Source of the DNA: an uncultured Thermoleophilia bacterium
GTDB taxonomy: Bacteria > Actinomycetota > Thermoleophilia > UBA2241
Direction of reading: 5' to 3'
NCBI GenBank assembly: GCA_963736645.1
Contig: CAVTPJ010000002.1
Coordinates: 266,779 to 330,778 of the forward strand
Length of the DNA: 64,000 bases
The notes beneath the pieces are model-generated. The model did no database searches. It worked only from the letters and a program-made list of their open reading frames with translations, and had not been told where the DNA came from. Within the stretch, counting starts at the first letter, position 1, and every line of letters begins with the position of its first letter. Made by a program: the position numbers and the translations under genes. Below, in pieces: positions 1 through 64,000 of this stretch.

Positions 1-193
1 CGATGCGGACGGCCTGGCTCTTGATGGTGATGCCGCGCTCGCGCTCGAGGTCCATCTTGTCGAGCAGCTGCTCCTTCATGTCGCGCGCGGCGACCGTCCC
101 CGTGGTCTCGAGGATGCGGTCGGCCAGGGTCGACTTGCCGTGGTCGATGTGCGCGATGATGCTGAAGTTGCGGATGTGGTCGAGCGAAGTCAC
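1..193 (-). CDS. lepA: Elongation factor 4 (LepA), 5' part; gene runs off the left window edge
   Basis: Manual reverse translation from GTG at 193: [29 protein letters not shown]...[18 protein letters not shown] (LepA G1 and effector motifs). Confidence 0.95.
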
Positions 194-233
194 GACCGCC
201 AATGATACAGGCTGCGAGCGAGGGAGGCTCCCC

Positions 234-795
234 TTGGCCATGCTGGTCTACTCGATGATCGTGTCGCTCGACGGCTACGTGGCCGATGAGGACGGCGATT
301 TCTCCTGGGCCACGCCCGACGACGAGGTGCACGCCTTCGTCAACGACCTCGAGCGGCCCGTCGGCACGTACCTCTATGGGCGGCGGATGTACGAGGTGAT
401 GATCGCCTGGGAGGATCCCGCCGACGGTCGCCGGCGAGGCGCCCGTGATGCAGGACTTCGCGCGGATCTGGCGGGCCGCCGACAAGGTCGTGTATTCGCG
501 TACGCTGGGGGAGCCGTCGAGCGCAGGAACGCGGATCGAGCGGGCGTTCGATCCTGAGGAGGTCCGGCGACTGAAGGCCGCCGCGGCGGGCGACCTCTCC
601 ATCGGCGGCCCGCACCTCGCCGGCCAGGCGCTGCGCGCGGGGCTCGTCGACGAGCTGAGGCTCGTGGTCGTGCCCCACGTGACCGGCGGCGGCACGCCCT
701 GGCTGCCCGCCGGGGTCCGGCTGAGGCTCGGACTGCTTGACCACCGCGGGTTCGGCAGCGGCGTCGTCTACCTCCGCTACCGCATCCATGACTAG
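234..795 (+). pseudogene. RibD C-terminal/dihydrofolate reductase-like protein, split by one frameshift (real or sequencing error)
   Basis: N-half [15 protein letters not shown]...TYLYGRRMYE in ORF 3..557; C-half VMQDFARIWRAADKVVYSRTL...GGPHLAGQALRAGLVDE in ORF 445..795; removing one C from CCC 417-419 joins them. Confidence 0.8.
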
Positions 796-822
796 AGCGC
801 CGGCGGCCGGCGGGCGGGGCGG

Positions 823-2409
823 TCAGTCAGGCGCGGGAGCGGATGGCGTGCCCCTCCTGCGGCGCCGCAGCACCTGCCGCACCACGCTGAGCTCCTCGAG
901 CTTGAGCAGCCTGGCCAGGCCGAGGTAGACGCCGCCGCCGGCCGTCACCGCGACCCCCACCGTCACGAGAAGCTGCACGAAGCCGTCGCCGGCGAAGTCC
1001 CGCAGCGCCGTCCAGACGCCGTAGGACACGGCGGCGAGCGCGGCGGCGCAGAGCAGTGCTCCGCCCGCCGCCGCGGCCATGCGGCGACCGTCGATCCGCC
1101 CGACGTCGCGCCTCAGCAGGAAGAAGAGCGCGAAGAAGTTGACGGCCGAGACGGTCGCCATGCTGAGGGTGATGCCCGGCACGCCGAGCGGCTTGTAGAG
1201 CAGCCAGCACAGCAGCACGTTCACGGCCAGGTTGCCGAAGCTCACATACATGGGCAGCCACGGTTTCTGCATGCTCTGGAAGGCCCGGTTGAGCATGATG
1301 TTGGAGTTGGCGAACACCAGCCCGACGGAGAAGAACGCGAGGGCGCCGGCCACTTCCACCGTCGCCGAGGAGCCGAACTGCCCGCGCTCGTACACCAGCT
1401 GGACGAAGGCGGCCGGCATGACCGCGAACCAGGCGACGAACGGCAGCGAGACGAACACCATCTGACGCACGCCCAGCGAGACGGTGTCGCGAAAGCGTAC
1501 CTCGTCCTTCTGCGCCGCGAACCGAGACAGCGACGGGAACAGGATGGTCCCGATGGTGACCGCGAAGATCCCCTGGGGCAGCTGGTACAGGCGGAAGGCG
1601 TAGCCGATCTCGGCCGCGGCGCGGTCGCTCACGAACTGCGCGAACCAGGTGCCGATCAGCGCGTTGAAGTTGAGCACGCCGAGCGTGATCGTGATCGGCA
1701 CCATGAGCAGCAACACGCGCCGCAGCAAGGGGTCGCCGAGCCCGAACCGCGGCCAGAGCCAGCGGCCGTGGTAGCGCGCCGCGCCGACGAGCAGGGCGAC
1801 CTCGATCACCGTGCCGATCAGCATGCCCCAGGCGATGGCTTCGACACCGAGCGACTCGTTGAAGAGCGCGATCGCGGCGATGATGACGAGATTCCAGACG
1901 ATCGAGACGACGGCAGGCATCGTGAACCGCTCGAGCGAGTAGAGGACGCCGCTGACCGCGCCGGCGACGGAGAGGAACAGGATCGTCGGCACGAGGATGC
2001 GCAGCAGGTCGGCGGCGAGGCCGGCGCCGGCCGGCGTGCCCGTGAGCTCGGGATACATCCAGGCCGTGAGCGGGCCGGCGGCGAGCGCGAGGATCACGAC
2101 GGCCGAGCCCACGACCACCACGATCAGGCCGAGCAGGTTGGCGGCAAGCCGGTAGGCTCGCTCCCTCTCCCCCTTGGCGAGCAGCGACGTGAACACGGGA
2201 ACGAAGGCCGCGCTGATGGCCGCATCCGCGAACAGCTGCTGCACCAGCTGCGGGATCACGGAGACCGAGACGAAGGTGTTGTACGAGGGGTCGACGCCGT
2301 ACACCGCCGCCGTGATCACCTCGCGGCCGAGGCCCGTCAGCCGGGAGATGGCGGTGGCCGAGGCGACGACGACCGCCGCGAGGGCGAGCTTGCGCTTGTG
2401 ATCGCTCAT
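823..2409 (-). CDS. murJ: Lipid II flippase MurJ/MviN
   Basis: SRLTGLGRE, AAISAAFVPVF, RLYQLPQGIF motifs; many TM segments; start set at ATG 2409. Confidence 0.93.
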   Translation of the reverse strand: MSDHKRKLALAAVVVASATAISRLTGLGREVITAAVYGVDPSYNTFVSVSVIPQLVQQLFADAAISAAFVPVFTSLLAKGERERAYRLAANLLGLIVVVVGSAVVILALAAGPLTAWMYPELTGTPAGAGLAADLLRILVPTILFLSVAGAVSGVLYSLERFTMPAVVSIVWNLVIIAAIALFNESLGVEAIAWGMLIGTVIEVALLVGAARYHGRWLWPRFGLGDPLLRRVLLLMVPITITLGVLNFNALIGTWFAQFVSDRAAAEIGYAFRLYQLPQGIFAVTIGTILFPSLSRFAAQKDEVRFRDTVSLGVRQMVFVSLPFVAWFAVMPAAFVQLVYERGQFGSSATVEVAGALAFFSVGLVFANSNIMLNRAFQSMQKPWLPMYVSFGNLAVNVLLCWLLYKPLGVPGITLSMATVSAVNFFALFFLLRRDVGRIDGRRMAAAAGGALLCAAALAAVSYGVWTALRDFAGDGFVQLLVTVGVAVTAGGGVYLGLARLLKLEELSVVRQVLRRRRRGTPSAPAPD

Positions 2410-2522
2410 GACTCCCTTGATTCGACCGCCGGAGGCGGAGTACTGCCCGGCGGGGCCGGCGGGCAGTCTAACAGAGCCGGCCGGCACGGACCCCAGCACG
2501 GCGGTACGGCCGTGCCCGCGCC

Positions 2523-3689
2523 TCACCGCGCCAGACCCGCCTCCTCCTTGAGCCGCAGGATGCGCCGCGCCGACGCCTCCGCCTGCTCGCGCGGCAGCCG
2601 GCCGGACCGGATGGCGGCCTCCACGGCGGCGATCACCTTGCTGGGGCTCGCCGAGCAGAAAAGCGCGAGATCGGCGCCGGCCCTCAGGGCGCGGACGGCC
2701 GCCGCCGGCGTGCCGATGCCGAGCGCCTTGGTCGTCGCCGCCATCGACAACGAGTCGGTGATGATCACCGTGTCGTCGCCCACGCGAGACCGCAGGTACC
2801 GCATGGCTCTGGACGAGAGACTGGCGGGCGTGCCCGTCTCCGTGAGCCCGCGCGACCGCAGGTGCCCCACCATCACCAGGGGGGCGCCGGCCGCGAACGC
2901 GCGCTCGAACGGCACCATGTCGCTTCTGCGCAGCACGGAGAGCGAGGGGATCCGCGCCGCGCCGCCGTGGGTGTCGGACGCCCAGCCGTGGCCGGGCCAG
3001 TGCTTGACGCACGGGAGGACCCGGGACGACGTGAGGCCGCGTACCCACGCGACGACGCGGCCACCCACTACTTTCGGGCGCCGCGAGAAGCACCGGTCCA
3101 GCCTGCTCATGTAGCGGCCGGGGACGTCCAGGTCCGCGACCGGCCCGAACACCACGGAGACGTGCAGCTTGCGGAGCCGGGCGCCGTAGTCACGGGCCGT
3201 CGACCTCGTCCTGGAGACACTCCATCCGCCCATGACCCGCGCCGACGGCAGCGGATAGATGACGCCGCGGAGCCGCTGGACCTGCCCGCCCTCCTCGTCG
3301 CTGGCGATGAAGGGCTTGACGCCGCCCGGCGCGGCGCGAAGGACGGCCGCGAGGTCCTTGCCGATGCTGCTTCGCGCCCCGCCGCCCAGGATCACGATGC
3401 CCCCGACGCCCCTGCGCGCCCAGCGGCGCCCCCGCAGCGGGTCTGCGGCCGGCACGCTGCAGAACACCAGTTGCGCCGCGAGTCGGCGGTTGGACCAGCC
3501 GGCAAGCTCGGAGGGAGCGGTCGGACTCGGCGACGCGGACGGTCCTACCTCCGTCACGCGCGCGCTGCCGGGCGTCGGCCCCAGGGCGCTCTCCGCGACG
3601 CGCTCCGACGCGCAACCGAGGGTCACGAGCACGAAGATCGCGACCGCCAGCAGCCCCGCCTTCACTGTGGTTTGACGAAGACCGGTCAT
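2523..3689 (-). CDS. GH3 N-terminal-domain glycosidase (NagZ-like beta-N-acetylhexosaminidase), probable lipoprotein
   Basis: SDEEGGQVQRL, KHWPGHGWASDTH, ITDSLSM; hydrophobic signal ending VTLGC. Confidence 0.8.
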   Translation of the reverse strand: MTGLRQTTVKAGLLAVAIFVLVTLGCASERVAESALGPTPGSARVTEVGPSASPSPTAPSELAGWSNRRLAAQLVFCSVPAADPLRGRRWARRGVGGIVILGGGARSSIGKDLAAVLRAAPGGVKPFIASDEEGGQVQRLRGVIYPLPSARVMGGWSVSRTRSTARDYGARLRKLHVSVVFGPVADLDVPGRYMSRLDRCFSRRPKVVGGRVVAWVRGLTSSRVLPCVKHWPGHGWASDTHGGAARIPSLSVLRRSDMVPFERAFAAGAPLVMVGHLRSRGLTETGTPASLSSRAMRYLRSRVGDDTVIITDSLSMAATTKALGIGTPAAAVRALRAGADLALFCSASPSKVIAAVEAAIRSGRLPREQAEASARRILRLKEEAGLAR

Positions 3690-3746
3690 GGCTCCGCCAG
3701 AACGTACCATCGCGAATGCGCACGGGCCAGAGGAGCGCCTCCGCGT

Positions 3747-3776
3747 TTGCCCGGCTGGTCGCGCCCGTGATAGCAT
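3747..3776 (+). promoter_or_regulatory. Candidate sigma70 promoter of rpsT
   Basis: TTGCCC (3747-3752), 18-nt spacer, TG-n-TAGCAT (3771-3776). Confidence 0.45.
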
Positions 3777-3844
3777 CTCGCGTCCGGACGCAGTCCCCAC
3801 TGCACCTGGAACCGTCACGAATCTAGCCTGATCGAAGGGATCAC

Positions 3845-4111
3845 GTGGCCAACATCAAGCAGCAGAAGAAGCGTATCCGCCTGGCCGCCAAGCAGCGGCT
3901 GCGCAACCGGCACGCCAAGTCGACCCTCAAGACGCTGTTCAAGCAGCTCGAGGACGAGGTCGCCGAGGGCCAGACCGAAGAAGCGACGAAGACCGCTACT
4001 TTCCTGACCTCGCGCATCGACAAGGCCGCCGCCAAGGGGATCCTTCACAAGAACAACGCCGCCCACAAGAAGAGCCGCGTCGCGCACACCATGGCGCGCC
4101 TCTCCTCCTGA
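3845..4111 (+). CDS. rpsT: 30S ribosomal protein S20
   Basis: MANIKQQKKRIR...RIDKAAAKGILHKNNAAHKKSR. Confidence 0.97.
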   Translation: MANIKQQKKRIRLAAKQRLRNRHAKSTLKTLFKQLEDEVAEGQTEEATKTATFLTSRIDKAAAKGILHKNNAAHKKSRVAHTMARLSS

Positions 4112-4123
4112 GCGACGGTCACT

Positions 4124-4175
4124 GAGAACGGCGAAGCGGGCGGGCCGCATGCGGCCCGCCCGCTTCGCCGTTCTC
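4124..4175. terminator. Perfect 52-bp palindrome between convergent rpsT and holA; probable bidirectional terminator
   Basis: GAGAACGGCGAAGCGGGCGGGCCGCA followed directly by its reverse complement. Confidence 0.75.
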
Positions 4176-4189
4176 GTCTCGCCGGCCTT

Positions 4190-5194
4190 CTACGCCAGCA
4201 GGCGCGCCAGCGCCAGCTCGACCACGAGCCGGTCGCCGTCGTTGACGCCGCCGATGGACTCGAGCGTGACCGGCGCTCTGCCCCGCAGCCCGGCCTCAGC
4301 CTCGGCCAGCGCGCGATAGGCGCGACCCAGCCGGCGCCTGTCGAAGCGCTCGCGCTGTTCCAGCAGCTTCTTGGCGGTGAACGGGTGCACCTTGAGCTGC
4401 TTGGCCGCCGTGGACGAGTCCGCGTGCGTCAGCTGCGCCGCCTGGTCGAGCAGCCCGATGTGGCGCTTGAGGCTGTAGAGAACGCCGTTGGCGTCGTTGC
4501 GCGGATCTCCGGAGGCGTAGATCGCCTCGAGCAGTTCGAAGCTGCGCGAGCGTTCGCGACGCCCGACGGCGTCCATCAGGTCGAAGATGCGCGCGTCGTC
4601 GTCGGGCGTGCAGACCGCGTCGACGTCCGCCGCCGTCGCCGCCTCCCCGCGGCAGTAGAGCGCGAGCTTCTCGACCTCGCGCTCGAGCCGCTCCGCGTGA
4701 CCCGGGTCGGCTCCGCAGCGGTCCAGCAGGTGTCTGGCGACGGCCGTGCTCATGGGCAGGTGATGCGCTCTGGCACGATCCTTCACCCACCCCGCCATCT
4801 CGTACTTCCTCGGCAGGTCGAACTCCAGCGTCCCCGACTTGCCGATCGTCTTGCGCAGTGGATCCGAGGCGGCAAAGGTCTCACCCTCGATCGCCAGACA
4901 CGTCTCGGGCATGGGGTCGTGCAGGTAGGCCACGATCTGCTGCCGCGCCTTGACCTTCCACCTGTGGCCGTTGAGGACGAGGAGGAGCCGGGTCCCGAGC
5001 GTCAGTCCGGGGCTGGACGCGGCCTCCAGCAGGACGTCGACCGACTCGTGCTCCGCGTCCACGACCACGATGTTGATGTCGCTGCCGGCCTCGTCGATCA
5101 CCCGTTGCCGAAGGCGCGTCACGGCACGGCGCACCTTGGGGCGATCCGTGCCGATGATGAGGTACGCGGGAAGCAGCTGGGCGGAGTCGGCCAT
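4190..5194 (-). CDS. holA: DNA polymerase III delta subunit
   Basis: AYLIIGTD...LEREVEKLALY...IFDLMDAVG...KVHPFTAKK; position between comEC and rpsT. Confidence 0.88.
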   Translation of the reverse strand: MADSAQLLPAYLIIGTDRPKVRRAVTRLRQRVIDEAGSDINIVVVDAEHESVDVLLEAASSPGLTLGTRLLLVLNGHRWKVKARQQIVAYLHDPMPETCLAIEGETFAASDPLRKTIGKSGTLEFDLPRKYEMAGWVKDRARAHHLPMSTAVARHLLDRCGADPGHAERLEREVEKLALYCRGEAATAADVDAVCTPDDDARIFDLMDAVGRRERSRSFELLEAIYASGDPRNDANGVLYSLKRHIGLLDQAAQLTHADSSTAAKQLKVHPFTAKKLLEQRERFDRRRLGRAYRALAEAEAGLRGRAPVTLESIGGVNDGDRLVVELALARLLA

Positions 5195-5269
5195 CGTGCA
5201 GTGAGGATAGCACGGCGGTAGGATGCTCCCGGCCGGTCTGACCGGCGGGAGGACCACGGGGGGTGACGC

Positions 5270-6565
5270 GTGACGCAGATGGCGCCGCAGACAGTCGCGA
5301 CCGGGACGTCGCCGGCGCTCGCTGCGCTGCTCGTCGTTCTCGTCGCGGTGGAGCTGGGGCTGCTGGCGTGGGCGCTCGTCGACCTCTACCGGCGCCCGAC
5401 GTCGCAGGTGAACGGCGGGAGCAAGATCCCCTGGCTGATCCTCTGCCTTCTGCTGCAGATCATCGGACCCGTCCTCTACCTCGCGATAGGCCGGGCGCGG
5501 CCGGCGGCGGCGGCCGAGACCCTCGTTCCCGGCGCCGCCGTGCCACCGCCGCTGGCGGCGCCGCGCGCGGAGGCGGCCGCGGTGGTCGACTCGCTCTTCG
5601 CGCGGCCGGCGGGCGCGCCGGACGGCGCATCGTCGTCCGGCCCGGCAGTCGAGCTCGACGGCGTGCGCAAGACCTTCGGCGACTCGGTCGCGCTGGATGG
5701 CCTCACGCTGAGCGTGCCGGCGGGCTCGATCTACGGCTTCCTCGGACCCAACGGCGCCGGCAAGACGACCACGCTGCGCATCCTCGCCGGCCTCGCGCAC
5801 GCGGACGCCGGCGCGGTCAGGATCCTCGGTCGCGACGTCGCCGGGGGCGGCGCCGACGCGCGCAGCCTCATCGGCTTCCTCCCCGACGTCCCCGCCTTCT
5901 ACAAATGGATGACGGCGCCGGAGTACCTGCGCTTCGCCGGCAGCCTGTTCGGCCTCTCCGGCAACGAGCTCGACGACCGCGTCGCCGCCATGCTCGAGCT
6001 GGCCGGGCTGGCCGGCGTGCGCACGCGCGTCGGCGGGTTCTCCCGGGGGATGAAGCAGCGCCTCGGCGTCGCCCAGGCGCTCATCCACGGGCCGCGGCTG
6101 CTGCTGCTCGACGAGCCGACGAGCGCGCTCGACCCCATCGGCAGACGCGACGTCCTCGACATGGTCGCCTCGCTGCGCGGCCGCACCACCGTCTTCTTCT
6201 CCACGCACATCCTGGCGGACGTGGAGCGCGTCTGCGACACCGTCGCCGTGATCGTCCATGGCAAGGTCGTTGCGCAGTCCGGCATCGACGAGCTGCGCAG
6301 CCGCAGAGGCGGTCTGAACCGCCTGAGCATCGAGGTGGACGACCCGCGCCGGCTCTGGGAGATGCTGGCCGGCGCGCCCTGGCTGCGCACGGTGGAGGCG
6401 GGCCAAGAGGGCGAGCTCCTCGTCACCTGCGACGACGTGGAGGCGGCGCAGCGCGAGCTGCCGGCCCTGGTAGGCCGGCTCGGCCTCGCGCTGCGCCGTT
6501 TCGGCGTCGACGAGCTCGACCTCGAGGACGTGTTCGTCGACCTCGTCGGGGAGGGCCGGCGATGA
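5270..6565 (+). CDS. ABC transporter ATPase with an N-terminal two-helix PLDc_N-like membrane segment
   Basis: Walker A GPNGAGKTT, FSRGMKQR, LLLLDEPT; N-term ALVDLYRR...SKIPWLILCLLLQIIGPVLYLAIGR. Confidence 0.88.
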   Translation: MTQMAPQTVATGTSPALAALLVVLVAVELGLLAWALVDLYRRPTSQVNGGSKIPWLILCLLLQIIGPVLYLAIGRARPAAAAETLVPGAAVPPPLAAPRAEAAAVVDSLFARPAGAPDGASSSGPAVELDGVRKTFGDSVALDGLTLSVPAGSIYGFLGPNGAGKTTTLRILAGLAHADAGAVRILGRDVAGGGADARSLIGFLPDVPAFYKWMTAPEYLRFAGSLFGLSGNELDDRVAAMLELAGLAGVRTRVGGFSRGMKQRLGVAQALIHGPRLLLLDEPTSALDPIGRRDVLDMVASLRGRTTVFFSTHILADVERVCDTVAVIVHGKVVAQSGIDELRSRRGGLNRLSIEVDDPRRLWEMLAGAPWLRTVEAGQEGELLVTCDDVEAAQRELPALVGRLGLALRRFGVDELDLEDVFVDLVGEGRR

Positions 6566-7326
6566 ACGGTTTCGCCCCGTTCCTGCGCAAGGAGCTCAAC
6601 GAGACCGTGCGCACCTGGCGTCTCTGGGTCCTGCCCGGGTTCCTGCTCTTCTCGGCGCTCAGCTCGCCGCTGGTCACCTACCTGATGCCGACGCTGCTGG
6701 ACAGCCTCGGCACCGCGCAGCAGGGGTTCAGCATCACCGTCGCGGATCCCACGGCGCTGCAGGCCTACCTGGAGTACCTGGGCAATCTGAGCGAGCTCAC
6801 GCTGTTCGCACTCGTGATCGCCTACGGCGGCATCGTGAGCGGCGAGGTCCGTGGCGGCACGGCCGCGCTCACGCTGGCCAAGCCCCTGTCGCGCGCGGCC
6901 TTCGTCACCGGCAAGTGGCTGTCGCAGGCGGCGGTCGTCCTCGTGGCCGCCGCGCTGGGCACCGTCGTCTGCATCGGCCTGACGCAGCTGCTGTTCGACG
7001 GCGGCCCCTCGGGCAGAACGGCGCTCGCGGTGGCGCTCTGGGCCGCGTACGCGCTGATGCTGCTGGCCGTGATGGTGCTCCTGAGCATCGAGCTCAAGGC
7101 GCCGGCGGCGGCCTCGGGGGCCGGCGTCGGCGTGTACGCGGCGCTGCTGGTGCTGGCGCAGTTCGAGGTCACGAGCGGCGCGACCCCCGCGGGCCTGCCG
7201 GCGGCGGGGCTCGCGATCGTCCGCGGCGAGCCCGCGCAGTGGGCCGGGCCGTTGGCGGCCACCTTCGTCGTCACCGCCGCCTGCCTCGTCGCCGCCGTCC
7301 TGCGGTTCGAGCGGCGCGAGATCTAG
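6562..7326 (+). CDS. ABC-2 type exporter permease
   Basis: FLRKELNETVRTWR, GEVRGGTAALTLAKPLSR, six hydrophobic segments; ATGA overlap with the ATPase. Confidence 0.88.
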   Translation: MNGFAPFLRKELNETVRTWRLWVLPGFLLFSALSSPLVTYLMPTLLDSLGTAQQGFSITVADPTALQAYLEYLGNLSELTLFALVIAYGGIVSGEVRGGTAALTLAKPLSRAAFVTGKWLSQAAVVLVAAALGTVVCIGLTQLLFDGGPSGRTALAVALWAAYALMLLAVMVLLSIELKAPAAASGAGVGVYAALLVLAQFEVTSGATPAGLPAAGLAIVRGEPAQWAGPLAATFVVTAACLVAAVLRFERREI

Positions 7327-7361
7327 GCCACCGCCGGCGCAGGGCGACCGCCGGCCCGGCG

Positions 7362-9740
7362 TCACCCTGCTTCGCCCTCCACTCCCCTCGTCGTCGCCGC
7401 GGCCAGGCCGGTCGGGACCGCCCAGACCGAGACGTCGCCGCGCTGGTCGGTGCGCGCGCAGGGGATCCCGGCGCCGGCGAGCAGATCCAGGCTCTCCGGA
7501 GTCGGATGGCCGTAGGTGTTGGGGCCCACCGAGATGACGCCGAGCCTCGGCTGCAGCTCGGCGAGGAGGGACTCGCTCACCCCTCCCCTGCTGCCGTGAT
7601 GCGGCAACTCGACCACGTCGCAGGGAGGCAGATCGAGGTCGGCAAGCACCTCCCCTTCGGCGTCGCCGGGCACCAGCGCCCGATGCCCGGCAAGGTCGAC
7701 CAGGGCGACGAGCGCGCAGTCGTTCTCGCCCTGGTTGCCGTCCTCGCCCTCCGGCGCCGACGTGGGGAGCACGCGCAGCGCCCAGCCTTCGCCGGCGGCG
7801 GCTTGGGCCGCGGTGACACGGCGCACCTCCGTACCGGCCGCCGCGAGCCGGGCGGCGAGCTCGTCCAGGGCACCCGACGGCGCCGGCGGCCGCGGCAGCA
7901 GCGCCGTGCCGATAGCGACCCGCCCTATCACGTCCTCCAGCCCGGCGACGTGGTCGGCATGGCCGTGCGAGAGGATGAGAAGGTCGATCCGCTTGACCCC
8001 GTGCCTCCGCAGCGTGGCGCCGAGCGGCGCGGGGCCGGCGTCGATGAGCACCGTGGGCCCGCCGGGCACCTGCAGCAGCGTGGCCGCCCCTTCGCCGACG
8101 TCCAGGAACGTGAGCGTCGGCCGGTCCGGCGGCCGCACGGGAGCAGGAGCCAGGAGCAGGGCCGCCGCGACCAGCGCCGCCGTCGCCACGGCGAACGGCG
8201 GCCAGCGGCGGCGGTCGCGCACGTAGGCGAGCAGACCGCCGCCGGACCGCGCCGCGAGCGCCGCCACCACGGCGACCTCGGCGAGCAGCCCGAGGACCAT
8301 GACCAGGCGCAACGTCACCCCCTGGTAGTCGTAGACGGCCCCCGGCAAAGCGGCGAAGAAGTGCGAGACGGTGAGCAGGAACCCGATGAACAACCCCGCG
8401 ACCACGTTGAGCGGGGCGGACAGCCACTCGCTCACGAACCCGAGCAGCAGCGAGAGCATGCCCAGGAACATGATAGGTCCGAGGACGAACCCGCCGGCCA
8501 CGTTGGCCGGAACGCTGACCAGCGAAGCGGACCCGAAGGTCAGCACCGAGACCGGGGCCGTGGAGATGCTGGCGGCCGTCGTCACTCCCACCTGCTCCGG
8601 GAGCGGACCCGGCAGAAACGAGACGGCGCGGGTGAGCGGCCCGGCGAGCACGAGCAGGCCGACGACCGCGCCGAACGAGAGCTGGAAGCTCACGTCGAAC
8701 AGGTTGTTCGGGTTGACCGTGAGCAGCCACGCGGCCGGAGCGAGCCACAGCAGCCAGCCGTCGCTGGGGCGCGAGGCGAGGATCGCGAGCAACCCGCAGA
8801 TGCCGGCGACCCCGGCGCGGACGATCGACGGCGACGCGCCGGTGAGCAGCACGTAGGTCGCGACCACCGGCAGCAGCAAGGCGGTGCGCAGGAGCCGGTG
8901 CATACCGAGCAGCGCGAACGCGAACGACCACATGGTGCAGAGCAGCACCACGTTCTCCCCGGAAACGGCCATGATGTGCAGCAGGCCGCTTCTGCGGAAG
9001 TCGTCGACCACCGCCTGGCCCACGCCCTCGTCATCTCCCAGCACCATGCCCTGCAGCACGTCGCCGACGGGTGAGCGCACACCGGCGGCCAGGTGCGCCC
9101 GTGACGCGAGACGGAGCCGGTCCACGATGCCCTGCAGCCCGCCCCTGCGCCCGACGACGACGAGGTCGGCGAAGTCGGCCTCGAGCAGCACGTGCTCGCC
9201 GCGCCGGCGCAGGTAGCGGCCGTAGTCGAACTCACCGGGGTCCGGCTCCGGCAACGGCTCGACGCTCGCGGAGGGCAACCGCAGCAGAGCGCCCTCCGTG
9301 AGCGGCCCGGTCGGGTCGTGCCCGAGGGTCTGCCCCTCGTCAAGCCGGAGCCGCAGGTGGGCGGGCTCGCGCACCTGGCGCCCCGCCACGCCGGTCACGC
9401 GGACGGCCAGGGTGACCCGGTCGGCATCGATGGCGGGCAGGTCCGTCAGCACCGCCGCGACGGGCACCGTGTCGCCGGTGTAGGCGGCGAGGGTGGAGCG
9501 CGCGACGGCGTCGAGACGGGCGCCGCCGAGGACCGCTCCGGCGCAGACGAAGAGTACGGCGAGCCCCGCGGTGGTGACGACGGGAGCGCGCGCACCGAGA
9601 GTCGCCGCGCGGAGGCTTGCCACCAGTGCGCCGGCACCCAGCACGACGAGCAGTGCGAGCGACGGCCGCCACGCCAAAGCGAGCAGGAGCCCGGCACAGT
9701 AGGCTCCAAGGAGCATGTGCGGAGGAGCGGGCAGGCGCAC
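7362..9740 (-). CDS. comEC: DNA uptake channel ComEC/Rec2
   Basis: HIMAVSGENV, TGASPSIVRA, FQLSFGAV; MBL domain FLDVGEG, SHGHADH, PHHGS. Confidence 0.95.
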   Translation of the reverse strand: MRLPAPPHMLLGAYCAGLLLALAWRPSLALLVVLGAGALVASLRAATLGARAPVVTTAGLAVLFVCAGAVLGGARLDAVARSTLAAYTGDTVPVAAVLTDLPAIDADRVTLAVRVTGVAGRQVREPAHLRLRLDEGQTLGHDPTGPLTEGALLRLPSASVEPLPEPDPGEFDYGRYLRRRGEHVLLEADFADLVVVGRRGGLQGIVDRLRLASRAHLAAGVRSPVGDVLQGMVLGDDEGVGQAVVDDFRRSGLLHIMAVSGENVVLLCTMWSFAFALLGMHRLLRTALLLPVVATYVLLTGASPSIVRAGVAGICGLLAILASRPSDGWLLWLAPAAWLLTVNPNNLFDVSFQLSFGAVVGLLVLAGPLTRAVSFLPGPLPEQVGVTTAASISTAPVSVLTFGSASLVSVPANVAGGFVLGPIMFLGMLSLLLGFVSEWLSAPLNVVAGLFIGFLLTVSHFFAALPGAVYDYQGVTLRLVMVLGLLAEVAVVAALAARSGGGLLAYVRDRRRWPPFAVATAALVAAALLLAPAPVRPPDRPTLTFLDVGEGAATLLQVPGGPTVLIDAGPAPLGATLRRHGVKRIDLLILSHGHADHVAGLEDVIGRVAIGTALLPRPPAPSGALDELAARLAAAGTEVRRVTAAQAAAGEGWALRVLPTSAPEGEDGNQGENDCALVALVDLAGHRALVPGDAEGEVLADLDLPPCDVVELPHHGSRGGVSESLLAELQPRLGVISVGPNTYGHPTPESLDLLAGAGIPCARTDQRGDVSVWAVPTGLAAATTRGVEGEAG

Positions 9741-9749
9741 GGCGCCCCC

Positions 9750-10403
9750 TCAGACCGTGATGGAGTCCTGCATCGCGGCGAACTTGGCGTCTCCGATGCC
9801 CGGGACCTCCTTGATCTCGTCGATGGTCTTGAAGCCGCCGTTGGCGGTGCGGTAGTCGATGATCTTCTGCGCGGTGGACGGTCCCACCCCGTCGAGCGCC
9901 TCGAGCTCCTCGAGCGATGCCGTGTTGATGTTGACGAGCGCGCCGACTCCCGTGGACGCCGCCGGCGCGGCCCCGAGAGCTCCGCCGGAAGACGCGCCAC
10001 CGGCGGGTGCGGCGGCGACTGCCGCCGCGCCGCGCTCGGGTACGACGATCTGCTGGCCGTCGGTCACGGTCGCCGCCAGGTTGACGGCTGCCAGCTCGGC
10101 CTTGGCCGTCGGACCGCCCGCCAGCTCCAGCGCGTCGGTGACGCGCGCTCCCGCCGGGAGGCGCACGACGCCGGGGGAGCGCACGGCTCCGCACACGTAC
10201 ACCACGAGGTCGGGCGCCGGCGACGACGCCGAGCCCGCGGTCGCCGCCGCGACCGGAGACGCCGACTGGGAGACCGGGGCGAGCACGACGGCCTGCGCCG
10301 ACGAGCCCGCCTGTCGCGGCAGCACGACGTAGCGCACGCCGAGCGCCACAATGACGAGTGCGATGGCCACGTAGGCGATGATCTGGCGTCGCGAGAGCTG
10401 CAC
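9750..10403 (-). CDS. comEA: Competence DNA receptor ComEA
   Basis: SLBB domain [12 protein letters not shown]; Hh[27 protein letters not shown]. Confidence 0.95.
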
Positions 10404-10592
10404 GGCCCACCTCCGGCGCCGCGTCGCTGGGAGCGTGACGGGCGCCGGGGGCGCGTCCGGCGCCCGTCGGGGAGGAGGCTACGGCAGCGGCCGGCGCCCC
10501 ACATCGCCCCCCAGGGGTGATTTCACGGGGTGACCGGCGCTGGGGTATCGTCGCGCGCACGAACCAGCGGTCAAACGGCACGAGGAGGCGGC

Positions 10593-11018
10593 ATGGCGAC
10601 CAAGGACATGTTCACCAGCGACGAGTGGCACAAGCTCCAATGGGCGGTGACCGACACCATGGCCTACCTGTCGATGGCGGACACCGGGTTCTGGGACACC
10701 TTCAAGGAGGCCACCGCCGCGGCGAAGTTCATGGCGGCGGCGAAATCGAGCAGCGACAGCCCGCTCGTCCACGACCTCGCCGGCGACATCAAGATGGGGC
10801 ACGACAAGGCGGTCACACACGATCGCGCCGACGTGGCCGGAGAAGTCGCGGCCCGCGTGCGGGAGGCAGCCGGGATCGTGGCCGCCAAGGCGCCCGAGGA
10901 TCTCGACGCCTTCAAGAGCTTCATCCTCGGCGTGGCGCAGGCGACCGCCGCGGCCGCCAAGGGCGTCGATGAGCATGAGGCCGCGGCCATCAAGAACCTC
11001 GAAGCCGCGCTGGGCTGA
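10593..11018 (+). CDS. Hypothetical protein (141 aa)
   Basis: GAGGAGG RBS before ATG 10593; host-like codon use; MATKDMFTSDEWHKLQW... Confidence 0.75.
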   Translation: MATKDMFTSDEWHKLQWAVTDTMAYLSMADTGFWDTFKEATAAAKFMAAAKSSSDSPLVHDLAGDIKMGHDKAVTHDRADVAGEVAARVREAAGIVAAKAPEDLDAFKSFILGVAQATAAAAKGVDEHEAAAIKNLEAALG

Positions 11019-11047
11019 CGTCGGCGGCGGGGCCGGCCGACGAGGGC

Positions 11048-13525
11048 CTAGCGCACCACGAAGTTGACGAGCTTGCCGGGCACGAAGACCTCTTTGACGA
11101 CCTGCTTGCCGTCGAGGAAGCGCGCGGCGTTCTCCGCCGCGCGCGCCTGCGCGAGCACGTCGTCCTTCTCCGCGTCCACCGGCACCTCGAGACGGTCGCG
11201 CAGCTTGCCGTTGACCTGCACGACCACGGTGACGACCTCGTCGGCGGCGAGTTCGTCGTCCCAGGCGGGCCACGGCGCGTCGAGCACGGTCTCGGCCTGG
11301 CCCAGCCGCTCCCAGACCTCTTCGGAGATGTGCGGCGCCATCGGCGCGACGAGCAGGGTCATGTCGGCGATCACCTCGCGCCACCGCGCGAGCGTCAGCG
11401 CGCCGCGAGCGCCGCCCCACACATCGAGCACCTCGTTCTGCAGCTCCATGAGCGCCGACACCGCGGTGTTGAAGCGGAAGCCGTCCATGTCGCGGGTGAC
11501 CTTGCGGATCGTCTTGTTGAGGGTGCGCAAGACCTGACGGCCCTTCTCGGCCTCGGCCTCATCGGCCGCCACCCCGCTCCCCTGCGCTTCCGCCACCTCG
11601 TTCGCGAGGTTCCAGAAGCGCCCCAGGAAGCGGAACGTGCCCTGCACGCCACGGTCGCTCCATGCCACGCTCTGCTCGAACGGCGCGATGAAGAGCTCGT
11701 AGACGCGCAGCGCGTCGGCGCCGTACTTCTCGACCACGCTGTCGGGCGTCACGACGTTGCCCTTGCTCTTGCTCATCTTCTGGCCGTCCTCGGCCTGGAT
11801 CATGCCCTGGTTGCGCAGGCTGGCATACGGCTCGCCGAAGTCCAGGTAGCCGGCGTCCCGCGCCACCTTGCAGAAGAAGCGCGCGTACAGCAGGTGCATC
11901 ACGGCATGCTCGGCTCCGCCGACGTACAGGTCGACCGGCGCCCAGTAGTCGACCTTGTCGCGGGCGAAGGCGGCCGTCTCGTCGTGCGGTGAGGCGAAGC
12001 GGAAGTGGTACCAGCTCGAGCAGGCGAAGGTGTCCATGGTGTCGGTCTCGCGATGCCCCGGTCCGCCGCACGACGGACACGCCGTGTGGACCCACTCCTC
12101 GGCGCGGGCCAGCGGCGAGCGGCCGTCGTCGGTCGGGTGGAAGTCCTCGAGGTCCGGAAGAAGGACCGGGAGATCCTCGACCGGCACCGGCACCGGACCG
12201 CACGACTCGCAATGCACCATGGGGATCGGCGTGCCCCAGTACCGCTGGCGGCTGATCAGCCAGTCCCTGAGCTTGAAGTTGACCTTCTTGCGGGCGACGC
12301 CGCGCGCGCCGAGCCACTCGACGATGGCGGCGAAGGCCTCGCCCGGCGCAGCCAGGCCGTCGAACCGACCCGAGTTCACCATGACGCCGTCGCCGGTGAA
12401 GGCCTCGGAGAGCGTGCCCTGAGCGCCGCGCGGCGGCGCGATGACCTCGACGATGGGGATCTCGAACCGCGTGGCGAACTGGAAGTCGCGCTCGTCGTGC
12501 GCCGGCACCGCCATGATCGCGCCGGTGCCGTAGCCCATGAGCACGTAGTCGCTGATCCAGATGGGCACCGGCGCGTCGTTGACGGGGTTGATCGCGTGCG
12601 CGCCGATGAACACGCCGGTCTTCTCCTTCTCGGTGCTCAGGCGCTCGATCTCACTCTCGCGACGGGCCTGATCCTGGTAGGCCTTGACCGCCTCCAGCTT
12701 CTCCGGCGCGGTCAGCTCGTCGACGAGCGGGTGCTCCGGCGCCAGCACCATGTAGGTGGCGCCGAAGAGCGTGTCCGGCCGCGTGGTGAAGACGGTGAGC
12801 ACGTCGTCGCGGCCCTCCAGCCCGAAGTCGACCTCGGCGCCCTCGCTGCGCCCGATCCAGTTGGTCTGCATGAGCTTGATCTGTTCTGGCCAGTCGATGG
12901 TGTCGAGGTCGTCGAGCAGACGCTGAGCGTACTCGGTGATGCGGAAGTACCACTGCTCGAGGTCCTTCTTGGTGACCTCGCTGCCGCACCTCCAGCACCT
13001 GCCCTGCTCCACCTGCTCGTTGGCGAGGATGGTCTTGCAGCTCGGGCACCACCACTGCTGCCCGGTCGACCGGTACGCAAGGCCACGCTCGTGCAGCAGC
13101 AGGAAGAACCACTGCGTCCAGCGATAGTAGTCGGGGAAGCAGCTGGTGATCTCGCGCGACCAGTCGAACGACAGGCCGATGAGGTCCATCTGGCGGTGGT
13201 AGTTGGCGATGTTCCGCTCGGTGGTGACGCGCGGATGCACGCCCATCTTGATCGCGTAGTTCTCGGCCGGCAGGCCGAAGGCGTCCCAGCCCATCGGGTG
13301 AAGCACGTTGTAGCCCTGCATGCGCTTGAAGCGCGACACCGCGTCGGTGGGGACGTAGTTGCGGCAGTGGCCGACGCTCAGCCCGTCGCCGGAGGGGTAC
13401 GGGAAGAAGTCGAGGGCGTAGAACTTGGGCTTGTCGCTCTCGTCGGGCGTGCGGTAGGCGTCGCGCTCCTTCCACAGGCGCTGCCACTTCTCCTCGATGG
13501 CGTGCGGGTCGTAGCGTCGGTCCAT
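11048..13525 (-). CDS. leuS: Leucyl-tRNA synthetase
   Basis: FPYPSG..GH, HPMGWDAFGLPAEN, TTRPDTLFG editing domain, DWLISRQRYWGTPIP, KMSKS. Confidence 0.97.
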   Translation of the reverse strand: MDRRYDPHAIEEKWQRLWKERDAYRTPDESDKPKFYALDFFPYPSGDGLSVGHCRNYVPTDAVSRFKRMQGYNVLHPMGWDAFGLPAENYAIKMGVHPRVTTERNIANYHRQMDLIGLSFDWSREITSCFPDYYRWTQWFFLLLHERGLAYRSTGQQWWCPSCKTILANEQVEQGRCWRCGSEVTKKDLEQWYFRITEYAQRLLDDLDTIDWPEQIKLMQTNWIGRSEGAEVDFGLEGRDDVLTVFTTRPDTLFGATYMVLAPEHPLVDELTAPEKLEAVKAYQDQARRESEIERLSTEKEKTGVFIGAHAINPVNDAPVPIWISDYVLMGYGTGAIMAVPAHDERDFQFATRFEIPIVEVIAPPRGAQGTLSEAFTGDGVMVNSGRFDGLAAPGEAFAAIVEWLGARGVARKKVNFKLRDWLISRQRYWGTPIPMVHCESCGPVPVPVEDLPVLLPDLEDFHPTDDGRSPLARAEEWVHTACPSCGGPGHRETDTMDTFACSSWYHFRFASPHDETAAFARDKVDYWAPVDLYVGGAEHAVMHLLYARFFCKVARDAGYLDFGEPYASLRNQGMIQAEDGQKMSKSKGNVVTPDSVVEKYGADALRVYELFIAPFEQSVAWSDRGVQGTFRFLGRFWNLANEVAEAQGSGVAADEAEAEKGRQVLRTLNKTIRKVTRDMDGFRFNTAVSALMELQNEVLDVWGGARGALTLARWREVIADMTLLVAPMAPHISEEVWERLGQAETVLDAPWPAWDDELAADEVVTVVVQVNGKLRDRLEVPVDAEKDDVLAQARAAENAARFLDGKQVVKEVFVPGKLVNFVVR

Positions 13526-13603
13526 GAAGTCCTCTCTCGCAGCGGTCGACCGCGTGCCCCGAGAACGGTCTCGGCGGCGGCCACCGGCGAGGGCGGCCGC
13601 ACG

Positions 13604-13639
13604 GGCGCGCGGCTTCTGATTCTACATGAGCCGCGCGCC
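13604..13639 (-). promoter_or_regulatory. Candidate leuS -10 box (TAGAAT, 13619-13624) inside an 11-bp inverted repeat
   Basis: GGCGCGCGGCT (13604-13614) / AGCCGCGCGCC (13629-13639) flank the hexamer. Confidence 0.4.
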
Positions 13640-13708
13640 GGGCTCCGCCGCCGAGCCGCAGCCCGGCGAGCCTGCCGCGGCGGCCCCCCGGCGAGCCCCC
13701 CGGTCAGG

Positions 13709-13736
13709 TTGCCGGCGAGGGAGGGTATGCTATACT
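13709..13736 (+). promoter_or_regulatory. Candidate promoter of tRNA-Ala
   Basis: TTGCCG, 16-nt spacer, TG-n-TATACT (13731-13736). Confidence 0.55.
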
Positions 13737-13771
13737 TTCGAGCCTGCCGGCTCGGTCGGCGCCCCTTCGGT

Positions 13772-13847
13772 GGGGGTATAGCTCAGTTGGGAGAGCGTTT
13801 GGCTGGCAGCCAAAAGGTCACCGGTTCGAGCCCGGTTACCTCCACCA
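13772..13847 (+). tRNA. tRNA-Ala(GGC)
   Basis: 76-nt cloverleaf; acceptor GGGGGTA/TACCTCC with the G3:U70 Ala determinant; anticodon arm TTTGG-CTGGCAG-CCAAA; GGTTCGAG T-loop; encoded CCA. Confidence 0.97.
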
Positions 13848-13940
13848 CCTCCCTCGCTTCGCCCGTTCTCCGGTTCTGCTCGTCCCGGCAAGCCCCGGCA
13901 TCGCCGTGCAGCGGCTGAACGCCTCGGGTACACTCGCGCG

Positions 13941-15482
13941 GTGACCAGGCCGGCACAACCGCGCGCGCTCTTTCTCCTCGTCTTCCTGGCCGGGATCGGC
14001 TCGATGGCGACCGAGATGTGCGCCTCGCGCCTGCTCGCCCCGTACTACGGCTCGTCGACGGTCGTCTGGGCCAACATCATCGGGCTCATCCTCGCGTCGC
14101 TCGCCGTGGGCTACTGGATGGGCGGCCTCGTAGCGGACCGCCGCCCGTCGCCGGCGCTGTTGTCGGCGATCGTGCTTGCGGCGGCCGCGTGGGTCGCCAT
14201 GATCCCGTTCGTGGCGCGACCCTTCCTCGACCTCTCGATCCAGGGCATCGAGACGGTGTCCACCGGGGCCGTCGTCGGCTCCTTCGCCGCGTCGCTCGCG
14301 CTCTTCGCACCGCCGGTCGTCCTCCTCGGGATGGTGACGCCGTTCGCCATCCGCCTCTCCACGACCGGCGTCGAGGACGCCGGTCGCGTGGCCGGCAGGG
14401 TCTTCGCGCTGTCCACCGCCGGCAGCCTCATCGGTACGTTCGTGCCGGCGCTGGTCACGATCCCTCTGATCGGCACCCAGAGGACGCTCATCGGGGCGGC
14501 GCTCATCATCGCCCTCGCCGCCCTCCCTCTCCTCGCCGGCCGGCGCCTGGTCGCCGGGATCGTCGTCGCCGGCCTGCTCGCCGCCCTGCTCGCTCTGCCG
14601 CCGGGGGTGGTCAAGGCACAGGAGGGCCTGCTGCACGAGGAGGAGTCCCTGTACCAGTTCATCCAGGTGGTGCAGTCCGGTGAGGAGCGGCTCCTGTATC
14701 TCAACGAGGGCTACGCGATCCACTCGGTGTGGCGCCCGGACACGGTGCTCACCGGCGGCGAATGGGACATGTTCCTCACCGCGCCGCCTCTGCTGGGGCG
14801 GCCGGCGGCGCGGGTCGCGACACTGGGCAACGCCGCCGGGACCACGGCGCGCGCCTACGGCGTCTACTACCCGCAGGCGCGCATCGACGGCATCGAGATC
14901 GACCCCGCCGTCACGGCGGCCGGCCGCCGCTGGTTCGGCCTGGACGACAACCCGCGCCTCACGGTGCATACGGCGGACGCGCGGCCCTTCCTCGAGAGCA
15001 CCGGCGCGCGCTACGACCTCATCCTCATCGACGCGTATCGCCAGCCCTACGTGCCGTTCTACCTTGCGACGCGCGAGTTCTTCCGGCTCTGCCGGGAGCG
15101 CCTCGCGCCGGGCGGCATCGTCGCCCTCAACGTCTCCACCGTGCCCGGCGACCACCGACTGGCGGACGGCGTCGCCGGCACCCTGCGTGCGGAATTCCCC
15201 CAGGTCGTCACCTGGCAGGCACTGCGCTTCAACCAGTTCGTCGTGGGGCTCACGGCGCCGCTCCCGAGGGCGGCCCTCACCGGCCGCCTGAAGGCGGCGC
15301 CGCGCGACCTCCTCCCCATCACGCTTCTGTTCGCCCGCGACCTGCGCGAGGCCCCGGCGGCCGCCAGACCCTGGACCGACGACCGTGCGCCCGTGGAGTG
15401 GGTCACGGACCGGATGATCGCGGCCTACGCTCTGCGCGGGGCCGCGACGGCGGAGGATCTCCTGCCCACCGCGCCTGACTGA
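13941..15482 (+). CDS. Membrane-fused spermidine-synthase-like SAM-dependent enzyme
   Basis: N-terminal TM domain (EMCASRLLAPYYGSS, STAGSLIGTF) plus LGNAAGT, IEIDPAV, DARPFL, DLILIDAY. Confidence 0.85.
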   Translation: MTRPAQPRALFLLVFLAGIGSMATEMCASRLLAPYYGSSTVVWANIIGLILASLAVGYWMGGLVADRRPSPALLSAIVLAAAAWVAMIPFVARPFLDLSIQGIETVSTGAVVGSFAASLALFAPPVVLLGMVTPFAIRLSTTGVEDAGRVAGRVFALSTAGSLIGTFVPALVTIPLIGTQRTLIGAALIIALAALPLLAGRRLVAGIVVAGLLAALLALPPGVVKAQEGLLHEEESLYQFIQVVQSGEERLLYLNEGYAIHSVWRPDTVLTGGEWDMFLTAPPLLGRPAARVATLGNAAGTTARAYGVYYPQARIDGIEIDPAVTAAGRRWFGLDDNPRLTVHTADARPFLESTGARYDLILIDAYRQPYVPFYLATREFFRLCRERLAPGGIVALNVSTVPGDHRLADGVAGTLRAEFPQVVTWQALRFNQFVVGLTAPLPRAALTGRLKAAPRDLLPITLLFARDLREAPAAARPWTDDRAPVEWVTDRMIAAYALRGAATAEDLLPTAPD

Positions 15483-15613
15483 CGCGGACCGGCGCAGTGA
15501 GGGCGCTTGCCCGCCGGAGGGTTTAGCCGTACCCCCTCACGGAAACTATCGGGGCACATGCAGCTGCGTCCGCACGGCTGCAGCAAGCCCGCATGCTGGC
15601 GGAGGAGGCGCGT

Positions 15614-15973
15614 ATGGAGGAAAAGCCGCAGTTCCGCGTCGACTACGAGGCCGCCACCGAAGACGTCGGCGTCGTGATCCTCGAGGGCGAGATCGACATC
15701 TACTCCGCGCCGGAGTTCAAAGAGGTGCTCGTCAACGGCATCGAGGGAGGCGCGACGCGGGTGATCGTGGATCTTTCGAGGGTCACCTTCATCGACTCCA
15801 CGGCCCTCGGAGTGCTCGTCAGCGGCGCGAAACGCGTGCGGCCGCGCAACGGCAGCCTCGACATCGTCTGTATCGACGAGAACATCATCCGGATCTTCGA
15901 GATCACCGGTCTCGACCGGATCTTCGGGATCTTCCCGAGCCGGGGCGAGGCCCTCAAGGCGGCGTCCGTCTGA
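15614..15973 (+). CDS. STAS-domain anti-sigma-factor antagonist (RsbV-like)
   Basis: LEGEIDIYSAPEFKE, VDLSRVTFIDSTALGVL (phospho-Ser motif), IFEITGLDRIF; GGAGGAGG RBS. Confidence 0.92.
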   Translation: MEEKPQFRVDYEAATEDVGVVILEGEIDIYSAPEFKEVLVNGIEGGATRVIVDLSRVTFIDSTALGVLVSGAKRVRPRNGSLDIVCIDENIIRIFEITGLDRIFGIFPSRGEALKAASV

Positions 15974-16042
15974 GCGGTCGCGGACGCCGAAAGACGTCAG
16001 GGGCGGTCGCCGGCGGGCCACGGGACGACCGCCGGGGGCGAC

Positions 16043-16429
16043 ATGATGGAGCTCCGCAGCACGAAAGCGTTTCGCGGCAGCAGACTCCGCGACGTGGCCG
16101 ACGTCATGCTGAAGACGAGAACATATGGTACCGGGCGGATCTGCATCGTCGATGGGTGCGGGACCCGGCTGTCGGCCTACAACCCTTCGGGCGTGTGCGC
16201 CTTGCACGGTGGCGCCTGGCAGGACGACTACCACCGCAGCACACGAAAGGCCAGCCAGCGCGAGGAGATCACGCGCCGCTGCGCCTTCGAGCCGTGCGGC
16301 CGGGAATTCACGACCACCAATCCGGCGAAGAAGTACTGCAGTGACGCCTGCCGCATGAAGGCTTTCCAGGCCCGCGTGATGGCGGCTCGGCGCATGAGCG
16401 AAGTCGGCGCCGAGCGGCGCGCCAGCTGA
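16043..16429 (+). CDS. Small Cys-rich putative double zinc-binding protein
   Basis: CIVDGC...CALH and CAFEPC...YCSDACR motifs. Confidence 0.65.
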   Translation: MMELRSTKAFRGSRLRDVADVMLKTRTYGTGRICIVDGCGTRLSAYNPSGVCALHGGAWQDDYHRSTRKASQREEITRRCAFEPCGREFTTTNPAKKYCSDACRMKAFQARVMAARRMSEVGAERRAS

Positions 16430-16502
16430 GAGGCGCCCCGTCTCGCGACACCACTGCGTCGCCCTCCCCGGGCCCGCCTGGTGGCGAGCCGAGGCCTGAC
16501 GT

Positions 16503-16910
16503 TCAGCAGGCCTCGACGGCGCAGACGGCCGGCGGGATCACCGGCAGCCGGCCGGCGAGCACGTCCATCGCGGCCTCCACCGTCTCGAACACGGGCACCA
16601 CGTTCGGCAGCCCCACGAGGCACAGGAGGCGCCGCACCTGCCCGCGTGGGCGCACCAGCAGCAACTCGCGTCGCTTGGCACGCTGGGCGGCCGAGAGCCT
16701 CACCAGAAACGCGATGAAGCTCGAGTCGACGAACGTCGTCCGCGCAAGGTCGATCACCAGATGGTCCTGGTGGTAGAGCGGCCCGAGCGTGCGGCGCAGA
16801 AAGCCGTCGATCTCGGGCACCACGTCCACATCGAAGTCCCCCTCGAGCTCGAGGACGCTCGGTCTGCCCTGCCCCTGCGGAGCGACCACGCGGAACGCGG
16901 CGGTGGTCAC
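16503..16910 (-). CDS. STAS-domain protein (second anti-sigma-factor antagonist)
   Basis: LEGDFDVDVVPEID, IDLARTTFVDSSFI, RRLLCLVGL; start uncertain. Confidence 0.82.
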   Translation of the reverse strand: MTTAAFRVVAPQGQGRPSVLELEGDFDVDVVPEIDGFLRRTLGPLYHQDHLVIDLARTTFVDSSFIAFLVRLSAAQRAKRRELLLVRPRGQVRRLLCLVGLPNVVPVFETVEAAMDVLAGRLPVIPPAVCAVEAC

Positions 16911-17164
16911 CGCACCGTCACCCTGCTCCGCGACTCTTCGCACCGGGCACCAGCTCCTCTCGAACGTCGTCCTCGCTCCGGCGAGCACGCACGCGACGCT
17001 AGGCGACACGGAGCAGGAAGTAAAGCGCCTCGACGGCAGTTTCGGCAGGTTGGCGCGTGAGGCTGTCACAGAGCCTGAACGATGGGCATGAACCCTCGGC
17101 TGATGATCAAGGGCGCCTCATGAACGCCTCGAGGGTAAGCGATAGCGCCGGCGGTGAGCCTCGG

Positions 17165-18133
17165 TCAGGCGCGCTCGGCGCGAGCCGTGGCCTTGAGCTT
17201 CCTGTACCTCGGCTCGCGCTCCTTGAGGATCGTGAGCACCGGGCTCGCGATGAAGATCGTCGAGTACGCCCCGGAGATGATGCCTACCAGCAGCGCGAAG
17301 GCGAAGTCCTTGAGCGTCTCCCCACCGAAGAACAGCAGGCAGAGGACGGGCAGCAGGCTCATGAACGACGTGTTGAGCGACCGTGTCAGGGTCTCCCACA
17401 GCGACTCGTTCACCATGTCCGCATACGGCATGCGGCCAAGCTTGGGCTCGTTCTCACGGATCCGGTCGAAGATGATGACCGTGTCATAGAGCGAGTAGCC
17501 CATGATCGTGAGCACCGCGGCGATGGTCGCAGTGGTCACCTCGCGGCCGGTGAGCGAGTAGACCCCGATGACGATGAGGAGGTCGTGGACCTCGGCGGCG
17601 ATCGCCCCGACCGCATACTTCCACTGAAAGCGGAACGTGACGTAGGCGAGGATGAGCAGCAGCGCGATGGCGACCGCCTTCAGTGACGAGCTCACGACCT
17701 GACGGCCGAACGACGCGCTCACCGTCTCGATGCCCCAGGCGGGCTTGCCGGCGACGCTCACGATCGTGAACTGCTCATCGAGAGCCGCACGCAGCTCCGC
17801 CTGCTCGGCAGACGACATCACCGGTGTCTGGATCTGGAAGCCCTCGATGCCCCCTCCGGAGACATCGGCCGTCTGCTGGATCTGGGCGTTCTCGTACCCC
17901 GCCTCCGCCACGGCAGTCCGGAGATCGGCGAGAGAAGGAGGAGTCTCGAAAGCCACGGTCACGCGAGTGCCCTCACGGAACTCGAGGCCGTAGTCCAGAC
18001 CGTTGATGGGATTGCCGTCGCCCTTGATGAACAGGCTCGCGAGGCCGACGGCGATGATGATGCCCGAAATCGTGAACCACCACGCCTTGTGGCCCATGTA
18101 GTCGAACGAGTACAGGCGGCGGAAGAAGGACAC
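17165..18133 (-). CDS. secF: Protein translocase subunit SecF
   Basis: GLEFREGT, ETVSASFG, GYSLYDTVIIFDRIREN, ETLTRSLNTS. Confidence 0.96.
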   Translation of the reverse strand: MSFFRRLYSFDYMGHKAWWFTISGIIIAVGLASLFIKGDGNPINGLDYGLEFREGTRVTVAFETPPSLADLRTAVAEAGYENAQIQQTADVSGGGIEGFQIQTPVMSSAEQAELRAALDEQFTIVSVAGKPAWGIETVSASFGRQVVSSSLKAVAIALLLILAYVTFRFQWKYAVGAIAAEVHDLLIVIGVYSLTGREVTTATIAAVLTIMGYSLYDTVIIFDRIRENEPKLGRMPYADMVNESLWETLTRSLNTSFMSLLPVLCLLFFGGETLKDFAFALLVGIISGAYSTIFIASPVLTILKEREPRYRKLKATARAERA

Positions 18134-18137
18134 GACG

Positions 18138-19778
18138 CTACCTCCGCTTCTTACGCTTGCGGGACGTGGACGTGCGGCGTGAAGGGCTGCTGGTCCTGTT
18201 CGCCGGTGCGGGCCCGTCGCCGGTCGGGCCCGTCTCAGTGGCCGGTTCCGGAGCGGCGACTCGGGATCCTGTCGCAGCCCGGCCGCGAGACGCCGCCGCC
18301 CGTTGCCTCGCGACGACGCTGTTCTCGATCTGAGAGGGAGAGACGCCCATCAGCGACGGCCGGTTGAAGAACGCGAAGCCCGCGAGGACCCCGAGGATCG
18401 CACGCGTGAACAGCACGGCGGTGAACATGCTGACCACCACGCCGAGGATCAGGGTCACGGCGAAGCCCCTGGGCTGGGCGGTCGCGAAGATGAACAGCAC
18501 GACCGCCGTCAGGACCGTGAGGATGTTCGCGTCGAGGATGGTCTTGAAGCCGAGGGCGTACCCCGAGTTGACGGCGGACCGCACGGTCTTGCCGAGGCTG
18601 ACCTCTTCCTTGATGCGCTCGAAGATGACGACGTTGGCGTCGGCCGCGACGCCGATCGTCAGGATCAGGCCGGCGATACCGGGGAGGCTCAGCGTGACCG
18701 GGATGGCGTTGAAGAGCCCCCAGAGCAGGATGCCGTAGACGATGAGCGCGAGGTCGGCGACCAGGCCGAGGAAGCGGTAGTAGACGAGCATGTAGACGAG
18801 GACGAGACCGAGGCCGATGAGGCCGGCGACGAGCGCCTGATCCAGAGAGTCCTTGCCGAGCGTCGCCGACACCTGCTGCTGATAGGCGGTCTCGAGCTTC
18901 ACCGGCAAGGCGCCGGTGTTGAGGACGAACGCCAGGTCCTTGGACTCCTGGACGGTCATGTTGCCGCCGCTGATCTCGGCGCCGCCGCTGATGCCGTCGC
19001 GAAGGGTCGGATCCGTGTAGTCGATCATCGGATCCGACTCCATGACGTTGTCGAGCACGATGGCGAACGTCTGCGGCTCCTGCTTGAGCAGACCGGTACG
19101 GTAGAGCTCGCGCGTGATGTCCTGGAACTGCTTGCTGCCCTCACTCGTGAAGTCCATCAGCACGTTGGGCTTGCCGGTGGTGTTGTCGAAGCCGGCGCGC
19201 GCGCTCTTCACGGCGTCGCCGGTCATCGCCGGCGGGCGCTTGTAGACGTACCACGCCTCGGGAGTGTCGTTCTCGGTGTCGGCCGGCTGCTGGACCAGCG
19301 AGTGATCCTCGCTCGTCCCCTCCGTCTCGAGCAGCGCGATCTCCTCTTTGGAGACGCCGGTGCGGCGCAGCTCCTTGAGGGCGGCCTCCTTGCTCTCGAC
19401 GGGGCCGACCGGGCGAGACGCGGGGTCGTCCTTGAAGAACTCGAGCTGGGCCGTCTTGCCGATCACCGACAGAGCCTGCTCGGCGTCCGTGATCCCGGGC
19501 AACGCGATGGAGACCTGATCGGCGCCCTGCGTCTGGATCTGGGACTCCGTGACGCCGAGACCGTTGACTCGCCGGTCGAGGATGCCGACCGTCTGGTCGA
19601 GCTGCGACCGCGTGGGCGCCTTACCGTCCGCGGTCCTCGCCGTGTAGACGACCTCGAGGCCTCCCTGGAGGTCGAGGCCCAGACGCGTCTTCACGCTCGG
19701 CGGGATGATGTAGTACAGCGAGACCGCCACGAGGGCGGCCATCACGACGAGGATGATGAGGTTACGGTGTCTTCTCAC
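18138..19778 (-). CDS. secD: Protein translocase subunit SecD
   Basis: LGLDLQGG, RRVNGLGVTE, VSATLGKD, GVAADANVVIFERIKEE. Confidence 0.96.
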   Translation of the reverse strand: MRRHRNLIILVVMAALVAVSLYYIIPPSVKTRLGLDLQGGLEVVYTARTADGKAPTRSQLDQTVGILDRRVNGLGVTESQIQTQGADQVSIALPGITDAEQALSVIGKTAQLEFFKDDPASRPVGPVESKEAALKELRRTGVSKEEIALLETEGTSEDHSLVQQPADTENDTPEAWYVYKRPPAMTGDAVKSARAGFDNTTGKPNVLMDFTSEGSKQFQDITRELYRTGLLKQEPQTFAIVLDNVMESDPMIDYTDPTLRDGISGGAEISGGNMTVQESKDLAFVLNTGALPVKLETAYQQQVSATLGKDSLDQALVAGLIGLGLVLVYMLVYYRFLGLVADLALIVYGILLWGLFNAIPVTLSLPGIAGLILTIGVAADANVVIFERIKEEVSLGKTVRSAVNSGYALGFKTILDANILTVLTAVVLFIFATAQPRGFAVTLILGVVVSMFTAVLFTRAILGVLAGFAFFNRPSLMGVSPSQIENSVVARQRAAASRGRAATGSRVAAPEPATETGPTGDGPAPANRTSSPSRRTSTSRKRKKRR

Positions 19779-19822
19779 GTGTTCACGGCCTCGACGACCC
19801 TGCGGGGGCCGTCAGGCGGTAG

Positions 19823-19851
19823 AGCGTACCTGACCGCACAGGGGGGCGCAA
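19823..19851 (-). promoter_or_regulatory. Candidate secDF promoter
   Basis: TTGCGC (19851-19846), 17-nt spacer, TACGCT (19828-19823). Confidence 0.45.
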
Positions 19852-19913
19852 CTTGGCCGCCGGCAGCCCACGGCTGCGCGCGCAGGCGCCTGCAGACACC
19901 CGTGTCCGGACAC

Positions 19914-21002
19914 TCAGTGATCGCGCAGGAAGCTCGGGATGTCGAGGACGTCGTCGTCCACGTCGAACGACGGCTTGGACTCCTCGGAGAAGAGCGGCGT
20001 ACCCTTGGGCTCGCGCTCGCCGACCTCCTGCCTGGCCGGCTGCTCTCCGGCCGCCGGCCGGTCGAAGCCGGTCGCGATGACGGTGACGCGCACCTCGTCG
20101 CCGAGAGACGGATCGATGACGGCGCCGAAGATGATGTTGCAGTCGGCGTCGGCGGCGCTGCTGATGATCTCGGCGGACTCGTTGATCTCGAAGAGCCCGA
20201 GGTCGTTGCCGCCGGTGATGTTGAGCAGGATGCCTCGGGCGCCCTCTACGCTCGCCTCGAGGAGCGGCGAGCTGATCGCCGCCCGCGCCGCCTCGACGGC
20301 GCGGTTCTCGCCGCCGGCCACGCCGATGCCCATGAGCGCGGACCCCGCGTCCTTCATGATGGTGCGCACGTCGGCGAAGTCGAGGTTGATGAGCCCCGGC
20401 ACCGTGATGAGGTCGGTGATGCCCTGCACGCCCTGGCGCAGCACGTCGTCGGCGACCTTGAACGCCTCGATGACCGAGGTGCGACGCTCGACCACCTGGA
20501 GCAGCCTGTCGTTGGGGATGATGATCAGTGTGTCGACCTTCTCGCGCAGGCTCTGGATGCCGTCCTCCGCCTGGCGAGCGCGGCGCTTGCCCTCGAAGGC
20601 GAAGGGACGCGTGACGACGCCCACGGTGAGTGCCGCGAGCTCCTTGGCGAGCTCGGCGATGACGGGGGCGGCGCCCGTACCGGTGCCGCCGCCCTTGCCG
20701 GCGGTCACGAAGATCATGTCCGCGCCCTTGAGCGCGTCGCGCAGTTCGTCCTTGCTCTCCATGGCGGCCTGATAGCCGATGGTGGGGTTCGCGCCGGCGC
20801 CGAGGCCTCGCGTGATCTTGCTGCCGATGTGGATCTTGATGTCGGCGTCGCACATCTGCAGCGCCTGCGCGTCGGTGTTGACGGCGATGAATTCCACGCC
20901 GCGGAGCCCTGCGTCGACCATGCGGTTGACGGCGTTGGTGCCGCCGCCTCCGACGCCCACGACCTTGATGACGGCGAGATAGTTCGCTGACGCGTCGATC
21001 AT
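19914..21002 (-). CDS. ftsZ: Cell division protein FtsZ
   Basis: [37 protein letters not shown]-terminal DIPSFLR. Confidence 0.98.
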
Positions 21003-21177
21003 CGTGCTGACCCTCCTGTCGCGGTCGAGACTCGCCGTCGCGATCCCTGGCGAACCCTCAAGCCCGGCTTGAGTGTTACCCGTCTCATCTGCTCGAGCGG
21101 CGTGAAACCAGCCTCTTTGCAGCGATTCTTCACAACCCGGAACGGTCGGGAACTCCTGATGACCCGACCGTTGCCTT

Positions 21178-21206
21178 AACATACTGACGCCCCAAGGGGG
21201 TGTCAA
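21178..21206 (-). promoter_or_regulatory. Near-consensus sigma70 promoter upstream of ftsZ
   Basis: TTGACA (21206-21201), 17-nt spacer, TATGTT (21183-21178). Confidence 0.7.
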
Positions 21207-21271
21207 ACAGGGGCGCTGAGGACCCGGTCACGCGGCGCGGCTCGACCACAGCTTGAAGAGAGTCTCGACCA

Positions 21272-22195
21272 TCACTGGAGCACCGGCGTCGCCAGCGTCC
21301 TGTCCGGGAGTGAGACGTCGAGGCGGGCGCAGGTCTTGCCCGCGTCCTCGTAGCGGCGGAGGACGGTGCGCAACGCCACGGTCTTGGCGAGCGTGCGCTC
21401 CGAGTCGCCCCACACGGTGACCGGTCCGCCGACGAACCGCAGGGTGATCTGGCCCTCGTCGTCCTGCACGACGGCGAGCCGCCGACGGAGCGACCGGGGC
21501 AGCGCCGTGATCACCTTGAGCATCTCCGCAACGGCCGGGTCGCGGACGACGCTCCCCGCGCGCACGCGCCCCGACACCGACATCCGGGGCAGTCGCAACT
21601 CCGCGTCCGACGGGCCGGCGAGCAGCCGCTGCAGCGACGAGCCGTCGGCGGGGGCGGCTGTGACCTTCCCCGTCCCTGCGTCTCCCGTCGCCTGGGATCC
21701 GGCCGCCGATGCGGCGGCGGCGGACGGAGATGCGGCAGGAGAAGGCTTCGGCGACGGGGGATGCCCCGGGGTCTGCCTCGCCGCCGCCGCGGCCGTGCAG
21801 ATCACGTAGCCGTACCGGTCCAGCACGTACCACCGGCCCCCGGCCAGCGCGTAGGCCGCCGGGACGTGCTCGGCGACGGTGACGGCGAGCGTGTCCGGAA
21901 ACGCACGGTCGATCGAGACGGCGGAGACGAAGCAGAGGGGGCGCAGACTCGAGCGGACGTCACCGGCCGTGACCGTGAAGAGGTTGCGGCCGACGTAGTC
22001 CTTGCGCAGCAGACGAAGCGCCCGCTTCTCGGGCACGAGGCGCGTACCGGCCACCTTCACGCGGACGATGTCGAACGACGATGAGCTACGGCCCCAGGCG
22101 TACACGACGGAGGGCACTCCCAGAATGGCCAAGGTCAGGAGGATGGTGGGAAGCAGCCGGAATCTCGGGCGGCTCGCCCCGCGTGCCCTCGTCAT
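21272..22195 (-). CDS. ftsQ: FtsQ/DivIB-like division protein
   Basis: Single TM, POTRA-like VRVKVAGT...IDRAFPDTLAVTVAEH, C-term LDVSLPDR; between murC and ftsZ. Confidence 0.82.
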   Translation of the reverse strand: MTRARGASRPRFRLLPTILLTLAILGVPSVVYAWGRSSSSFDIVRVKVAGTRLVPEKRALRLLRKDYVGRNLFTVTAGDVRSSLRPLCFVSAVSIDRAFPDTLAVTVAEHVPAAYALAGGRWYVLDRYGYVICTAAAAARQTPGHPPSPKPSPAASPSAAAASAAGSQATGDAGTGKVTAAPADGSSLQRLLAGPSDAELRLPRMSVSGRVRAGSVVRDPAVAEMLKVITALPRSLRRRLAVVQDDEGQITLRFVGGPVTVWGDSERTLAKTVALRTVLRRYEDAGKTCARLDVSLPDRTLATPVLQ

Positions 22196-22233
22196 GGCGC
22201 CGGCCCTCGGTCGTGGTTGGGAAGTACGCGTCA

Positions 22234-23646
22234 CTATTCGGCGCCGGCAGCCTCGTTCCCTTGCGCCTCGAGCGTGGCGAGGAGCTGCTCGCCGGCGTGG
22301 AAGACGTCGCCGGCGCCGAGCGTGAGGACGAGGTCGCCGGGGCGCACCCGGGGCGCCAGCCGGGCGACGACGTCGCTGAGCCGGGGCAGGAAGGAGACGG
22401 GCCCGCCGGGCCGCTCGGTCAGGTAGGCGTCGACGATCAGCTTGCCGCTGACGCCGGGCTCCGGCTCCTCGCGAGACGGGAAGATCTCCGTGACGATCGC
22501 CTCGTCGGCGAGCGTGAGTGCGCGGCCGAACTCCCGCTGCAGGTAGCGGGTGCGGGAGAACAGGTGCGGCTGGAAGACCGCGATGACCCGCCCGTGACCG
22601 CCGTTCTTCGCCGCGGTGAGCGTCGCGGCGATCTCTGTGGGGTGGTGGGCGTAGTCGTCGACGACCACGACGCCCTCGTACTCGCCCTTGTGCTGATACC
22701 GGCGGGCGGCGCCGCTGAAGGACAGGAGGTGCGGCGCCGCGTCCTCCGGCGAGACCCCTGCGTGCCGCAGCACGGCGAGCGCCGTCAGCGCGTTCAGGAC
22801 GTTGTGCTCGCCCGGCACACGCAGCTGGATCCGGGCGAGCTCGACCCCGGCCGCGTCGCGGACGGTGAACCGGCTGCCGCGGTCGTCGACCTCCTCGATC
22901 TCGGCGCGCAGGTCCCCGGCCTCGATGCCGACGACGACCACCTGCGCCCGCGTGTGCGCGGCCAGCTCCTCCCCGCCGCTGCCGGCGACGAGCACCAGCA
23001 GGCCGTCCTCGGGCAGCAGGGCGACGAAGCGGCGGAAGACGTCGTGCACGTCGTCGAGGCAGCCGTAGTTGGCGTGGTGATCGAGCTCGACGTTGCTCAC
23101 GATGGCCACTTCGGGGCGCAGGTAGAGCAGGCTCCCGTCGCTCTCGTCGGCCTCGGCCACGAGCCACTCGCCCTGGCCGACGCCCGCGTTGGAGCCGATG
23201 TCGTTGAGCTCGCCGCCGACCAGGAAGGTCGGGTCGAGCCCGGCCTGCCGCAGGACGTGAGAGATCATCGACGAGGTCGTGGTCTTGCCGTGCGTGCCGG
23301 CGACGGCGATGCCGCGACGCATGGCCATGACGCGGGCGAGCATCTCCGCGCGCCGCAGCACCGGCAGGCCGGCCGCGCGTGCGGCGCGCACCTCGGGGTT
23401 GCCCTCGGCGATGGCCGAGGAGGTCACGACCAGCGCGGCGTCACCCAGGTTGGCGGCGTCGTGACCGACGACGACGGGGACGCCCGCCTTGGTCAGGTGC
23501 CGGGTGTAGCGCGACGCCTTGAGGTCCGAGCCGCGCACGTCGACGCCCAGCTCCGCGAGCACCATGGCGATGCCGCTCATGCCGGCGCCCCCGATACCGA
23601 TGAAGTGGACCGGCTGCGGGAAGTCCCTGGCCGCTGCGTCGTTCAT
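22234..23646 (-). CDS. murC: UDP-N-acetylmuramate-L-alanine ligase
   Basis: HFIGIGGAGMSGIA, AGTHGKTTT, EADESDGS, DDYAHHPTEI. Confidence 0.97.
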   Translation of the reverse strand: MNDAAARDFPQPVHFIGIGGAGMSGIAMVLAELGVDVRGSDLKASRYTRHLTKAGVPVVVGHDAANLGDAALVVTSSAIAEGNPEVRAARAAGLPVLRRAEMLARVMAMRRGIAVAGTHGKTTTSSMISHVLRQAGLDPTFLVGGELNDIGSNAGVGQGEWLVAEADESDGSLLYLRPEVAIVSNVELDHHANYGCLDDVHDVFRRFVALLPEDGLLVLVAGSGGEELAAHTRAQVVVVGIEAGDLRAEIEEVDDRGSRFTVRDAAGVELARIQLRVPGEHNVLNALTALAVLRHAGVSPEDAAPHLLSFSGAARRYQHKGEYEGVVVVDDYAHHPTEIAATLTAAKNGGHGRVIAVFQPHLFSRTRYLQREFGRALTLADEAIVTEIFPSREEPEPGVSGKLIVDAYLTERPGGPVSFLPRLSDVVARLAPRVRPGDLVLTLGAGDVFHAGEQLLATLEAQGNEAAGAE

Positions 23647-24749
23647 TGAGCCCCTCGCCTCGTCAGGATGTCCTCCACCTGGTCCGCCACGCGCTGCGCG
23701 GCGTCGGGCCTGCCCAGCGCCGCGCTGGACGCGGCCATGGCGGCCAGGCGCCCGCGGTCGCCCAGCAGCTCGGCGGTCAGCCGGGCCAGCAGCGCGCCGT
23801 CGAGGTCGGCGTCGTCGACCAGGATCGCCGCGCCGCCCGCGACCATCTCCTGCGCGTTCTTGCGCTGGTGGTCGGCGGTCGCGTGCGGGTAGGGCACCAG
23901 GATCGCCGGCTTGCCGAGAGCGGCGAGCTCGGCGACGGAACCGCCCGAGCGCGCCACGACCAGGTCGGCCGCCGCCATGGCGGCGGCCAGGCGGTCAGTG
24001 TAGGGCACCAGGCGATAGCGCTCAAACCGCTCGCCGCGCTCCTCCAGCTCACGGCGCACCTGCTCGGCGTTGCGCGGCCCACAGACGTGGACGAGCTGGA
24101 ACGGCAGCTCCTTGCCGCCGAAGGCGGCGATGCAGGCGCGGTTCAGGCTCTGCGCGCCCTGGCTGCCGCCGAAGGCGAGCACCACCGGGAGGTCCGGCCG
24201 CAACGCGAAGACGACGCGGCCGTCCTCGGCCGTGGCCTCCAGCTGCGCCGGACCCAGCGGCCGCCCCGTCACGACGTACCGGGGCGGCGCCAGGCCTTCG
24301 ATCGGGAAGCTGAGGCAGAAGCGCTTGACGAACGGCCGCAGCAACTGGTTGGCGACGCCCAGGTGGGCGTCGGCCTCGAGCGCCAGGCCGGGCACGCCGT
24401 GGAGCGCCGCCACGGCGACGACCGGCCCACTGGCGAAGCCGCCCCCGCCGACGGCGACGTCCGGCCGTGTCTCGGCGAGCACGCGCCGGACGCGCGGCAC
24501 GGCGGCGGCGAGCAGCTTGAAGGTGTGCGCGTAGGCGCGGACGTCGACGCGCCGCTCGAACCCCGTGAGCTCGAGCGCGTAGGTCACGTACTGCTCACGG
24601 ACGCGCTCGACCTGCGACGGCGTCGTCACGACGACGACACGCGCGCCGCGGGCCTGCGCCTCAGCCGCGACGGCGAGCGCCGGCTGCAGGTGACCTCCGG
24701 TCCCCCCCGCTGCCAGCAGTACGGTCGCGCCGCTGAGCGCCGACGGCAA
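23643..24749 (-). CDS. murG: Undecaprenyl-PP-MurNAc-pentapeptide GlcNAc transferase
   Basis: AAGGTGGH, GGGFASGP, FGGSQGA, RSGGSVAEL; TTG start at 24749 with AAGGAG RBS, both inside the left direct repeat. Confidence 0.95.
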   Translation of the reverse strand: MPSALSGATVLLAAGGTGGHLQPALAVAAEAQARGARVVVVTTPSQVERVREQYVTYALELTGFERRVDVRAYAHTFKLLAAAVPRVRRVLAETRPDVAVGGGGFASGPVVAVAALHGVPGLALEADAHLGVANQLLRPFVKRFCLSFPIEGLAPPRYVVTGRPLGPAQLEATAEDGRVVFALRPDLPVVLAFGGSQGAQSLNRACIAAFGGKELPFQLVHVCGPRNAEQVRRELEERGERFERYRLVPYTDRLAAAMAAADLVVARSGGSVAELAALGKPAILVPYPHATADHQRKNAQEMVAGGAAILVDDADLDGALLARLTAELLGDRGRLAAMAASSAALGRPDAAQRVADQVEDILTRRGAQ

Positions 24750-24761
24750 TGTGACTCCTTC
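24746..24761 (+). repeat. Left 16-bp direct repeat of the island (GCAATGTGACTCCTTC)
   Basis: Identical to 54029-54044; flanking bases differ on both sides. Confidence 0.9.
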
Positions 24762-24885
24762 TCCGTATCTCCGGTGCATGGAGGGCTCTCTGCCACTCCG
24801 TGCCGAGCCTACCTATCCCATTCTGTCATGGGTTGTCCCCACCTGCTCTTCGCAGGTTCTGGCAGCGGGAGGGCATTGAAAGAGG

Positions 24886-25059
24886 ATGCCGACTGCCGCA
24901 AGCGCGAAGCGCGCGATAGCGGTCCTCAGGCAGCGCCTCGCAGAGTTCCATGCCGACCACATCCAGCCGCGCAGCAGAGGTCGCAGGACGCCTGTGACAA
25001 ATGGCGGCATGCTGTGCGCCCAGTGCGGCCAACAGCTTGAGGACACCCAGGCTTTCTAG
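24886..25059 (+). pseudogene. Degenerate HNH endonuclease fragment (57 aa)
   Basis: Manual translation ...EFHADHIQPRSRGRRTPVTNGGMLCAQCGQ... resembles the HNH consensus DHIxPxSxGG...N..xLCxxCN. Confidence 0.6.
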
Positions 25060-25241
25060 TCTCTGAGCGCAGGCAACGTCACACCAGCTGATGGTGGCCC
25101 TCCAGATGGAGGCTAGTCCGACGCACCCCTAACGGCTCACGAGGATCGGCGCCAATTCCTGTGGCGGCTGGCGCCTCCGAATCTGATGGCCATTGACTCG
25201 CCGAAGTCTGAGCGGGCCGCCCTCCAAGCCGCCACTGACTC

Positions 25242-27626
25242 TCACACGACCCTTGCGCGTCCTTCGACGAAGCGCGCAATCGCCGCCGCCTGGCTCTCCC
25301 CATCCAGCCCCGCCTCCCGCAGCACCGCCTCCCCCTGCCCGCTGCCAAGGTAGTGGCCGTGACGGTAGGGATGCAGGCTTGCGGCCAGGCCGGCGTCGGA
25401 GCGCACCCAGCGGAACAGGGTCGGCAGCGTGAACCCAGTGATGCCGATTGCCTGCCGGCCGCGCTCCTCAGGGAGGATCTCCCGCTGGCGCTCCACCGGA
25501 AGGAGATCGAAGAGCTCGGCGCTGGCGACGTAGTAGACCAACGAGTCGATGCCCTTCTCGGCGAGCAGAGGCAGCGCCTCCTCGACGAAGGCGTAGGTGA
25601 CGGCGCTCTCCTGCAGGACAACGGTCACGTCGGGGGCACCTCTGGGCTCGCGCAGCACGTACACGCCTTCGACTGCGGCGACGGCCGGCGCGAGACCGAG
25701 CGCCTCGCGGTCGGGCACCGTCTCGCTCGGCCTCGTCACGAAGGCGGAGATCACGGCGGGGCGCTTCGAGATCGCCGTCGCGAGCAGCGGCCAGATCTCC
25801 TGTGGCTCCCACGGCGTGAGCGAGATGGCTGTACCCGCGCGGGAAGTCCTGCTGCAGCAACTGCAGGGCCTGGGGGTCGGCGTGAGTCGGGACCGTCCTC
25901 ACCGGTCTTCAGGCCGGCGTGGCCGCAGACGAGCACGATCGGATTGAAGGGCTCACCGCTCGCGGCCTGCCGTGCCTGCTGGCCGATGGCGTGCAGGCGC
26001 GCAGGGATGTGCCCGAGCGGCGCCATGAAGGCGCCGTAGGACGAGCCCACCCCGACGGCGTGGCCGAAGCTGGCGATGCCCGCAAGCACGCCGGTGATGG
26101 CGTCCTCGCAGATGCCGCCGACGGAGAGCTGTCGCGCCTCCGGGTTGACGTGCGCGTTCCAGAAGCCGCTCGGGAAGTCTGCGCCGACCATGTCGACGCT
26201 GGTCGAGCCGAGCAGGTCGGCGGAGGCCGAGAGCACGGCGCCACCGGAGGCCGCGTTCAGGTGGCCGAGAGCGCGGCCAAGCTCGGCGCGCAGCGTCGTG
26301 GACGCGCCGGGCTCGAGGCGCAGCGCGCCGGGGACGCGGTCCCCGGATCCGGCCGCTGCCGCGGCGAAGACGGCGGCCACGTCGGAAGCGACTCGTCGCG
26401 GCGCACGGCTGCGGGCGTCGAGGCGCTCGCGCGCCGCCCGAAGCCGGCCCGCCATGGCCTCGGTCAGCGGCTCGTCGCGCTCGAGCAGCGTGCGCAGCAC
26501 CTCGAGCGCCTCCCACAGGCAGGCCTCGCGCACAGCCGGCCCATCATTCCCGCGCTGGCAGCGCGGATCGCTCGCGTCGCAGGTCGGCAGCGCCAGCTCG
26601 GCGGCCGCGTTACCGACCTATGAGCTCGGCGAGCGCCGCGTAGTAGCCCTCGGAGCAGAGCTTGTGGCCGGCGCCATGGCTTGCCTTGCCCTCGACACCG
26701 TAGCGCCAGCCCTTCACGGTGCGGTAGACGATCGCCGTCGGCTGACCGCTGGTGAGCTCAGCGCGTCGGCGCTGGGCAGCGACGATCTGCTGGAAGTCGA
26801 AGCCGTCGGGCACGTAGATGACGTTCCAGTCGTGCAGGTAGAAGAGCTCGCGCGGGTCCCACTGCACGTAGTCGCCGGGCGCGCTGCCGTCCCGGCAGAC
26901 GCGCTCCGAGTCGATCGAGGCCTGATTCCAGTCGAGGTGCAGGACGACATTGTCGAGTCCGGCGGTGCCGGCGGCCGCTAGTGCTTCAGCCACGCGGCCC
27001 GGAGTGAGCCCGCCTTCGCCCTCGATGATGTGCACGCGCGGCGCGTCCTCACCGTAGCGGTCGCGCGCACCCAAGCCGAGGCCGATGGAGCTGGCGACGC
27101 CGACGCCGGAGGCGCCGGTGGCCAGGCGCACGAACGGGGTCGCCGGCGTCGGGTGCCCATCGAGTGCCCTGGAACCGAACTTGAGGAAGAGCGGCGTCGC
27201 GGTGATCGGGTTGCGGCGAAAGCCAAGCAGGTCCTCAAGCCGCAGGCGCTCGTGGTCGTCTTCGGGAAGGAGCCCCGGGTCCCCGATGCGCGCCAGTTCG
27301 TCGCGCAGCGCCCACATCGCGTACAGGCCCATCGCCTTGTGGCCGGCGGCGTAGGAGACGATATCCGCGTCATCGCGGTCCGGCGTGCCGAGGTCGTAGT
27401 CCAAGGAGTCGTAGAGGAGAGCCGCGACGAAGCGCCCCGAGGAGATCGAACCGCCCGGGTGGCCAGAAGTCGGCACGTAGTTGAAGAGCATTGCGCAGAG
27501 CGAGCGATAGGCGAGGTCCAGATTCTCGAAGGCGGCCAGATCGGCTGCGCCCAGCACCCCGTCTGGAGTCATCACCTCGGTGACGTCGAGGTAGGTCCCC
27601 CGTCTCGCTCCTAAGGTGAATCCCAT
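25242..27626 (-). pseudogene. tkt: Transketolase-family protein with three +1 frameshifts (pseudogene or sequencing indels)
   Basis: SGHPGGSIS, GHPTP, GEGGLTPG...DWNQASID, SADLLGS, GICEDAI, HAGLKTGEDGP-THADPQ spread over four successive frames. Confidence 0.8.
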
Positions 27627-27713
27627 GATCTCCGTTCCTCTCCGCTGGTGCCTCAGCGACCCAGCCGCTCTCCGATTGCCTGCGGCGCTGCGCGCGCAGG
27701 CTTCACGGGCGCC

Positions 27714-28649
27714 CTATCCGCAACGCGACCTCACGCGCTGCATCTCGGGGCAGCTCGCCAGCTTCGCCAGTGTCCTGGCCTCGATCTGGCGGACGTACTC
27801 CCCGGAGCAGCCCAGCTCGATGCCGATTTCCCGGAAGGTCCGCGGCCTGTCGTCCTGAAGGCCGTAGCGCAGGCTCAACACTCCTTGTTCGCGGGCGCTC
27901 AGCGCGGACAGGCCCTCGGACAACCACTCGCCCCGCAGGGCCTCATGGACCTGATCCTCGGTATCGGGTAGAGAACGATCCACGACGTAGTCCGCGAGAA
28001 CCGATTCGTCGTCGCAGCCGGCGGGAGAATCCAGGCTGACCGGCTCTCCGATCATTGCCGCGATGTCCCGCACCCTCTCCGCGGAGATGCCCAGAACGGC
28101 AGCAAGCTCCTCTGGCTTCGGCTCGCGAGCGAGGTCCTGACGGAGCCGGCGCTGCGCTCGTATCAGCTTGCCGATGGCCTCACCCGTGCGCGACGACAGT
28201 CGGACGGCGCGCCCCTGGTCGGACAACGCCCGGGTGACGCCGTGCCTGATCCACCACTTCGCGTACGTACTGAACCTGAACCCCCGACTAGGGTCGAACT
28301 TCTCAACGGCACGGATCAGCCCGAGATTGCCCTCCTGGATGAGATCGAGCAGCGCGAGCCCTCGATTGCAGTAGCGTCGCGCGATAGGCACTACCAGCCG
28401 CAGATTGGCTTGGACGAGCCGGTCCTTCGCGGCTGCGTCACCCTGCTCCACGAGCCGGGCCAGGGAGACCTCCTCCTCGGCGGTCAGCAGAGGCACCCTA
28501 CGTATCTCGCGCAGATACACGTCTACAAGATCACCCTCCGTGGCGTCGAGCTTCTCGTCTGCCCACATCTCCGTCACCATTGGAGCGTGCTCGGAGCCAT
28601 GCGAGACACGACTGCCCAAGGCCGGCTCGTATGCTCTCTTCGCGGTCAT
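27714..28649 (-). CDS. RpoD-like sigma-70 factor lacking region 1.1, with divergent regions 2.4 and 4.2
   Basis: [57 protein letters not shown]; ATGA overlap with arcC (alternative start 28580). Confidence 0.88.
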
Positions 28650-29677
28650 CTTGCCGCAGATGTCACCTGTCGACGGCGCCTTGGCCGTCCGGGGTCCTGA
28701 GAGACGTCCGGCACGATGTGCGTGCCGGCCTTCCCGGCCATCGCCGGGCCGACCTCGGTGAGGCTGGCGATCACGCTCTCGCCGCCGGCGTCGACGAAGC
28801 GCAGGCAGGCCTCGACCTTGGGGCCCATGGAGCCGGCCTTGAAGTGGCCCTCGGCGGCGTAGGCGCGCATCTGGCTGGCGGTGACGCGGGAGAGCGCCTC
28901 CTGCTCGGGGGTGCCGTAGTGCACGTAGGCCTGGGGCACGTCGGTGAGGATGAGCAGGGCGTCGGCGCCGAGCTCGGTGGCGAGCAGGGCGGCGGCGAGG
29001 TCCTTGTCGATCACCGCGTCGATGCCCGAGAGGGCGCCGCGGCTGCGCACCACCGGCACGCCGCCGCCGCCCGAGCAGACGACGAGGGCGCCGTCGGCGA
29101 CCAGGTCGCGCACCGCCTCGAGCTCGACGATCTCCTTGGGCTCGGGGCTGGGCACGACGCGGCGCCAGCCTCTGCCGGCGTCCTCGCGCATGGCGAGGCC
29201 CTCCTCGAGCATCATCTTCCGCGCCTCGGCCTCGGAGTAGAAGGGGCCGACCGGCTTGGAGGGGCTGGCGAAGGCCTTGTCCCGGGGGTCGACGGCGACC
29301 TGGGTGACCAGGGTCACCACCGGCACCTCGAGGCGGCGCTTGCGCAGGTGGTTGGCCAGCGTCTGCGCCGCCATGTAGCCGATCTGGCCCTGGCTCATCG
29401 CGCCGCAGACGTCCATCGGCATCGGCGCCACCGTCTTGGCGGCCAGCGCGTTCTGGATCAGCAGGTTGCCCACCTGGGGGCCGTTGCCGTGGGTGAGCAC
29501 CACGCGCCAGCCCTCCTCGACGAGGGCGACGATGCGACGCATGGCGCCGTCGACGTTGAACAGCTGCTCCTCGAAGGTGCCGACCTGGCCGGGCTGGAGG
29601 ATGGCGTTGCCGCCGAGGGCGACGACGACGGTGGGGATCTGTTGGCCTCGATTGTCTCTCGTTGATGACGTTGTCAT
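28646..29677 (-). CDS. arcC: Carbamate kinase
   Basis: [51 protein letters not shown]. Confidence 0.96.
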
Positions 29678-29972
29678 TGTTCCTCTGGTCGATGGGGAGA
29701 CCGGCGGGCGCGCAGCGCAGGGGGGATACCGCTGGCGCCCGCCGGCCTGTCAGCCGTCCGCAGGACGGGGGATTCCTAGCCGGCCATGCAGGCTGATGTC
29801 GACGAGGCCACACCCAGGCGCCACCAGACCACGATCGAGAGCAACGTCTGCCATCCATTCCTCCTGCTCAACAATCCAAGCCATGAGACCGGTGAGCGAG
29901 TCGGGCTCCTCAGGCGAGCGGGGCCGATGGGGTCGAAAGCTCGCGACCGACCGCAGCCCATGTTCGGGGTGA

Positions 29973-30049
29973 ATACTCTGAGATACCGACGGCCGTGAGA
30001 AGTGGCCGCGGGCACGTCCCAGGGGAGCGACCAATGTGCATTTGCACAT
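29973..30049 (-). promoter_or_regulatory. Promoter/operator module copy A upstream of arcC
   Basis: Palindrome ATGTGCA-NN-TGCACAT (30034-30049), 23-bp block 29996-30018, TTCTCA-N17-GAGTAT; aligns without gaps to 53500-53576. Confidence 0.7.
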
Positions 30050-30141
30050 GAGATGCCGGCAGAGGCCTGGTGGACGAGGCGAGAGCGTGGACCTTCTCAA
30101 GAGCTCTAGGGATCGTGCTGTGCCGAATCGCACTCGAGGAC

Positions 30142-31812
30142 CTAGCTGAGAGTGCGGCCAATCTCCGAGTGCGTGCCACTGGCGGCTGCAAGCAACTCTG
30201 CAGCCTTGAATGAGACGTAAAGCTCCACCATGTCGTCCATTCGGGACAGATCGAGATCAAGCACCGCTTCGATCCGAGCGAGTCTCTTGTACAGGGTGTT
30301 GCGATGCACGAACAGCTCTCGCGTCGTCTCCTGAACTGACGTACCGTTCTTGAAATACGCGCGCAGGGTCTCAACGAGTAAGGTGTGATGAACACGGTCA
30401 TGTTCAATCAACGGACGCACAAGCCGGTCGCTCATGGCCGCCAGTGCGTCCGGACTCTGCCCGCCGAGAAGCCGGAATTCGTTGTCGGCCTCGTCGAACA
30501 GGACGATGCTCTCGTTTACACCTGCCCCGTCGCGAGCAGACCGACAGGCCTCTTGAGCCTGCCTAAGGAGAGACGCCGGCCTAGATGGCCCAACCCAACC
30601 GCCTGAGACGCCGATACAGGTAGTCACCTCAGGGACTCCATCCTGTACCTGCCTCTGGGCCCTTGTGAACGCTTCGAATACGACCTCTCTGCCTGCCTCC
30701 TCAAAGACCGCCAGGACGATGACCTCAGCCTCCATCACGCATGAAATCGCTGAGACATGGGCTGAATGAAGACCCTCCTCTGCGGCGTCTGCGACGCGCC
30801 GTAGAATCGACTCTCGTTCCTGCGGTGATGAGGGAAACTTGCGCCCGGTGTGCTGTCGAGCCTCCACGCCCAGTACCGCCACCCGCCATGGGTCCCCCAG
30901 GTCGATGCCGGCAGCTTGGAGCTTGTCAGTCAGATCATGCGCACCCTCTTCTCGAGAGAGCAGATCCTGGAGGAGCGCCGAAGTCAGGTTCCTGCGAAAC
31001 CGCATCGCCTCACGCTCGGCCAGCAGACTGACCCCGATGAGACGCTGGGCGTGGGACAAGGTGACATCGATGAGGATTGAGGTCACCTGGGCTCGAGGGA
31101 CGACGGCGACGAGCACTCTCGTGAGCTCCCCGTGCACAACGACACGACGCACATAGATGCGCAGTTTCCCCGCCTCGATCACGCCCGTCGGGCCTCCGCT
31201 GAGATGCGCCCCCTCGACGGTGCTCCAGACGGAGCCTATATCGAACTCATCGCCTCGACTGGCTACCGCCAGAATCCCACCCGCGGGATCGAAGAGGATC
31301 ATCGAGAGGTCGAGCGTCTCTGATAGACGCAGGATGATCTCTGCTGCACCCTTCTCATCTACGAGCAGGTCAAGGAGCTGGCTCTGAACGGCGAGAGCGC
31401 GCCGTAACCAGTGCATGTCCATCGAGGACAGTGAGTGGTACACGTACGAGACGATATCTCGCAGTGCGAGCGACCTTGGGGCCTCGACGACGGGCAGGCC
31501 GAGCATCTTGGCGTGGTCGATGGCCTCGGGCGGTACATGGTCAAGATACTCACCAACAGCAACCACCAGCGCAGACGTCTTCCCCGAGATCGTGTCAAGG
31601 TAGCGGTTGGCCGCGTCCGTCGATTCGACCAGGTCCGCCCCATGAGTGATCAGAAGAGTGCCCTCTGTCATCCACTGCGTCGGATCCGAAAGGTCGGAGT
31701 GGTGTACGTGAACAATCACTCTGGAGAGCCCTAGATCTCCCGTGACAACGGTCAGGCCGAACTCAGCCTCGGCGACCAGCTCGCCTAAGGTCAGCTCCTC
31801 GCTGACGGTCAT
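30142..31812 (-). CDS. PucR/CdaR-family transcriptional regulator
   Basis: N-term HVHHSDLSDPTQWMTEGTLLITHG; C-term LVETLRAYF...LFVHRNTLYKRLARIE HTH. Confidence 0.92.
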   Translation of the reverse strand: MTVSEELTLGELVAEAEFGLTVVTGDLGLSRVIVHVHHSDLSDPTQWMTEGTLLITHGADLVESTDAANRYLDTISGKTSALVVAVGEYLDHVPPEAIDHAKMLGLPVVEAPRSLALRDIVSYVYHSLSSMDMHWLRRALAVQSQLLDLLVDEKGAAEIILRLSETLDLSMILFDPAGGILAVASRGDEFDIGSVWSTVEGAHLSGGPTGVIEAGKLRIYVRRVVVHGELTRVLVAVVPRAQVTSILIDVTLSHAQRLIGVSLLAEREAMRFRRNLTSALLQDLLSREEGAHDLTDKLQAAGIDLGDPWRVAVLGVEARQHTGRKFPSSPQERESILRRVADAAEEGLHSAHVSAISCVMEAEVIVLAVFEEAGREVVFEAFTRAQRQVQDGVPEVTTCIGVSGGWVGPSRPASLLRQAQEACRSARDGAGVNESIVLFDEADNEFRLLGGQSPDALAAMSDRLVRPLIEHDRVHHTLLVETLRAYFKNGTSVQETTRELFVHRNTLYKRLARIEAVLDLDLSRMDDMVELYVSFKAAELLAAASGTHSEIGRTLS

Positions 31813-32021
31813 GTTCTCTCCTGCCCGGCCTGTTGTGGTCGCCCGCGCAATTCCCGGCGTGCTGCCTTCAACACATCCGCCGCTGCCCCACGATGCTGAG
31901 CGTGATCCTTGCGAGCGACCGTGCTGTACGTGGTGCCCAAGGTGGGCACGACGCAAGTCTACAGGAACATGCTGCCGACACCGTTCGAGTCCCGCTCATC
32001 AGGCGAGTGCTCGGGACAACC

Positions 32022-33041
32022 TCACTCGGACTCGGCCGCCCCCACCCCTAGGATGCTCGTCAAGAGGGCCATGCGGATCACCACCCCGTATGCCACTGCC
32101 TCGAAGTAGAGCTGGCTGGGAGTCGCGTCGATGCGAAGATCCATTTCGCCGGCCCTGCGAGGCAACGTGTGCGTGACGTAGATCGTCCGGTCTTCGGTCT
32201 GCTGCACACGCACGAGCGTCTCATGGCGAACATAGTAGTTGTCCATGACCTTCTTGAACGCCTCGGCTTCGGACCCCTTGGGTGCGCTGCAGCCGGGCAG
32301 GTAGACCACGTCCACATCGGCAATCAGCTCGTTGAACGTGTCCTGGGTGAGATCGAACTCCTCGCGAAGCACACCTCCGGTGCTGGAGATGCGCTCGATC
32401 ACATCGCTAGGGGTGCGCCTCGACGCCTGGCTGGCCAGAGTCACGTCGGCGCCAAGGCGCGCAAGGCCCTGGGCCATCGAATGACCGGTGCGGGCCTCAA
32501 CGAGATCAGCGCTTGCCACGCAGACCTTCAACCCTTCAACTCTCCCAAAGGTCCGGTAGAGAGTGAACAGGTCGAGGAGGGCTTGAGTCGGATGCTCCCA
32601 GTGGCCCCATCCGGCGTTGATGACCGGACATTCCGAGCTCGGGACTGCCGCACGTGCTTCCTCCGAGTCGAAATGGCGCAGAACGGTCACGTCGGCGTAC
32701 TTCGACACGACCCGCAGCATGTCGGAAAGGCTCTCCTCTTTCGCCGCAGAGGACGTCACTAGGGGGCTGGCCTCCGTGAGGACGGAACCACCCAAGCGAA
32801 GCATCGCAGTCTCAAAGCTGAGCCTGGTGCGGGTGCTGGGCTGGAAGAACAGCGCCAGCAGGACTCTTCCGGAAAGCAGGTCGATCCGAGACCGGCTCCA
32901 TGGCTCGAGCAGGCGGCCCAGCTCGAATAGTCCACGTATCTGGTCGTCGGTGACATCATTGATCGAGTGCAATCCTCGACCCTCGAGGCCGATGGCCGCG
33001 ACGACCGAGCGGACTGCAGTCTCCGTATCACCCTTCTTCAT
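32022..33041 (-). CDS. ATCase-like carbamoyltransferase, candidate ureidoglycine carbamoyltransferase (allantoate phosphorolysis)
   Basis: FFQPSTRTRLSF, SSAAKEESLSD, HPTQALLD, HTLPR; the ATCase aspartate-binding R-x-Q motif is replaced by YLPGCSAP. Confidence 0.85.
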   Translation of the reverse strand: MKKGDTETAVRSVVAAIGLEGRGLHSINDVTDDQIRGLFELGRLLEPWSRSRIDLLSGRVLLALFFQPSTRTRLSFETAMLRLGGSVLTEASPLVTSSAAKEESLSDMLRVVSKYADVTVLRHFDSEEARAAVPSSECPVINAGWGHWEHPTQALLDLFTLYRTFGRVEGLKVCVASADLVEARTGHSMAQGLARLGADVTLASQASRRTPSDVIERISSTGGVLREEFDLTQDTFNELIADVDVVYLPGCSAPKGSEAEAFKKVMDNYYVRHETLVRVQQTEDRTIYVTHTLPRRAGEMDLRIDATPSQLYFEAVAYGVVIRMALLTSILGVGAAESE

Positions 33042-33073
33042 CTCGTTCCCTTCCACCAGCTGCCTGCGTGACC

Positions 33074-33862
33074 TTACGCCCCTGCGGCCGAGTCTGGAGC
33101 GGCGAAGAACCCGTCTCTGTTGATGTCCTTGTACAGAAGATACGAAGCCGGTGACGATCCGGTGGCCCAGAACGACTGGGGACAGTACGGCGCCATGTAG
33201 ATGTAGTCACCCTTGAACACTTGGTGGTATCGCCCGGCCAAGTAGTACACGCCCTGCCCGTCCAGCATCAGCAGGCCGTGTTCCTGATGGTGCATCTCGA
33301 TGATGCCAATCGACCCGCCCGGATCGGCCGTCAACACGTTCATCGCCATGTCGTACGACGGGTCTGCGGTTGGGAGGAGCTCCTGGTACGTGTAGGAGGC
33401 CGGAGCTTCGGGCTTGATGCTGGGAACGTCCGACTGATGCCCTGCGACGGGATTCGGCATCGGCACTCCACGGACCGGGTCATACCTGCGCTTCGTCCAA
33501 AGGGTCTGCGAAGGCTCCGCACCCGACGCCGAGAGTGCGAACTCCGCGCCCAACGGGAAGTAGCAGAAAGCTCCGGGGGCCATCGGGTGCGCGTCGCCCG
33601 CAGCCTCGACGACAGCTTCGCCGCGCACCTGGTAGACAAAATTCTCGAAGTCCCCGCCGAGCGGCTGCAGGCTGCGTCCGCGAGTCCCGAAGTCGAGCAG
33701 GTATTGGCCCAGACACGCGCCCGGGAACCTTGGTGTCGCCAGCGGGCGAGCTATCGTGTCCTCGAAGTAGGGAAGCCGGTTGTCGACGAGGTTCTCCGGA
33801 GTGATGAGCGCATACGAGTCGGTCACGATGCCCCGTGTTGAAGCCGCTGGCGTGGTTTCCAT
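33074..33862 (-). CDS. allE: (S)-ureidoglycine aminohydrolase (bicupin)
   Basis: TRG....YALITPEN, YDMAMNVL, EMHHQEHGLLML.GQGVY, GDYIYMAPYCPQ, YLLYKDINRD. Confidence 0.88.
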   Translation of the reverse strand: METTPAASTRGIVTDSYALITPENLVDNRLPYFEDTIARPLATPRFPGACLGQYLLDFGTRGRSLQPLGGDFENFVYQVRGEAVVEAAGDAHPMAPGAFCYFPLGAEFALSASGAEPSQTLWTKRRYDPVRGVPMPNPVAGHQSDVPSIKPEAPASYTYQELLPTADPSYDMAMNVLTADPGGSIGIIEMHHQEHGLLMLDGQGVYYLAGRYHQVFKGDYIYMAPYCPQSFWATGSSPASYLLYKDINRDGFFAAPDSAAGA

Positions 33863-33950
33863 GTGACGATCCTTTCGGTTGGGTTCGGACACCCCGTTCA
33901 GTCCTCGCCGAAACGACACTTCCGGCGCCGTGACAATCGCTCTGGCTGCT

Positions 33951-34478
33951 CTACTGTCCGCCTTGGTAGAACCTCACGCGTTCATGCAGGAGGGACGATT
34001 CGGGATGACCGGGCTTCTCCTGGGCCGGGTAGCCGACGGCGATGATCGCCTCAACGACCGTGTCCGTGTCCAGCCCCAGTACACCCACAACGTAGTCGTT
34101 CGCCGACTGACCTGCGTCGTGGTCACGCAGCCGGATCTGGACCCAGCAGCTGCCCAGCCCAAGGTCGGCGGCGGCCAGGTGGACGATGAGGGAGGCGATG
34201 GAAGCATCCTCCACCCAGACGTCCGAGCGCTTCGGATGCGCACAGATTACGATGGCCAGCGGGGCGGTCCCGATGAAGGATGCCCCGATCGCCTTCGCCT
34301 CTGCGAGCTGAAGCAGCTTCGACCGATCGGTGACGACGCAGAACTCCCAGGGACGCCTGTTGGACGCAGACGGTGATCGCAGCATCGCTTCGACGAGACT
34401 GTCAACCATCTCCCGTTCCACGGGTCGGTCTCGGAACTCGCGGATGCTCCGCCGCGATCGCAACAAGTCGATGAACAT
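33951..34478 (-). CDS. Nitroreductase-family flavoprotein
   Basis: RRSIREF, SPSASNRRPWEF, AAADLGLGSCWV, IAVGYP. Confidence 0.9.
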   Translation of the reverse strand: MFIDLLRSRRSIREFRDRPVEREMVDSLVEAMLRSPSASNRRPWEFCVVTDRSKLLQLAEAKAIGASFIGTAPLAIVICAHPKRSDVWVEDASIASLIVHLAAADLGLGSCWVQIRLRDHDAGQSANDYVVGVLGLDTDTVVEAIIAVGYPAQEKPGHPESSLLHERVRFYQGGQ

Positions 34479-34598
34479 CGGCTCTCCCTTCCCTTCATCC
34501 TGCCGGGCGGCCGCACCTGGACCCTTCGGCGATTCAAGACATTCGCCACGCAGGTGGTCAGCAGCGCACGCAGAGAGTACGTTCTGTGGCGTGGCGCG

Positions 34599-35957
34599 CT
34601 AGTCGCCGCCTCGCCGCACCACCGGGGTCAACAACTGCCCGCGCGCCTCGCCGACGGGATGACCGTCTGCGACGACAGTGCGCCCGCGCGAGACCGTCCA
34701 GCGCACACGGCCGCGCAGCGGGACGCCGACCAAGCCACTGTGACGGTGCCGATACTGAAGCTCTTGCGCGGTCAGATTCCAACGTTCATCGAGATCCACG
34801 ATGGCAAAGTCCGCGTCCACGCCGGGAGCGATGGCCCCCTTGCCTGGCAGACCGAAGCGGGTGGCAACGTGACCGGTCACAGCCGCGACCGCCGCTTCGA
34901 GCCCCGCCGTGTCCGCACACTTGCTGAGGAGGACCGGGAGCGTGGTCTGGCAGCCGGAGATGCCGCCCCAGATGGCGAAGAAGTCGTCGCCGGTCTTCTC
35001 GTCCTCTGGACTTGGCGAGTGATCCGACGTGACGATCGCCCGGGGGTCGGACGCGACGTACTCCCACAGGCGATCCCGATTGAGCGCATCCCTCATCGGA
35101 GGCGAACACTTCGCTGGCGCACCGAGACGTTCAATGTCGTCTTCGACCAGCACCAGGTAGTGGCTCGCAACCTCCGCGCTGACATCGACTCCGCGTCTCT
35201 GAGCCTCGCGCACCAGCTCGAGCCCCCTCGCGGTGCTCACATGCGCGATATGCAGCGGACAGCCGGTGTCGCCGGCAAGCTCTATCGCCCGGGCGATGGC
35301 CGTGGTCTCGGCGACCGCGGGACGTGAGCCGACGTAGTCGCATGGGCCCACCCGCCCTTGGGAGCGTGCGCGGCGCGCCAGGGCCTCGGTTATCGAGTCG
35401 CTCTCAGCGTGCACCGCGACGATTGCGCCGAGTTCGGCACAGCGCTTCATACCCTCCCATAGAGTCATCTCATCCACGGACGGAAAGTCGAGCATCCCCG
35501 AATCGCACATGAACGCCTTGAACCCGATGACTCCTCGCTCGTGGAGTTCGCCGAGGCAATCGAGATTGCCGGGGACCAGACCGCCCCACAGCGCAAAATC
35601 GACGCGCGAATGTGCTCTGGCTGCCTGCAGCTTGAGATCGAAGGCTGCGCCGGTGACGGTCGTCGGCTGGGAGTTCAGGGGCATGTCGAAGTAGCTGGTC
35701 ATGCCCCCGCAGGCGAGCGCGGTCGACGCGGTCCTAAACCCTTCCCAGTCGGTCCGGCCGGGTTCATTGCAGTGCACATGGGCGTCTATGCCCCCCGGAA
35801 GGACATGCAGGCCGCCCGCATCGAGCTCGTGGGCCGCCGAGCCCGCGAGATTCGGACGCACCTCCACGATCGCTGCATCGCACACCCCGATGTCGGCGAC
35901 ATTCACCCCTTCGGGCGCGACCACCGTCCCCCCCCTGATAATGAGATCGTAATCCAC
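34599..35957 (-). CDS. allB: Allantoinase (metal-dependent cyclic amidohydrolase)
   Basis: DAHVHCNEPGRTDWEGF, DMPLNSQP, GFKAFMCDSG, HIAHVS, KCSPPMR, SDHSPS, WGGISGCQ. Confidence 0.9.
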   Translation of the reverse strand: MDYDLIIRGGTVVAPEGVNVADIGVCDAAIVEVRPNLAGSAAHELDAGGLHVLPGGIDAHVHCNEPGRTDWEGFRTASTALACGGMTSYFDMPLNSQPTTVTGAAFDLKLQAARAHSRVDFALWGGLVPGNLDCLGELHERGVIGFKAFMCDSGMLDFPSVDEMTLWEGMKRCAELGAIVAVHAESDSITEALARRARSQGRVGPCDYVGSRPAVAETTAIARAIELAGDTGCPLHIAHVSTARGLELVREAQRRGVDVSAEVASHYLVLVEDDIERLGAPAKCSPPMRDALNRDRLWEYVASDPRAIVTSDHSPSPEDEKTGDDFFAIWGGISGCQTTLPVLLSKCADTAGLEAAVAAVTGHVATRFGLPGKGAIAPGVDADFAIVDLDERWNLTAQELQYRHRHSGLVGVPLRGRVRWTVSRGRTVVADGHPVGEARGQLLTPVVRRGGD

Positions 35958-36073
35958 GGCTCAGTCAGGTGGCGGGTCCGGCGTGGAGCGGCGAACGCCT
36001 TGAGCGATCGTGGCCGCACCTTGGCGCATGTCCGCGCTGCGCCCGGCTGTTCGTCGTCCATGGTCAAACCCGT

Positions 36074-36781
36074 TCATCTCATCCCGACCTCACCGGACTC
36101 CGGAAGCTTGAACGCGCGAGCCTTTGATGTCTTGAGCCCATTCACGATCAATCCGTGAAGAAGCGTCGCGGCGGCAGGCACAGCCTCCACCACCGGCACG
36201 CTCAGCCGCGATTCGAGATGTTCACGCAGATTCACCAAGCCTCCGCAACCGAGGCAGAGGACCTCCGCCTTGTCAAGCTCTATGGCCAGCCGTCCCTCGC
36301 GCTCAAGTGCAGCCGCTGCTGCTTCCGGATCGCGATGCGCCTCGAGCACGCTGAGGCCGGTCGCACGCACCGACGCACAGCGCGACTCGACGCCGTGAAG
36401 CCGCAGCCCATCTTGGATAGGCGGGACGCCACGTTCCAGTGTGGTGAGGACCGAAAACCGGCGCCCGAGGGTCATGGCGGTCAGGAAGCTGGATTCGCCA
36501 ATGCCGACGACAGGGGAGGACGTCAGTTCACGGGCTGCGAACAGACCTGGGTCGCCAAAGCAGCCGACGATCGCACCGTCGAAGGAGCCCGCGTGTGACG
36601 TCAAGGCGTCGACAACCGCCATCGCACCCAGTACGTCGTCACGGTAGCTGTCGATGGCAGCGACTCCACGCGTGGCAGTCACCCCCATCACCTCGGCATC
36701 GGGAATCACGCGTGCGGCAGCCGAGAGCATCTGGTCGGTCATGGCCACGGTCATGTTCGGATTGATCAGCAGGATTCGCAT
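36074..36781 (-). CDS. Hydantoin/allantoin racemase (Asp/Glu racemase family)
   Basis: LINPN, GCFGDPGL, VVGIGESS, LGCGG catalytic Cys motifs. Confidence 0.9.
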   Translation of the reverse strand: MRILLINPNMTVAMTDQMLSAAARVIPDAEVMGVTATRGVAAIDSYRDDVLGAMAVVDALTSHAGSFDGAIVGCFGDPGLFAARELTSSPVVGIGESSFLTAMTLGRRFSVLTTLERGVPPIQDGLRLHGVESRCASVRATGLSVLEAHRDPEAAAAALEREGRLAIELDKAEVLCLGCGGLVNLREHLESRLSVPVVEAVPAAATLLHGLIVNGLKTSKARAFKLPESGEVGMR

Positions 36782-37070
36782 CTCGACTCCTTGCGGCACG
36801 CCATTCGGACGCGTTCGTTGACGAGGCGACACTCCGCGCACTCAGATCGACCAGATGCGCGCAATCAGGCCCGAGCCGCCCGACGGTCGCAGCATCACGT
36901 GTCAGAAGGGACGCACAGCGACAAAGCGGTCCCCAGTGAGGACGAAAGCGCCGTCCATGAGGGTCCACTGTTGCCGACGTCCAGCGCGACAGTGCGACCG
37001 AACATCCGCCGGGCGAGCAGCCGCAAGCCCAAGCCACGGCGCATGGATGGCGGCATCAGTGCAGCGCCGC

Positions 37071-37907
37071 TCACTCTGTGCCTGCCCCGGTCGTGTCATC
37101 CTTGAGCCGTGCGGGAGTCCAGCCTACGCCAGGGACCGCCGCCCGCAGTCTGCGGGTGTACTCGTGGCTCGGCTGATCCAGGACCGTCGCCGTAGGACCC
37201 GATTCGACAACGGAACCGCGATACATCACCAACGCCCTGTCGCTCACCTGCCGAACAACCGCGAGGTCATGCGAGATGAAGATGTAGGAGATACCGGTCT
37301 GCTCGCGGATATCGGCGAGGAGATTGAGGACCTGGGCCTGCACGGAGACGTCGAGGGCCGCGACGGCCTCGTCGAGGATGAGCACCCGGGGCTTCGCGGC
37401 GAGCGCCCGGGCGATCGCCACGCGCTGGCGCTGCCCGCCGGACAGGTCGCGAGGCCGCTGGCCTATGTGGTGGCTCTGTAGGCCGACCTGGTCAAAGAGC
37501 TCGGCGACACGCTCGGCGCACGCAGCGCGACTTCCACCAAAGTGCCGCCGGACGACTTCTCCAACGGCGGCTCCGACCCGCTGTTGTGGATCGAGGGACG
37601 TGTACGGGTCCTGGAAGACGATCTGGAGCTCCCTGCCTCGCCGGCGGCGTTCCGCCGTGCGGACACGGGTCCCGACGCGCTCGCGTCCGCAGACGCGGAT
37701 GACGCCTGAGGTAGCGCGCTCGAGCCCGATGAGCATCAGAGCTACCGTCGTCTTGCCGGAGCCCGACTCGCCGACGATGGCTAGGGATTCTCCCTCGGTG
37801 ATGGAAAACGACACGTCGGCGACAGCGACGTTCTCACTGCCGGTGCGACGGTTGTGGAAGACCCTGCGCAGGTCTACCGCTTCGACGACTGTCGTCGTGT
37901 CATTCAT
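37071..37907 (-). CDS. Opp/Dpp-type ABC transporter ATPase (OppF-like)
   Basis: GESGSGKTT, QIVFQDPY, LSGGQRQR, LDEAVAALDVSVQAQ. Confidence 0.92.
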   Translation of the reverse strand: MNDTTTVVEAVDLRRVFHNRRTGSENVAVADVSFSITEGESLAIVGESGSGKTTVALMLIGLERATSGVIRVCGRERVGTRVRTAERRRRGRELQIVFQDPYTSLDPQQRVGAAVGEVVRRHFGGSRAACAERVAELFDQVGLQSHHIGQRPRDLSGGQRQRVAIARALAAKPRVLILDEAVAALDVSVQAQVLNLLADIREQTGISYIFISHDLAVVRQVSDRALVMYRGSVVESGPTATVLDQPSHEYTRRLRAAVPGVGWTPARLKDDTTGAGTE

Positions 37908-38905
37908 GACGACGATGCCTCGAGGGAGCTGTTCGGAAGCGACCCTCGCAACTCGACGGCTCGGTGGCACACGGCGAAGGCGCCGTCGATCTGTACGACA
38001 GCAGGGACTTCGCGCCTGCAGAGGTCAAGCGCATACCCGCATCGTGGTGCAAACGCGCAGCCAGCGCCGGCCTCGAAGGCAGCGATGGGGCGACCGGGAA
38101 TCACGCACAGCCGCCGGTCGGTGTGCTCGATGCTTGGCCTGGAACAGAGAAGGCCCGACGTGTAGGGATGCAGTGGTGATGCGTGGAGGGCGGCCGACTC
38201 CTGCATCTCCACCAGACAGCCCGCGTACATCACGGCCATCCGGTCGCACGTCGCGACCGCGAGCTCGAGATCGTGGGTGATGAAGAGGAGTGCGAGCTGG
38301 CGCTCACGCCTCAGCCGCGTGAGGATCGTCACCACTTCCGCCTGCGTCGTCACATCGAGAGCGGTGGTCGGCTCGTCGGCGAGGAGCAGCTTGGGGTCCG
38401 CGGCCAGCGCTGCTGCGATCATCACCCGCTGGAGGAGCCCGCCGGAAAGCTGATGCGGGTACTGGGTGAGGCGGTCTTCGCCGTCGGCGATGCCCACCTC
38501 CGCCAGCAACTCGATCGCGCGTCGTCTGGCCTCTGCGAGCGAGACGCCACCGATCTCGCATTGCGCCTCGGTGAGGAAGTCGCCGATGGTCCGCACTGGA
38601 TTCGTGTGCGCCCGCGGATCCTGGAAGATCATGGCGACGTGCGAGGCGCGGAAGTCGCGCAGCTCGTTGCGATTCATGCGCAGGACGTCACTGCCGTCGT
38701 AGAGGATCTCGCCCTCGATCCTGGCGCCCGTCGGGAGGAGGCGCATGATGGAGCGCGCCGTCATCGACTTGCCGCACCCGGATTCGCCAACGAGCCCAAG
38801 GGATTCCCCTTCACCGACGGAGAAAGAGACGCCATTGATGATGGTCCGGGTGCCATCATCGTTCCCCACCGTCACGTTGATGTCGTGGACGTCGAGCAAT
38901 GCCAT
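37904..38905 (-). CDS. Opp/Dpp-type ABC transporter ATPase (OppD-like)
   Basis: GESGCGKS, YPHQLSGG, DEPTTALDVT, HPYT, C-terminal Cys cluster. Confidence 0.92.
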   Translation of the reverse strand: MALLDVHDINVTVGNDDGTRTIINGVSFSVGEGESLGLVGESGCGKSMTARSIMRLLPTGARIEGEILYDGSDVLRMNRNELRDFRASHVAMIFQDPRAHTNPVRTIGDFLTEAQCEIGGVSLAEARRRAIELLAEVGIADGEDRLTQYPHQLSGGLLQRVMIAAALAADPKLLLADEPTTALDVTTQAEVVTILTRLRRERQLALLFITHDLELAVATCDRMAVMYAGCLVEMQESAALHASPLHPYTSGLLCSRPSIEHTDRRLCVIPGRPIAAFEAGAGCAFAPRCGYALDLCRREVPAVVQIDGAFAVCHRAVELRGSLPNSSLEASSS

Positions 38906-38906
38906 C

Positions 38907-39788
38907 TCAGTCACGCCTCTCGGTGACAGCAAGGCGGTCGCCGAGCACGTTGAAGGAAACGACGACGAAGATGATGAGCGCGCCCGCGTAGAGTCCCTCT
39001 GCAGGATGCCCTCTGAGTGCGTCCTGGAGACCGGTGGCCACTGACACCCCCCAGTCGGATGTAGGAGGCTGGACGCCGAGGCCGAGGAAGGAGATCGCGG
39101 CGAGTTCCACGACGGCGAACCCGAGTGAAGCTACGGCCTGTGCCACGATCAACGGGCGAAGGTTTGGAAGGATATGCATCGTGCAGATGCGCAGACCGGA
39201 GAAGCCCTGCACGAGAGCCGCCGAGATGTACGGGAGGTTTCTCTCCCGAAGAGCCGCGCCACGGACCACACGCGCGACGTAGGGAGTGTAGGCGATGGCA
39301 AGACCGACAATCGCGGCCACCAGCCCAGCGCCGTAGAGCGCGACGGCGACCAACGCGAAGATGATGCCCGGAACGGAGAACATGACGTCGAGGATCCGGG
39401 AGGTCACCCCGTCGACGATCCCTCGCATCCACGCGGCTCCGATGCCGATCGCAGAACCGATGACCGTGGACACGGCAATCACGAGCAGGGGGCCGATGAA
39501 GGTCGTGCGACCGCCCCAGATCAGCCGCGACAAGAGGTCGCGCCCGAGGCCGTCCGTCCCGAGGGGGTGTTGCGCCGAGGGGCCCGCAAACACGTTGACA
39601 AGGTCGGGGGCGTTGGGGTCATACGGTGCTACCCATGGCGCGAAAGCCGCGGCCAAAGCCAACACCAGGATCACGACAACAGCGATGAGTCCAGCCACAC
39701 CGAGGGTCGCGCGCAAGCTGCGGAAGGCGCCACGCTTGCGAGCGCCGGCAGCGGGCACGTTATCGATGGTCTCCACGTTGGCAGACAT
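38907..39788 (-). CDS. Opp/Dpp-type ABC permease (OppC-like)
   Basis: HPLGTDGLGRDLLSRL, EAA-like loop PYISAALVQG, LSFLGLG-like ISFLGLGVQPP. Confidence 0.92.
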   Translation of the reverse strand: MSANVETIDNVPAAGARKRGAFRSLRATLGVAGLIAVVVILVLALAAAFAPWVAPYDPNAPDLVNVFAGPSAQHPLGTDGLGRDLLSRLIWGGRTTFIGPLLVIAVSTVIGSAIGIGAAWMRGIVDGVTSRILDVMFSVPGIIFALVAVALYGAGLVAAIVGLAIAYTPYVARVVRGAALRERNLPYISAALVQGFSGLRICTMHILPNLRPLIVAQAVASLGFAVVELAAISFLGLGVQPPTSDWGVSVATGLQDALRGHPAEGLYAGALIIFVVVSFNVLGDRLAVTERRD

Positions 39789-40744
39789 CAGGCGTTCGGG
39801 TCGGCGCCGAGCTCGAGCCGCGGGTCGATCACGGTGTACAGGATGTCTGTGATGAGATTGATGATGACGAAGATGAGCACGAGGATCAGCACAACGGCCT
39901 GCACGATCGGGAAATCCTTCTGGAGGATGGCCAGGACGAGCAACGACCCCAATCCATCAAGACCGAAGATGTTCTCCACAATGACCGCCCCAGCCACGAG
40001 CGTACCGATGGTCAGGCCCGTCACCGTGACGATGGGGATCATCGCGTTGCGCAGGACGTGCCGGCGAAGGATCGTCCGCTCCGACAGGCCCCGGCCCCTA
40101 GCCGTCATCACATGCTCTCGGCCCAGAACGTCGCGCACCGAACTCCGGGTGATCCGGGCGAGATAGGCGGCGCTCGCCACCGCGAGCGTGATCGCCGGCA
40201 GCGTCAGATGGGTAAGGCGACCCCACGCACCCTCTCCCGACCCGTAGACGGGGAACCACCCCAATCGGACGCACAGAAACGTGATCAGATACGTGCCCAG
40301 CACGAAGGCCGGCGTGGCGATCCCGATGGTCGCCGCTATGGTGATCGAGTGGTCGACGACTCCGGGGCGAAGCGCCGAAAGCGTACCGAACGCGATGCCG
40401 AAGATGATGATCAGAATGGTGGAGTACAGGACGAGGAGCGTCGTCGTCGCCAAGCGCCCCCCCACCAGATCCATGACATCCTGATTGAACACGATTGAAC
40501 GACCGAGATCGCCGTGGAAGACGCCGGAGAGCCAGTCCCAGTACTGCCTGAGGAACGAGTCGTCGAGGTGATACCGAGCCTTGACGGCGGCGATCTGCTC
40601 AGGCGAAGTCGTCCGGTTGCCCAGTACGAATGAGAGGACGCTGCCCGGCGCGATGTACATGAGGCTGAACACCGCGAAGGACGCGACGAGCAAGGTGATG
40701 CCGAGTCCCGCGACGCGCCGCGTGAGGAATACGGTGAAGCCCAT
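39788..40744 (-). CDS. Opp/Dpp-type ABC permease (OppB-like)
   Basis: GDLGRS, LPAITL, HVMTARGRGL, HVLRNAMIP, ENIFGLDGLG. Confidence 0.92.
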   Translation of the reverse strand: MGFTVFLTRRVAGLGITLLVASFAVFSLMYIAPGSVLSFVLGNRTTSPEQIAAVKARYHLDDSFLRQYWDWLSGVFHGDLGRSIVFNQDVMDLVGGRLATTTLLVLYSTILIIIFGIAFGTLSALRPGVVDHSITIAATIGIATPAFVLGTYLITFLCVRLGWFPVYGSGEGAWGRLTHLTLPAITLAVASAAYLARITRSSVRDVLGREHVMTARGRGLSERTILRRHVLRNAMIPIVTVTGLTIGTLVAGAVIVENIFGLDGLGSLLVLAILQKDFPIVQAVVLILVLIFVIINLITDILYTVIDPRLELGADPNA

Positions 40745-40748
40745 CGTC

Positions 40749-41888
40749 TCAGGACGGGATCGACGACCGGTCGAGGACGGACTCGAGCGCGTCGATCTCG
40801 CGCTCGAACTGCCGCCGCATGGCTGCCCGCTCCTCCGCAGGCAGCCATGCGGCATCGACCCCGTTCAGCACTATCTCGCGTGCCACCTCCGGGCCCTTCG
40901 CCAGCCCGATGATCCCGCGACTGTACTCACTGCCGAGGTCTGACCCCGGGAAGCAGGTGCTGTCGGACGACAGCGTCACGCGAAGCCCAGCGTCGATCAT
41001 CGTGCGAATGGGGTTGACCGCGAGGTCACCCCAGCCGTACTCCCGCGTGAACGAGGGGAGAGTCGCACTGGTGCTGCAGCAGAAGAAGACGCCCTCCGCC
41101 ACACATCGTTCGATCATCGCTGGGTCGTGGATGACCTGGTAGCCGTGGTCGATCCGTTCGCAGCCAAGCATGTCCAGGGCGATCGCGATGTTGGCCGCCG
41201 TCTCATCGCTGTTCTCGGCCACGTGCGCCGTGCGATGAAGGCTGGCGCGGTTAGCCAAGGCAAATGCCTCCGCGTACCGTTCCGGCGCCTCCCGGGCGTC
41301 GGTCGTGAGCGAGTCGAGGCCGATGCCGATGACCTCATCCCGCGGGTGCTCGATCATCACATCCAACAGTTCCCGGGCCTGTTCCGGCGAGTATGCCCTG
41401 TTGATGCAGGCGACCAGGCGACAGGTGACACCGAGATCCTGCTCTGCCGCGCGCACGCCGTCGATGAGGCCATCAACCATTGTCGCGTAAGGGACCCCGT
41501 CCGCAAGATGGTCCAGCGGCATGAAGAACATCTCCCGATAGCGGAGATTGCCCGTGCGCTTCTCGTCCGCGAGCGTCTCGTAGACGATTCTCGCGAAATC
41601 GTCGCGCTGGCGAGTGATGTGCAGGAACGGCGTCATCAACCTGAGGAACTCGACAAGGTCGGTCGAGCTGTAGAAGAAGCTCTCCGGCCCGGCCTCAGGC
41701 TCCACCGAATGGAATACGCGATAGGGGTCCGCCGCATCGTCCGATCCGAGACTGACACCGTACTTCCGCGCCAGTTCCAGCGCCGTTGTTGCGCGCATCG
41801 TGCTCTCGAGATGTATGTGGAGTTCGGCCTTCGGCAGGCGCCGAAGAAACTCCGCGTAGTCGATGCGCGAGGAGCCCTCTTCGCTCAC
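40749..41888 (-). CDS. Adenosine/adenine-deaminase-family amidohydrolase with atypical active-site motifs
   Basis: LPKAELHIHLE, HVAE, RIDHG, SSDS in place of xSDDP; GTGA overlap with oppA. Confidence 0.85.
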   Translation of the reverse strand: MSEEGSSRIDYAEFLRRLPKAELHIHLESTMRATTALELARKYGVSLGSDDAADPYRVFHSVEPEAGPESFFYSSTDLVEFLRLMTPFLHITRQRDDFARIVYETLADEKRTGNLRYREMFFMPLDHLADGVPYATMVDGLIDGVRAAEQDLGVTCRLVACINRAYSPEQARELLDVMIEHPRDEVIGIGLDSLTTDAREAPERYAEAFALANRASLHRTAHVAENSDETAANIAIALDMLGCERIDHGYQVIHDPAMIERCVAEGVFFCCSTSATLPSFTREYGWGDLAVNPIRTMIDAGLRVTLSSDSTCFPGSDLGSEYSRGIIGLAKGPEVAREIVLNGVDAAWLPAEERAAMRRQFEREIDALESVLDRSSIPS

Positions 41889-43531
41889 TGCACACCGCCG
41901 ATCGAGGCCGCCCACGGGTAGTAGAGATACGGGAATGAAGCCACGGCGCCACTCATACGCTTGTTCATGACGAGGATGTTTGTCTGGTAGACCAGTGGAG
42001 CCCACACCAGGTCGTCGGTGAGAATCTTCTGAAGCTTCACAACGGTCTCGGCACGCTTGGCATCATCGTATTCGGCGAAAGCCTCGCTCGTGAGCCTCGT
42101 CGCCTCGGGATTGTCGTAGTCGTTGAAGTTGTTCGGCGCCCCGGGACCCATGAAGCCGTACACATCCAGCGGGTCGGCAAAGTTGCCGTACCAGGTCGAG
42201 AGGAAGGCGTCGATGCCTTCGCGCGCCTTCGGATCCCAGTACAGACTGCCGTATCGCTGCACGGGAATCATCTTGATGTTCACGTTGAGGCCGATCTCTT
42301 CGCCGGCAGCCTTGAGGATGTTCGCTGTCTGACTGTGGGCGACTGAACTGCCCTGGGCGCCGATCGTTATCGTCTCGCCCGCCGCGCCTGCTTCGGCAAG
42401 GAGTGCCTTGCCGGCCGCAGCGTCGACACTCGGCGCCGGAATAGCATCGTAGCCGGCCTGGAACGTGGCCTCCGAGTATCCCCAAGAGGCCGGGGGCGCA
42501 AGTACCCGGGCAGGAATCGCGATTCCCTGGAACACGACGCTTGCGATCGCGGCACGGTCGGTAGCAGCCAGAAGCGCCTGACGGACACGGGGGTCAGAGT
42601 AGGGCCCCGTCGTCGCCGATGTGAGCAGGGACCAGAAAACGAGCGACTTGCCCAGATAGACACCGGTCTCGGGTGCGGTCTGAAGCTGAGTGAGGCCGGC
42701 AGGCGGCGTATAGAAGAACTGTCCGTCGATCTGCCCGCTGCGCAAAGCGTTCACCGCGGTTGATTCGTCGGCAATGAACCGAAGCTCGAGGCTCTTGACC
42801 TTCGGCTGAAGCGTGGTGTCCCAGTAGGCGTCGTTGCGGGCCATTGTGATGGACGTGCCCGACTGCCACTCTACGAACTTGAATGGGCCGGTGCCCATGA
42901 TGCCGCCTTTGGCAGTGCCGTAGTCGGTCCCCTTCGACTCCATGTACGCCCTCTGGCCGACGGTGCCGGCAGCCGAGGCCATGGCCTGGTTGAACAAAGC
43001 ATCTGGCTTCTTCAGCGTAACCGTCACCAAATCGTCAGCGGTCTTCTCGATCTTGTCGACGTTCACGAAGTAGAAGGAGAAGTACGACCCGACGTCGGGG
43101 TCAAGGCTGCGCTGCAGGCTGTACACGACGTCGTCAGCCGTCATCGGCGCTCCGTCCCAGAACGTGACACCTTGCCGGATCTTGTAGACCCAGGTCGTAG
43201 GCGTTGGATTCGTGAACGATTCCGCCAGGCCTGGCTCGATGCTGAAGTCCGGCGTGAGCCGCAACAGGCTCTCGCTCATGTTGGCGATCGATGTGTTCTC
43301 CGCGTAGTTGAACGACCTCGTCCAGTCAAGGCTGGACGGCTCGTAGGGTAGATTCCACGTGACCTTGTCGAGCTCGCCAGTGCCGGGCGGCGTCGTGGTC
43401 ATGAGGTCGTCCATGGCCGACGTCGGGGAGGCCGCGGTTGATGTCGAATCGCCTCCGCACGCGGCAACGCCGATGACGAGCATGACAAGCCCTAGCCAGA
43501 AGCCCATTCTCCACACACGCTGCATAGCCAT
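41885..43531 (-). CDS. Family-5 (Opp/Dpp) ABC substrate-binding lipoprotein
   Basis: Lipobox VAAC, EPGLAES, TFWDG, GTGPFKF, RNDAYW; AAGGAG RBS before ATG 43531. Confidence 0.9.
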   Translation of the reverse strand: MAMQRVWRMGFWLGLVMLVIGVAACGGDSTSTAASPTSAMDDLMTTTPPGTGELDKVTWNLPYEPSSLDWTRSFNYAENTSIANMSESLLRLTPDFSIEPGLAESFTNPTPTTWVYKIRQGVTFWDGAPMTADDVVYSLQRSLDPDVGSYFSFYFVNVDKIEKTADDLVTVTLKKPDALFNQAMASAAGTVGQRAYMESKGTDYGTAKGGIMGTGPFKFVEWQSGTSITMARNDAYWDTTLQPKVKSLELRFIADESTAVNALRSGQIDGQFFYTPPAGLTQLQTAPETGVYLGKSLVFWSLLTSATTGPYSDPRVRQALLAATDRAAIASVVFQGIAIPARVLAPPASWGYSEATFQAGYDAIPAPSVDAAAGKALLAEAGAAGETITIGAQGSSVAHSQTANILKAAGEEIGLNVNIKMIPVQRYGSLYWDPKAREGIDAFLSTWYGNFADPLDVYGFMGPGAPNNFNDYDNPEATRLTSEAFAEYDDAKRAETVVKLQKILTDDLVWAPLVYQTNILVMNKRMSGAVASFPYLYYPWAASIGGVQ

Positions 43532-43650
43532 CACGCTCCTTTTCACGAGTGACCCCCCCCTGTCGCTCTCAGCCGATCGAGTATGCCACACGACGAATGT
43601 CCCGCGATGTCGTGCCAGAAAGACCCTACGTCGGTGATCCGTCGCCGCAG

Positions 43651-43666
43651 ATAGGCAGATGCCCAC
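43651..43666. promoter_or_regulatory. Third copy of the palindromic operator-like box, in the oppA/hydantoinase divergent region
   Basis: ATAGGCAGATGCCCAC matches the reverse complement of 53561-53576 at 14/16 positions. Confidence 0.5.
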
Positions 43667-43861
43667 TCGTCACCGCGGTCAGTGAGCAGCAGCACAAAGG
43701 TCCCGATCAGGCTGGAATCCGGCACGAAGCCGGTCGCTCGGCGGCCATCAAGGAGGGACGATTCGATGCGGATGGCCTTCCGTGACACGTGAAACTCAAG
43801 CGACTACGCTACCGTCGAAATGGGGCCCGGCATGAGCGGGGAGGCAAGGACTGGTGGAAAC

Positions 43862-45238
43862 ATGAAAAGGAAGATCATCCACGGTGGCACGGTCGTCACG
43901 TCGAGCGACAGCTTTGAGGCGGACCTCCTCGTCGACGGCGAGACAATCACGGGGCTCGGGCACTTCAGCGATGTGGACGGCGAACGCATCGACGCCACTG
44001 GCTGCCTCGTCCTTCCGGGGTGCATCGACAGTCACACCCATCTTGCCCAGCCGGTGCGCGACGGCTTCACATGCGACGACTACGACACCGGCACGCAAGC
44101 GGCCGCGGCCGGGGGGACGACGTGCATCATTGACTTCGCGATACAGCGCGAGCCTGACGGACTCATGTCGTCATTGACGCAATGGACGGATCGTGCCGAG
44201 CCTGCCGCCCATGTGGACTTCGGGTTTCACATGGCCGTGACCCACTGGGATGAAGGCACCCGCCGTGACGTAGACCGCCTCATCGACGACGGCGTGCCCA
44301 GCTTCAAGGTCTTCATGGCTGCGGCCGGTGTCCCTCGGGTGAGTGATGCCGTCCTCCTGGCCCTGCTGCGCGAGACTCGCGAGCACGGTGGCCTCACCAT
44401 GGTGCATGCGGAGAACGGTGATGCGATCGACTATCTTGTGGCACAGACGCCAGATGCCCTGAGGGCCAGTCCGATCTCCCATGCCCGTTGCCGGCCGGAG
44501 TGGCTGGAGGCGGAGGCGACGAGCCGCGCGATCCGGCTCGCCGAGAGTGCTGAAGCACCTCTCTTCATCGTGCACGTCTCCTGCGCGCGCGCGGCCGACG
44601 AGGTGACCGCCGCGCGAGGCCGCGGCCTGCGAGTAATGGCAGAGACATGCACGCATTACCTCACGCTGTCCGCCGATAGGCTGAGACAGCCCGACGAATA
44701 CGCGATCCGATACACCTGTTCACCGCCGCTGCGAGAGCAGGGGAACCAGGAACGCCTGTGGAGGGCGCTGCGCGACGGCCAGCTCCAATCCGTCTCCAGC
44801 GATCATTGCCCCTTCACCGATGCACAGAAGCGGGTCGGCCTGGGGGACTTCACGCGAATCCCGCCGGGTCTAGCGGGCATCCAGCATCGCCTGCCGCTAC
44901 TCTGGGAGCACGGCGTGCGAGCCGGTCGCATCTCGCCCAGCCGGCTGGTCGAGCTCACATCGACCTCTGTGGCGCGCACTTTCGGACTGCTCCCGCGCAA
45001 AGGAACGATCGCGCCGGGAAGCGATGCCGATCTGGTGCTCTTCGACCCGGCTCGCAGCTACGAGCTTTCCGGTGGCACTTCCCTCATGAACATCGACTAC
45101 GACCTCTGGGAGGGTCAGTCGGTCGCGGGCTCCCCGCGAATGACTCTGTCTCGCGGTGAAATCGTGTACGCCGACGGACGAATCCTGAGCACGCCCGGGA
45201 GGGGGCGCTTCGTCAAGCGCTCGCCCGTCGACTACTGA
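43862..45238 (+). CDS. Dihydropyrimidinase/D-hydantoinase
   Basis: PGCIDSHTH, GGTTCIIDF, SFKVFMA, VHAENG, FIVHVSC, ETCTHYL, SPPLR, SSDHCPF, PGSDADLV. Confidence 0.92.
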   Translation: MKRKIIHGGTVVTSSDSFEADLLVDGETITGLGHFSDVDGERIDATGCLVLPGCIDSHTHLAQPVRDGFTCDDYDTGTQAAAAGGTTCIIDFAIQREPDGLMSSLTQWTDRAEPAAHVDFGFHMAVTHWDEGTRRDVDRLIDDGVPSFKVFMAAAGVPRVSDAVLLALLRETREHGGLTMVHAENGDAIDYLVAQTPDALRASPISHARCRPEWLEAEATSRAIRLAESAEAPLFIVHVSCARAADEVTAARGRGLRVMAETCTHYLTLSADRLRQPDEYAIRYTCSPPLREQGNQERLWRALRDGQLQSVSSDHCPFTDAQKRVGLGDFTRIPPGLAGIQHRLPLLWEHGVRAGRISPSRLVELTSTSVARTFGLLPRKGTIAPGSDADLVLFDPARSYELSGGTSLMNIDYDLWEGQSVAGSPRMTLSRGEIVYADGRILSTPGRGRFVKRSPVDY

Positions 45239-47307
45239 TCACCGCGCCCGGACGACGGCACGCCGGGGCAGGCTTCGGCCTCCTGCGTGCCAAGCGCCGC
45301 AGCCGCTGCCTCGAGGCCCAGTCCCTCCAGACCGCTCCTCGTCGGTCGGCCGGTCGCCGGGTCCCAGCCCTCTAGCTCGTAGAAGATCGTCTTCCACGCC
45401 TCCACGCCGTCGCGGTCGAGGCGACGTGGCACGACGTTGCGGTACGACCACTCGCCGTGCTCGAACACGGGAGAGTAGTAGGCCGGGGGTCTCCCTGGCA
45501 CATGGGATACGCCCGTGGCGTCGCACTCATAGACGAACTCAGGAAAGACCTCTTGGTCGCGATGGCGTCCCTGAAGCGCCCAGATGGCGCGGTCGAGGTT
45601 CAAGATGCGCCGACCGATCTCCATGGTCCCCGCGAAGTCCATCGCCCGCCCGGTCACCGCCTCGAGAAACCTCATCTCGCCATCCGGGGTCAGCCCCCGG
45701 TTGTCTTTGCCATATGGATTCAGGAAGTCCGCGAAAGCGTTGTCGCAGAGGCCACAGGACTGCTTCCAGAAGAGGCTGTAGTGAAGCAGCCACGCCGTCG
45801 TCCTCGCCATGTGCACGGAGTAGAGATTGCCATCGGAGAAGTCCACCATCCTGGGATCGCAGTAGGGCAGGGTCTTCGAGGCGACGATCGCGGCGACTTG
45901 GCCGGCGGTCAGCAGGGGTTCGCGTCCGTGCATGATGTCGAGGGTAGGAAGCCAGTAGGCGGCCACGTTGAAGTCGTGGCAGTTCACGTCACGGCTGGTG
46001 ACGATCGATGCATAGCCCCAGTAGGCCTCGGTCCGCGGGTCGAAGTGAATGGGGTAGCCCCAGAACGGTGCAGCCAGATCGCCCGTGGCGAGGTCTGTCT
46101 CGAGCCGTTCCCAACGCTCCGCAGCCCTGGGCAGCCCTTCGGCCAGGTCATCGCCGATCCCTCGACGGTAGGCGATGCTGTGGAGCAACTCCTCGACGAA
46201 GGCCAGTTCGCCGATGTCCGCGAACGGCAGGTCCGTGCGGACCTCCGCCGCGACACCCGCGACGCCCTGCGCATGCAGCGAGACAAGGTAGTCGAGCATG
46301 CAGTCGGCTTCGAACGCGTTGATACCCAGCTCGTTCAAAAGGTCGGCAGCGCGCCCCGATATCTCCGTGACCGCACCGTGCCTCGCGTGATCCCAACGCT
46401 GGTAGTACTGCGCCGTCCTGCAGTGTGCGGAGCTTCCCACTCGGCTCGCCGTCTTGGGCTTGCAGTTGAGATGGCACCCCCAGCAGCCCGAGCTACGCCG
46501 TGCATCCTCCTCGTAGGGCGCCCATTGGCGGCCGGGATGGCCGCCGAAGTGCGAGGTGACATACTCAAGCCACTGATGAATGCGCGGAGCGTCGGCGTCG
46601 TAGGAGTAGTTTCGCTCCGCCCACAGGCGTGCCTCGATGAGCGCCGACGCATCGGCCACCTGAACGCCTTGTGTACCGAGCACACTGATCGCTTTCAATC
46701 TCTTGGAGCCCCAGACCCCTCCGAAGCCACCCTGTCCGAAGGCGCAGCCGGCGTCGTGCTGGATGGTGCCGATCCGGCTGAGGTTCTCGCCCGCCGGGCC
46801 AATAGTCAGGACGGCCGGGCGCTCTCCGTCCGGGGCGACGCCGACAGTGCCCATGATCGCCTTCTGCGCGTCCGAGGTGCGAAGACCCCACAGCCCGGTA
46901 GCGTCCATGAAACTGACCTCATCATCAACGATGCTGATCCACACCGGGGTCTCGGATGCCCCCTCCAGCACAACGGCGTCCCAGCCTGCGAACTTCAGCA
47001 TCGTCGAGAGACGCCCTCCGCAGTTGGACCGGCCGAACCATTCGTCTGGATAGGACTGGGCCTGGATCCCGACCATCTCCGCCCGCCCGGAACCAGGTAC
47101 GAGTGTCCCCGAGAAGAGCCCGGGTGCGATGACGAGAGTGTTGGCCGGGTCGAAGCAGCCGACCGTCTTGTCGGGCACCAGATCGAAGAACAGCGCCGCC
47201 CCCAAACCGTGCCCTCCCCACCACTCCTCGTACGCCCCCAGAGGGCAGGACTCGAAGGTCGCCGTCGTCAGGTCGACGCGCAGGATCTTCCCCGAGTGGC
47301 CGTACAC
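45232..47307 (-). CDS. Aldehyde:ferredoxin oxidoreductase family (W/Mo-bis-pterin)
   Basis: GKILRVDLT, GPAGENL, GFGGVWGSKRLKAI, CWGCHLNC and SCGLC Fe-S ligands, YELEGWD. Confidence 0.9.
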   Translation of the reverse strand: MYGHSGKILRVDLTTATFESCPLGAYEEWWGGHGLGAALFFDLVPDKTVGCFDPANTLVIAPGLFSGTLVPGSGRAEMVGIQAQSYPDEWFGRSNCGGRLSTMLKFAGWDAVVLEGASETPVWISIVDDEVSFMDATGLWGLRTSDAQKAIMGTVGVAPDGERPAVLTIGPAGENLSRIGTIQHDAGCAFGQGGFGGVWGSKRLKAISVLGTQGVQVADASALIEARLWAERNYSYDADAPRIHQWLEYVTSHFGGHPGRQWAPYEEDARRSSGCWGCHLNCKPKTASRVGSSAHCRTAQYYQRWDHARHGAVTEISGRAADLLNELGINAFEADCMLDYLVSLHAQGVAGVAAEVRTDLPFADIGELAFVEELLHSIAYRRGIGDDLAEGLPRAAERWERLETDLATGDLAAPFWGYPIHFDPRTEAYWGYASIVTSRDVNCHDFNVAAYWLPTLDIMHGREPLLTAGQVAAIVASKTLPYCDPRMVDFSDGNLYSVHMARTTAWLLHYSLFWKQSCGLCDNAFADFLNPYGKDNRGLTPDGEMRFLEAVTGRAMDFAGTMEIGRRILNLDRAIWALQGRHRDQEVFPEFVYECDATGVSHVPGRPPAYYSPVFEHGEWSYRNVVPRRLDRDGVEAWKTIFYELEGWDPATGRPTRSGLEGLGLEAAAAALGTQEAEACPGVPSSGRGDQ

Positions 47308-47308
47308 C

Positions 47309-47857
47309 TCAGGATCCCTCGTCCGTTGGCATGCCCAGCCGAGCCCAGCCTTCTCGCCGGCGATTCACCTCGTAGCCTGACGCGCCCAAGGGCGCAACGG
47401 ACGTGGAGTCGAGGGCGCGCACGGGACACACTTGCACGCAGGCGAGCTCGCCGTCGTCGTGACGCCAGTAAGGGGTGTCGCGGCACAGGTCGCACTTCGT
47501 CGACGTCCTTGACGCCGCGTCGAACCGGACGCGGCTGGGAGAGAAGTGGCAAGCCCCGATGCACTTCCGGCATCCTGTGCAGCTATCGCGATCGACGTAC
47601 CGCACGTTGAAGTGCTGCTGGTCGATCGCCAAGGCCCCCGCGGGACAGGCGGTGACGCAGGCGGCGTCCCTGCACTGGCGGCATGTGCCGAGAAGAATGT
47701 CCGTAGGAAACGAGCCGAACACGTCCTCTACGATGAGGATTCGTGCCGTGTGGAGCTGCGCCCGCCCCTCGTGCGCAAGCGCGCACATCAGCATGCAACT
47801 GCGGCAACCCGTGCACTTCCGTGGATCGCCCACGAGGTACAGGTGAGCCTCCTGCAT
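47309..47857 (-). CDS. 4Fe-4S dicluster electron-transfer subunit of the AOR
   Basis: CTGCRSCMLMC, CRQCRDAACVTACP, CTGCRKCIGAC, KCDLC, CVQVCP. Confidence 0.9.
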   Translation of the reverse strand: MQEAHLYLVGDPRKCTGCRSCMLMCALAHEGRAQLHTARILIVEDVFGSFPTDILLGTCRQCRDAACVTACPAGALAIDQQHFNVRYVDRDSCTGCRKCIGACHFSPSRVRFDAASRTSTKCDLCRDTPYWRHDDGELACVQVCPVRALDSTSVAPLGASGYEVNRRREGWARLGMPTDEGS

Positions 47858-48027
47858 GTCGCACTCGCCCTCGATGCCATCTGGACGGCCGACGTTCGCC
47901 ATCATGCAACCCCGTCTCCCGATGCCCCCAAGTGCCTGACTCACGATAGCAGCAGGGCATCACTTCGAACGGTCCGCAGAGCTGCCGCCGAACCGTCAGC
48001 CGCCCGCACCCGGCCGGCCCGCGGCGC

Positions 48028-49023
48028 TCACGCCTCGCCAAACAGACCGCGCCACTCCCGGCCCGTCTCTTCCATAAGGGAGCGGGCGCCCGAGCGCCGC
48101 ATGCGATGGAGTCGCGGCATGCCCAACTCCCACTCCTGCATCCAGCACGCCGCGAACTCGCCCCGAGCCGTTTCCTCGAAGATCTCGGCGATCTCGCCAC
48201 GATCGATCACGCGCGGTCCGCTGGTGCGGACCGCGAACTCGCAGGTGCGGCTGCTCTTGGACGAGATGTACTCCTCAATCCCGACCTCGTCCATGACATC
48301 GACGACCGACCTCAGCGAGCGAATCGCCTTCGCGTAGGCGAAATGCGGCGCACAGCCGTTGGCGACCAGCGTCTCGAAGGTAGCCCGCATGAGCGCTATC
48401 GTGCCGCCGTATAGCACCTGCTCTTCGAAGTTGTCGCCCTCCGTCTCCCACTCGAAGTCCACCGCAACCACCCCGACGCGAGTGCTGCCGCACGCCTTGG
48501 CGAGGCCGAGCACGGTCTCCCAGGCGCGACCCGTCACGTCCTGGTCAACGGCGACGGCCCCGTAGATGCCGGAGCCCTCCATGAACTTCTCGCGCACCAA
48601 GTGCCCGGGCGAGTTCGGCACGTAGAGCACGACGTCGACGTCGACCGGCGGTTTGATCGCCCCGTAGAGGACATTGAACCCACTGGCGAAGCTCAGCGTC
48701 TTGCCGGGGCTGAGCTGATCGTGAATCGCGTCACGGTAGACGGCCGGCTGGGCGGGGTCGGGAAGCAGGACGTGCACGATGTCCGCCGCTGCAGCCGCCT
48801 CAGCGATGCTCATGACCGGTAAGCCGTCAGCTTCCGCCTTGCCCCAATCCGAGAATCGCCGTCTGTCGCCGGCACCCACGATGACCGAGAGGCCGCTGTC
48901 ACGCATGCAAAGCGCCTGTGGGCCGCCTTGAACGCCGTAGCCGATCACCGCCACGACGCGGTCCTTGAGGGGCTCGAGGCTGATTTCGTGATCTCGGACG
49001 ACCTGATTCAATGTTATGTCCAT
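48028..49023 (-). CDS. Divergent ketol-acid reductoisomerase (KARI)-family oxidoreductase
   Basis: IGYGVQG, LLPDPAQ, SGFNVLYG, PNSPGHLVR, ETEGDNFEEQ, AEFA-like TCEFA. Confidence 0.85.
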   Translation of the reverse strand: MDITLNQVVRDHEISLEPLKDRVVAVIGYGVQGGPQALCMRDSGLSVIVGAGDRRRFSDWGKAEADGLPVMSIAEAAAAADIVHVLLPDPAQPAVYRDAIHDQLSPGKTLSFASGFNVLYGAIKPPVDVDVVLYVPNSPGHLVREKFMEGSGIYGAVAVDQDVTGRAWETVLGLAKACGSTRVGVVAVDFEWETEGDNFEEQVLYGGTIALMRATFETLVANGCAPHFAYAKAIRSLRSVVDVMDEVGIEEYISSKSSRTCEFAVRTSGPRVIDRGEIAEIFEETARGEFAACWMQEWELGMPRLHRMRRSGARSLMEETGREWRGLFGEA

Positions 49024-49059
49024 GGCTCCTCCGCACGCGCCCCAAGGGTGCGCCGTCCC

Positions 49060-50256
49060 CTAGCGCTGCAGTTTGGCTGCCTGAGCTTCGGCCTTGATCT
49101 TGTCCAAGTCCGCGAAGCGCGAAAGCGGCAGACGCTCCAAGTACCAGGACTTCTCACCCGTCATCACAAACCGGGCCATGTCCCGACCGATCGTGGGCGC
49201 TTCGATCACGCCGTTTCCGCCGGCGCCGGCAGCCAGCATATAGCCCTCCACGGGCGTGTCGCCGAGGATGGGAAGGAAGTCGGCGGGCTCGGCGCGATAG
49301 CCGACCCACTCGTTGCTGATCGAGGATTCCAGCAGGCGCGGGTAGACCTCCATCAACTCTCCGGTGAGGAACTCCCAGAAGTACGCATCGGTGCCCCCGG
49401 TCATCGGCAGGTCATCGGGGTCCCAGATGCCGGCATGCGTCTCATCGCTGAGGTCCATGGTCATGTGCGCCTTGCAGATGAACACGTTGTCTTTGTCCTT
49501 GCGCGCGTAGAAACGCGGGTACTTGAGGACGGGGAATGGATACCCCAGACCCGCCGCAGGGGCCAAGATGAAGACCTCCGCCTTCGTATGCCACAGCGGG
49601 AGATCGAGCCCGACGTATCCCGCAGTGGTGCGCGCCCAAGGCCCGGAGGCATCGATGACGACATCGATGTCGAAGTGACCCTTCTCAGTCGTCACGCCCG
49701 CCACCTTGCCATCTCTCATGGTGACGTCTTCGACCTTGGTTCCGATCATGATCTTGGCTCCGGCCTCACGCGCGCGGCGCACGAGGCTGTTGGCCAGCAT
49801 CGTCGCGTCGAAGAAGCCGTCGTCAGGACACCAGCCAGCGCCGAGGACCCCCTCGAGATTCAGATCCGGGATGATCTCGTGGATCTTCGCGTGGTCGTGC
49901 CAGTACTCTGCGGTATAGCCGGACGCCACCGCCAAGTCGACCGCCCGCATGACGTAGGTCTCGTAGTCCTTGTATGGCGCGACGGTCAGCGTGCCGGTCC
50001 GCTCGAAGCCCGTGGAACCGGGCTCTTCCTTCTCCATGCCCGTGTAGAACCTGAAGCCGAAGAGCCGGACCGACCAGAACTCGTGCGCGACGGAATCGTC
50101 GATCAGGCAGAAGGTCGCGGCCGACTTGGCCGTCGTGCCTGAGCCGATGGTGTTCTTCTCAAAGACCGTGACATCCGCGTCAGGGTACTGGCTGAGGAAA
50201 TACGCGATAGATGCGCCGACGATGCCGCCGCCTACGACGCCGACTCTCTTCTTCAT
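49060..50256 (-). CDS. FAD-dependent amine/amino-acid oxidoreductase (DAO/sarcosine oxidase beta family)
   Basis: VVGGGIVGASIAY, GSGTTAKSA, DASGPWA, PILG, GGNGVIEAPTIG. Confidence 0.88.
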   Translation of the reverse strand: MKKRVGVVGGGIVGASIAYFLSQYPDADVTVFEKNTIGSGTTAKSAATFCLIDDSVAHEFWSVRLFGFRFYTGMEKEEPGSTGFERTGTLTVAPYKDYETYVMRAVDLAVASGYTAEYWHDHAKIHEIIPDLNLEGVLGAGWCPDDGFFDATMLANSLVRRAREAGAKIMIGTKVEDVTMRDGKVAGVTTEKGHFDIDVVIDASGPWARTTAGYVGLDLPLWHTKAEVFILAPAAGLGYPFPVLKYPRFYARKDKDNVFICKAHMTMDLSDETHAGIWDPDDLPMTGGTDAYFWEFLTGELMEVYPRLLESSISNEWVGYRAEPADFLPILGDTPVEGYMLAAGAGGNGVIEAPTIGRDMARFVMTGEKSWYLERLPLSRFADLDKIKAEAQAAKLQR

Positions 50257-50316
50257 TTCTCCTCCTCGTTGGCATCCGTCCACGCTTCTCTCGCCGATCC
50301 AGTGTGGCTTGCCGGA

Positions 50317-51288
50317 CTACAGCCAGACCGGATGCACGCCTCGGGTCTGGAGTCGGTCGATCAGCACGGGCAGGAACTCGTTCAGATCGGCCACGATTCC
50401 GATGTCCGCTTGCGTGAAGATCGCGGCGTCTTCGTCGTTGTTCACGGCCGCGACCACTCGGGAGTCGCGAATGCCGACGACGTGCTGGATGGCGCCAGAG
50501 ATGCCGACCGTTAGGCACACCTCGGGCTTCACCTTGATTCCCGACAGGCCCAGCCATTCGGGCAGCCAGTCCCGATCGGACGAGACGGGCCTGGAGCAAC
50601 CCACCTGGCCACCCAGAAGACTCGCGAGACGTCGGATCATCTCGAGATGCTCCATCTCCTTCACTCCTCGGCCGACGTCCACGACCGCTTTGGCTTCCTC
50701 CAGCCGGGCGCCGCTCGTGGTCTTGGCTCTCTCGCTCACCACAGATAGCTCCGGATCGCCAGCAGGCACCTGCAGTGTCTCGGCGCGCGCCAAGCGGCCC
50801 TTGCGCGACGTGGCCTCGAAAGACTTCTCGGCCACCGTCAGCACTGTAGCACCAAGCACGAAGCGATAGCTGGCCAAGCCTGCACCACCGTACAGAACGC
50901 AGCTGGCAGTAGTCTCGCCGCTGGCTGGATCGATCGTGACATCGACCGCCCAAGCGGCATACGCCGCGCCGGCGCGTTCCGCGACACGGGGAGCGACGTC
51001 CATACCCATCTTGCTGGCGCCAATGAGCACCAGGGTCGGCTGACACACACTCATCGCCGTGGCCAAGATGGCGGCCCATCTCGCCGAATCCAGGTGGTCC
51101 GCGTCGGTCGAGTACACAACGTCCGCGCCGCTGGAGGCATAGACCTCGAGCTCGGCCGCGGCGACGTCACCGCCGAGGCACAGAGAGACCTGGCCTCCCG
51201 TCGCGTCGGCGAGCTGACGCGCCTTTCCCAGCAACTCAAGCGCTACGACCGGACGATCACTCCAGACCAGAATCCCCGCCGCCATCAC
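50317..51288 (-). CDS. etfA: Electron transfer flavoprotein alpha subunit
   Basis: LEEAKAVVDVGRG, GCSRPV, VGISGAIQHVVGI, VNNDEDAAIF. Confidence 0.92.
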   Translation of the reverse strand: MMAAGILVWSDRPVVALELLGKARQLADATGGQVSLCLGGDVAAAELEVYASSGADVVYSTDADHLDSARWAAILATAMSVCQPTLVLIGASKMGMDVAPRVAERAGAAYAAWAVDVTIDPASGETTASCVLYGGAGLASYRFVLGATVLTVAEKSFEATSRKGRLARAETLQVPAGDPELSVVSERAKTTSGARLEEAKAVVDVGRGVKEMEHLEMIRRLASLLGGQVGCSRPVSSDRDWLPEWLGLSGIKVKPEVCLTVGISGAIQHVVGIRDSRVVAAVNNDEDAAIFTQADIGIVADLNEFLPVLIDRLQTRGVHPVWL

Positions 51289-52085
51289 GCCTCGCCTCTG
51301 TACGAGAGGACGTTCTCCTGCAGCAGCATGTCGATGAGAGCATCGGCCATCGCCGTGAGGTCCATGTCCTTCAGCACACGTCGCGTGCGGTCGACCACGA
51401 TTCCCGTCTCGCTGAGCACGGAGTACCCGGAGTGCACGGCGAGTGCCTCCTTTGTCAGGCCCAACTCCTCAAGACTCCATGAGTTGTTGGGCAGCTTCTG
51501 GGCCTTCATCGCCTGCAGGAGCGTGACGGGGCGAGGTACGAACGCTTCCTCGGCGACGCTGACGATCGCAGGGAGGGGAACACTCACTGTCTGGACGCCC
51601 TCCTCGAGATCCCGGTCGGCCGTCAAGACCGCGCCGTCGACGCCGATCTCGCGAGCATGGGACACGAACGGCAGTGCCAGACGCTCCGCCAGGCGCGGCC
51701 CTGTCTGATGGGAGTAGCCGTCGTCGCTCGCAAAGCCGCAGACGATGAGGTCGAAGGGGCCACGCTTACGGATCGCGGCCTCCAGCACGCGAACGGTCAC
51801 CGCCGCATCCGCGGCACCGTCGTACGGGTCCTCGATCACAGTCGCCTCGTCCGCACCGATGGCCAGCACGCTCTTGACCGCGCCACGCGCCGCAGGCGGT
51901 CCAAAGCACAGGATCTCCACCGACGCCTCGGACCCCTCCTTCAGGCGAACGGCTGCTTCGACGGCTCCCTTGTCGAGATCGCCGAATCGTGCAGGCACAC
52001 CAGCCATGCGCATTGCACGGCTCTCCGGATTCACCCGAATCTCTGCCGCGTCGATTGAGTACTTCACCAGGGCCAGTATCTTCAA
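51285..52085 (-). CDS. etfB: Electron transfer flavoprotein beta subunit
   Basis: LVKYSID, DKGAVEAAVRLKE, AIGADEA, CGFASDDG; TTG start after GGAGGA. Confidence 0.9.
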   Translation of the reverse strand: MKILALVKYSIDAAEIRVNPESRAMRMAGVPARFGDLDKGAVEAAVRLKEGSEASVEILCFGPPAARGAVKSVLAIGADEATVIEDPYDGAADAAVTVRVLEAAIRKRGPFDLIVCGFASDDGYSHQTGPRLAERLALPFVSHAREIGVDGAVLTADRDLEEGVQTVSVPLPAIVSVAEEAFVPRPVTLLQAMKAQKLPNNSWSLEELGLTKEALAVHSGYSVLSETGIVVDRTRRVLKDMDLTAMADALIDMLLQENVLSYRGEA

Positions 52086-52314
52086 GAGTACTCCTCCACG
52101 GGTCGATGCCTCCAAAGACAGCGCTCGCTGGCTACTCTGCCTCCTGTCGCGCCTTCGCCGAGCTTGGGCACGCCGATCGCATCTCGCTGTCGTTGGGAGA
52201 TTGGGGAAGGCAGAGCGCGCCTCTCGGCGCGCCGCGAACTGATCCTGGCCCTGCGGATGGTCGCCGGGGGAGTCTGGGAGCGGCCATCGCAGGGCCGATG
52301 TTCGTCCACCTGCC

Positions 52315-53370
52315 TTACGGCACGATGCAGGCCATCACACCTTTCTGCGCGTGAAGACGGTTCTCGGCCTCGTCGTAGCACGGCGTCCCCCACTTCGGGT
52401 CGTCGAGGACCGCGTCGCTAACCTCGTAGCCTCGCTCGCAGGGAAGGCAGTGCATGTAGAAGGCAGAGTCCTTGGCCAGGCGCATCCGCTCCTCGTCCGC
52501 GATCCAACCGCGGTACTTGTCGAACAACTTGGCCATGTCCTCATGCCTCGGCTCCGCGCTGAACGGCGGCAGCATATCGAGGCAGACGTAGTTCTTGGCA
52601 TAGACGACGTCGGCGGACTCGCAGGCGTCCTCCATGCTGTCAACCTCCGCGAATGTGCCACCATTCTGCTCCACGTTGGCAATGATGGCGTCCCTGACGT
52701 CAGGGTCGATGCGAAGCTCGGGTGGATGGGCGAAGACGATGTTAGGACCGAAGTAGCTGGCCGCGTACATGAAGTCGTGGTGCGGAGCGATCGGCTTCTT
52801 GGTGCTTGGCGAGTAGGCCCAGGAAACGGCCAGCTTGCGCCCGCGAAGATCCCTCCCCAGGTGCTCCCACAGAGTCATTGCGTCGGCCATGCCCTGGTTG
52901 GGATGGTACTTGTTGTCCTCCATGTTGATCACGGGGACCTCGGCGTACTTGGCGAACTCCTGGATGATCTTCAACGACTTGTCGTAGTCCCAGTCGACAG
53001 CCCCGCCGAGGATACGGACTGCAATCGCGTCGCCCATTCTGGACAGCACGCGAGCGACATCGGCGATGCGCTCGGACTGATACGCCACATCCTCGCCCTC
53101 CAGTGTAGGCAACCGCATCGAAGACGGCTCCAAGAAGTGTGCGTGCCCGCCCAACTGAAAGATGCCGGCCTCAAAGCTGTTGCGGGTGCGCAAGGAGGGG
53201 TTGAAGAACAGCATCAGCAGCGTTCGGACCGGAAGGATGTCTTGATGGGTCCGACGCATGGCCATGTCGGCCTTGAGTCGCAGGCCGACCTCGAGCATGG
53301 TCTCGATCTCCCGTCGGCTGAAATCACGCAGAGTGATGAAGTCGCGGCCTTTGAGTCCCTCTGTGATCAA
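52315..53370 (-). CDS. YgeW/N-acylornithine-type ('knotted') carbamoyltransferase of unknown substrate
   Basis: FFNPSLRTR, HPNQGMAD, SWAYSPS..KP loop, HCLP, EAENRLH; TTG start with AAGGAG RBS. Confidence 0.87.
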   Translation of the reverse strand: MITEGLKGRDFITLRDFSRREIETMLEVGLRLKADMAMRRTHQDILPVRTLLMLFFNPSLRTRNSFEAGIFQLGGHAHFLEPSSMRLPTLEGEDVAYQSERIADVARVLSRMGDAIAVRILGGAVDWDYDKSLKIIQEFAKYAEVPVINMEDNKYHPNQGMADAMTLWEHLGRDLRGRKLAVSWAYSPSTKKPIAPHHDFMYAASYFGPNIVFAHPPELRIDPDVRDAIIANVEQNGGTFAEVDSMEDACESADVVYAKNYVCLDMLPPFSAEPRHEDMAKLFDKYRGWIADEERMRLAKDSAFYMHCLPCERGYEVSDAVLDDPKWGTPCYDEAENRLHAQKGVMACIVP

Positions 53371-53499
53371 TTCCCGTTCTCCTTTCGCACTGGCCCCAGC
53401 TCTCTATCTCGCCTCGACTCGGTGAGACTCATGGGTGGAGATTCACCGGCGAAGGTGACCGTTAGTGGTGCCTGACGCGCAGAATGACCTTCGTCGAGC

Positions 53500-53576
53500 A
53501 TGCTCTGGGAAGTCGATGGCCCTGAGAAGTGGCCGTGGGCACGTCTTGAACCTGAGCCCTGTGTGCATATGCCTAT
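53500..53576 (-). promoter_or_regulatory. Promoter/operator module copy B upstream of the knotted carbamoyltransferase operon
   Basis: Box GTGTGCATATGCCTAT (53561-53576), 23-bp block 53523-53545 (22/23 identical to copy A), TTCTCA-N17-GAGCAT. Confidence 0.7.
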
Positions 53577-53982
53577 GGTTGCGGGGATCGCGCAACGGAA
53601 CAGGAGAACGCGGCATCTCGAGAAACGCTTGACCAAGTGCCCCGGAACCTCTCCCATCGCGCTGGTCTAGCCCAGAGTTGGCGCTCACCCGCCGTCGGCG
53701 GCCCAGCGTTCCGTTACCACGGCCCCCACGATCCGGCCACCCTTGATCACCGTCCAGTTGCCCGGGAAGTCACGGAGGACGTCTGAAGCTCGGAGTCGCG
53801 GACAAAGCCACAAGGAACGCAATCGGACCGGCACCGGCCGCAGGTTTCACGCTCCCGAGTCTCGGCGTGCGGGAGAACCTCCCAGCGCACCACGCGGCGA
53901 GTCCGTGATTGAGGTCGCGCTAGTCTAGTGGCCCGTTGGCATGAGTTGCATCCTGGCCTCAACTCGGCCAGCCACCAGCACG

Positions 53983-55443
53983 CTACTTGGCGGTTCTTCT
54001 GCCCCCACCACGGCGACCGGGACTCACTGCAATGTGACTCCTTCGGTTGGTGGCGATGTTGAGCAGGATGCCGAGACCGGCGAGCACGACGAGCATGCTG
54101 GTGCCTCCCAGGGAGACCAGCGGGAGCGGCACGCCGGTCAGCGGCAGCAGGCCGAGGGCCGCGCCGACGTTGATGCACGCCTGACCGATCACGATGGCGG
54201 TGATGCCGGTGGCGAGCAGCTTGCCGAAGAGGTCCTTGCAGTCGAGGGCGATGCGGAAGCAGGCCCAGGCGAGGGCGACGTAGAGGGCCAGCAGCACGAG
54301 CAGGCCGATGAGCCCGAGCTCCTCCCCGATGATGCCGGTGATCATGTCCGTGGTCTGCTCGGGGAGAAAGCCGAACTTCTGCACGGAGTTGCCGAGGCCG
54401 ACGCCGAACACCCGCCCCGAAGCGATGGAGATGAGCGACTGCGTCGCCTGGTAGCCGGTGTTCTGCGGGTCCTTCCACGGGTCGAAGAATGTGACCAGCC
54501 GCTCGAGCCGGTAGGGCTCCACGGCGATCAGAGCAAGCACGGCGACGATGCCGGCGACGGCGAGCCCGAAGAGGTAGCGCAGCGGGGCGCCTGCCGCGAC
54601 GAGCACCGCCACGACCGCAGTCACGAGGACCAGCGTCGTGCCGAGGTCCGGCTCCAGCATGATGAGTCCCGCCGCCGGGACGATGCCGATCGCCGCCAGC
54701 ATCAGGAACCCTCTCAGATGGAGGACCTCGCGCGGGCGCTTCACGATGAGCGTCGCGACGAGGATGACGGCGGCGAGCTTGGCGAACTCGCTGGGCTGCA
54801 CGCCCTGCCCGCCGACGATCAGCCACCGCCGGGCGCCGTTGATCGAGGTGCCGACGCCGGGCACGAGGACGAGGACGAGGCCGGCCACGGCAAGTCCCGC
54901 GAACGGCACGGCCATCTTGCGGTACCAGGAGTAGTCGACGCGGGACAGCACCCACATCGTCCCCACGCCGAGGGCGACCCAGAGCACCTGCCTGCCGAAG
55001 AAGTAGAAGCTGCTTCCGTACTGGAAGTAGGCCTGGGCAGCGGACGCGCTGTAGGCCATGACGAGCCCGTAGACGACCAGCAGGAAGGTGACCAGCGTCA
55101 GCGTGCGCCGCTCGGCCACGCCGGGTCCGAGCGGAGCGCCCGACGCGGCGGCCTTGGGGCGTCGGGCGGCCGGCGGGCGCCCGGGCTCCGTCGGCGCCGC
55201 GCCCGCGGCGCGCGAGGAGGCGGAGGAGGCGCGCCGCTCGGCGGCCCGCCGGTCGGCAGCGCGGCGCTCGGCGGCGCGGCGGTCGGCGCCCGGCGCCGCG
55301 CCGGCGGACGTGGCGCGCCGCTCGGCCGCGCGGCGGTCCGCGGCGCGACGATCGTCGCCCGAGCGACGGCGGCGCGGAGCGTCCTCGACCCAGTCGAGGT
55401 GGTCCAGTTCCACGCGTTCGGCCCCGCGGCCCGACGACCTCAC
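53983..55443 (-). CDS. ftsW: Peptidoglycan polymerase FtsW; last 14 residues supplied by island DNA
   Basis: GARRWL, QPSEFAK, EPDLGT, YQATQS, LPEQTTD, GVPLPLVSLGGTS. Confidence 0.93.
   Translation of the reverse strand: MRSSGRGAERVELDHLDWVEDAPRRRRSGDDRRAADRRAAERRATSAGAAPGADRRAAERRAADRRAAERRASSASSRAAGAAPTEPGRPPAARRPKAAASGAPLGPGVAERRTLTLVTFLLVVYGLVMAYSASAAQAYFQYGSSFYFFGRQVLWVALGVGTMWVLSRVDYSWYRKMAVPFAGLAVAGLVLVLVPGVGTSINGARRWLIVGGQGVQPSEFAKLAAVILVATLIVKRPREVLHLRGFLMLAAIGIVPAAGLIMLEPDLGTTLVLVTAVVAVLVAAGAPLRYLFGLAVAGIVAVLALIAVEPYRLERLVTFFDPWKDPQNTGYQATQSLISIASGRVFGVGLGNSVQKFGFLPEQTTDMITGIIGEELGLIGLLVLLALYVALAWACFRIALDCKDLFGKLLATGITAIVIGQACINVGAALGLLPLTGVPLPLVSLGGTSMLVVLAGLGILLNIATNRRSHIAVSPGRRGGGRRTAK
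54029..54044 (+). repeat. Right 16-bp direct repeat of the island, inside the ftsW 3' end
   Basis: Identical to 24746-24761. Confidence 0.9.
55228..55356 (-). repeat. Imperfect 15-bp tandem repeats encoding seven (D/E)RRA units in the FtsW N-terminal extension
   Basis: DRRAADRRAAERRA...ADRRAAERRAADRRAAERRA. Confidence 0.7.
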
Positions 55444-55449
55444 TGGGCG

Positions 55450-56877
55450 TTATCTCCTTGCACTCAGCTCGCCGACCAGCCTGAGGAAGTGTTCGCCCCG
55501 CTGCTCGTAGTCCCTGTACTGGTCCCAGCTCGCGCAGGCGGGGCTGAGCAGGACGACGTCGCCCGGCTCCGCGGCGGCAGCCGCGGTACGCACCGCATGC
55601 TCGAGGTCGCCGCACATCACGTACGGCGTGGGGCGCGACCCGGCCGCGGACGCCCGGGCGGCGAACGCCGCCTCCAGCTGCGGCGCCGTCGCGCCGATGA
55701 GCAGCACCTGCTTGACGCGACCCTCCGTCCCGGCCGCCAGCTGGCCGAACTCGGCGCCCTTGTCGTAGCCGCCGAGGATCAGGTGCACACCGCCCGAGTA
55801 GGCGGTCAGCGCCTTGAGCGTGGCGTCGACGTTGGTCGCCTTGGAGTCGTTCACGTAGCTCACGCCGGCGACGACGCTCCCCACCTGCAGCCGATGCGGC
55901 ACGCCCTCGAACGCGCGCAGCGTGGCGGCGGCCGCCGAGACCGGCGCTCCCGCGGCGCAGGCGGCGGCGGCCGCGGCGAGCGAGTTGAGCACGTTGTGAT
56001 CGCCGCGCAGGGCAAGCTCGTCTCGGCGGCACAGGCGTCTGAGCTCGCCGCGCACGCGCAGCCACAAGACGTCGTCGTCGCCGATGCCGGCGGCCAGCTC
56101 CTCCCCGCCGGGGCCGGCGGTGCGCCCCGGCACGGCGGAGAACCAGCCGCGCCGCGCCCGGCCGGCGAGGCGGCCGGAGGCCAGCTCGTCGAGCACGCCG
56201 TGATCGTCGGCGCACACCAGCGCCACGTCCTCGGGGGTCTGGTTCTCGAAGATCCTCAGCTTGGCGGCGACGTAGTCACGGTAGAGGCCGTGCCTGTCAA
56301 GGTGGTCCTCCGCCAGGTTCAGGAGCACGGCCACGGACGGCCGGAAGCGTTCGATGTGCTCGAGCTGGAAGCTCGAGAGCTCGGCGACGACGACGGCCTC
56401 GGGGTCCACCACACCCGGCATCGCCGCCAGGGCGTGACCGATGTTGCCGCCGACGGCCACGGGGAGACCGGCGTCCCGGTAGATGGCGCCGGTGAGCTCC
56501 GTGGTCGTCGTCTTCCCGTTGGTGCCGGTGATGCCCACGACCGCGTTGCCGAGGAACCGGCAGGCCAGCTCGACCTCGCTCCACAACGGCACGCCGCGGT
56601 GGAGGGCCCGCTGCACGATCGCGCTCTCGTCCGGGACCCCGGGGCTCTTGACGAGGAGGCCCGCGTCGTCCGGTAGTGACGCCGCCGGACCGATGAGGAC
56701 CTCGACGCCGGCGGCGGTGAGCGCGTCCACCGTGTCGTCGTCCGGCGGCGCGCCCTCGTCGAGGGCGACGATCCGCGCCGCCGGCAGCTCACGGCGGGCG
56801 AGCAGCGCCGCCGGCCGGCCGCTGCGGCGCAGGCCGAGCACGGCGAGGCAGCGCACGTCTGTGAGGTCCACGGTCAC
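55450..56877 (-). CDS. murD: UDP-MurNAc-L-Ala-D-glutamate ligase
   Basis: KSPGVP, GTNGKTTT, ELSSFQLE, HRLQ, NDSKATN, LSPACASWDQY. Confidence 0.96.
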   Translation of the reverse strand: MTVDLTDVRCLAVLGLRRSGRPAALLARRELPAARIVALDEGAPPDDDTVDALTAAGVEVLIGPAASLPDDAGLLVKSPGVPDESAIVQRALHRGVPLWSEVELACRFLGNAVVGITGTNGKTTTTELTGAIYRDAGLPVAVGGNIGHALAAMPGVVDPEAVVVAELSSFQLEHIERFRPSVAVLLNLAEDHLDRHGLYRDYVAAKLRIFENQTPEDVALVCADDHGVLDELASGRLAGRARRGWFSAVPGRTAGPGGEELAAGIGDDDVLWLRVRGELRRLCRRDELALRGDHNVLNSLAAAAAACAAGAPVSAAAATLRAFEGVPHRLQVGSVVAGVSYVNDSKATNVDATLKALTAYSGGVHLILGGYDKGAEFGQLAAGTEGRVKQVLLIGATAPQLEAAFAARASAAGSRPTPYVMCGDLEHAVRTAAAAAEPGDVVLLSPACASWDQYRDYEQRGEHFLRLVGELSARR

Positions 56878-56881
56878 TCGA

Positions 56882-57868
56882 TCAGAAGGTCGCGTAGTAG
56901 GCCGCGAACCCGGCGCCGGCGAAGATGGCCGCGACGATCCAGAAGCGCACGATGATCTTGGTCTCCGACCAGGCCTTGAGCTCGAAGTGATGGTGCAGCG
57001 GCGCCATGAGCAACACGCGCCGGTGGAAGAGCTTGAAGGAGATCACCTGCGCCGCCACCGAGGCCGCCTCGAGCACGAACAACCCTCCGATGATGAGCAG
57101 GACCAACTCCGTGCCGGTCATCACCGCCATGCCGGCGATCGCCCCGCCCAGACCCAGGGAGCCGGTGTCGCCCATGAAGACGTCGGCGGGGAACGTGTTG
57201 TACCAGAGGAAGCCCAGCGCCGCGCCGCCCACGCAACCGGAGATCACCATGAGGTCGGTGATGCCGGGGTCGCTCGTGTTGCGGCCGATGATGAAGGCGA
57301 TGCCGGCCATGGCCACGAGCACGATGGCCGAGGCCCCGGCCGCCAGCCCGTCCAGCCCGTCCGTGAGGTTCACCGCGTTGGAGAAGCCGGCGAGCGTGAG
57401 GAAGATGAGCGCATAGAACCCGACGGTGCCGAGCTCGAGCTTGTACGAGGTGAACGGCACGTCGACGGCCGTGGTGATGCCCACGAAGTGCAGCGCGATG
57501 AAGCCGATGAACAGGGCGAGAAGCAGCTGCAGGACGAGCTTGTAGCGCGCGGAGAGGCCGAGCGAGCGCTTGCGCACGATCTTGATCCAGTCGTCGGCGA
57601 AGCCGATGGCGGCGTTGCCGAGCGCGGCGATGAGCACGGTCAGCGACGCGATCGAGAAGCGGCTGAAGACCACGTACGGGACGAGCACCGCGAGCCAGAT
57701 GAGCACGCCGCCCATGGTCGGCGTGCCCTCCTTGGTCTTGTGCCCCTCCGGTCCCTCCTCGCGGATGTTCTGCCCGAACTCGTTGACGCGCAGCCAGCGG
57801 ATGAACGCCGGTCCGATGACCAGGACCAGCACCATGGCCAGCACGCTGGCTCCCATGGCCCTAAGCAC
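56882..57868 (-). CDS. mraY: Phospho-MurNAc-pentapeptide transferase
   Basis: KEGTPTMGG, DDWIK, NAVNLTDGLDGLA, FMGDTGSL, APLHHHFEL. Confidence 0.97.
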   Translation of the reverse strand: MLRAMGASVLAMVLVLVIGPAFIRWLRVNEFGQNIREEGPEGHKTKEGTPTMGGVLIWLAVLVPYVVFSRFSIASLTVLIAALGNAAIGFADDWIKIVRKRSLGLSARYKLVLQLLLALFIGFIALHFVGITTAVDVPFTSYKLELGTVGFYALIFLTLAGFSNAVNLTDGLDGLAAGASAIVLVAMAGIAFIIGRNTSDPGITDLMVISGCVGGAALGFLWYNTFPADVFMGDTGSLGLGGAIAGMAVMTGTELVLLIIGGLFVLEAASVAAQVISFKLFHRRVLLMAPLHHHFELKAWSETKIIVRFWIVAAIFAGAGFAAYYATF

Positions 57869-59228
57869 GGTCGGCGCCCCTCCCTGAGAGCGCTTCGGCG
57901 ACGCGCTCCATACGCATCAGACGAGACGCCTTGACGAGGATGGCGCTGCCGGGCGGGACGACCTCGGGCAACGCGGCGAGGCACTCGTCGACCGTCGCGA
58001 ACCAGCGTTCGCCCGGGGCGCCGGTGAGGTACCCCCGGGCGAGGTCGCCGACGGCCACGAGGCGCACGCCCGCGGCGGCCGCGTGCTCGCCCACGGCGTG
58101 GTGATAGGCGTCCGCGCCCGGGCCGAGCTCGTACATGTCGCCGAGGACCGCGACGGTGAGGCGGCCGTCGGCGATGGACACGAGGTGATCGACGGCGGCC
58201 TTCATGGCGACCGGGTTGGCGTTGTAGGCGTCGTTGAGAAGCAGACCGCCGCCGGCCAGCGTGGAGACGGCGCCGCGCAGGTCGCTGAAGGCGACCTGCG
58301 CGGCGCCGTCCGCGGCCTGGTCGAGCCGGTAGCCGAGCTCGACGAACGCGGCGACGGCGGCCAGCGCGTCGTGCAGATAGTGGCCGCCGGTGAAGCTGAA
58401 GTCCATGCGCGCGCGGTGGCCGAAGGCGTCGAGGAGCACGTGCGTGCTCTCACCGCGCCGCTCCTCGTCGACCAGGTGCACGTCGGCGGTCGGCGTGCCG
58501 AAGGTGACGACCCGACCCCGGTGCCGGTGAAGGTGCCGCTCGAGGAGCGGCTCGTCGACCGGCACCACCGCCGTGCCGCCCATGAGCTCGTCGATGAGCT
58601 CGGCCTTGGCGGCGGCCACATCTTCGACCGTGCCCACGAGCTCCAGGTGCACCGGCGCGATGTTGGTGATGACGCCGACGTCGGGAAGCGCGACGCGAGC
58701 GAGCTCGCGGATCTGCCCGGCGCCGCGCATGGCCATCTCGACGACGACCACCTCGGTACCCGGCTCGATCTCCAGCAGCGTCAGCGGGACGCCGATCTCG
58801 TTGTTCAGATTGGCGTCCGTCGCCACCGTACGCGCCACCGGACGCAGCAGGGCCGCGAGGATGTCCTTGGTGGACGTCTTGCCGGCGCTGCCGGTGATGG
58901 CGACCACCTTGACGCCGGAGCGCCTGCGCACGGCGGTCGCGAGCGCCTGCAGTGCCTGCAGACCGTCGCCGACGACGATGCGCGCCGTCCCCGCCGGCAG
59001 GCCGGCGGCCGTCTCGCCGCGCACCACCAGGGCGGTGGCGCCGGCAGCCAGGGCCGCGGCGGCGTACTCGCCGCCGTCGTACTTCTCTCCCTGCAGGGCG
59101 ACGAACAGATCGCCGGGCCGCGCGCGGCGGCTGTCGGTGCAGACCCGCCGCACCTCGACGTTGGGGTCGTCGGTCTCGAGGCGGCCGCCGCAGGCGGCCG
59201 CGACCTCGGACAGCGTGAGCGGTATCAT
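57861..59228 (-). CDS. murF: UDP-MurNAc-tripeptide-D-Ala-D-Ala ligase
   Basis: TGSAGKTSTK, NNEIGVP, NDAYNANP, LGDMYELG, VKASR. Confidence 0.95.
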   Translation of the reverse strand: MIPLTLSEVAAACGGRLETDDPNVEVRRVCTDSRRARPGDLFVALQGEKYDGGEYAAAALAAGATALVVRGETAAGLPAGTARIVVGDGLQALQALATAVRRRSGVKVVAITGSAGKTSTKDILAALLRPVARTVATDANLNNEIGVPLTLLEIEPGTEVVVVEMAMRGAGQIRELARVALPDVGVITNIAPVHLELVGTVEDVAAAKAELIDELMGGTAVVPVDEPLLERHLHRHRGRVVTFGTPTADVHLVDEERRGESTHVLLDAFGHRARMDFSFTGGHYLHDALAAVAAFVELGYRLDQAADGAAQVAFSDLRGAVSTLAGGGLLLNDAYNANPVAMKAAVDHLVSIADGRLTVAVLGDMYELGPGADAYHHAVGEHAAAAGVRLVAVGDLARGYLTGAPGERWFATVDECLAALPEVVPPGSAILVKASRLMRMERVAEALSGRGADRA

Positions 59229-59232
59229 CGGC

Positions 59233-60735
59233 TCACCAGTCCCCTCGCAGTTGCCCGAGTTCCTCATCGGCCACCGTGCGATCGTCGAAGGGGATGCGCC
59301 GGTCGCCGAAGGTCTGCCCCTGCTCGTGACCCTTGCCGGCGATCACGACGGTGTCGCCGGGCAGGGCCTCGGCGAGCGCGATGCGGATCGCCCGGCGCCG
59401 GTCGGGCTCGACCACGACGGTGCCGGCGCGCTCGTCCGGGACGCCGGCCACGATCTCGTCGATGATGGCCAGCGGCTCCTCGCTGCGAGGATTGTCGGAG
59501 GTGACGACCGAGCGATCGGCGAGCCGAGCGGCGATGGCGCCCATGAGCGGCCGCTTGCCGCGGTCGCGGTCGCCGCCGCAGCCGAAAACGACGAGCACAC
59601 GGCCGTCCGTCACGGCACGCGCGGCCAGCAGAGCGTTCTCGAGCGAGTCCGGCGTGTGCGAGTAGTCGACGACCACGCTGAACGGCTGTCCGGCGCGGAC
59701 GGCCTGGAAGCGCCCGGGGACTCCCTCGGTGACCGAGAGACCGCTCAGGATCGCCCGAGGCTGCAGCGCGAGTGCGAGGCCCGCGGCCGCGGCGGCGAGC
59801 GCGTTCTCGACGTTGAAGCGCGCCGCGAGGCGCAGCGTCACCCGCTCTTCGAGCTCCAGCCGCGGACACACAAGCGTGAACGCCGAGCCGTCGGCGCGCA
59901 GATCGAGGTCGCGGGCGATCACGTCCGCGCCTGCGCCGGGCCCCTCGACGATCGCGCAGGTCCACAGCGCGTCGCCGTAGATGGAACGGCATTCACCGGC
60001 GAGCCGGGCGCCGAACTCGTCGCCGACGTTGATGACGGCGACCGCCTCGCCGTTGCGGCGCTCATCGGGCAGGAAGAGGCGGCGCTTGGCGGCGTAGTAG
60101 TCGTCGAGATCCTTGTGGTAGTCCAGGTGGTCGCGGGTGAGATTGCTGAACACCACGGCGTCGAAGTCGACGCCGGCGGCGCGATCCTGGGCCAAGGCGT
60201 GCGAGCTCACCTCGAACGCGCACGCCTTGTCGCCGGCCGCGACCATCTCGGCGAGCATGCGCTGAAGGTCGAGCGACTCGGCCGTGGTCAGCGCGACCGC
60301 GTGTTCTTCTCCGCCGATGCGGTTCACGACGGTGCCGAGAAGCCCTGAGGGCAGCCCGGCGGCCGCGAAGACGCCGGCAAGGAGGTGCGCGGTCGTGGTC
60401 TTGCCGTTGGTGCCCGTGACTCCGGCGACGCGGAGAGCGAGGGAGGGATGCCCGTACCAGCGAGCCGCCATGAGCGCCATGGCGCGACGCACCGATGGGA
60501 CGATGACCTGTGCGACCGGCTGGCCTGTGTCGCGCTCGCAGACGAGCGCCGCGGCGCCGGCCTCGACCGCCGCGGCGGCGAACGCGTGGCCGTCGTGCGT
60601 GGATCCGGGGACGCAAAAGAAAAGCGTGCCGTCGGCGACGTCACGCGTGTGGTAGGCGAGGCCCCGGATGCCGGTGGCCGGATCGCCGCGGACCGTAGCC
60701 CCCGCGACCCCCTCGAGCAGCTCGCTCAGCTTCAT
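59233..60735 (-). CDS. murE: UDP-MurNAc-dipeptide:diamino-acid ligase
   Basis: GTNGKTT, EVSSHAL, DYSHTPDSL, FGCGGDRD, DNPR (mDAP-type motif), AGKGHE. Confidence 0.96.
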   Translation of the reverse strand: MKLSELLEGVAGATVRGDPATGIRGLAYHTRDVADGTLFFCVPGSTHDGHAFAAAAVEAGAAALVCERDTGQPVAQVIVPSVRRAMALMAARWYGHPSLALRVAGVTGTNGKTTTAHLLAGVFAAAGLPSGLLGTVVNRIGGEEHAVALTTAESLDLQRMLAEMVAAGDKACAFEVSSHALAQDRAAGVDFDAVVFSNLTRDHLDYHKDLDDYYAAKRRLFLPDERRNGEAVAVINVGDEFGARLAGECRSIYGDALWTCAIVEGPGAGADVIARDLDLRADGSAFTLVCPRLELEERVTLRLAARFNVENALAAAAAGLALALQPRAILSGLSVTEGVPGRFQAVRAGQPFSVVVDYSHTPDSLENALLAARAVTDGRVLVVFGCGGDRDRGKRPLMGAIAARLADRSVVTSDNPRSEEPLAIIDEIVAGVPDERAGTVVVEPDRRRAIRIALAEALPGDTVVIAGKGHEQGQTFGDRRIPFDDRTVADEELGQLRGDW

Positions 60736-60836
60736 CGCGGCGGATTCTACCAGACCGACCACCCCCCATCACCCGGCTGCGGTCGAGACGAGGGGCGGGC
60801 GGACCCGCGGGACGGCCGCGCCGCGCACGCCGGCCG

Positions 60837-62570
60837 TCACGGCGCGATCTCCAGGTGCTGGAGGGAGAAGCGCATGATCTTCTTGACCGCCGGCGCGGCG
60901 GCCTGGCCTCCATACATGGCGGTCCCGTCCACCGCCACCAGGATGACCAGACGGGGGTGGTCGGCCGGGACCATGCCGACGAAGGAAGCCACGTAGACAC
61001 CCTTGGCGTACCCGCCGCCACCCGGCAGGGCCATCTCGGCGGTCCCCGTCTTGCCGGCGACATCGTAGCCGGGGATCCGCGCCTCCGTGCCGGTGCCCTT
61101 CGCGACCGCCAGTGTGAGCATCTTGCGGACCTGGCGGGCGACCTTCGCGGGGATCACGCGCTGCTTCTCGACATCGTCGAACACCTCGGCTCCCACCTGC
61201 GCGACCAGCCTGGGCTTGACCTTCCAGCCGTTGTTGGCGACGGTGGAGAAGGCGGCCGCCATCTGGATCGGCGTCACGGCGATGCCCTGCCCCATCGGGA
61301 TGTTGCCGATCGACGATCCCGACCACTCGTCCACCGGGAGGACGATGCCGCCCGATTCGCCCGGGAAGTCGATGCCGGTGGGCCTGCCGAACCCGAAAGC
61401 CTCGACCCACTTGGCGAGGCCCGGCTTGCCCATCAGCATGCCGATCTTGACGGCGCCGACGTTGCTCGACCACTGGAGGATCTCGCGGACCGAGTAGGTC
61501 ACCGTGCCACGCGAGTGCGACTCGTTGATCTCGCGGTCCGCGACCCAGATGCTCGACGGGAGATCGAGCTTGGTGTCCGGCTTGACCAGCCCGTCGGCCA
61601 GCGCGCCGGAGATGGTCACCAGCTTGAAGATGGAGCCGGGCTCGTACACGTCGGTGACGGCGCGGTTCTTCTCGGCGGCGAGGTCGCCCTTGCCGAACCC
61701 GTGGAAGCCCTCACGCGTGACGTTGGCCATCGCCAGGACCTCTCCTGTCCGCGGGTCCATGGCCACGGCGGTGGCGGCCTTGGCTCCGGTGTCGCGCACC
61801 GTCTTCTCGAGCACATCCTCTGCGTAGTACTGGATGTCGCCGTCGAGCGTCAGCCGGACATCGGCGCCCGCGAGCGGCTCTGTGTGCCGCACCGTCTTCA
61901 GGGCGTGGCCGGCCGGGTCGCGGACGATCGTCTCGCTGCCGGCCTTGCCCGAGAGCGCCTCGTCGAAGAGCAGCTCGATGCCGGCGAGCCCCGTGTTCTC
62001 GGTGCCGGCGAACCCCAGGACCTGCGCTGCCGTGCCCTTGAGCGGGTAGGTCCGCTCCTCTTCTTCGTAGCTCCCCACGCCGGGCAGGTCCAGCGCCAGT
62101 GCGGCCTTGGCGAGCTCGGGGTCGGCCTTGCGGGCGACATAGGCGAAGCCGCTCTCCTCGTTCGAGAGGGCTTTCCGAACGGCGCGACGCTCGCGGCGGC
62201 GGTTGATCTGCAGCGCGTCGCAGAGATCCTCTGTCGCCGAGGCGGGATCGGCCAGCAGATACGGCGTCGCGTACACGGTCTGCTGCGGCTTGCCGACGGC
62301 GAGTTCGTCGCCGTCGCGGTCGAGGATCGCGCCGCGCTGCGCCGGCAGGATCACGTCGTCCCGCTGCTGCTGCTGGGCGATCCTCGTGAGGTGCTGGGAG
62401 GAGGAGGCGAGCGCGACGGCCCTGCCGCCCACGAGGACGAGAAAGACGATGAAGACGATGCGAAGGAGTCGGATGCGCCCGTCGACGCCGGCGCCGGCCG
62501 TCCGGCGGCGCCCCAGGATGCCGCCGCGCCGGCCGGCGGGGCGACGACGTCCTGTCGCAGGAGCCGCCAT
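60837..62570 (-). CDS. ftsI: Class B penicillin-binding protein (FtsI)
   Basis: RGAILDRDG, SIFK (SxxK), SSN (SxN), KTG. Confidence 0.92.
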   Translation of the reverse strand: MAAPATGRRRPAGRRGGILGRRRTAGAGVDGRIRLLRIVFIVFLVLVGGRAVALASSSQHLTRIAQQQQRDDVILPAQRGAILDRDGDELAVGKPQQTVYATPYLLADPASATEDLCDALQINRRRERRAVRKALSNEESGFAYVARKADPELAKAALALDLPGVGSYEEEERTYPLKGTAAQVLGFAGTENTGLAGIELLFDEALSGKAGSETIVRDPAGHALKTVRHTEPLAGADVRLTLDGDIQYYAEDVLEKTVRDTGAKAATAVAMDPRTGEVLAMANVTREGFHGFGKGDLAAEKNRAVTDVYEPGSIFKLVTISGALADGLVKPDTKLDLPSSIWVADREINESHSRGTVTYSVREILQWSSNVGAVKIGMLMGKPGLAKWVEAFGFGRPTGIDFPGESGGIVLPVDEWSGSSIGNIPMGQGIAVTPIQMAAAFSTVANNGWKVKPRLVAQVGAEVFDDVEKQRVIPAKVARQVRKMLTLAVAKGTGTEARIPGYDVAGKTGTAEMALPGGGGYAKGVYVASFVGMVPADHPRLVILVAVDGTAMYGGQAAAPAVKKIMRFSLQHLEIAP

Positions 62571-62989
62571 CAGCGGCTCGCCGCGACCTCGACGACCGTG
62601 GTGCCGCGCAGGAGCGGTCTGGGGTACAGCACGTGCGTCGCCTCGACCAGCCCCAGCTCCGACTCGGCGATGTGGCGGATCCGCACGGTGGAGGCCAGCT
62701 GGGCGACTTCTTCCCGGCGCTTGTCGTTGAGGGCCGTGACGCGGCGCGCCTCGTGGACCACGGCGTCCGTCTGCAGGCTCTTCTGGACGACGGCGAAGCT
62801 CAGGGCGACCCGCCCGACGGCGAGCACGGTGAAGCACGCGACGAAGATGACGAACGCGCGCGTGAGGCGCGAGCGCTGCGCCGCGCGCCTCCGCGTCCGG
62901 GGCGCGCGGTACGCGTACGCGGGCGCGGCCGGGGCCGCCTCGTCGTCGTACCTCGGGGCGGGAGCGCGGCGGGCCTGCTGAGCGGCCAT
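62570..62989 (-). CDS. ftsL: FtsL-like division protein
   Basis: One TM segment then coiled coil ending RIRHIAESELGL; between rsmH and ftsI, with ATGA overlap to ftsI. Confidence 0.75.
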   Translation of the reverse strand: MAAQQARRAPAPRYDDEAAPAAPAYAYRAPRTRRRAAQRSRLTRAFVIFVACFTVLAVGRVALSFAVVQKSLQTDAVVHEARRVTALNDKRREEVAQLASTVRIRHIAESELGLVEATHVLYPRPLLRGTTVVEVAASR

Positions 62990-62997
62990 GGCCACGC

Positions 62998-63930
62998 TCA
63001 GCTCTCCAGTCTCAGGGCGACGCGGAGCTTGGCGGACTTGCTGCGAGGGTTGGCCTCCACCTCCGCCGCTCGCGGCGTGATGGGCCGGCGGGTGAGGAGG
63101 CGGAGCGTCGGCTCGTGACCGCAGACGCACTGCGGCAGGCCGGGCGGGCAGATGCATCCTGCGGCGTGGCCCTTGAAGAAGTCCTTGACCATGCGATCCT
63201 CGAGCGAGTGGAAGCTCATCGCCGCGAGCCGGCCGCCCGGGCGGAGCACCCGATAGGCCTCATCCAGGCCGCGGGCCAGCGAACCGAGCTCGTCGTTGAC
63301 GACGATGCGCAGGGCCTGGAAGACCCGGCGCGCCGGGTTGCCGGCGGCGAATCGGGCCGGCGTCGGGATGGTGCGCTTGACGATCTCGACGAGTTCGCTG
63401 GTACTGGTGAGCGGCGCCGTCTTGCGCGCCTGGGCGACGCCGCGGGCGATGTTGCGCGCGTACCTCTCCTCGCCGTAGCGGCGGAAGATGCTCGTGAGCT
63501 CGGCCTCAGGGAGGGTGTTCACCAGATCCGCGGCCGTGACCTCGAGCTCCGGGTCCATGCGCATATCGAGCGGCGCGTCGTAGGCGTAGCTGAACCCGCG
63601 TTCGCGGCGGTCGAGCTGCATCGACGAGACGCCGAGGTCCATGTAGACGATGTCGACGGAGGCGGTCTCGTGCTCGGCGAGCACCTCGGCGAAGTTGCCG
63701 TGGAACAGCTCGCATTCGCAGGGCGCCTCCCGGGCGACGTCGCGGAAGTACTCGGCGACGCTCGGGTCGCGATCGACGGCGATCAGCCGGCCGCGAGCTC
63801 CGAGCGCGGCGGCAACGGCCTCGGCGTGGCCGCCGGCGCCGAAGGTGCAGTCGATGGCCGTCTCTCCCTTGGCGGGCCGCAGCAGCTCCAGCAGCTCGTC
63901 GAGAAGGACCGGGGTGTGGGCGAGGGCCAT
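62998..63930 (-). CDS. rsmH: 16S rRNA m4C1402 methyltransferase RsmH/MraW
   Basis: HTPVLL, DCTFGAGGH, DLGVSSMQLD, PLDMRMD, SFHSLEDR, NPRSKSAKLR. Confidence 0.97.
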   Translation of the reverse strand: MALAHTPVLLDELLELLRPAKGETAIDCTFGAGGHAEAVAAALGARGRLIAVDRDPSVAEYFRDVAREAPCECELFHGNFAEVLAEHETASVDIVYMDLGVSSMQLDRRERGFSYAYDAPLDMRMDPELEVTAADLVNTLPEAELTSIFRRYGEERYARNIARGVAQARKTAPLTSTSELVEIVKRTIPTPARFAAGNPARRVFQALRIVVNDELGSLARGLDEAYRVLRPGGRLAAMSFHSLEDRMVKDFFKGHAAGCICPPGLPQCVCGHEPTLRLLTRRPITPRAAEVEANPRSKSAKLRVALRLES

Positions 63931-63937
63931 CTCGTAC

Positions 63938-64000
63938 TCACGGAGTTGCATGCTCGTCTGCGGTAGCATCGGCCTCCTCCTCAAGGTGGGCCAAGTAGTC
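63938..64000 (-). CDS. mraZ: Probable 3' end of mraZ (partial)
   Basis: Open frame DYLAHLEEEADATADEHATP* ending 7 nt before the rsmH ATG; canonical position; acidic tail. Confidence 0.5.
   Translation of the reverse strand, partial: DYLAHLEEEADATADEHATP

Follow-up and report, generated by a model that had tools for sequence, protein, structure and literature searches.

Allantoin is a major nitrogen compound of plants and soil. Catabolic OTCase and putrescine transcarbamylase, from the arginine and agmatine deiminase pathways, are unknotted enzymes of the OTCase branch that recognise their substrates through the DxxxSMG or the 230s loop. The knotted transcarbamylases (the AOTCase/SOTCase/YTCase group) generally contain a proline-rich loop and an extended 120s loop (PMC4581275). 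YgeW of E. coli (YTCase) converts 2,3-diureidopropionate and Pi to albizziin and carbamoyl phosphate (CP) (PMC12507026), and the oxamic transcarbamylase AllFGH of E. coli catalyses the reversible conversion of oxalurate and Pi to oxamate and CP (PMC11326118). For the pseudo-ATCase family, cleavage of allantoate has been demonstrated, with an activity of 5.9 U/mg at 60 °C (PMC4016543). Here, we describe a carbamoyltransferase (CTase) encoded in a 64,000-nucleotide stretch of DNA, referred to as the window. It is most likely a catabolic, trimeric, knotted-fold enzyme that phosphorolytically removes the second ureido group of allantoin.

Sequence and predicted structure of the carbamoyltransferase

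The CTase gene starts with a TTG codon, positioned 8 nucleotides downstream of AAGGAG, and the N-terminus MITEGLKGRDF is the same beginning as in homologues. The protein is composed of the Pfam domains OTCace_N and OTCace. The SLRTR, SWAYSPSTKKP and HCLPCE motifs listed in the first-pass annotation are all present in the translation, in the segments NPSLRTRNSF (residues 57-66), SWAYSPSTKKP (183-193) and HCLPCE (307-312). The CP-binding set, defined by reference to that of transcarbamylases (PMC4581275), is complete in the alignment and consists of S59, R61, T62, R119, H156, Q159, C308, L309, and R338. The CTase thus has the SxRT, HPxQ, and HxLP motifs, the beta4 arginine, and the C-terminal arginine of the transcarbamylase superfamily. 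The corresponding S59-L-R-T62, H156-P-N-Q159, H307-C-L-P310, R119, and R338 are invariant across the tier-1 clade, which comprises sequences with at least 68% identity from Chloroflexota, Thermoleophilia, Acidimicrobiia, and Armatimonadota. Residues R86, H197, H198, D199, N260, and Y261 are also invariant in the clade, and are absent from AOTCase.

The AF2 prediction from 10 near-identical sequences had a pLDDT of 58 and was unusable; the repeat with a 34-sequence alignment, which was used instead, reached a pLDDT of 93.5. The best structural match of the model is AOTCase, with TM scores of 0.88/0.92 and an rmsd of 2.1 Å, and YgeW is not among the top 50 matches. The SWAYSPSTKKP loop aligns with TWTYHPKPLN of AOTCase, and the 120s insertion VDWDYDKS aligns with VDWSKDRE. 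The loop alignment and the match of the predicted fold to AOTCase indicate that the CTase belongs to the knotted type. In the first-pass annotation, the loop was described as typical of YgeW-like knotted transcarbamylases; a proline-rich loop is characteristic of the knotted type as a whole, and not specifically of YgeW (PMC4581275).

Relationship to characterised carbamoyltransferase families

The CTase scores below every NCBIfam cut-off. Its best match is the AOTCase model NF003384, with 254.7 bits against an equivalog cut-off of 288. The OTCase model TIGR00658 gives 199.6 bits against 280.85, and the DxxxSMG loop is absent. The YgeW models TIGR03316 and NF005538 give 103.9 and 115 bits against cut-offs of 500 and 453, and align only to approximately residue 320. 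The AOTCase specificity residues E92, N185, K302, and W77 (the last from the neighbouring subunit) are replaced by S99, K192, E316, and L87, respectively, and the replacements are conserved across the clade. The Glu144/Lys252 pair of AOTCase, which anchors the second substrate, is retained as the invariant E151/K259. The SOTCase pattern, in AOTCase numbering, is A/S/P/V/Q at position 92, Pro at 185, and V/I/E at 302; the serine and glutamate of the CTase fit it, but position 185 is a lysine. UGTCases are unknotted, belong to the ATCase branch, and contain H(T/S)LP, whereas the CTase has HCLP and is of the knotted type. In the phylogenetic tree, the tier-1 clade is monophyletic (SH-aLRT 100, stem length 1.17), AOTCase is the sister of tier-1 together with the related tier-2 clade, and E. 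coli YgeW is positioned outside the group formed by the three.

Judged by these sequence comparisons, the CTase is not a YgeW, AOTCase, SOTCase, or OTCase. Of the earlier label "YgeW/AOTCase-type", the assignment to knotted-type carbamoyltransferases stands, whereas membership in either family does not. A YgeW orthologue, phosphorolysing 2,3-diureidopropionate in the reductive uric-acid pathway, would share the knotted fold and the nearby hydantoinase and carbamate kinase. It is, nevertheless, highly improbable, given the bit scores, the position of YgeW outside the clade, the length of 351 instead of 396 residues, and the absence of YgeX, YgeY, SsnA, and XdhD from the island. The source annotations name the CTase as an arginine-synthesis carbamoyltransferase. 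An anabolic N-acetyl-, N-succinyl-, or plain ornithine CTase would agree with those annotations and with the best-matching NCBIfam model, yet it is the least probable of the readings considered, because the cut-offs are missed and neither the specificity residues nor DxxxSMG are conserved. Furthermore, AOTCases and SOTCases are expected in an arginine-biosynthesis cluster, as the sole OTCase-type enzyme of the genome, whereas the CTase lies in a catabolic context, in an island lacking from 18 same-genus genomes, and a canonical OTCase with DxxxSMG is encoded elsewhere (C2:190664-192064). The public names "ornithine" and "N-acetylornithine carbamoyltransferase" are almost certainly wrong for clade members. 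The first-pass expectation of a different substrate is supported.

The allantoin island

The whole regulon (Table 1) is an insertion of low GC content between ftsW and murG, referred to as the island. The CTase gene is followed on the same strand by etfB, etfA, the FAD oxidoreductase, and the KARI-like gene, as had been noted, and additionally by genes for a 4Fe-4S protein and an AOR. The closest solved structures to the DAO protein are the P. horikoshii proline dehydrogenase beta subunit, dimethylglycine dehydrogenase, and glycine oxidase. The KARI-like paralogue retains Mg site I (D, E), and in site II two glutamates are invariantly replaced, one by lysine and one by serine. The loss of the site II glutamates fits a redox-only 2-hydroxy-acid dehydrogenase, and the name "ketol-acid reductoisomerase", given by the NCBIfam cut-off, is almost certainly wrong. 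A dihydropyrimidinase-type gene adjoins the operon in this window only.

Table 1. Features of the island and their positions in the window
Feature	Position	Strand	Basis
Tier-1 knotted carbamoyltransferase (CTase), 351 aa	52315..53370	-	translation, Pfam, NCBIfam, alignment, AF2, tree
Electron transfer flavoprotein beta subunit (EtfB)	51285..52115	-	Pfam, NCBIfam
Electron transfer flavoprotein alpha subunit (EtfA)	50317..51288	-	Pfam, NCBIfam
DAO-family FAD amine-oxidising flavoenzyme	49060..50283	-	Pfam, NCBIfam
KARI-like paralogue, candidate ureidoglycolate dehydrogenase	48028..49023	-	Pfam, NCBIfam, Mg-site residues
4Fe-4S dicluster protein, lineage-specific operon extension	47309..47944	-	Pfam, NCBIfam
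Aldehyde:ferredoxin oxidoreductase (AOR) family protein, lineage-specific extension	45232..47307	-	Pfam, NCBIfam
D-hydantoinase/dihydropyrimidinase, divergent from operon end	43820..45238	+	TIGR02033, 522 bits, above cut-off
Opp/Dpp-type ABC transporter: SBP (41885-43666), permeases, ATPases	37071..43666	-	Pfam, NCBIfam
Atypical adenosine-deaminase-like gene within ABC transporter region	40749-42005	-	Pfam, NCBIfam
Asp/Glu/hydantoin racemase, probable allantoin racemase	36074..36841	-	
Allantoinase	34599..35957	-	TIGR03178, 505 bits, above cut-off
Nitroreductase-family protein, between allantoinase and cupin	33954..34598	-	
(S)-ureidoglycine aminohydrolase (UGlyAH) cupin	33074..33919	-	TIGR03214, 237 bits, above cut-off
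Pseudo-ATCase, HTLP motif, UGTCase-like (allantoate phosphorolysis)	32022..33056	-	PMC4016543, PMC4581275
PucR-family regulator	30142..31956	-	
Carbamate kinase	28646..29677	-	TIGR00746, 413 bits, above cut-off
56-nt element, copy B, upstream of CTase	53490..53545	.	
56-nt element, copy A, upstream of carbamate kinase	29963..30018	.	

Within the genome, the 56-nt element is found only twice, once ahead of the carbamate kinase gene and once ahead of the CTase gene, and the two genes thus have a cis element in common. Copy B is 79% identical to copy A, and the similarity reaches a TGCAnATGCACA-like motif further upstream. The repeat had been called a promoter; it is real as a repeat, but a scan for the sigma-70 consensus gave no hit.

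Ldh_2/AllD, AllA, AllC/UAH-type M20 hydrolases, AllG, and AllFGH were not found in this genome. Therefore, the operon must dispose of ureidoglycolate, which has no other outlet, and the carbamate kinase has no other second source of CP in the island. The PALP (YgeX), M20 (YgeY), SsnA, and XDH genes are missing among the island genes scanned, in agreement with the first-pass remark that YgeX and YgeY are not seen.

A conserved operon in other genomes

The tier-1 clade is highly conserved and has so far been uncharacterised. A DAO gene is located within 10 kb of the CTase gene in 29 of 43 tier-1 loci, and the other partners are the cupin (28 loci), the KARI-like protein (24), carbamate kinase (CK, 22), and pseudo-ATCase (21). 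The operons contain approximately 12 to 15 genes, usually in the order pATC, CK, allantoinase, M20, cupin, KARI-like, CTase, FixCX, EtfBA, DAO, and racemase. The allantoinase and UGlyAH proteins exceed the NCBIfam cut-offs in this window as well as in the Chloroflexota operons. Anaerolinea thermophila is a cultured carrier of the operon. The redox partners vary with context and include AOR (here and in locus L097), Fe-ADH, SDR, and LutABC; an LctP permease is also found. The KARI-like gene is missing from five otherwise complete operons, and L094-type loci contain the CTase without the pseudo-ATCase. GcvT-SHMT fusions are located at the end of nine operons, and adjoin the CTase gene at varying positions in several lineages. 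The GcvT-SHMT gene of the present genome is on contig C7, where its neighbours are uninformative.

Close paralogues of the CTase adjoin DDAH/ADI-like, arginase-like, or polysaccharide-deacetylase-like genes, and in these loci DAO and cupin are lacking. The sub-clade from DDAH/arginase contexts has I/V87, T99, and D312, and may have a specificity of its own. Where polysaccharide deacetylases are the neighbours, in non-canonical loci, they resemble PuuE only in part, with 303 bits in one and approximately 65 in two, against a cut-off of 425. The reference sequences of loci L050 and L054 contain frameshifts or stops. We rejected the possibility that the operon is a Chloroflexota variant of the reductive uric-acid pathway, because its cyclic amidohydrolase exceeds the cut-off for allantoinase, with 533 bits, its cupin scores as UGlyAH, and its M20 protein is ArgE/DapE-like and falls short of the YgeY cut-off. 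The creatinine/N-carbamoylsarcosine pathway, considered because of the GcvT-SHMT fusion and a cytosine/creatinine-deaminase-like gene, leaves the racemase, cupin, and UGTCase unexplained.

Proposed role in allantoin catabolism

The CTase very probably catalyses a ureide phosphorolysis that feeds carbamate kinase in allantoin catabolism. Allantoin would be racemised and then opened by allantoinase, and the pseudo-ATCase (UGTCase) would split allantoate into ureidoglycine and CP. The cupin would produce (S)-ureidoglycolate, which the KARI-derived dehydrogenase would oxidise to oxalurate. In an alternative or additional branch, the ETF-linked DAO would oxidise ureidoglycine to an amidine, which a deaminase would hydrolyse to oxalurate. 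The CTase, working in the phosphorolytic direction, would convert oxalurate and Pi to oxamate and CP, and carbamate kinase would turn both CP molecules into ATP, NH3, and CO2. Oxalurate is tentatively the leading candidate substrate, and the putative oxamate carbamoyltransferase activity (EC 2.1.3.5) is suggested by gene context. Oxalurate had been named in the first-pass annotation together with N-carbamoylsarcosine and N-carbamoyl-beta-alanine, which find no support in the conserved partners, as these are allantoin enzymes; the dihydropyrimidinase-type neighbour in this window leaves the two some likelihood.

Several observations count against oxalurate. The KARI-like and DAO-ETF oxidoreductases would both end at oxalurate, and thus be redundant. 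The universal adjacency of CTase and DAO would be more natural if the CTase product were the amine oxidised by DAO, and oxamate is no such amine. The GcvT-SHMT fusions point to glycine, a compound not formed by the oxalurate route, and the contexts of the paralogues without DAO or cupin do not favour it either. Moreover, the amide nitrogen of oxamate is an unusual partner for the transcarbamylase fold, and the only proven OXTCase, to our knowledge, is AllFGH, which is unrelated to the CTase. In another reading, the CTase would phosphorolyse (S)-ureidoglycolate directly to 2-hydroxyglycine: the product would decay to glyoxylate and NH3, pulling the reaction, or be oxidised at once to oxamate by the adjacent DAO. 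The tight CTase-DAO pairing suits an unstable shared intermediate. The KARI-like, AOR, ADH, and LutABC partners would then handle glyoxylate and glycolate, and the varying redox partners and the LctP permease can all be read in this way. The conservation of the ureidoglycolate-making cupin and the operons lacking the KARI-like gene agree with such a reaction. However, the position of the KARI-like gene between the cupin and CTase genes points to a further reaction separating ureidoglycolate from the CTase, the glyoxylate-assimilation genes gcl, glxR, and malate synthase are not conserved in the operon, and we know of no enzyme with this activity. Ureidoglycolate is a less likely substrate than oxalurate, but it and N-carbamoylglycine are serious competitors.

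More doubtful still is a glycine carbamoyltransferase, for which the KARI-like enzyme would reduce ureidoglycolate, in its N-acylimine form, to N-carbamoylglycine. Glycine and CP would then be released by the CTase, and either DAO/ETF, which resembles glycine oxidase, would oxidise the glycine, or GcvT-SHMT would make serine from it. Each gene would have a single role, collinear with the operon, the nearest characterised DAO relatives all oxidise glycine derivatives, and the placement of the GcvT-SHMT fusions is in line with this reading. Hydantoinase, DDAH-like, cytosine/creatinine-deaminase-like, and isochorismatase neighbours could feed or bypass N-carbamoylglycine, and the relative YgeW cleaves an N-carbamoyl-alpha-amino acid (PMC12507026). 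Nevertheless, the KARI fold would have to catalyse an unprecedented reductive dehydroxylation, it is wasteful to reduce a carbon that is later oxidised again, there would be no reductase in operons that lack the KARI-like gene, and a literature search found neither phosphorolysis of N-carbamoylglycine nor such a pathway. It is improbable that the CTase is a second allantoate- or ureidoglycine-cleaving enzyme, which would make ureidoglycine from allantoate for oxidation by DAO to oxalurate, with the pseudo-ATCase acting on the other ureide. A CTase product that becomes the DAO substrate is chemically natural, and the L094-type loci fit; however, two enzymes for one step are unlikely where the allantoate-cleaving pseudo-ATCase family co-occurs with the CTase.

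Returning to oxalurate, we propose, even more tentatively than the substrate itself, that the clade represents a transcarbamylase-fold oxamate CTase acting with a KARI-derived (S)-ureidoglycolate dehydrogenase, an ETF-linked ureidoglycine dehydrogenase, and an amidine deaminase. Together with UGTCase, they would make up an allantoin pathway, so far undescribed, that is phosphorolytic throughout, harvests both ureido groups as CP, and yields 2 ATP per allantoin; it would be widespread in Chloroflexota and have reached a Thermoleophilia genome by transfer of an island. Literature searches found no paper joining allantoin, KARI, ETF, and carbamate kinase, and no report of a transcarbamylase-fold OXTCase. 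The operon suggests energy-conserving use of allantoin in abundant, poorly cultured Chloroflexota and Actinomycetota. Once the substrate is assigned, the transcarbamylase family would gain a further specificity class. The outcome could be either a second answer to the oxamic transcarbamylase problem, unrelated to the first, or a ureide intermediate not seen before, and recruitment of the KARI fold to purine catabolism would be demonstrated as well.

Comparison with known systems

AOTCase is the closest characterised relative of the CTase, with 36-40% identity over the full length. The two have in common the proline-rich loop, the extended 120s loop, the CP-binding residues, and the E144/K252 pair; they differ in the specificity residues, in the score below the NCBIfam cut-off, and in context, which for the CTase is catabolic instead of arginine synthesis. 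YgeW resembles the CTase in its proposed function: it is knotted and catabolic, and the CP that it releases from purine-derived ureides goes to a dedicated carbamate kinase. However, it is 45 residues longer, has extra helices and STRT in place of SLRT, forms a separate clade, and works with YgeX, YgeY, SsnA, and XdhD in the reductive urate pathway and not on allantoin. From its neighbourhood of ygeX, ygeY, hyuA, ssnA, xdhD, and yqeA, only the hydantoinase and carbamate kinase are shared with the CTase island.

AllFGH catalyses the reaction proposed for the CTase and occupies the equivalent position in its pathway, with UGlyAH and a dehydrogenase preceding it and carbamate kinase following, and the order cupin, KARI-like, CTase mirrors AllE, AllD, OXTCase of E. 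coli (PMC11326118). It is, in contrast, an FdrA/DUF1116/DUF2877 heteromer with no sequence or fold relationship to the CTase, and this genome lacks it. Catabolic OTCase and putrescine transcarbamylase share the proposed logic, in which a ureido compound and Pi yield an amine and CP, which is used to make ATP. The UGTCase Rxyl_2847 of Rubrobacter xylanophilus is likewise a catabolic carbamoyltransferase of allantoin degradation coupled to carbamate kinase (PMC4016543). It is unknotted, belongs to the ATCase branch with H(T/S)LP, and acts on the first ureido group, that of allantoate, whereas the CTase comes from another lineage and presumably acts on the second. A UGTCase homologue is encoded in the CTase's own island and in the same operons elsewhere.

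Gene and operon of the carbamoyltransferase

The knotted carbamoyltransferase (CTase) starts with a TTG codon, which is preceded by AAGGAG 8 nt upstream, and its N-terminus is common to homologues. The protein contains the OTCace_N and OTCace Pfam domains and the motifs NPSLRTRNSF, SWAYSPSTKKP, and HCLPCE, as the first-pass annotation had read them (the first as SLRTR). The genes for EtfB, EtfA, the FAD oxidoreductase, and the KARI-like protein named there are present on the same strand, and the operon additionally encodes two proteins that it did not list. The junctions between the genes are short or overlapping. A 56-nt element before the operon (copy B) matches copy A at 79%, and no other copies occur in the genome. 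Further upstream of the element, both copies also share a TGCAnATGCACA-like palindrome. The "promoter copy B" of the annotation is a genuine repeat, and it is only a putative promoter, since a scan found no sigma-70 consensus. The element and the palindrome are probably the site of a common regulator of carbamate kinase and the CTase operon, and a PucR gene is located between the two.

Positions of the features (in the window unless a contig, C, or examined locus, L, is named)
Feature	Position	Strand	Remark
CTase	52315-53370	(-)	351 aa
EtfB	51285-52115	(-)	3' of CTase
EtfA	50317-51288	(-)	3' of EtfB
DAO-family flavoenzyme	49060-50283	(-)	CTase operon
KARI-like protein	48028-49023	(-)	CTase operon
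4Fe-4S protein	47309-47944	(-)	CTase operon; not in first-pass list
AOR-family protein	45232-47307	(-)	CTase operon; not in first-pass list
56-nt element, copy B	53490-53545		Before CTase operon
56-nt element, copy A	29963-30018		Upstream of carbamate kinase
Carbamate kinase	28646-29677
Sigma-70-type factor	27714-28600		Directly downstream of carbamate kinase
Pseudo-ATCase (UGTCase-like)	32022-33056	(-)
Cupin, (S)-ureidoglycine aminohydrolase	33074-33919	(-)
Nitroreductase-family protein	33954-34598		Between allantoinase and cupin
Adenosine-deaminase-like amidohydrolase	40749-42005		Within Opp-type transporter operon
murG	23646-24812
ftsW	53986-55449
Second carbamate kinase	C2:453569-454496
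Carbamoyltransferase	C2:450732-452030		Adjoins second carbamate kinase
Carbamoyltransferase	C5:180298-181200		Ends early
GcvT-SHMT fusion	C7:100423-103299
GcvT-SHMT fusion	L051:7601-10315
Close clade member	L096:10001-13070		Region with DDAH-like neighbour; clade member 85% identical to CTase
Close clade member	L097:1052-2982		Region with DDAH-like neighbour

Family assignment

The best NCBIfam match of the CTase is the N-acetylornithine carbamoyltransferase (AOTCase) equivalog, which scores 254.7 bits (cut-off 288), followed by OTCase models (200-210 bits; cut-offs 281-306) and two YgeW models (104 and 115 bits; cut-offs 500 and 453). The nearest solved structure is that of Xanthomonas AOTCase (36-40% identity). 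Judged by the residues that Shi et al. (PMC4581275) use as criteria, the carbamoyl phosphate-binding residues S49, R51, T52, R112, H148, Q151, C294, L295, and R322 of AOTCase are kept as S59, R61, T62, R119, H156, Q159, C308, L309, and R338, and the second-substrate anchor E144 and K252 as E151 and K259. The specificity residues E92, N185, and K302 are replaced by S99, K192, and E316, and W77* of the neighbouring subunit by L87. An N-succinylornithine carbamoyltransferase would require a proline at position 185, which the CTase lacks; no DxxxSMG loop was found in its sequence. The AlphaFold2 model (34-sequence alignment, pLDDT 93.5) superposes best on AOTCase 3kzk (TM 0.88/0.92, rmsd 2.1 Å), with OTCases ranking lower and YgeW not found among the top 50 structural matches.

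More than 100 protein clusters are 72-87% identical to the CTase, and their public names, where given, are ornithine or N-acetylornithine carbamoyltransferase. Searching one genome per species yielded relatives in two tiers: tier 1 (68-86% identity) from Chloroflexota, Thermoleophilia, other Actinomycetota, Acidimicrobiia, and Armatimonadota, and tier 2 (45-58%) from Bipolaricaulota, Thermotogota, and others. In the maximum-likelihood tree, tier 1 is monophyletic (SH-aLRT 100, stem length 1.17) and nested in a group with tier 2 (support 96), to which AOTCase is sister (support 91), and E. coli YgeW branches outside all three. The low scores, the structural ranking, and this position remove the YgeW-type label of the first-pass annotation; both a YgeW-type and an anabolic role are nearly excluded. 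Residues R86, H197, H198, D199, N260, and Y261 are invariant in tier 1; the tier-2 counterparts include Y86, P197, S199, and W261.

Tier-2 relatives at 45-50% identity (L059-L092; Bipolaricaulota, Thermotogota) have a conserved order of hydantoinase, carbamate kinase, CTase, and a second CTase with odd QCMP or HVMP motifs instead of HCLP, which looks like another uncharacterised ureide pathway. The genome of the window encodes seven carbamoyltransferases on contigs C2, C5, and C13 (L007-L013), among them a canonical OTCase (…TDTFTSMGQE…HCLP) and an ATCase; the gene on C5 that ends early may be a pseudogene or frameshifted.

A conserved allantoin operon, divided in the window

A gene for the amine-oxidising flavoenzyme DAO lies within 10 kb of the CTase in 29 of the 43 tier-1 loci. 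In the majority of these DAO-bearing loci the order is (ABC transporter), pseudo-ATCase, carbamate kinase, allantoinase, ArgE/DapE-like M20, cupin, KARI-like, CTase, FixC, FixX, EtfB, EtfA, DAO, racemase, cytosine-deaminase-like amidohydrolase, and (GcvT-SHMT fusion). Operons of this type always pair the CTase with DAO; five otherwise complete operons lack the KARI-like gene, and about seven lack ETF. Allantoinase and the cupin exceed their NCBIfam cut-offs in the window and in one Chloroflexota operon. The HTLP motif found in the pseudo-ATCase is that of UGTCase-family enzymes; the Rubrobacter member of this family uses phosphate to split allantoate, with an activity of 5.9 U/mg at 60 °C (PMC4016543, PMC4581275).

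In the window, the genes are divided between the CTase operon and a stretch at 28.6-36.8 kb with carbamate kinase, PucR, pseudo-ATCase, cupin, nitroreductase, allantoinase, and racemase. The adenosine-deaminase-like gene may correspond to the cytosine-deaminase-like gene found in Chloroflexota operons. The carbamate kinase gene is duplicated on C2 in inverted orientation, with 99.8% nucleotide identity over 928 nt limited to the coding region, and the carbamoyltransferase beside the second copy has a TDCWWWTG loop replacing DxxxSMG. Fusions of GcvT (aminomethyltransferase) and SHMT, about 905-960 residues long, occur on C7, at L051, and at eight other loci; they recur at allantoin-operon ends, adjoining the CTase in varying positions.

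The ureide regulon spans about 29 kb (about 24.8-54.0 kb) between murG and ftsW. These two genes are adjacent in two same-genus genomes, the GC content is 61-67% at 30-54 kb versus 70-73% in most of the flanks, and no tier-1 orthologue was found in 18 same-genus genomes; the regulon is therefore an island that entered the dcw cluster by horizontal transfer. The sigma-70-type factor gene within the island is overlaid by a spurious 714-aa ORF.

Close clade members with the same active-site signature occur in other contexts: with XDH, an AsnC regulator, and arginase-like and deacetylase-like genes (L094); with isochorismatase, a PuuE-like gene, AtuA, and DUF4387 (L095); with a tier-2 CTase, a DDAH-like gene, LutABC, and carbamate kinase (L096); and with a DDAH-like gene, Fe-ADH, and AOR (L097). 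Either several precursors lead to the substrate, or small changes (I/V87, T99, D312) shift specificity. The DDAH/arginine-deiminase-like neighbours at L096 and L097 hint that this CTase clade also serves a deiminase-type route for a guanidino compound.

Partner enzymes and predicted role

The KARI-like protein exceeds the TIGR00465 ilvC cut-off of NCBIfam, and a canonical IlvC with 39% identity to it is encoded on C1. It is an IlvC paralogue of its own operon-linked subfamily, for which an automatic IlvC label would be wrong. In 25 operon-linked orthologues the first Mg site (ETEGDNFEEQ) is kept, and the glutamates of the second are invariantly Lys and Ser (FAYAKAIRSLR versus IAYFECLHELK). These changes fit a loss of alkyl migration with retained 2-hydroxy/2-oxo-acid redox chemistry. 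By stereochemical reasoning alone, (2R)-dihydroxyisovalerate and (S)-ureidoglycolate would be spatially equivalent. The nearest solved relatives of DAO are P. horikoshii proline dehydrogenase beta, dimethylglycine dehydrogenase, and glycine oxidase, which points to an amine-oxidising flavoenzyme of the glycine-derivative type.

In the genome (3.2 Mb, 85% complete) we found no Ldh_2/AllD, AllG of the AllFGH oxamic transcarbamylase (OXTCase), or ureidoglycolate lyase, and no AllC/UAH/carbamoylase-type M20 above the cut-off. Ureidoglycolate, the cupin product, is thus left without a known outlet, and the CTase is the sole regulon enzyme predicted to be able to take the ureido group off it. We expect with good confidence that the CTase phosphorolyses the second ureido group of allantoin; the carbamoyl phosphate formed would feed carbamate kinase.

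The most likely substrate, tentatively, is oxalurate. The order cupin, KARI-like, CTase mirrors AllE, AllD, OXTCase of E. coli (PMC11326118), and oxidation by a KARI-derived dehydrogenase requires no new chemistry. DAO and the cytosine-/adenosine-deaminase-like amidohydrolase could also convert ureidoglycine through an N-carbamoyl-amidine to oxalurate, a deamination paralleled by that of cytosine to uracil. However, a second route to oxalurate would be superfluous, the CTase-DAO pairing better suits an amine product that then meets an amine oxidase, and the GcvT-SHMT fusions suggest a connection with glycine for which current pathway models offer no explanation. Because of these three points other substrates are retained: direct phosphorolysis of ureidoglycolate is unlikely, action on N-carbamoylglycine after a reductive step is rather more doubtful, and action on allantoate or ureidoglycine is improbable.

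Comparison with known systems

The UGTCase was described in 2013 (PMC4016543), the E. coli OXTCase AllFGH, which has an unrelated fold, in 2024 (PMC11326118), and the phosphorolysis of 2,3-diureidopropionate by YgeW in 2025 (PMC12507026). Our literature search found no description of the CTase clade, its operon, or its KARI-like and DAO/ETF partners. The CTase would be a new specificity variant inside the known transcarbamylase superfamily.
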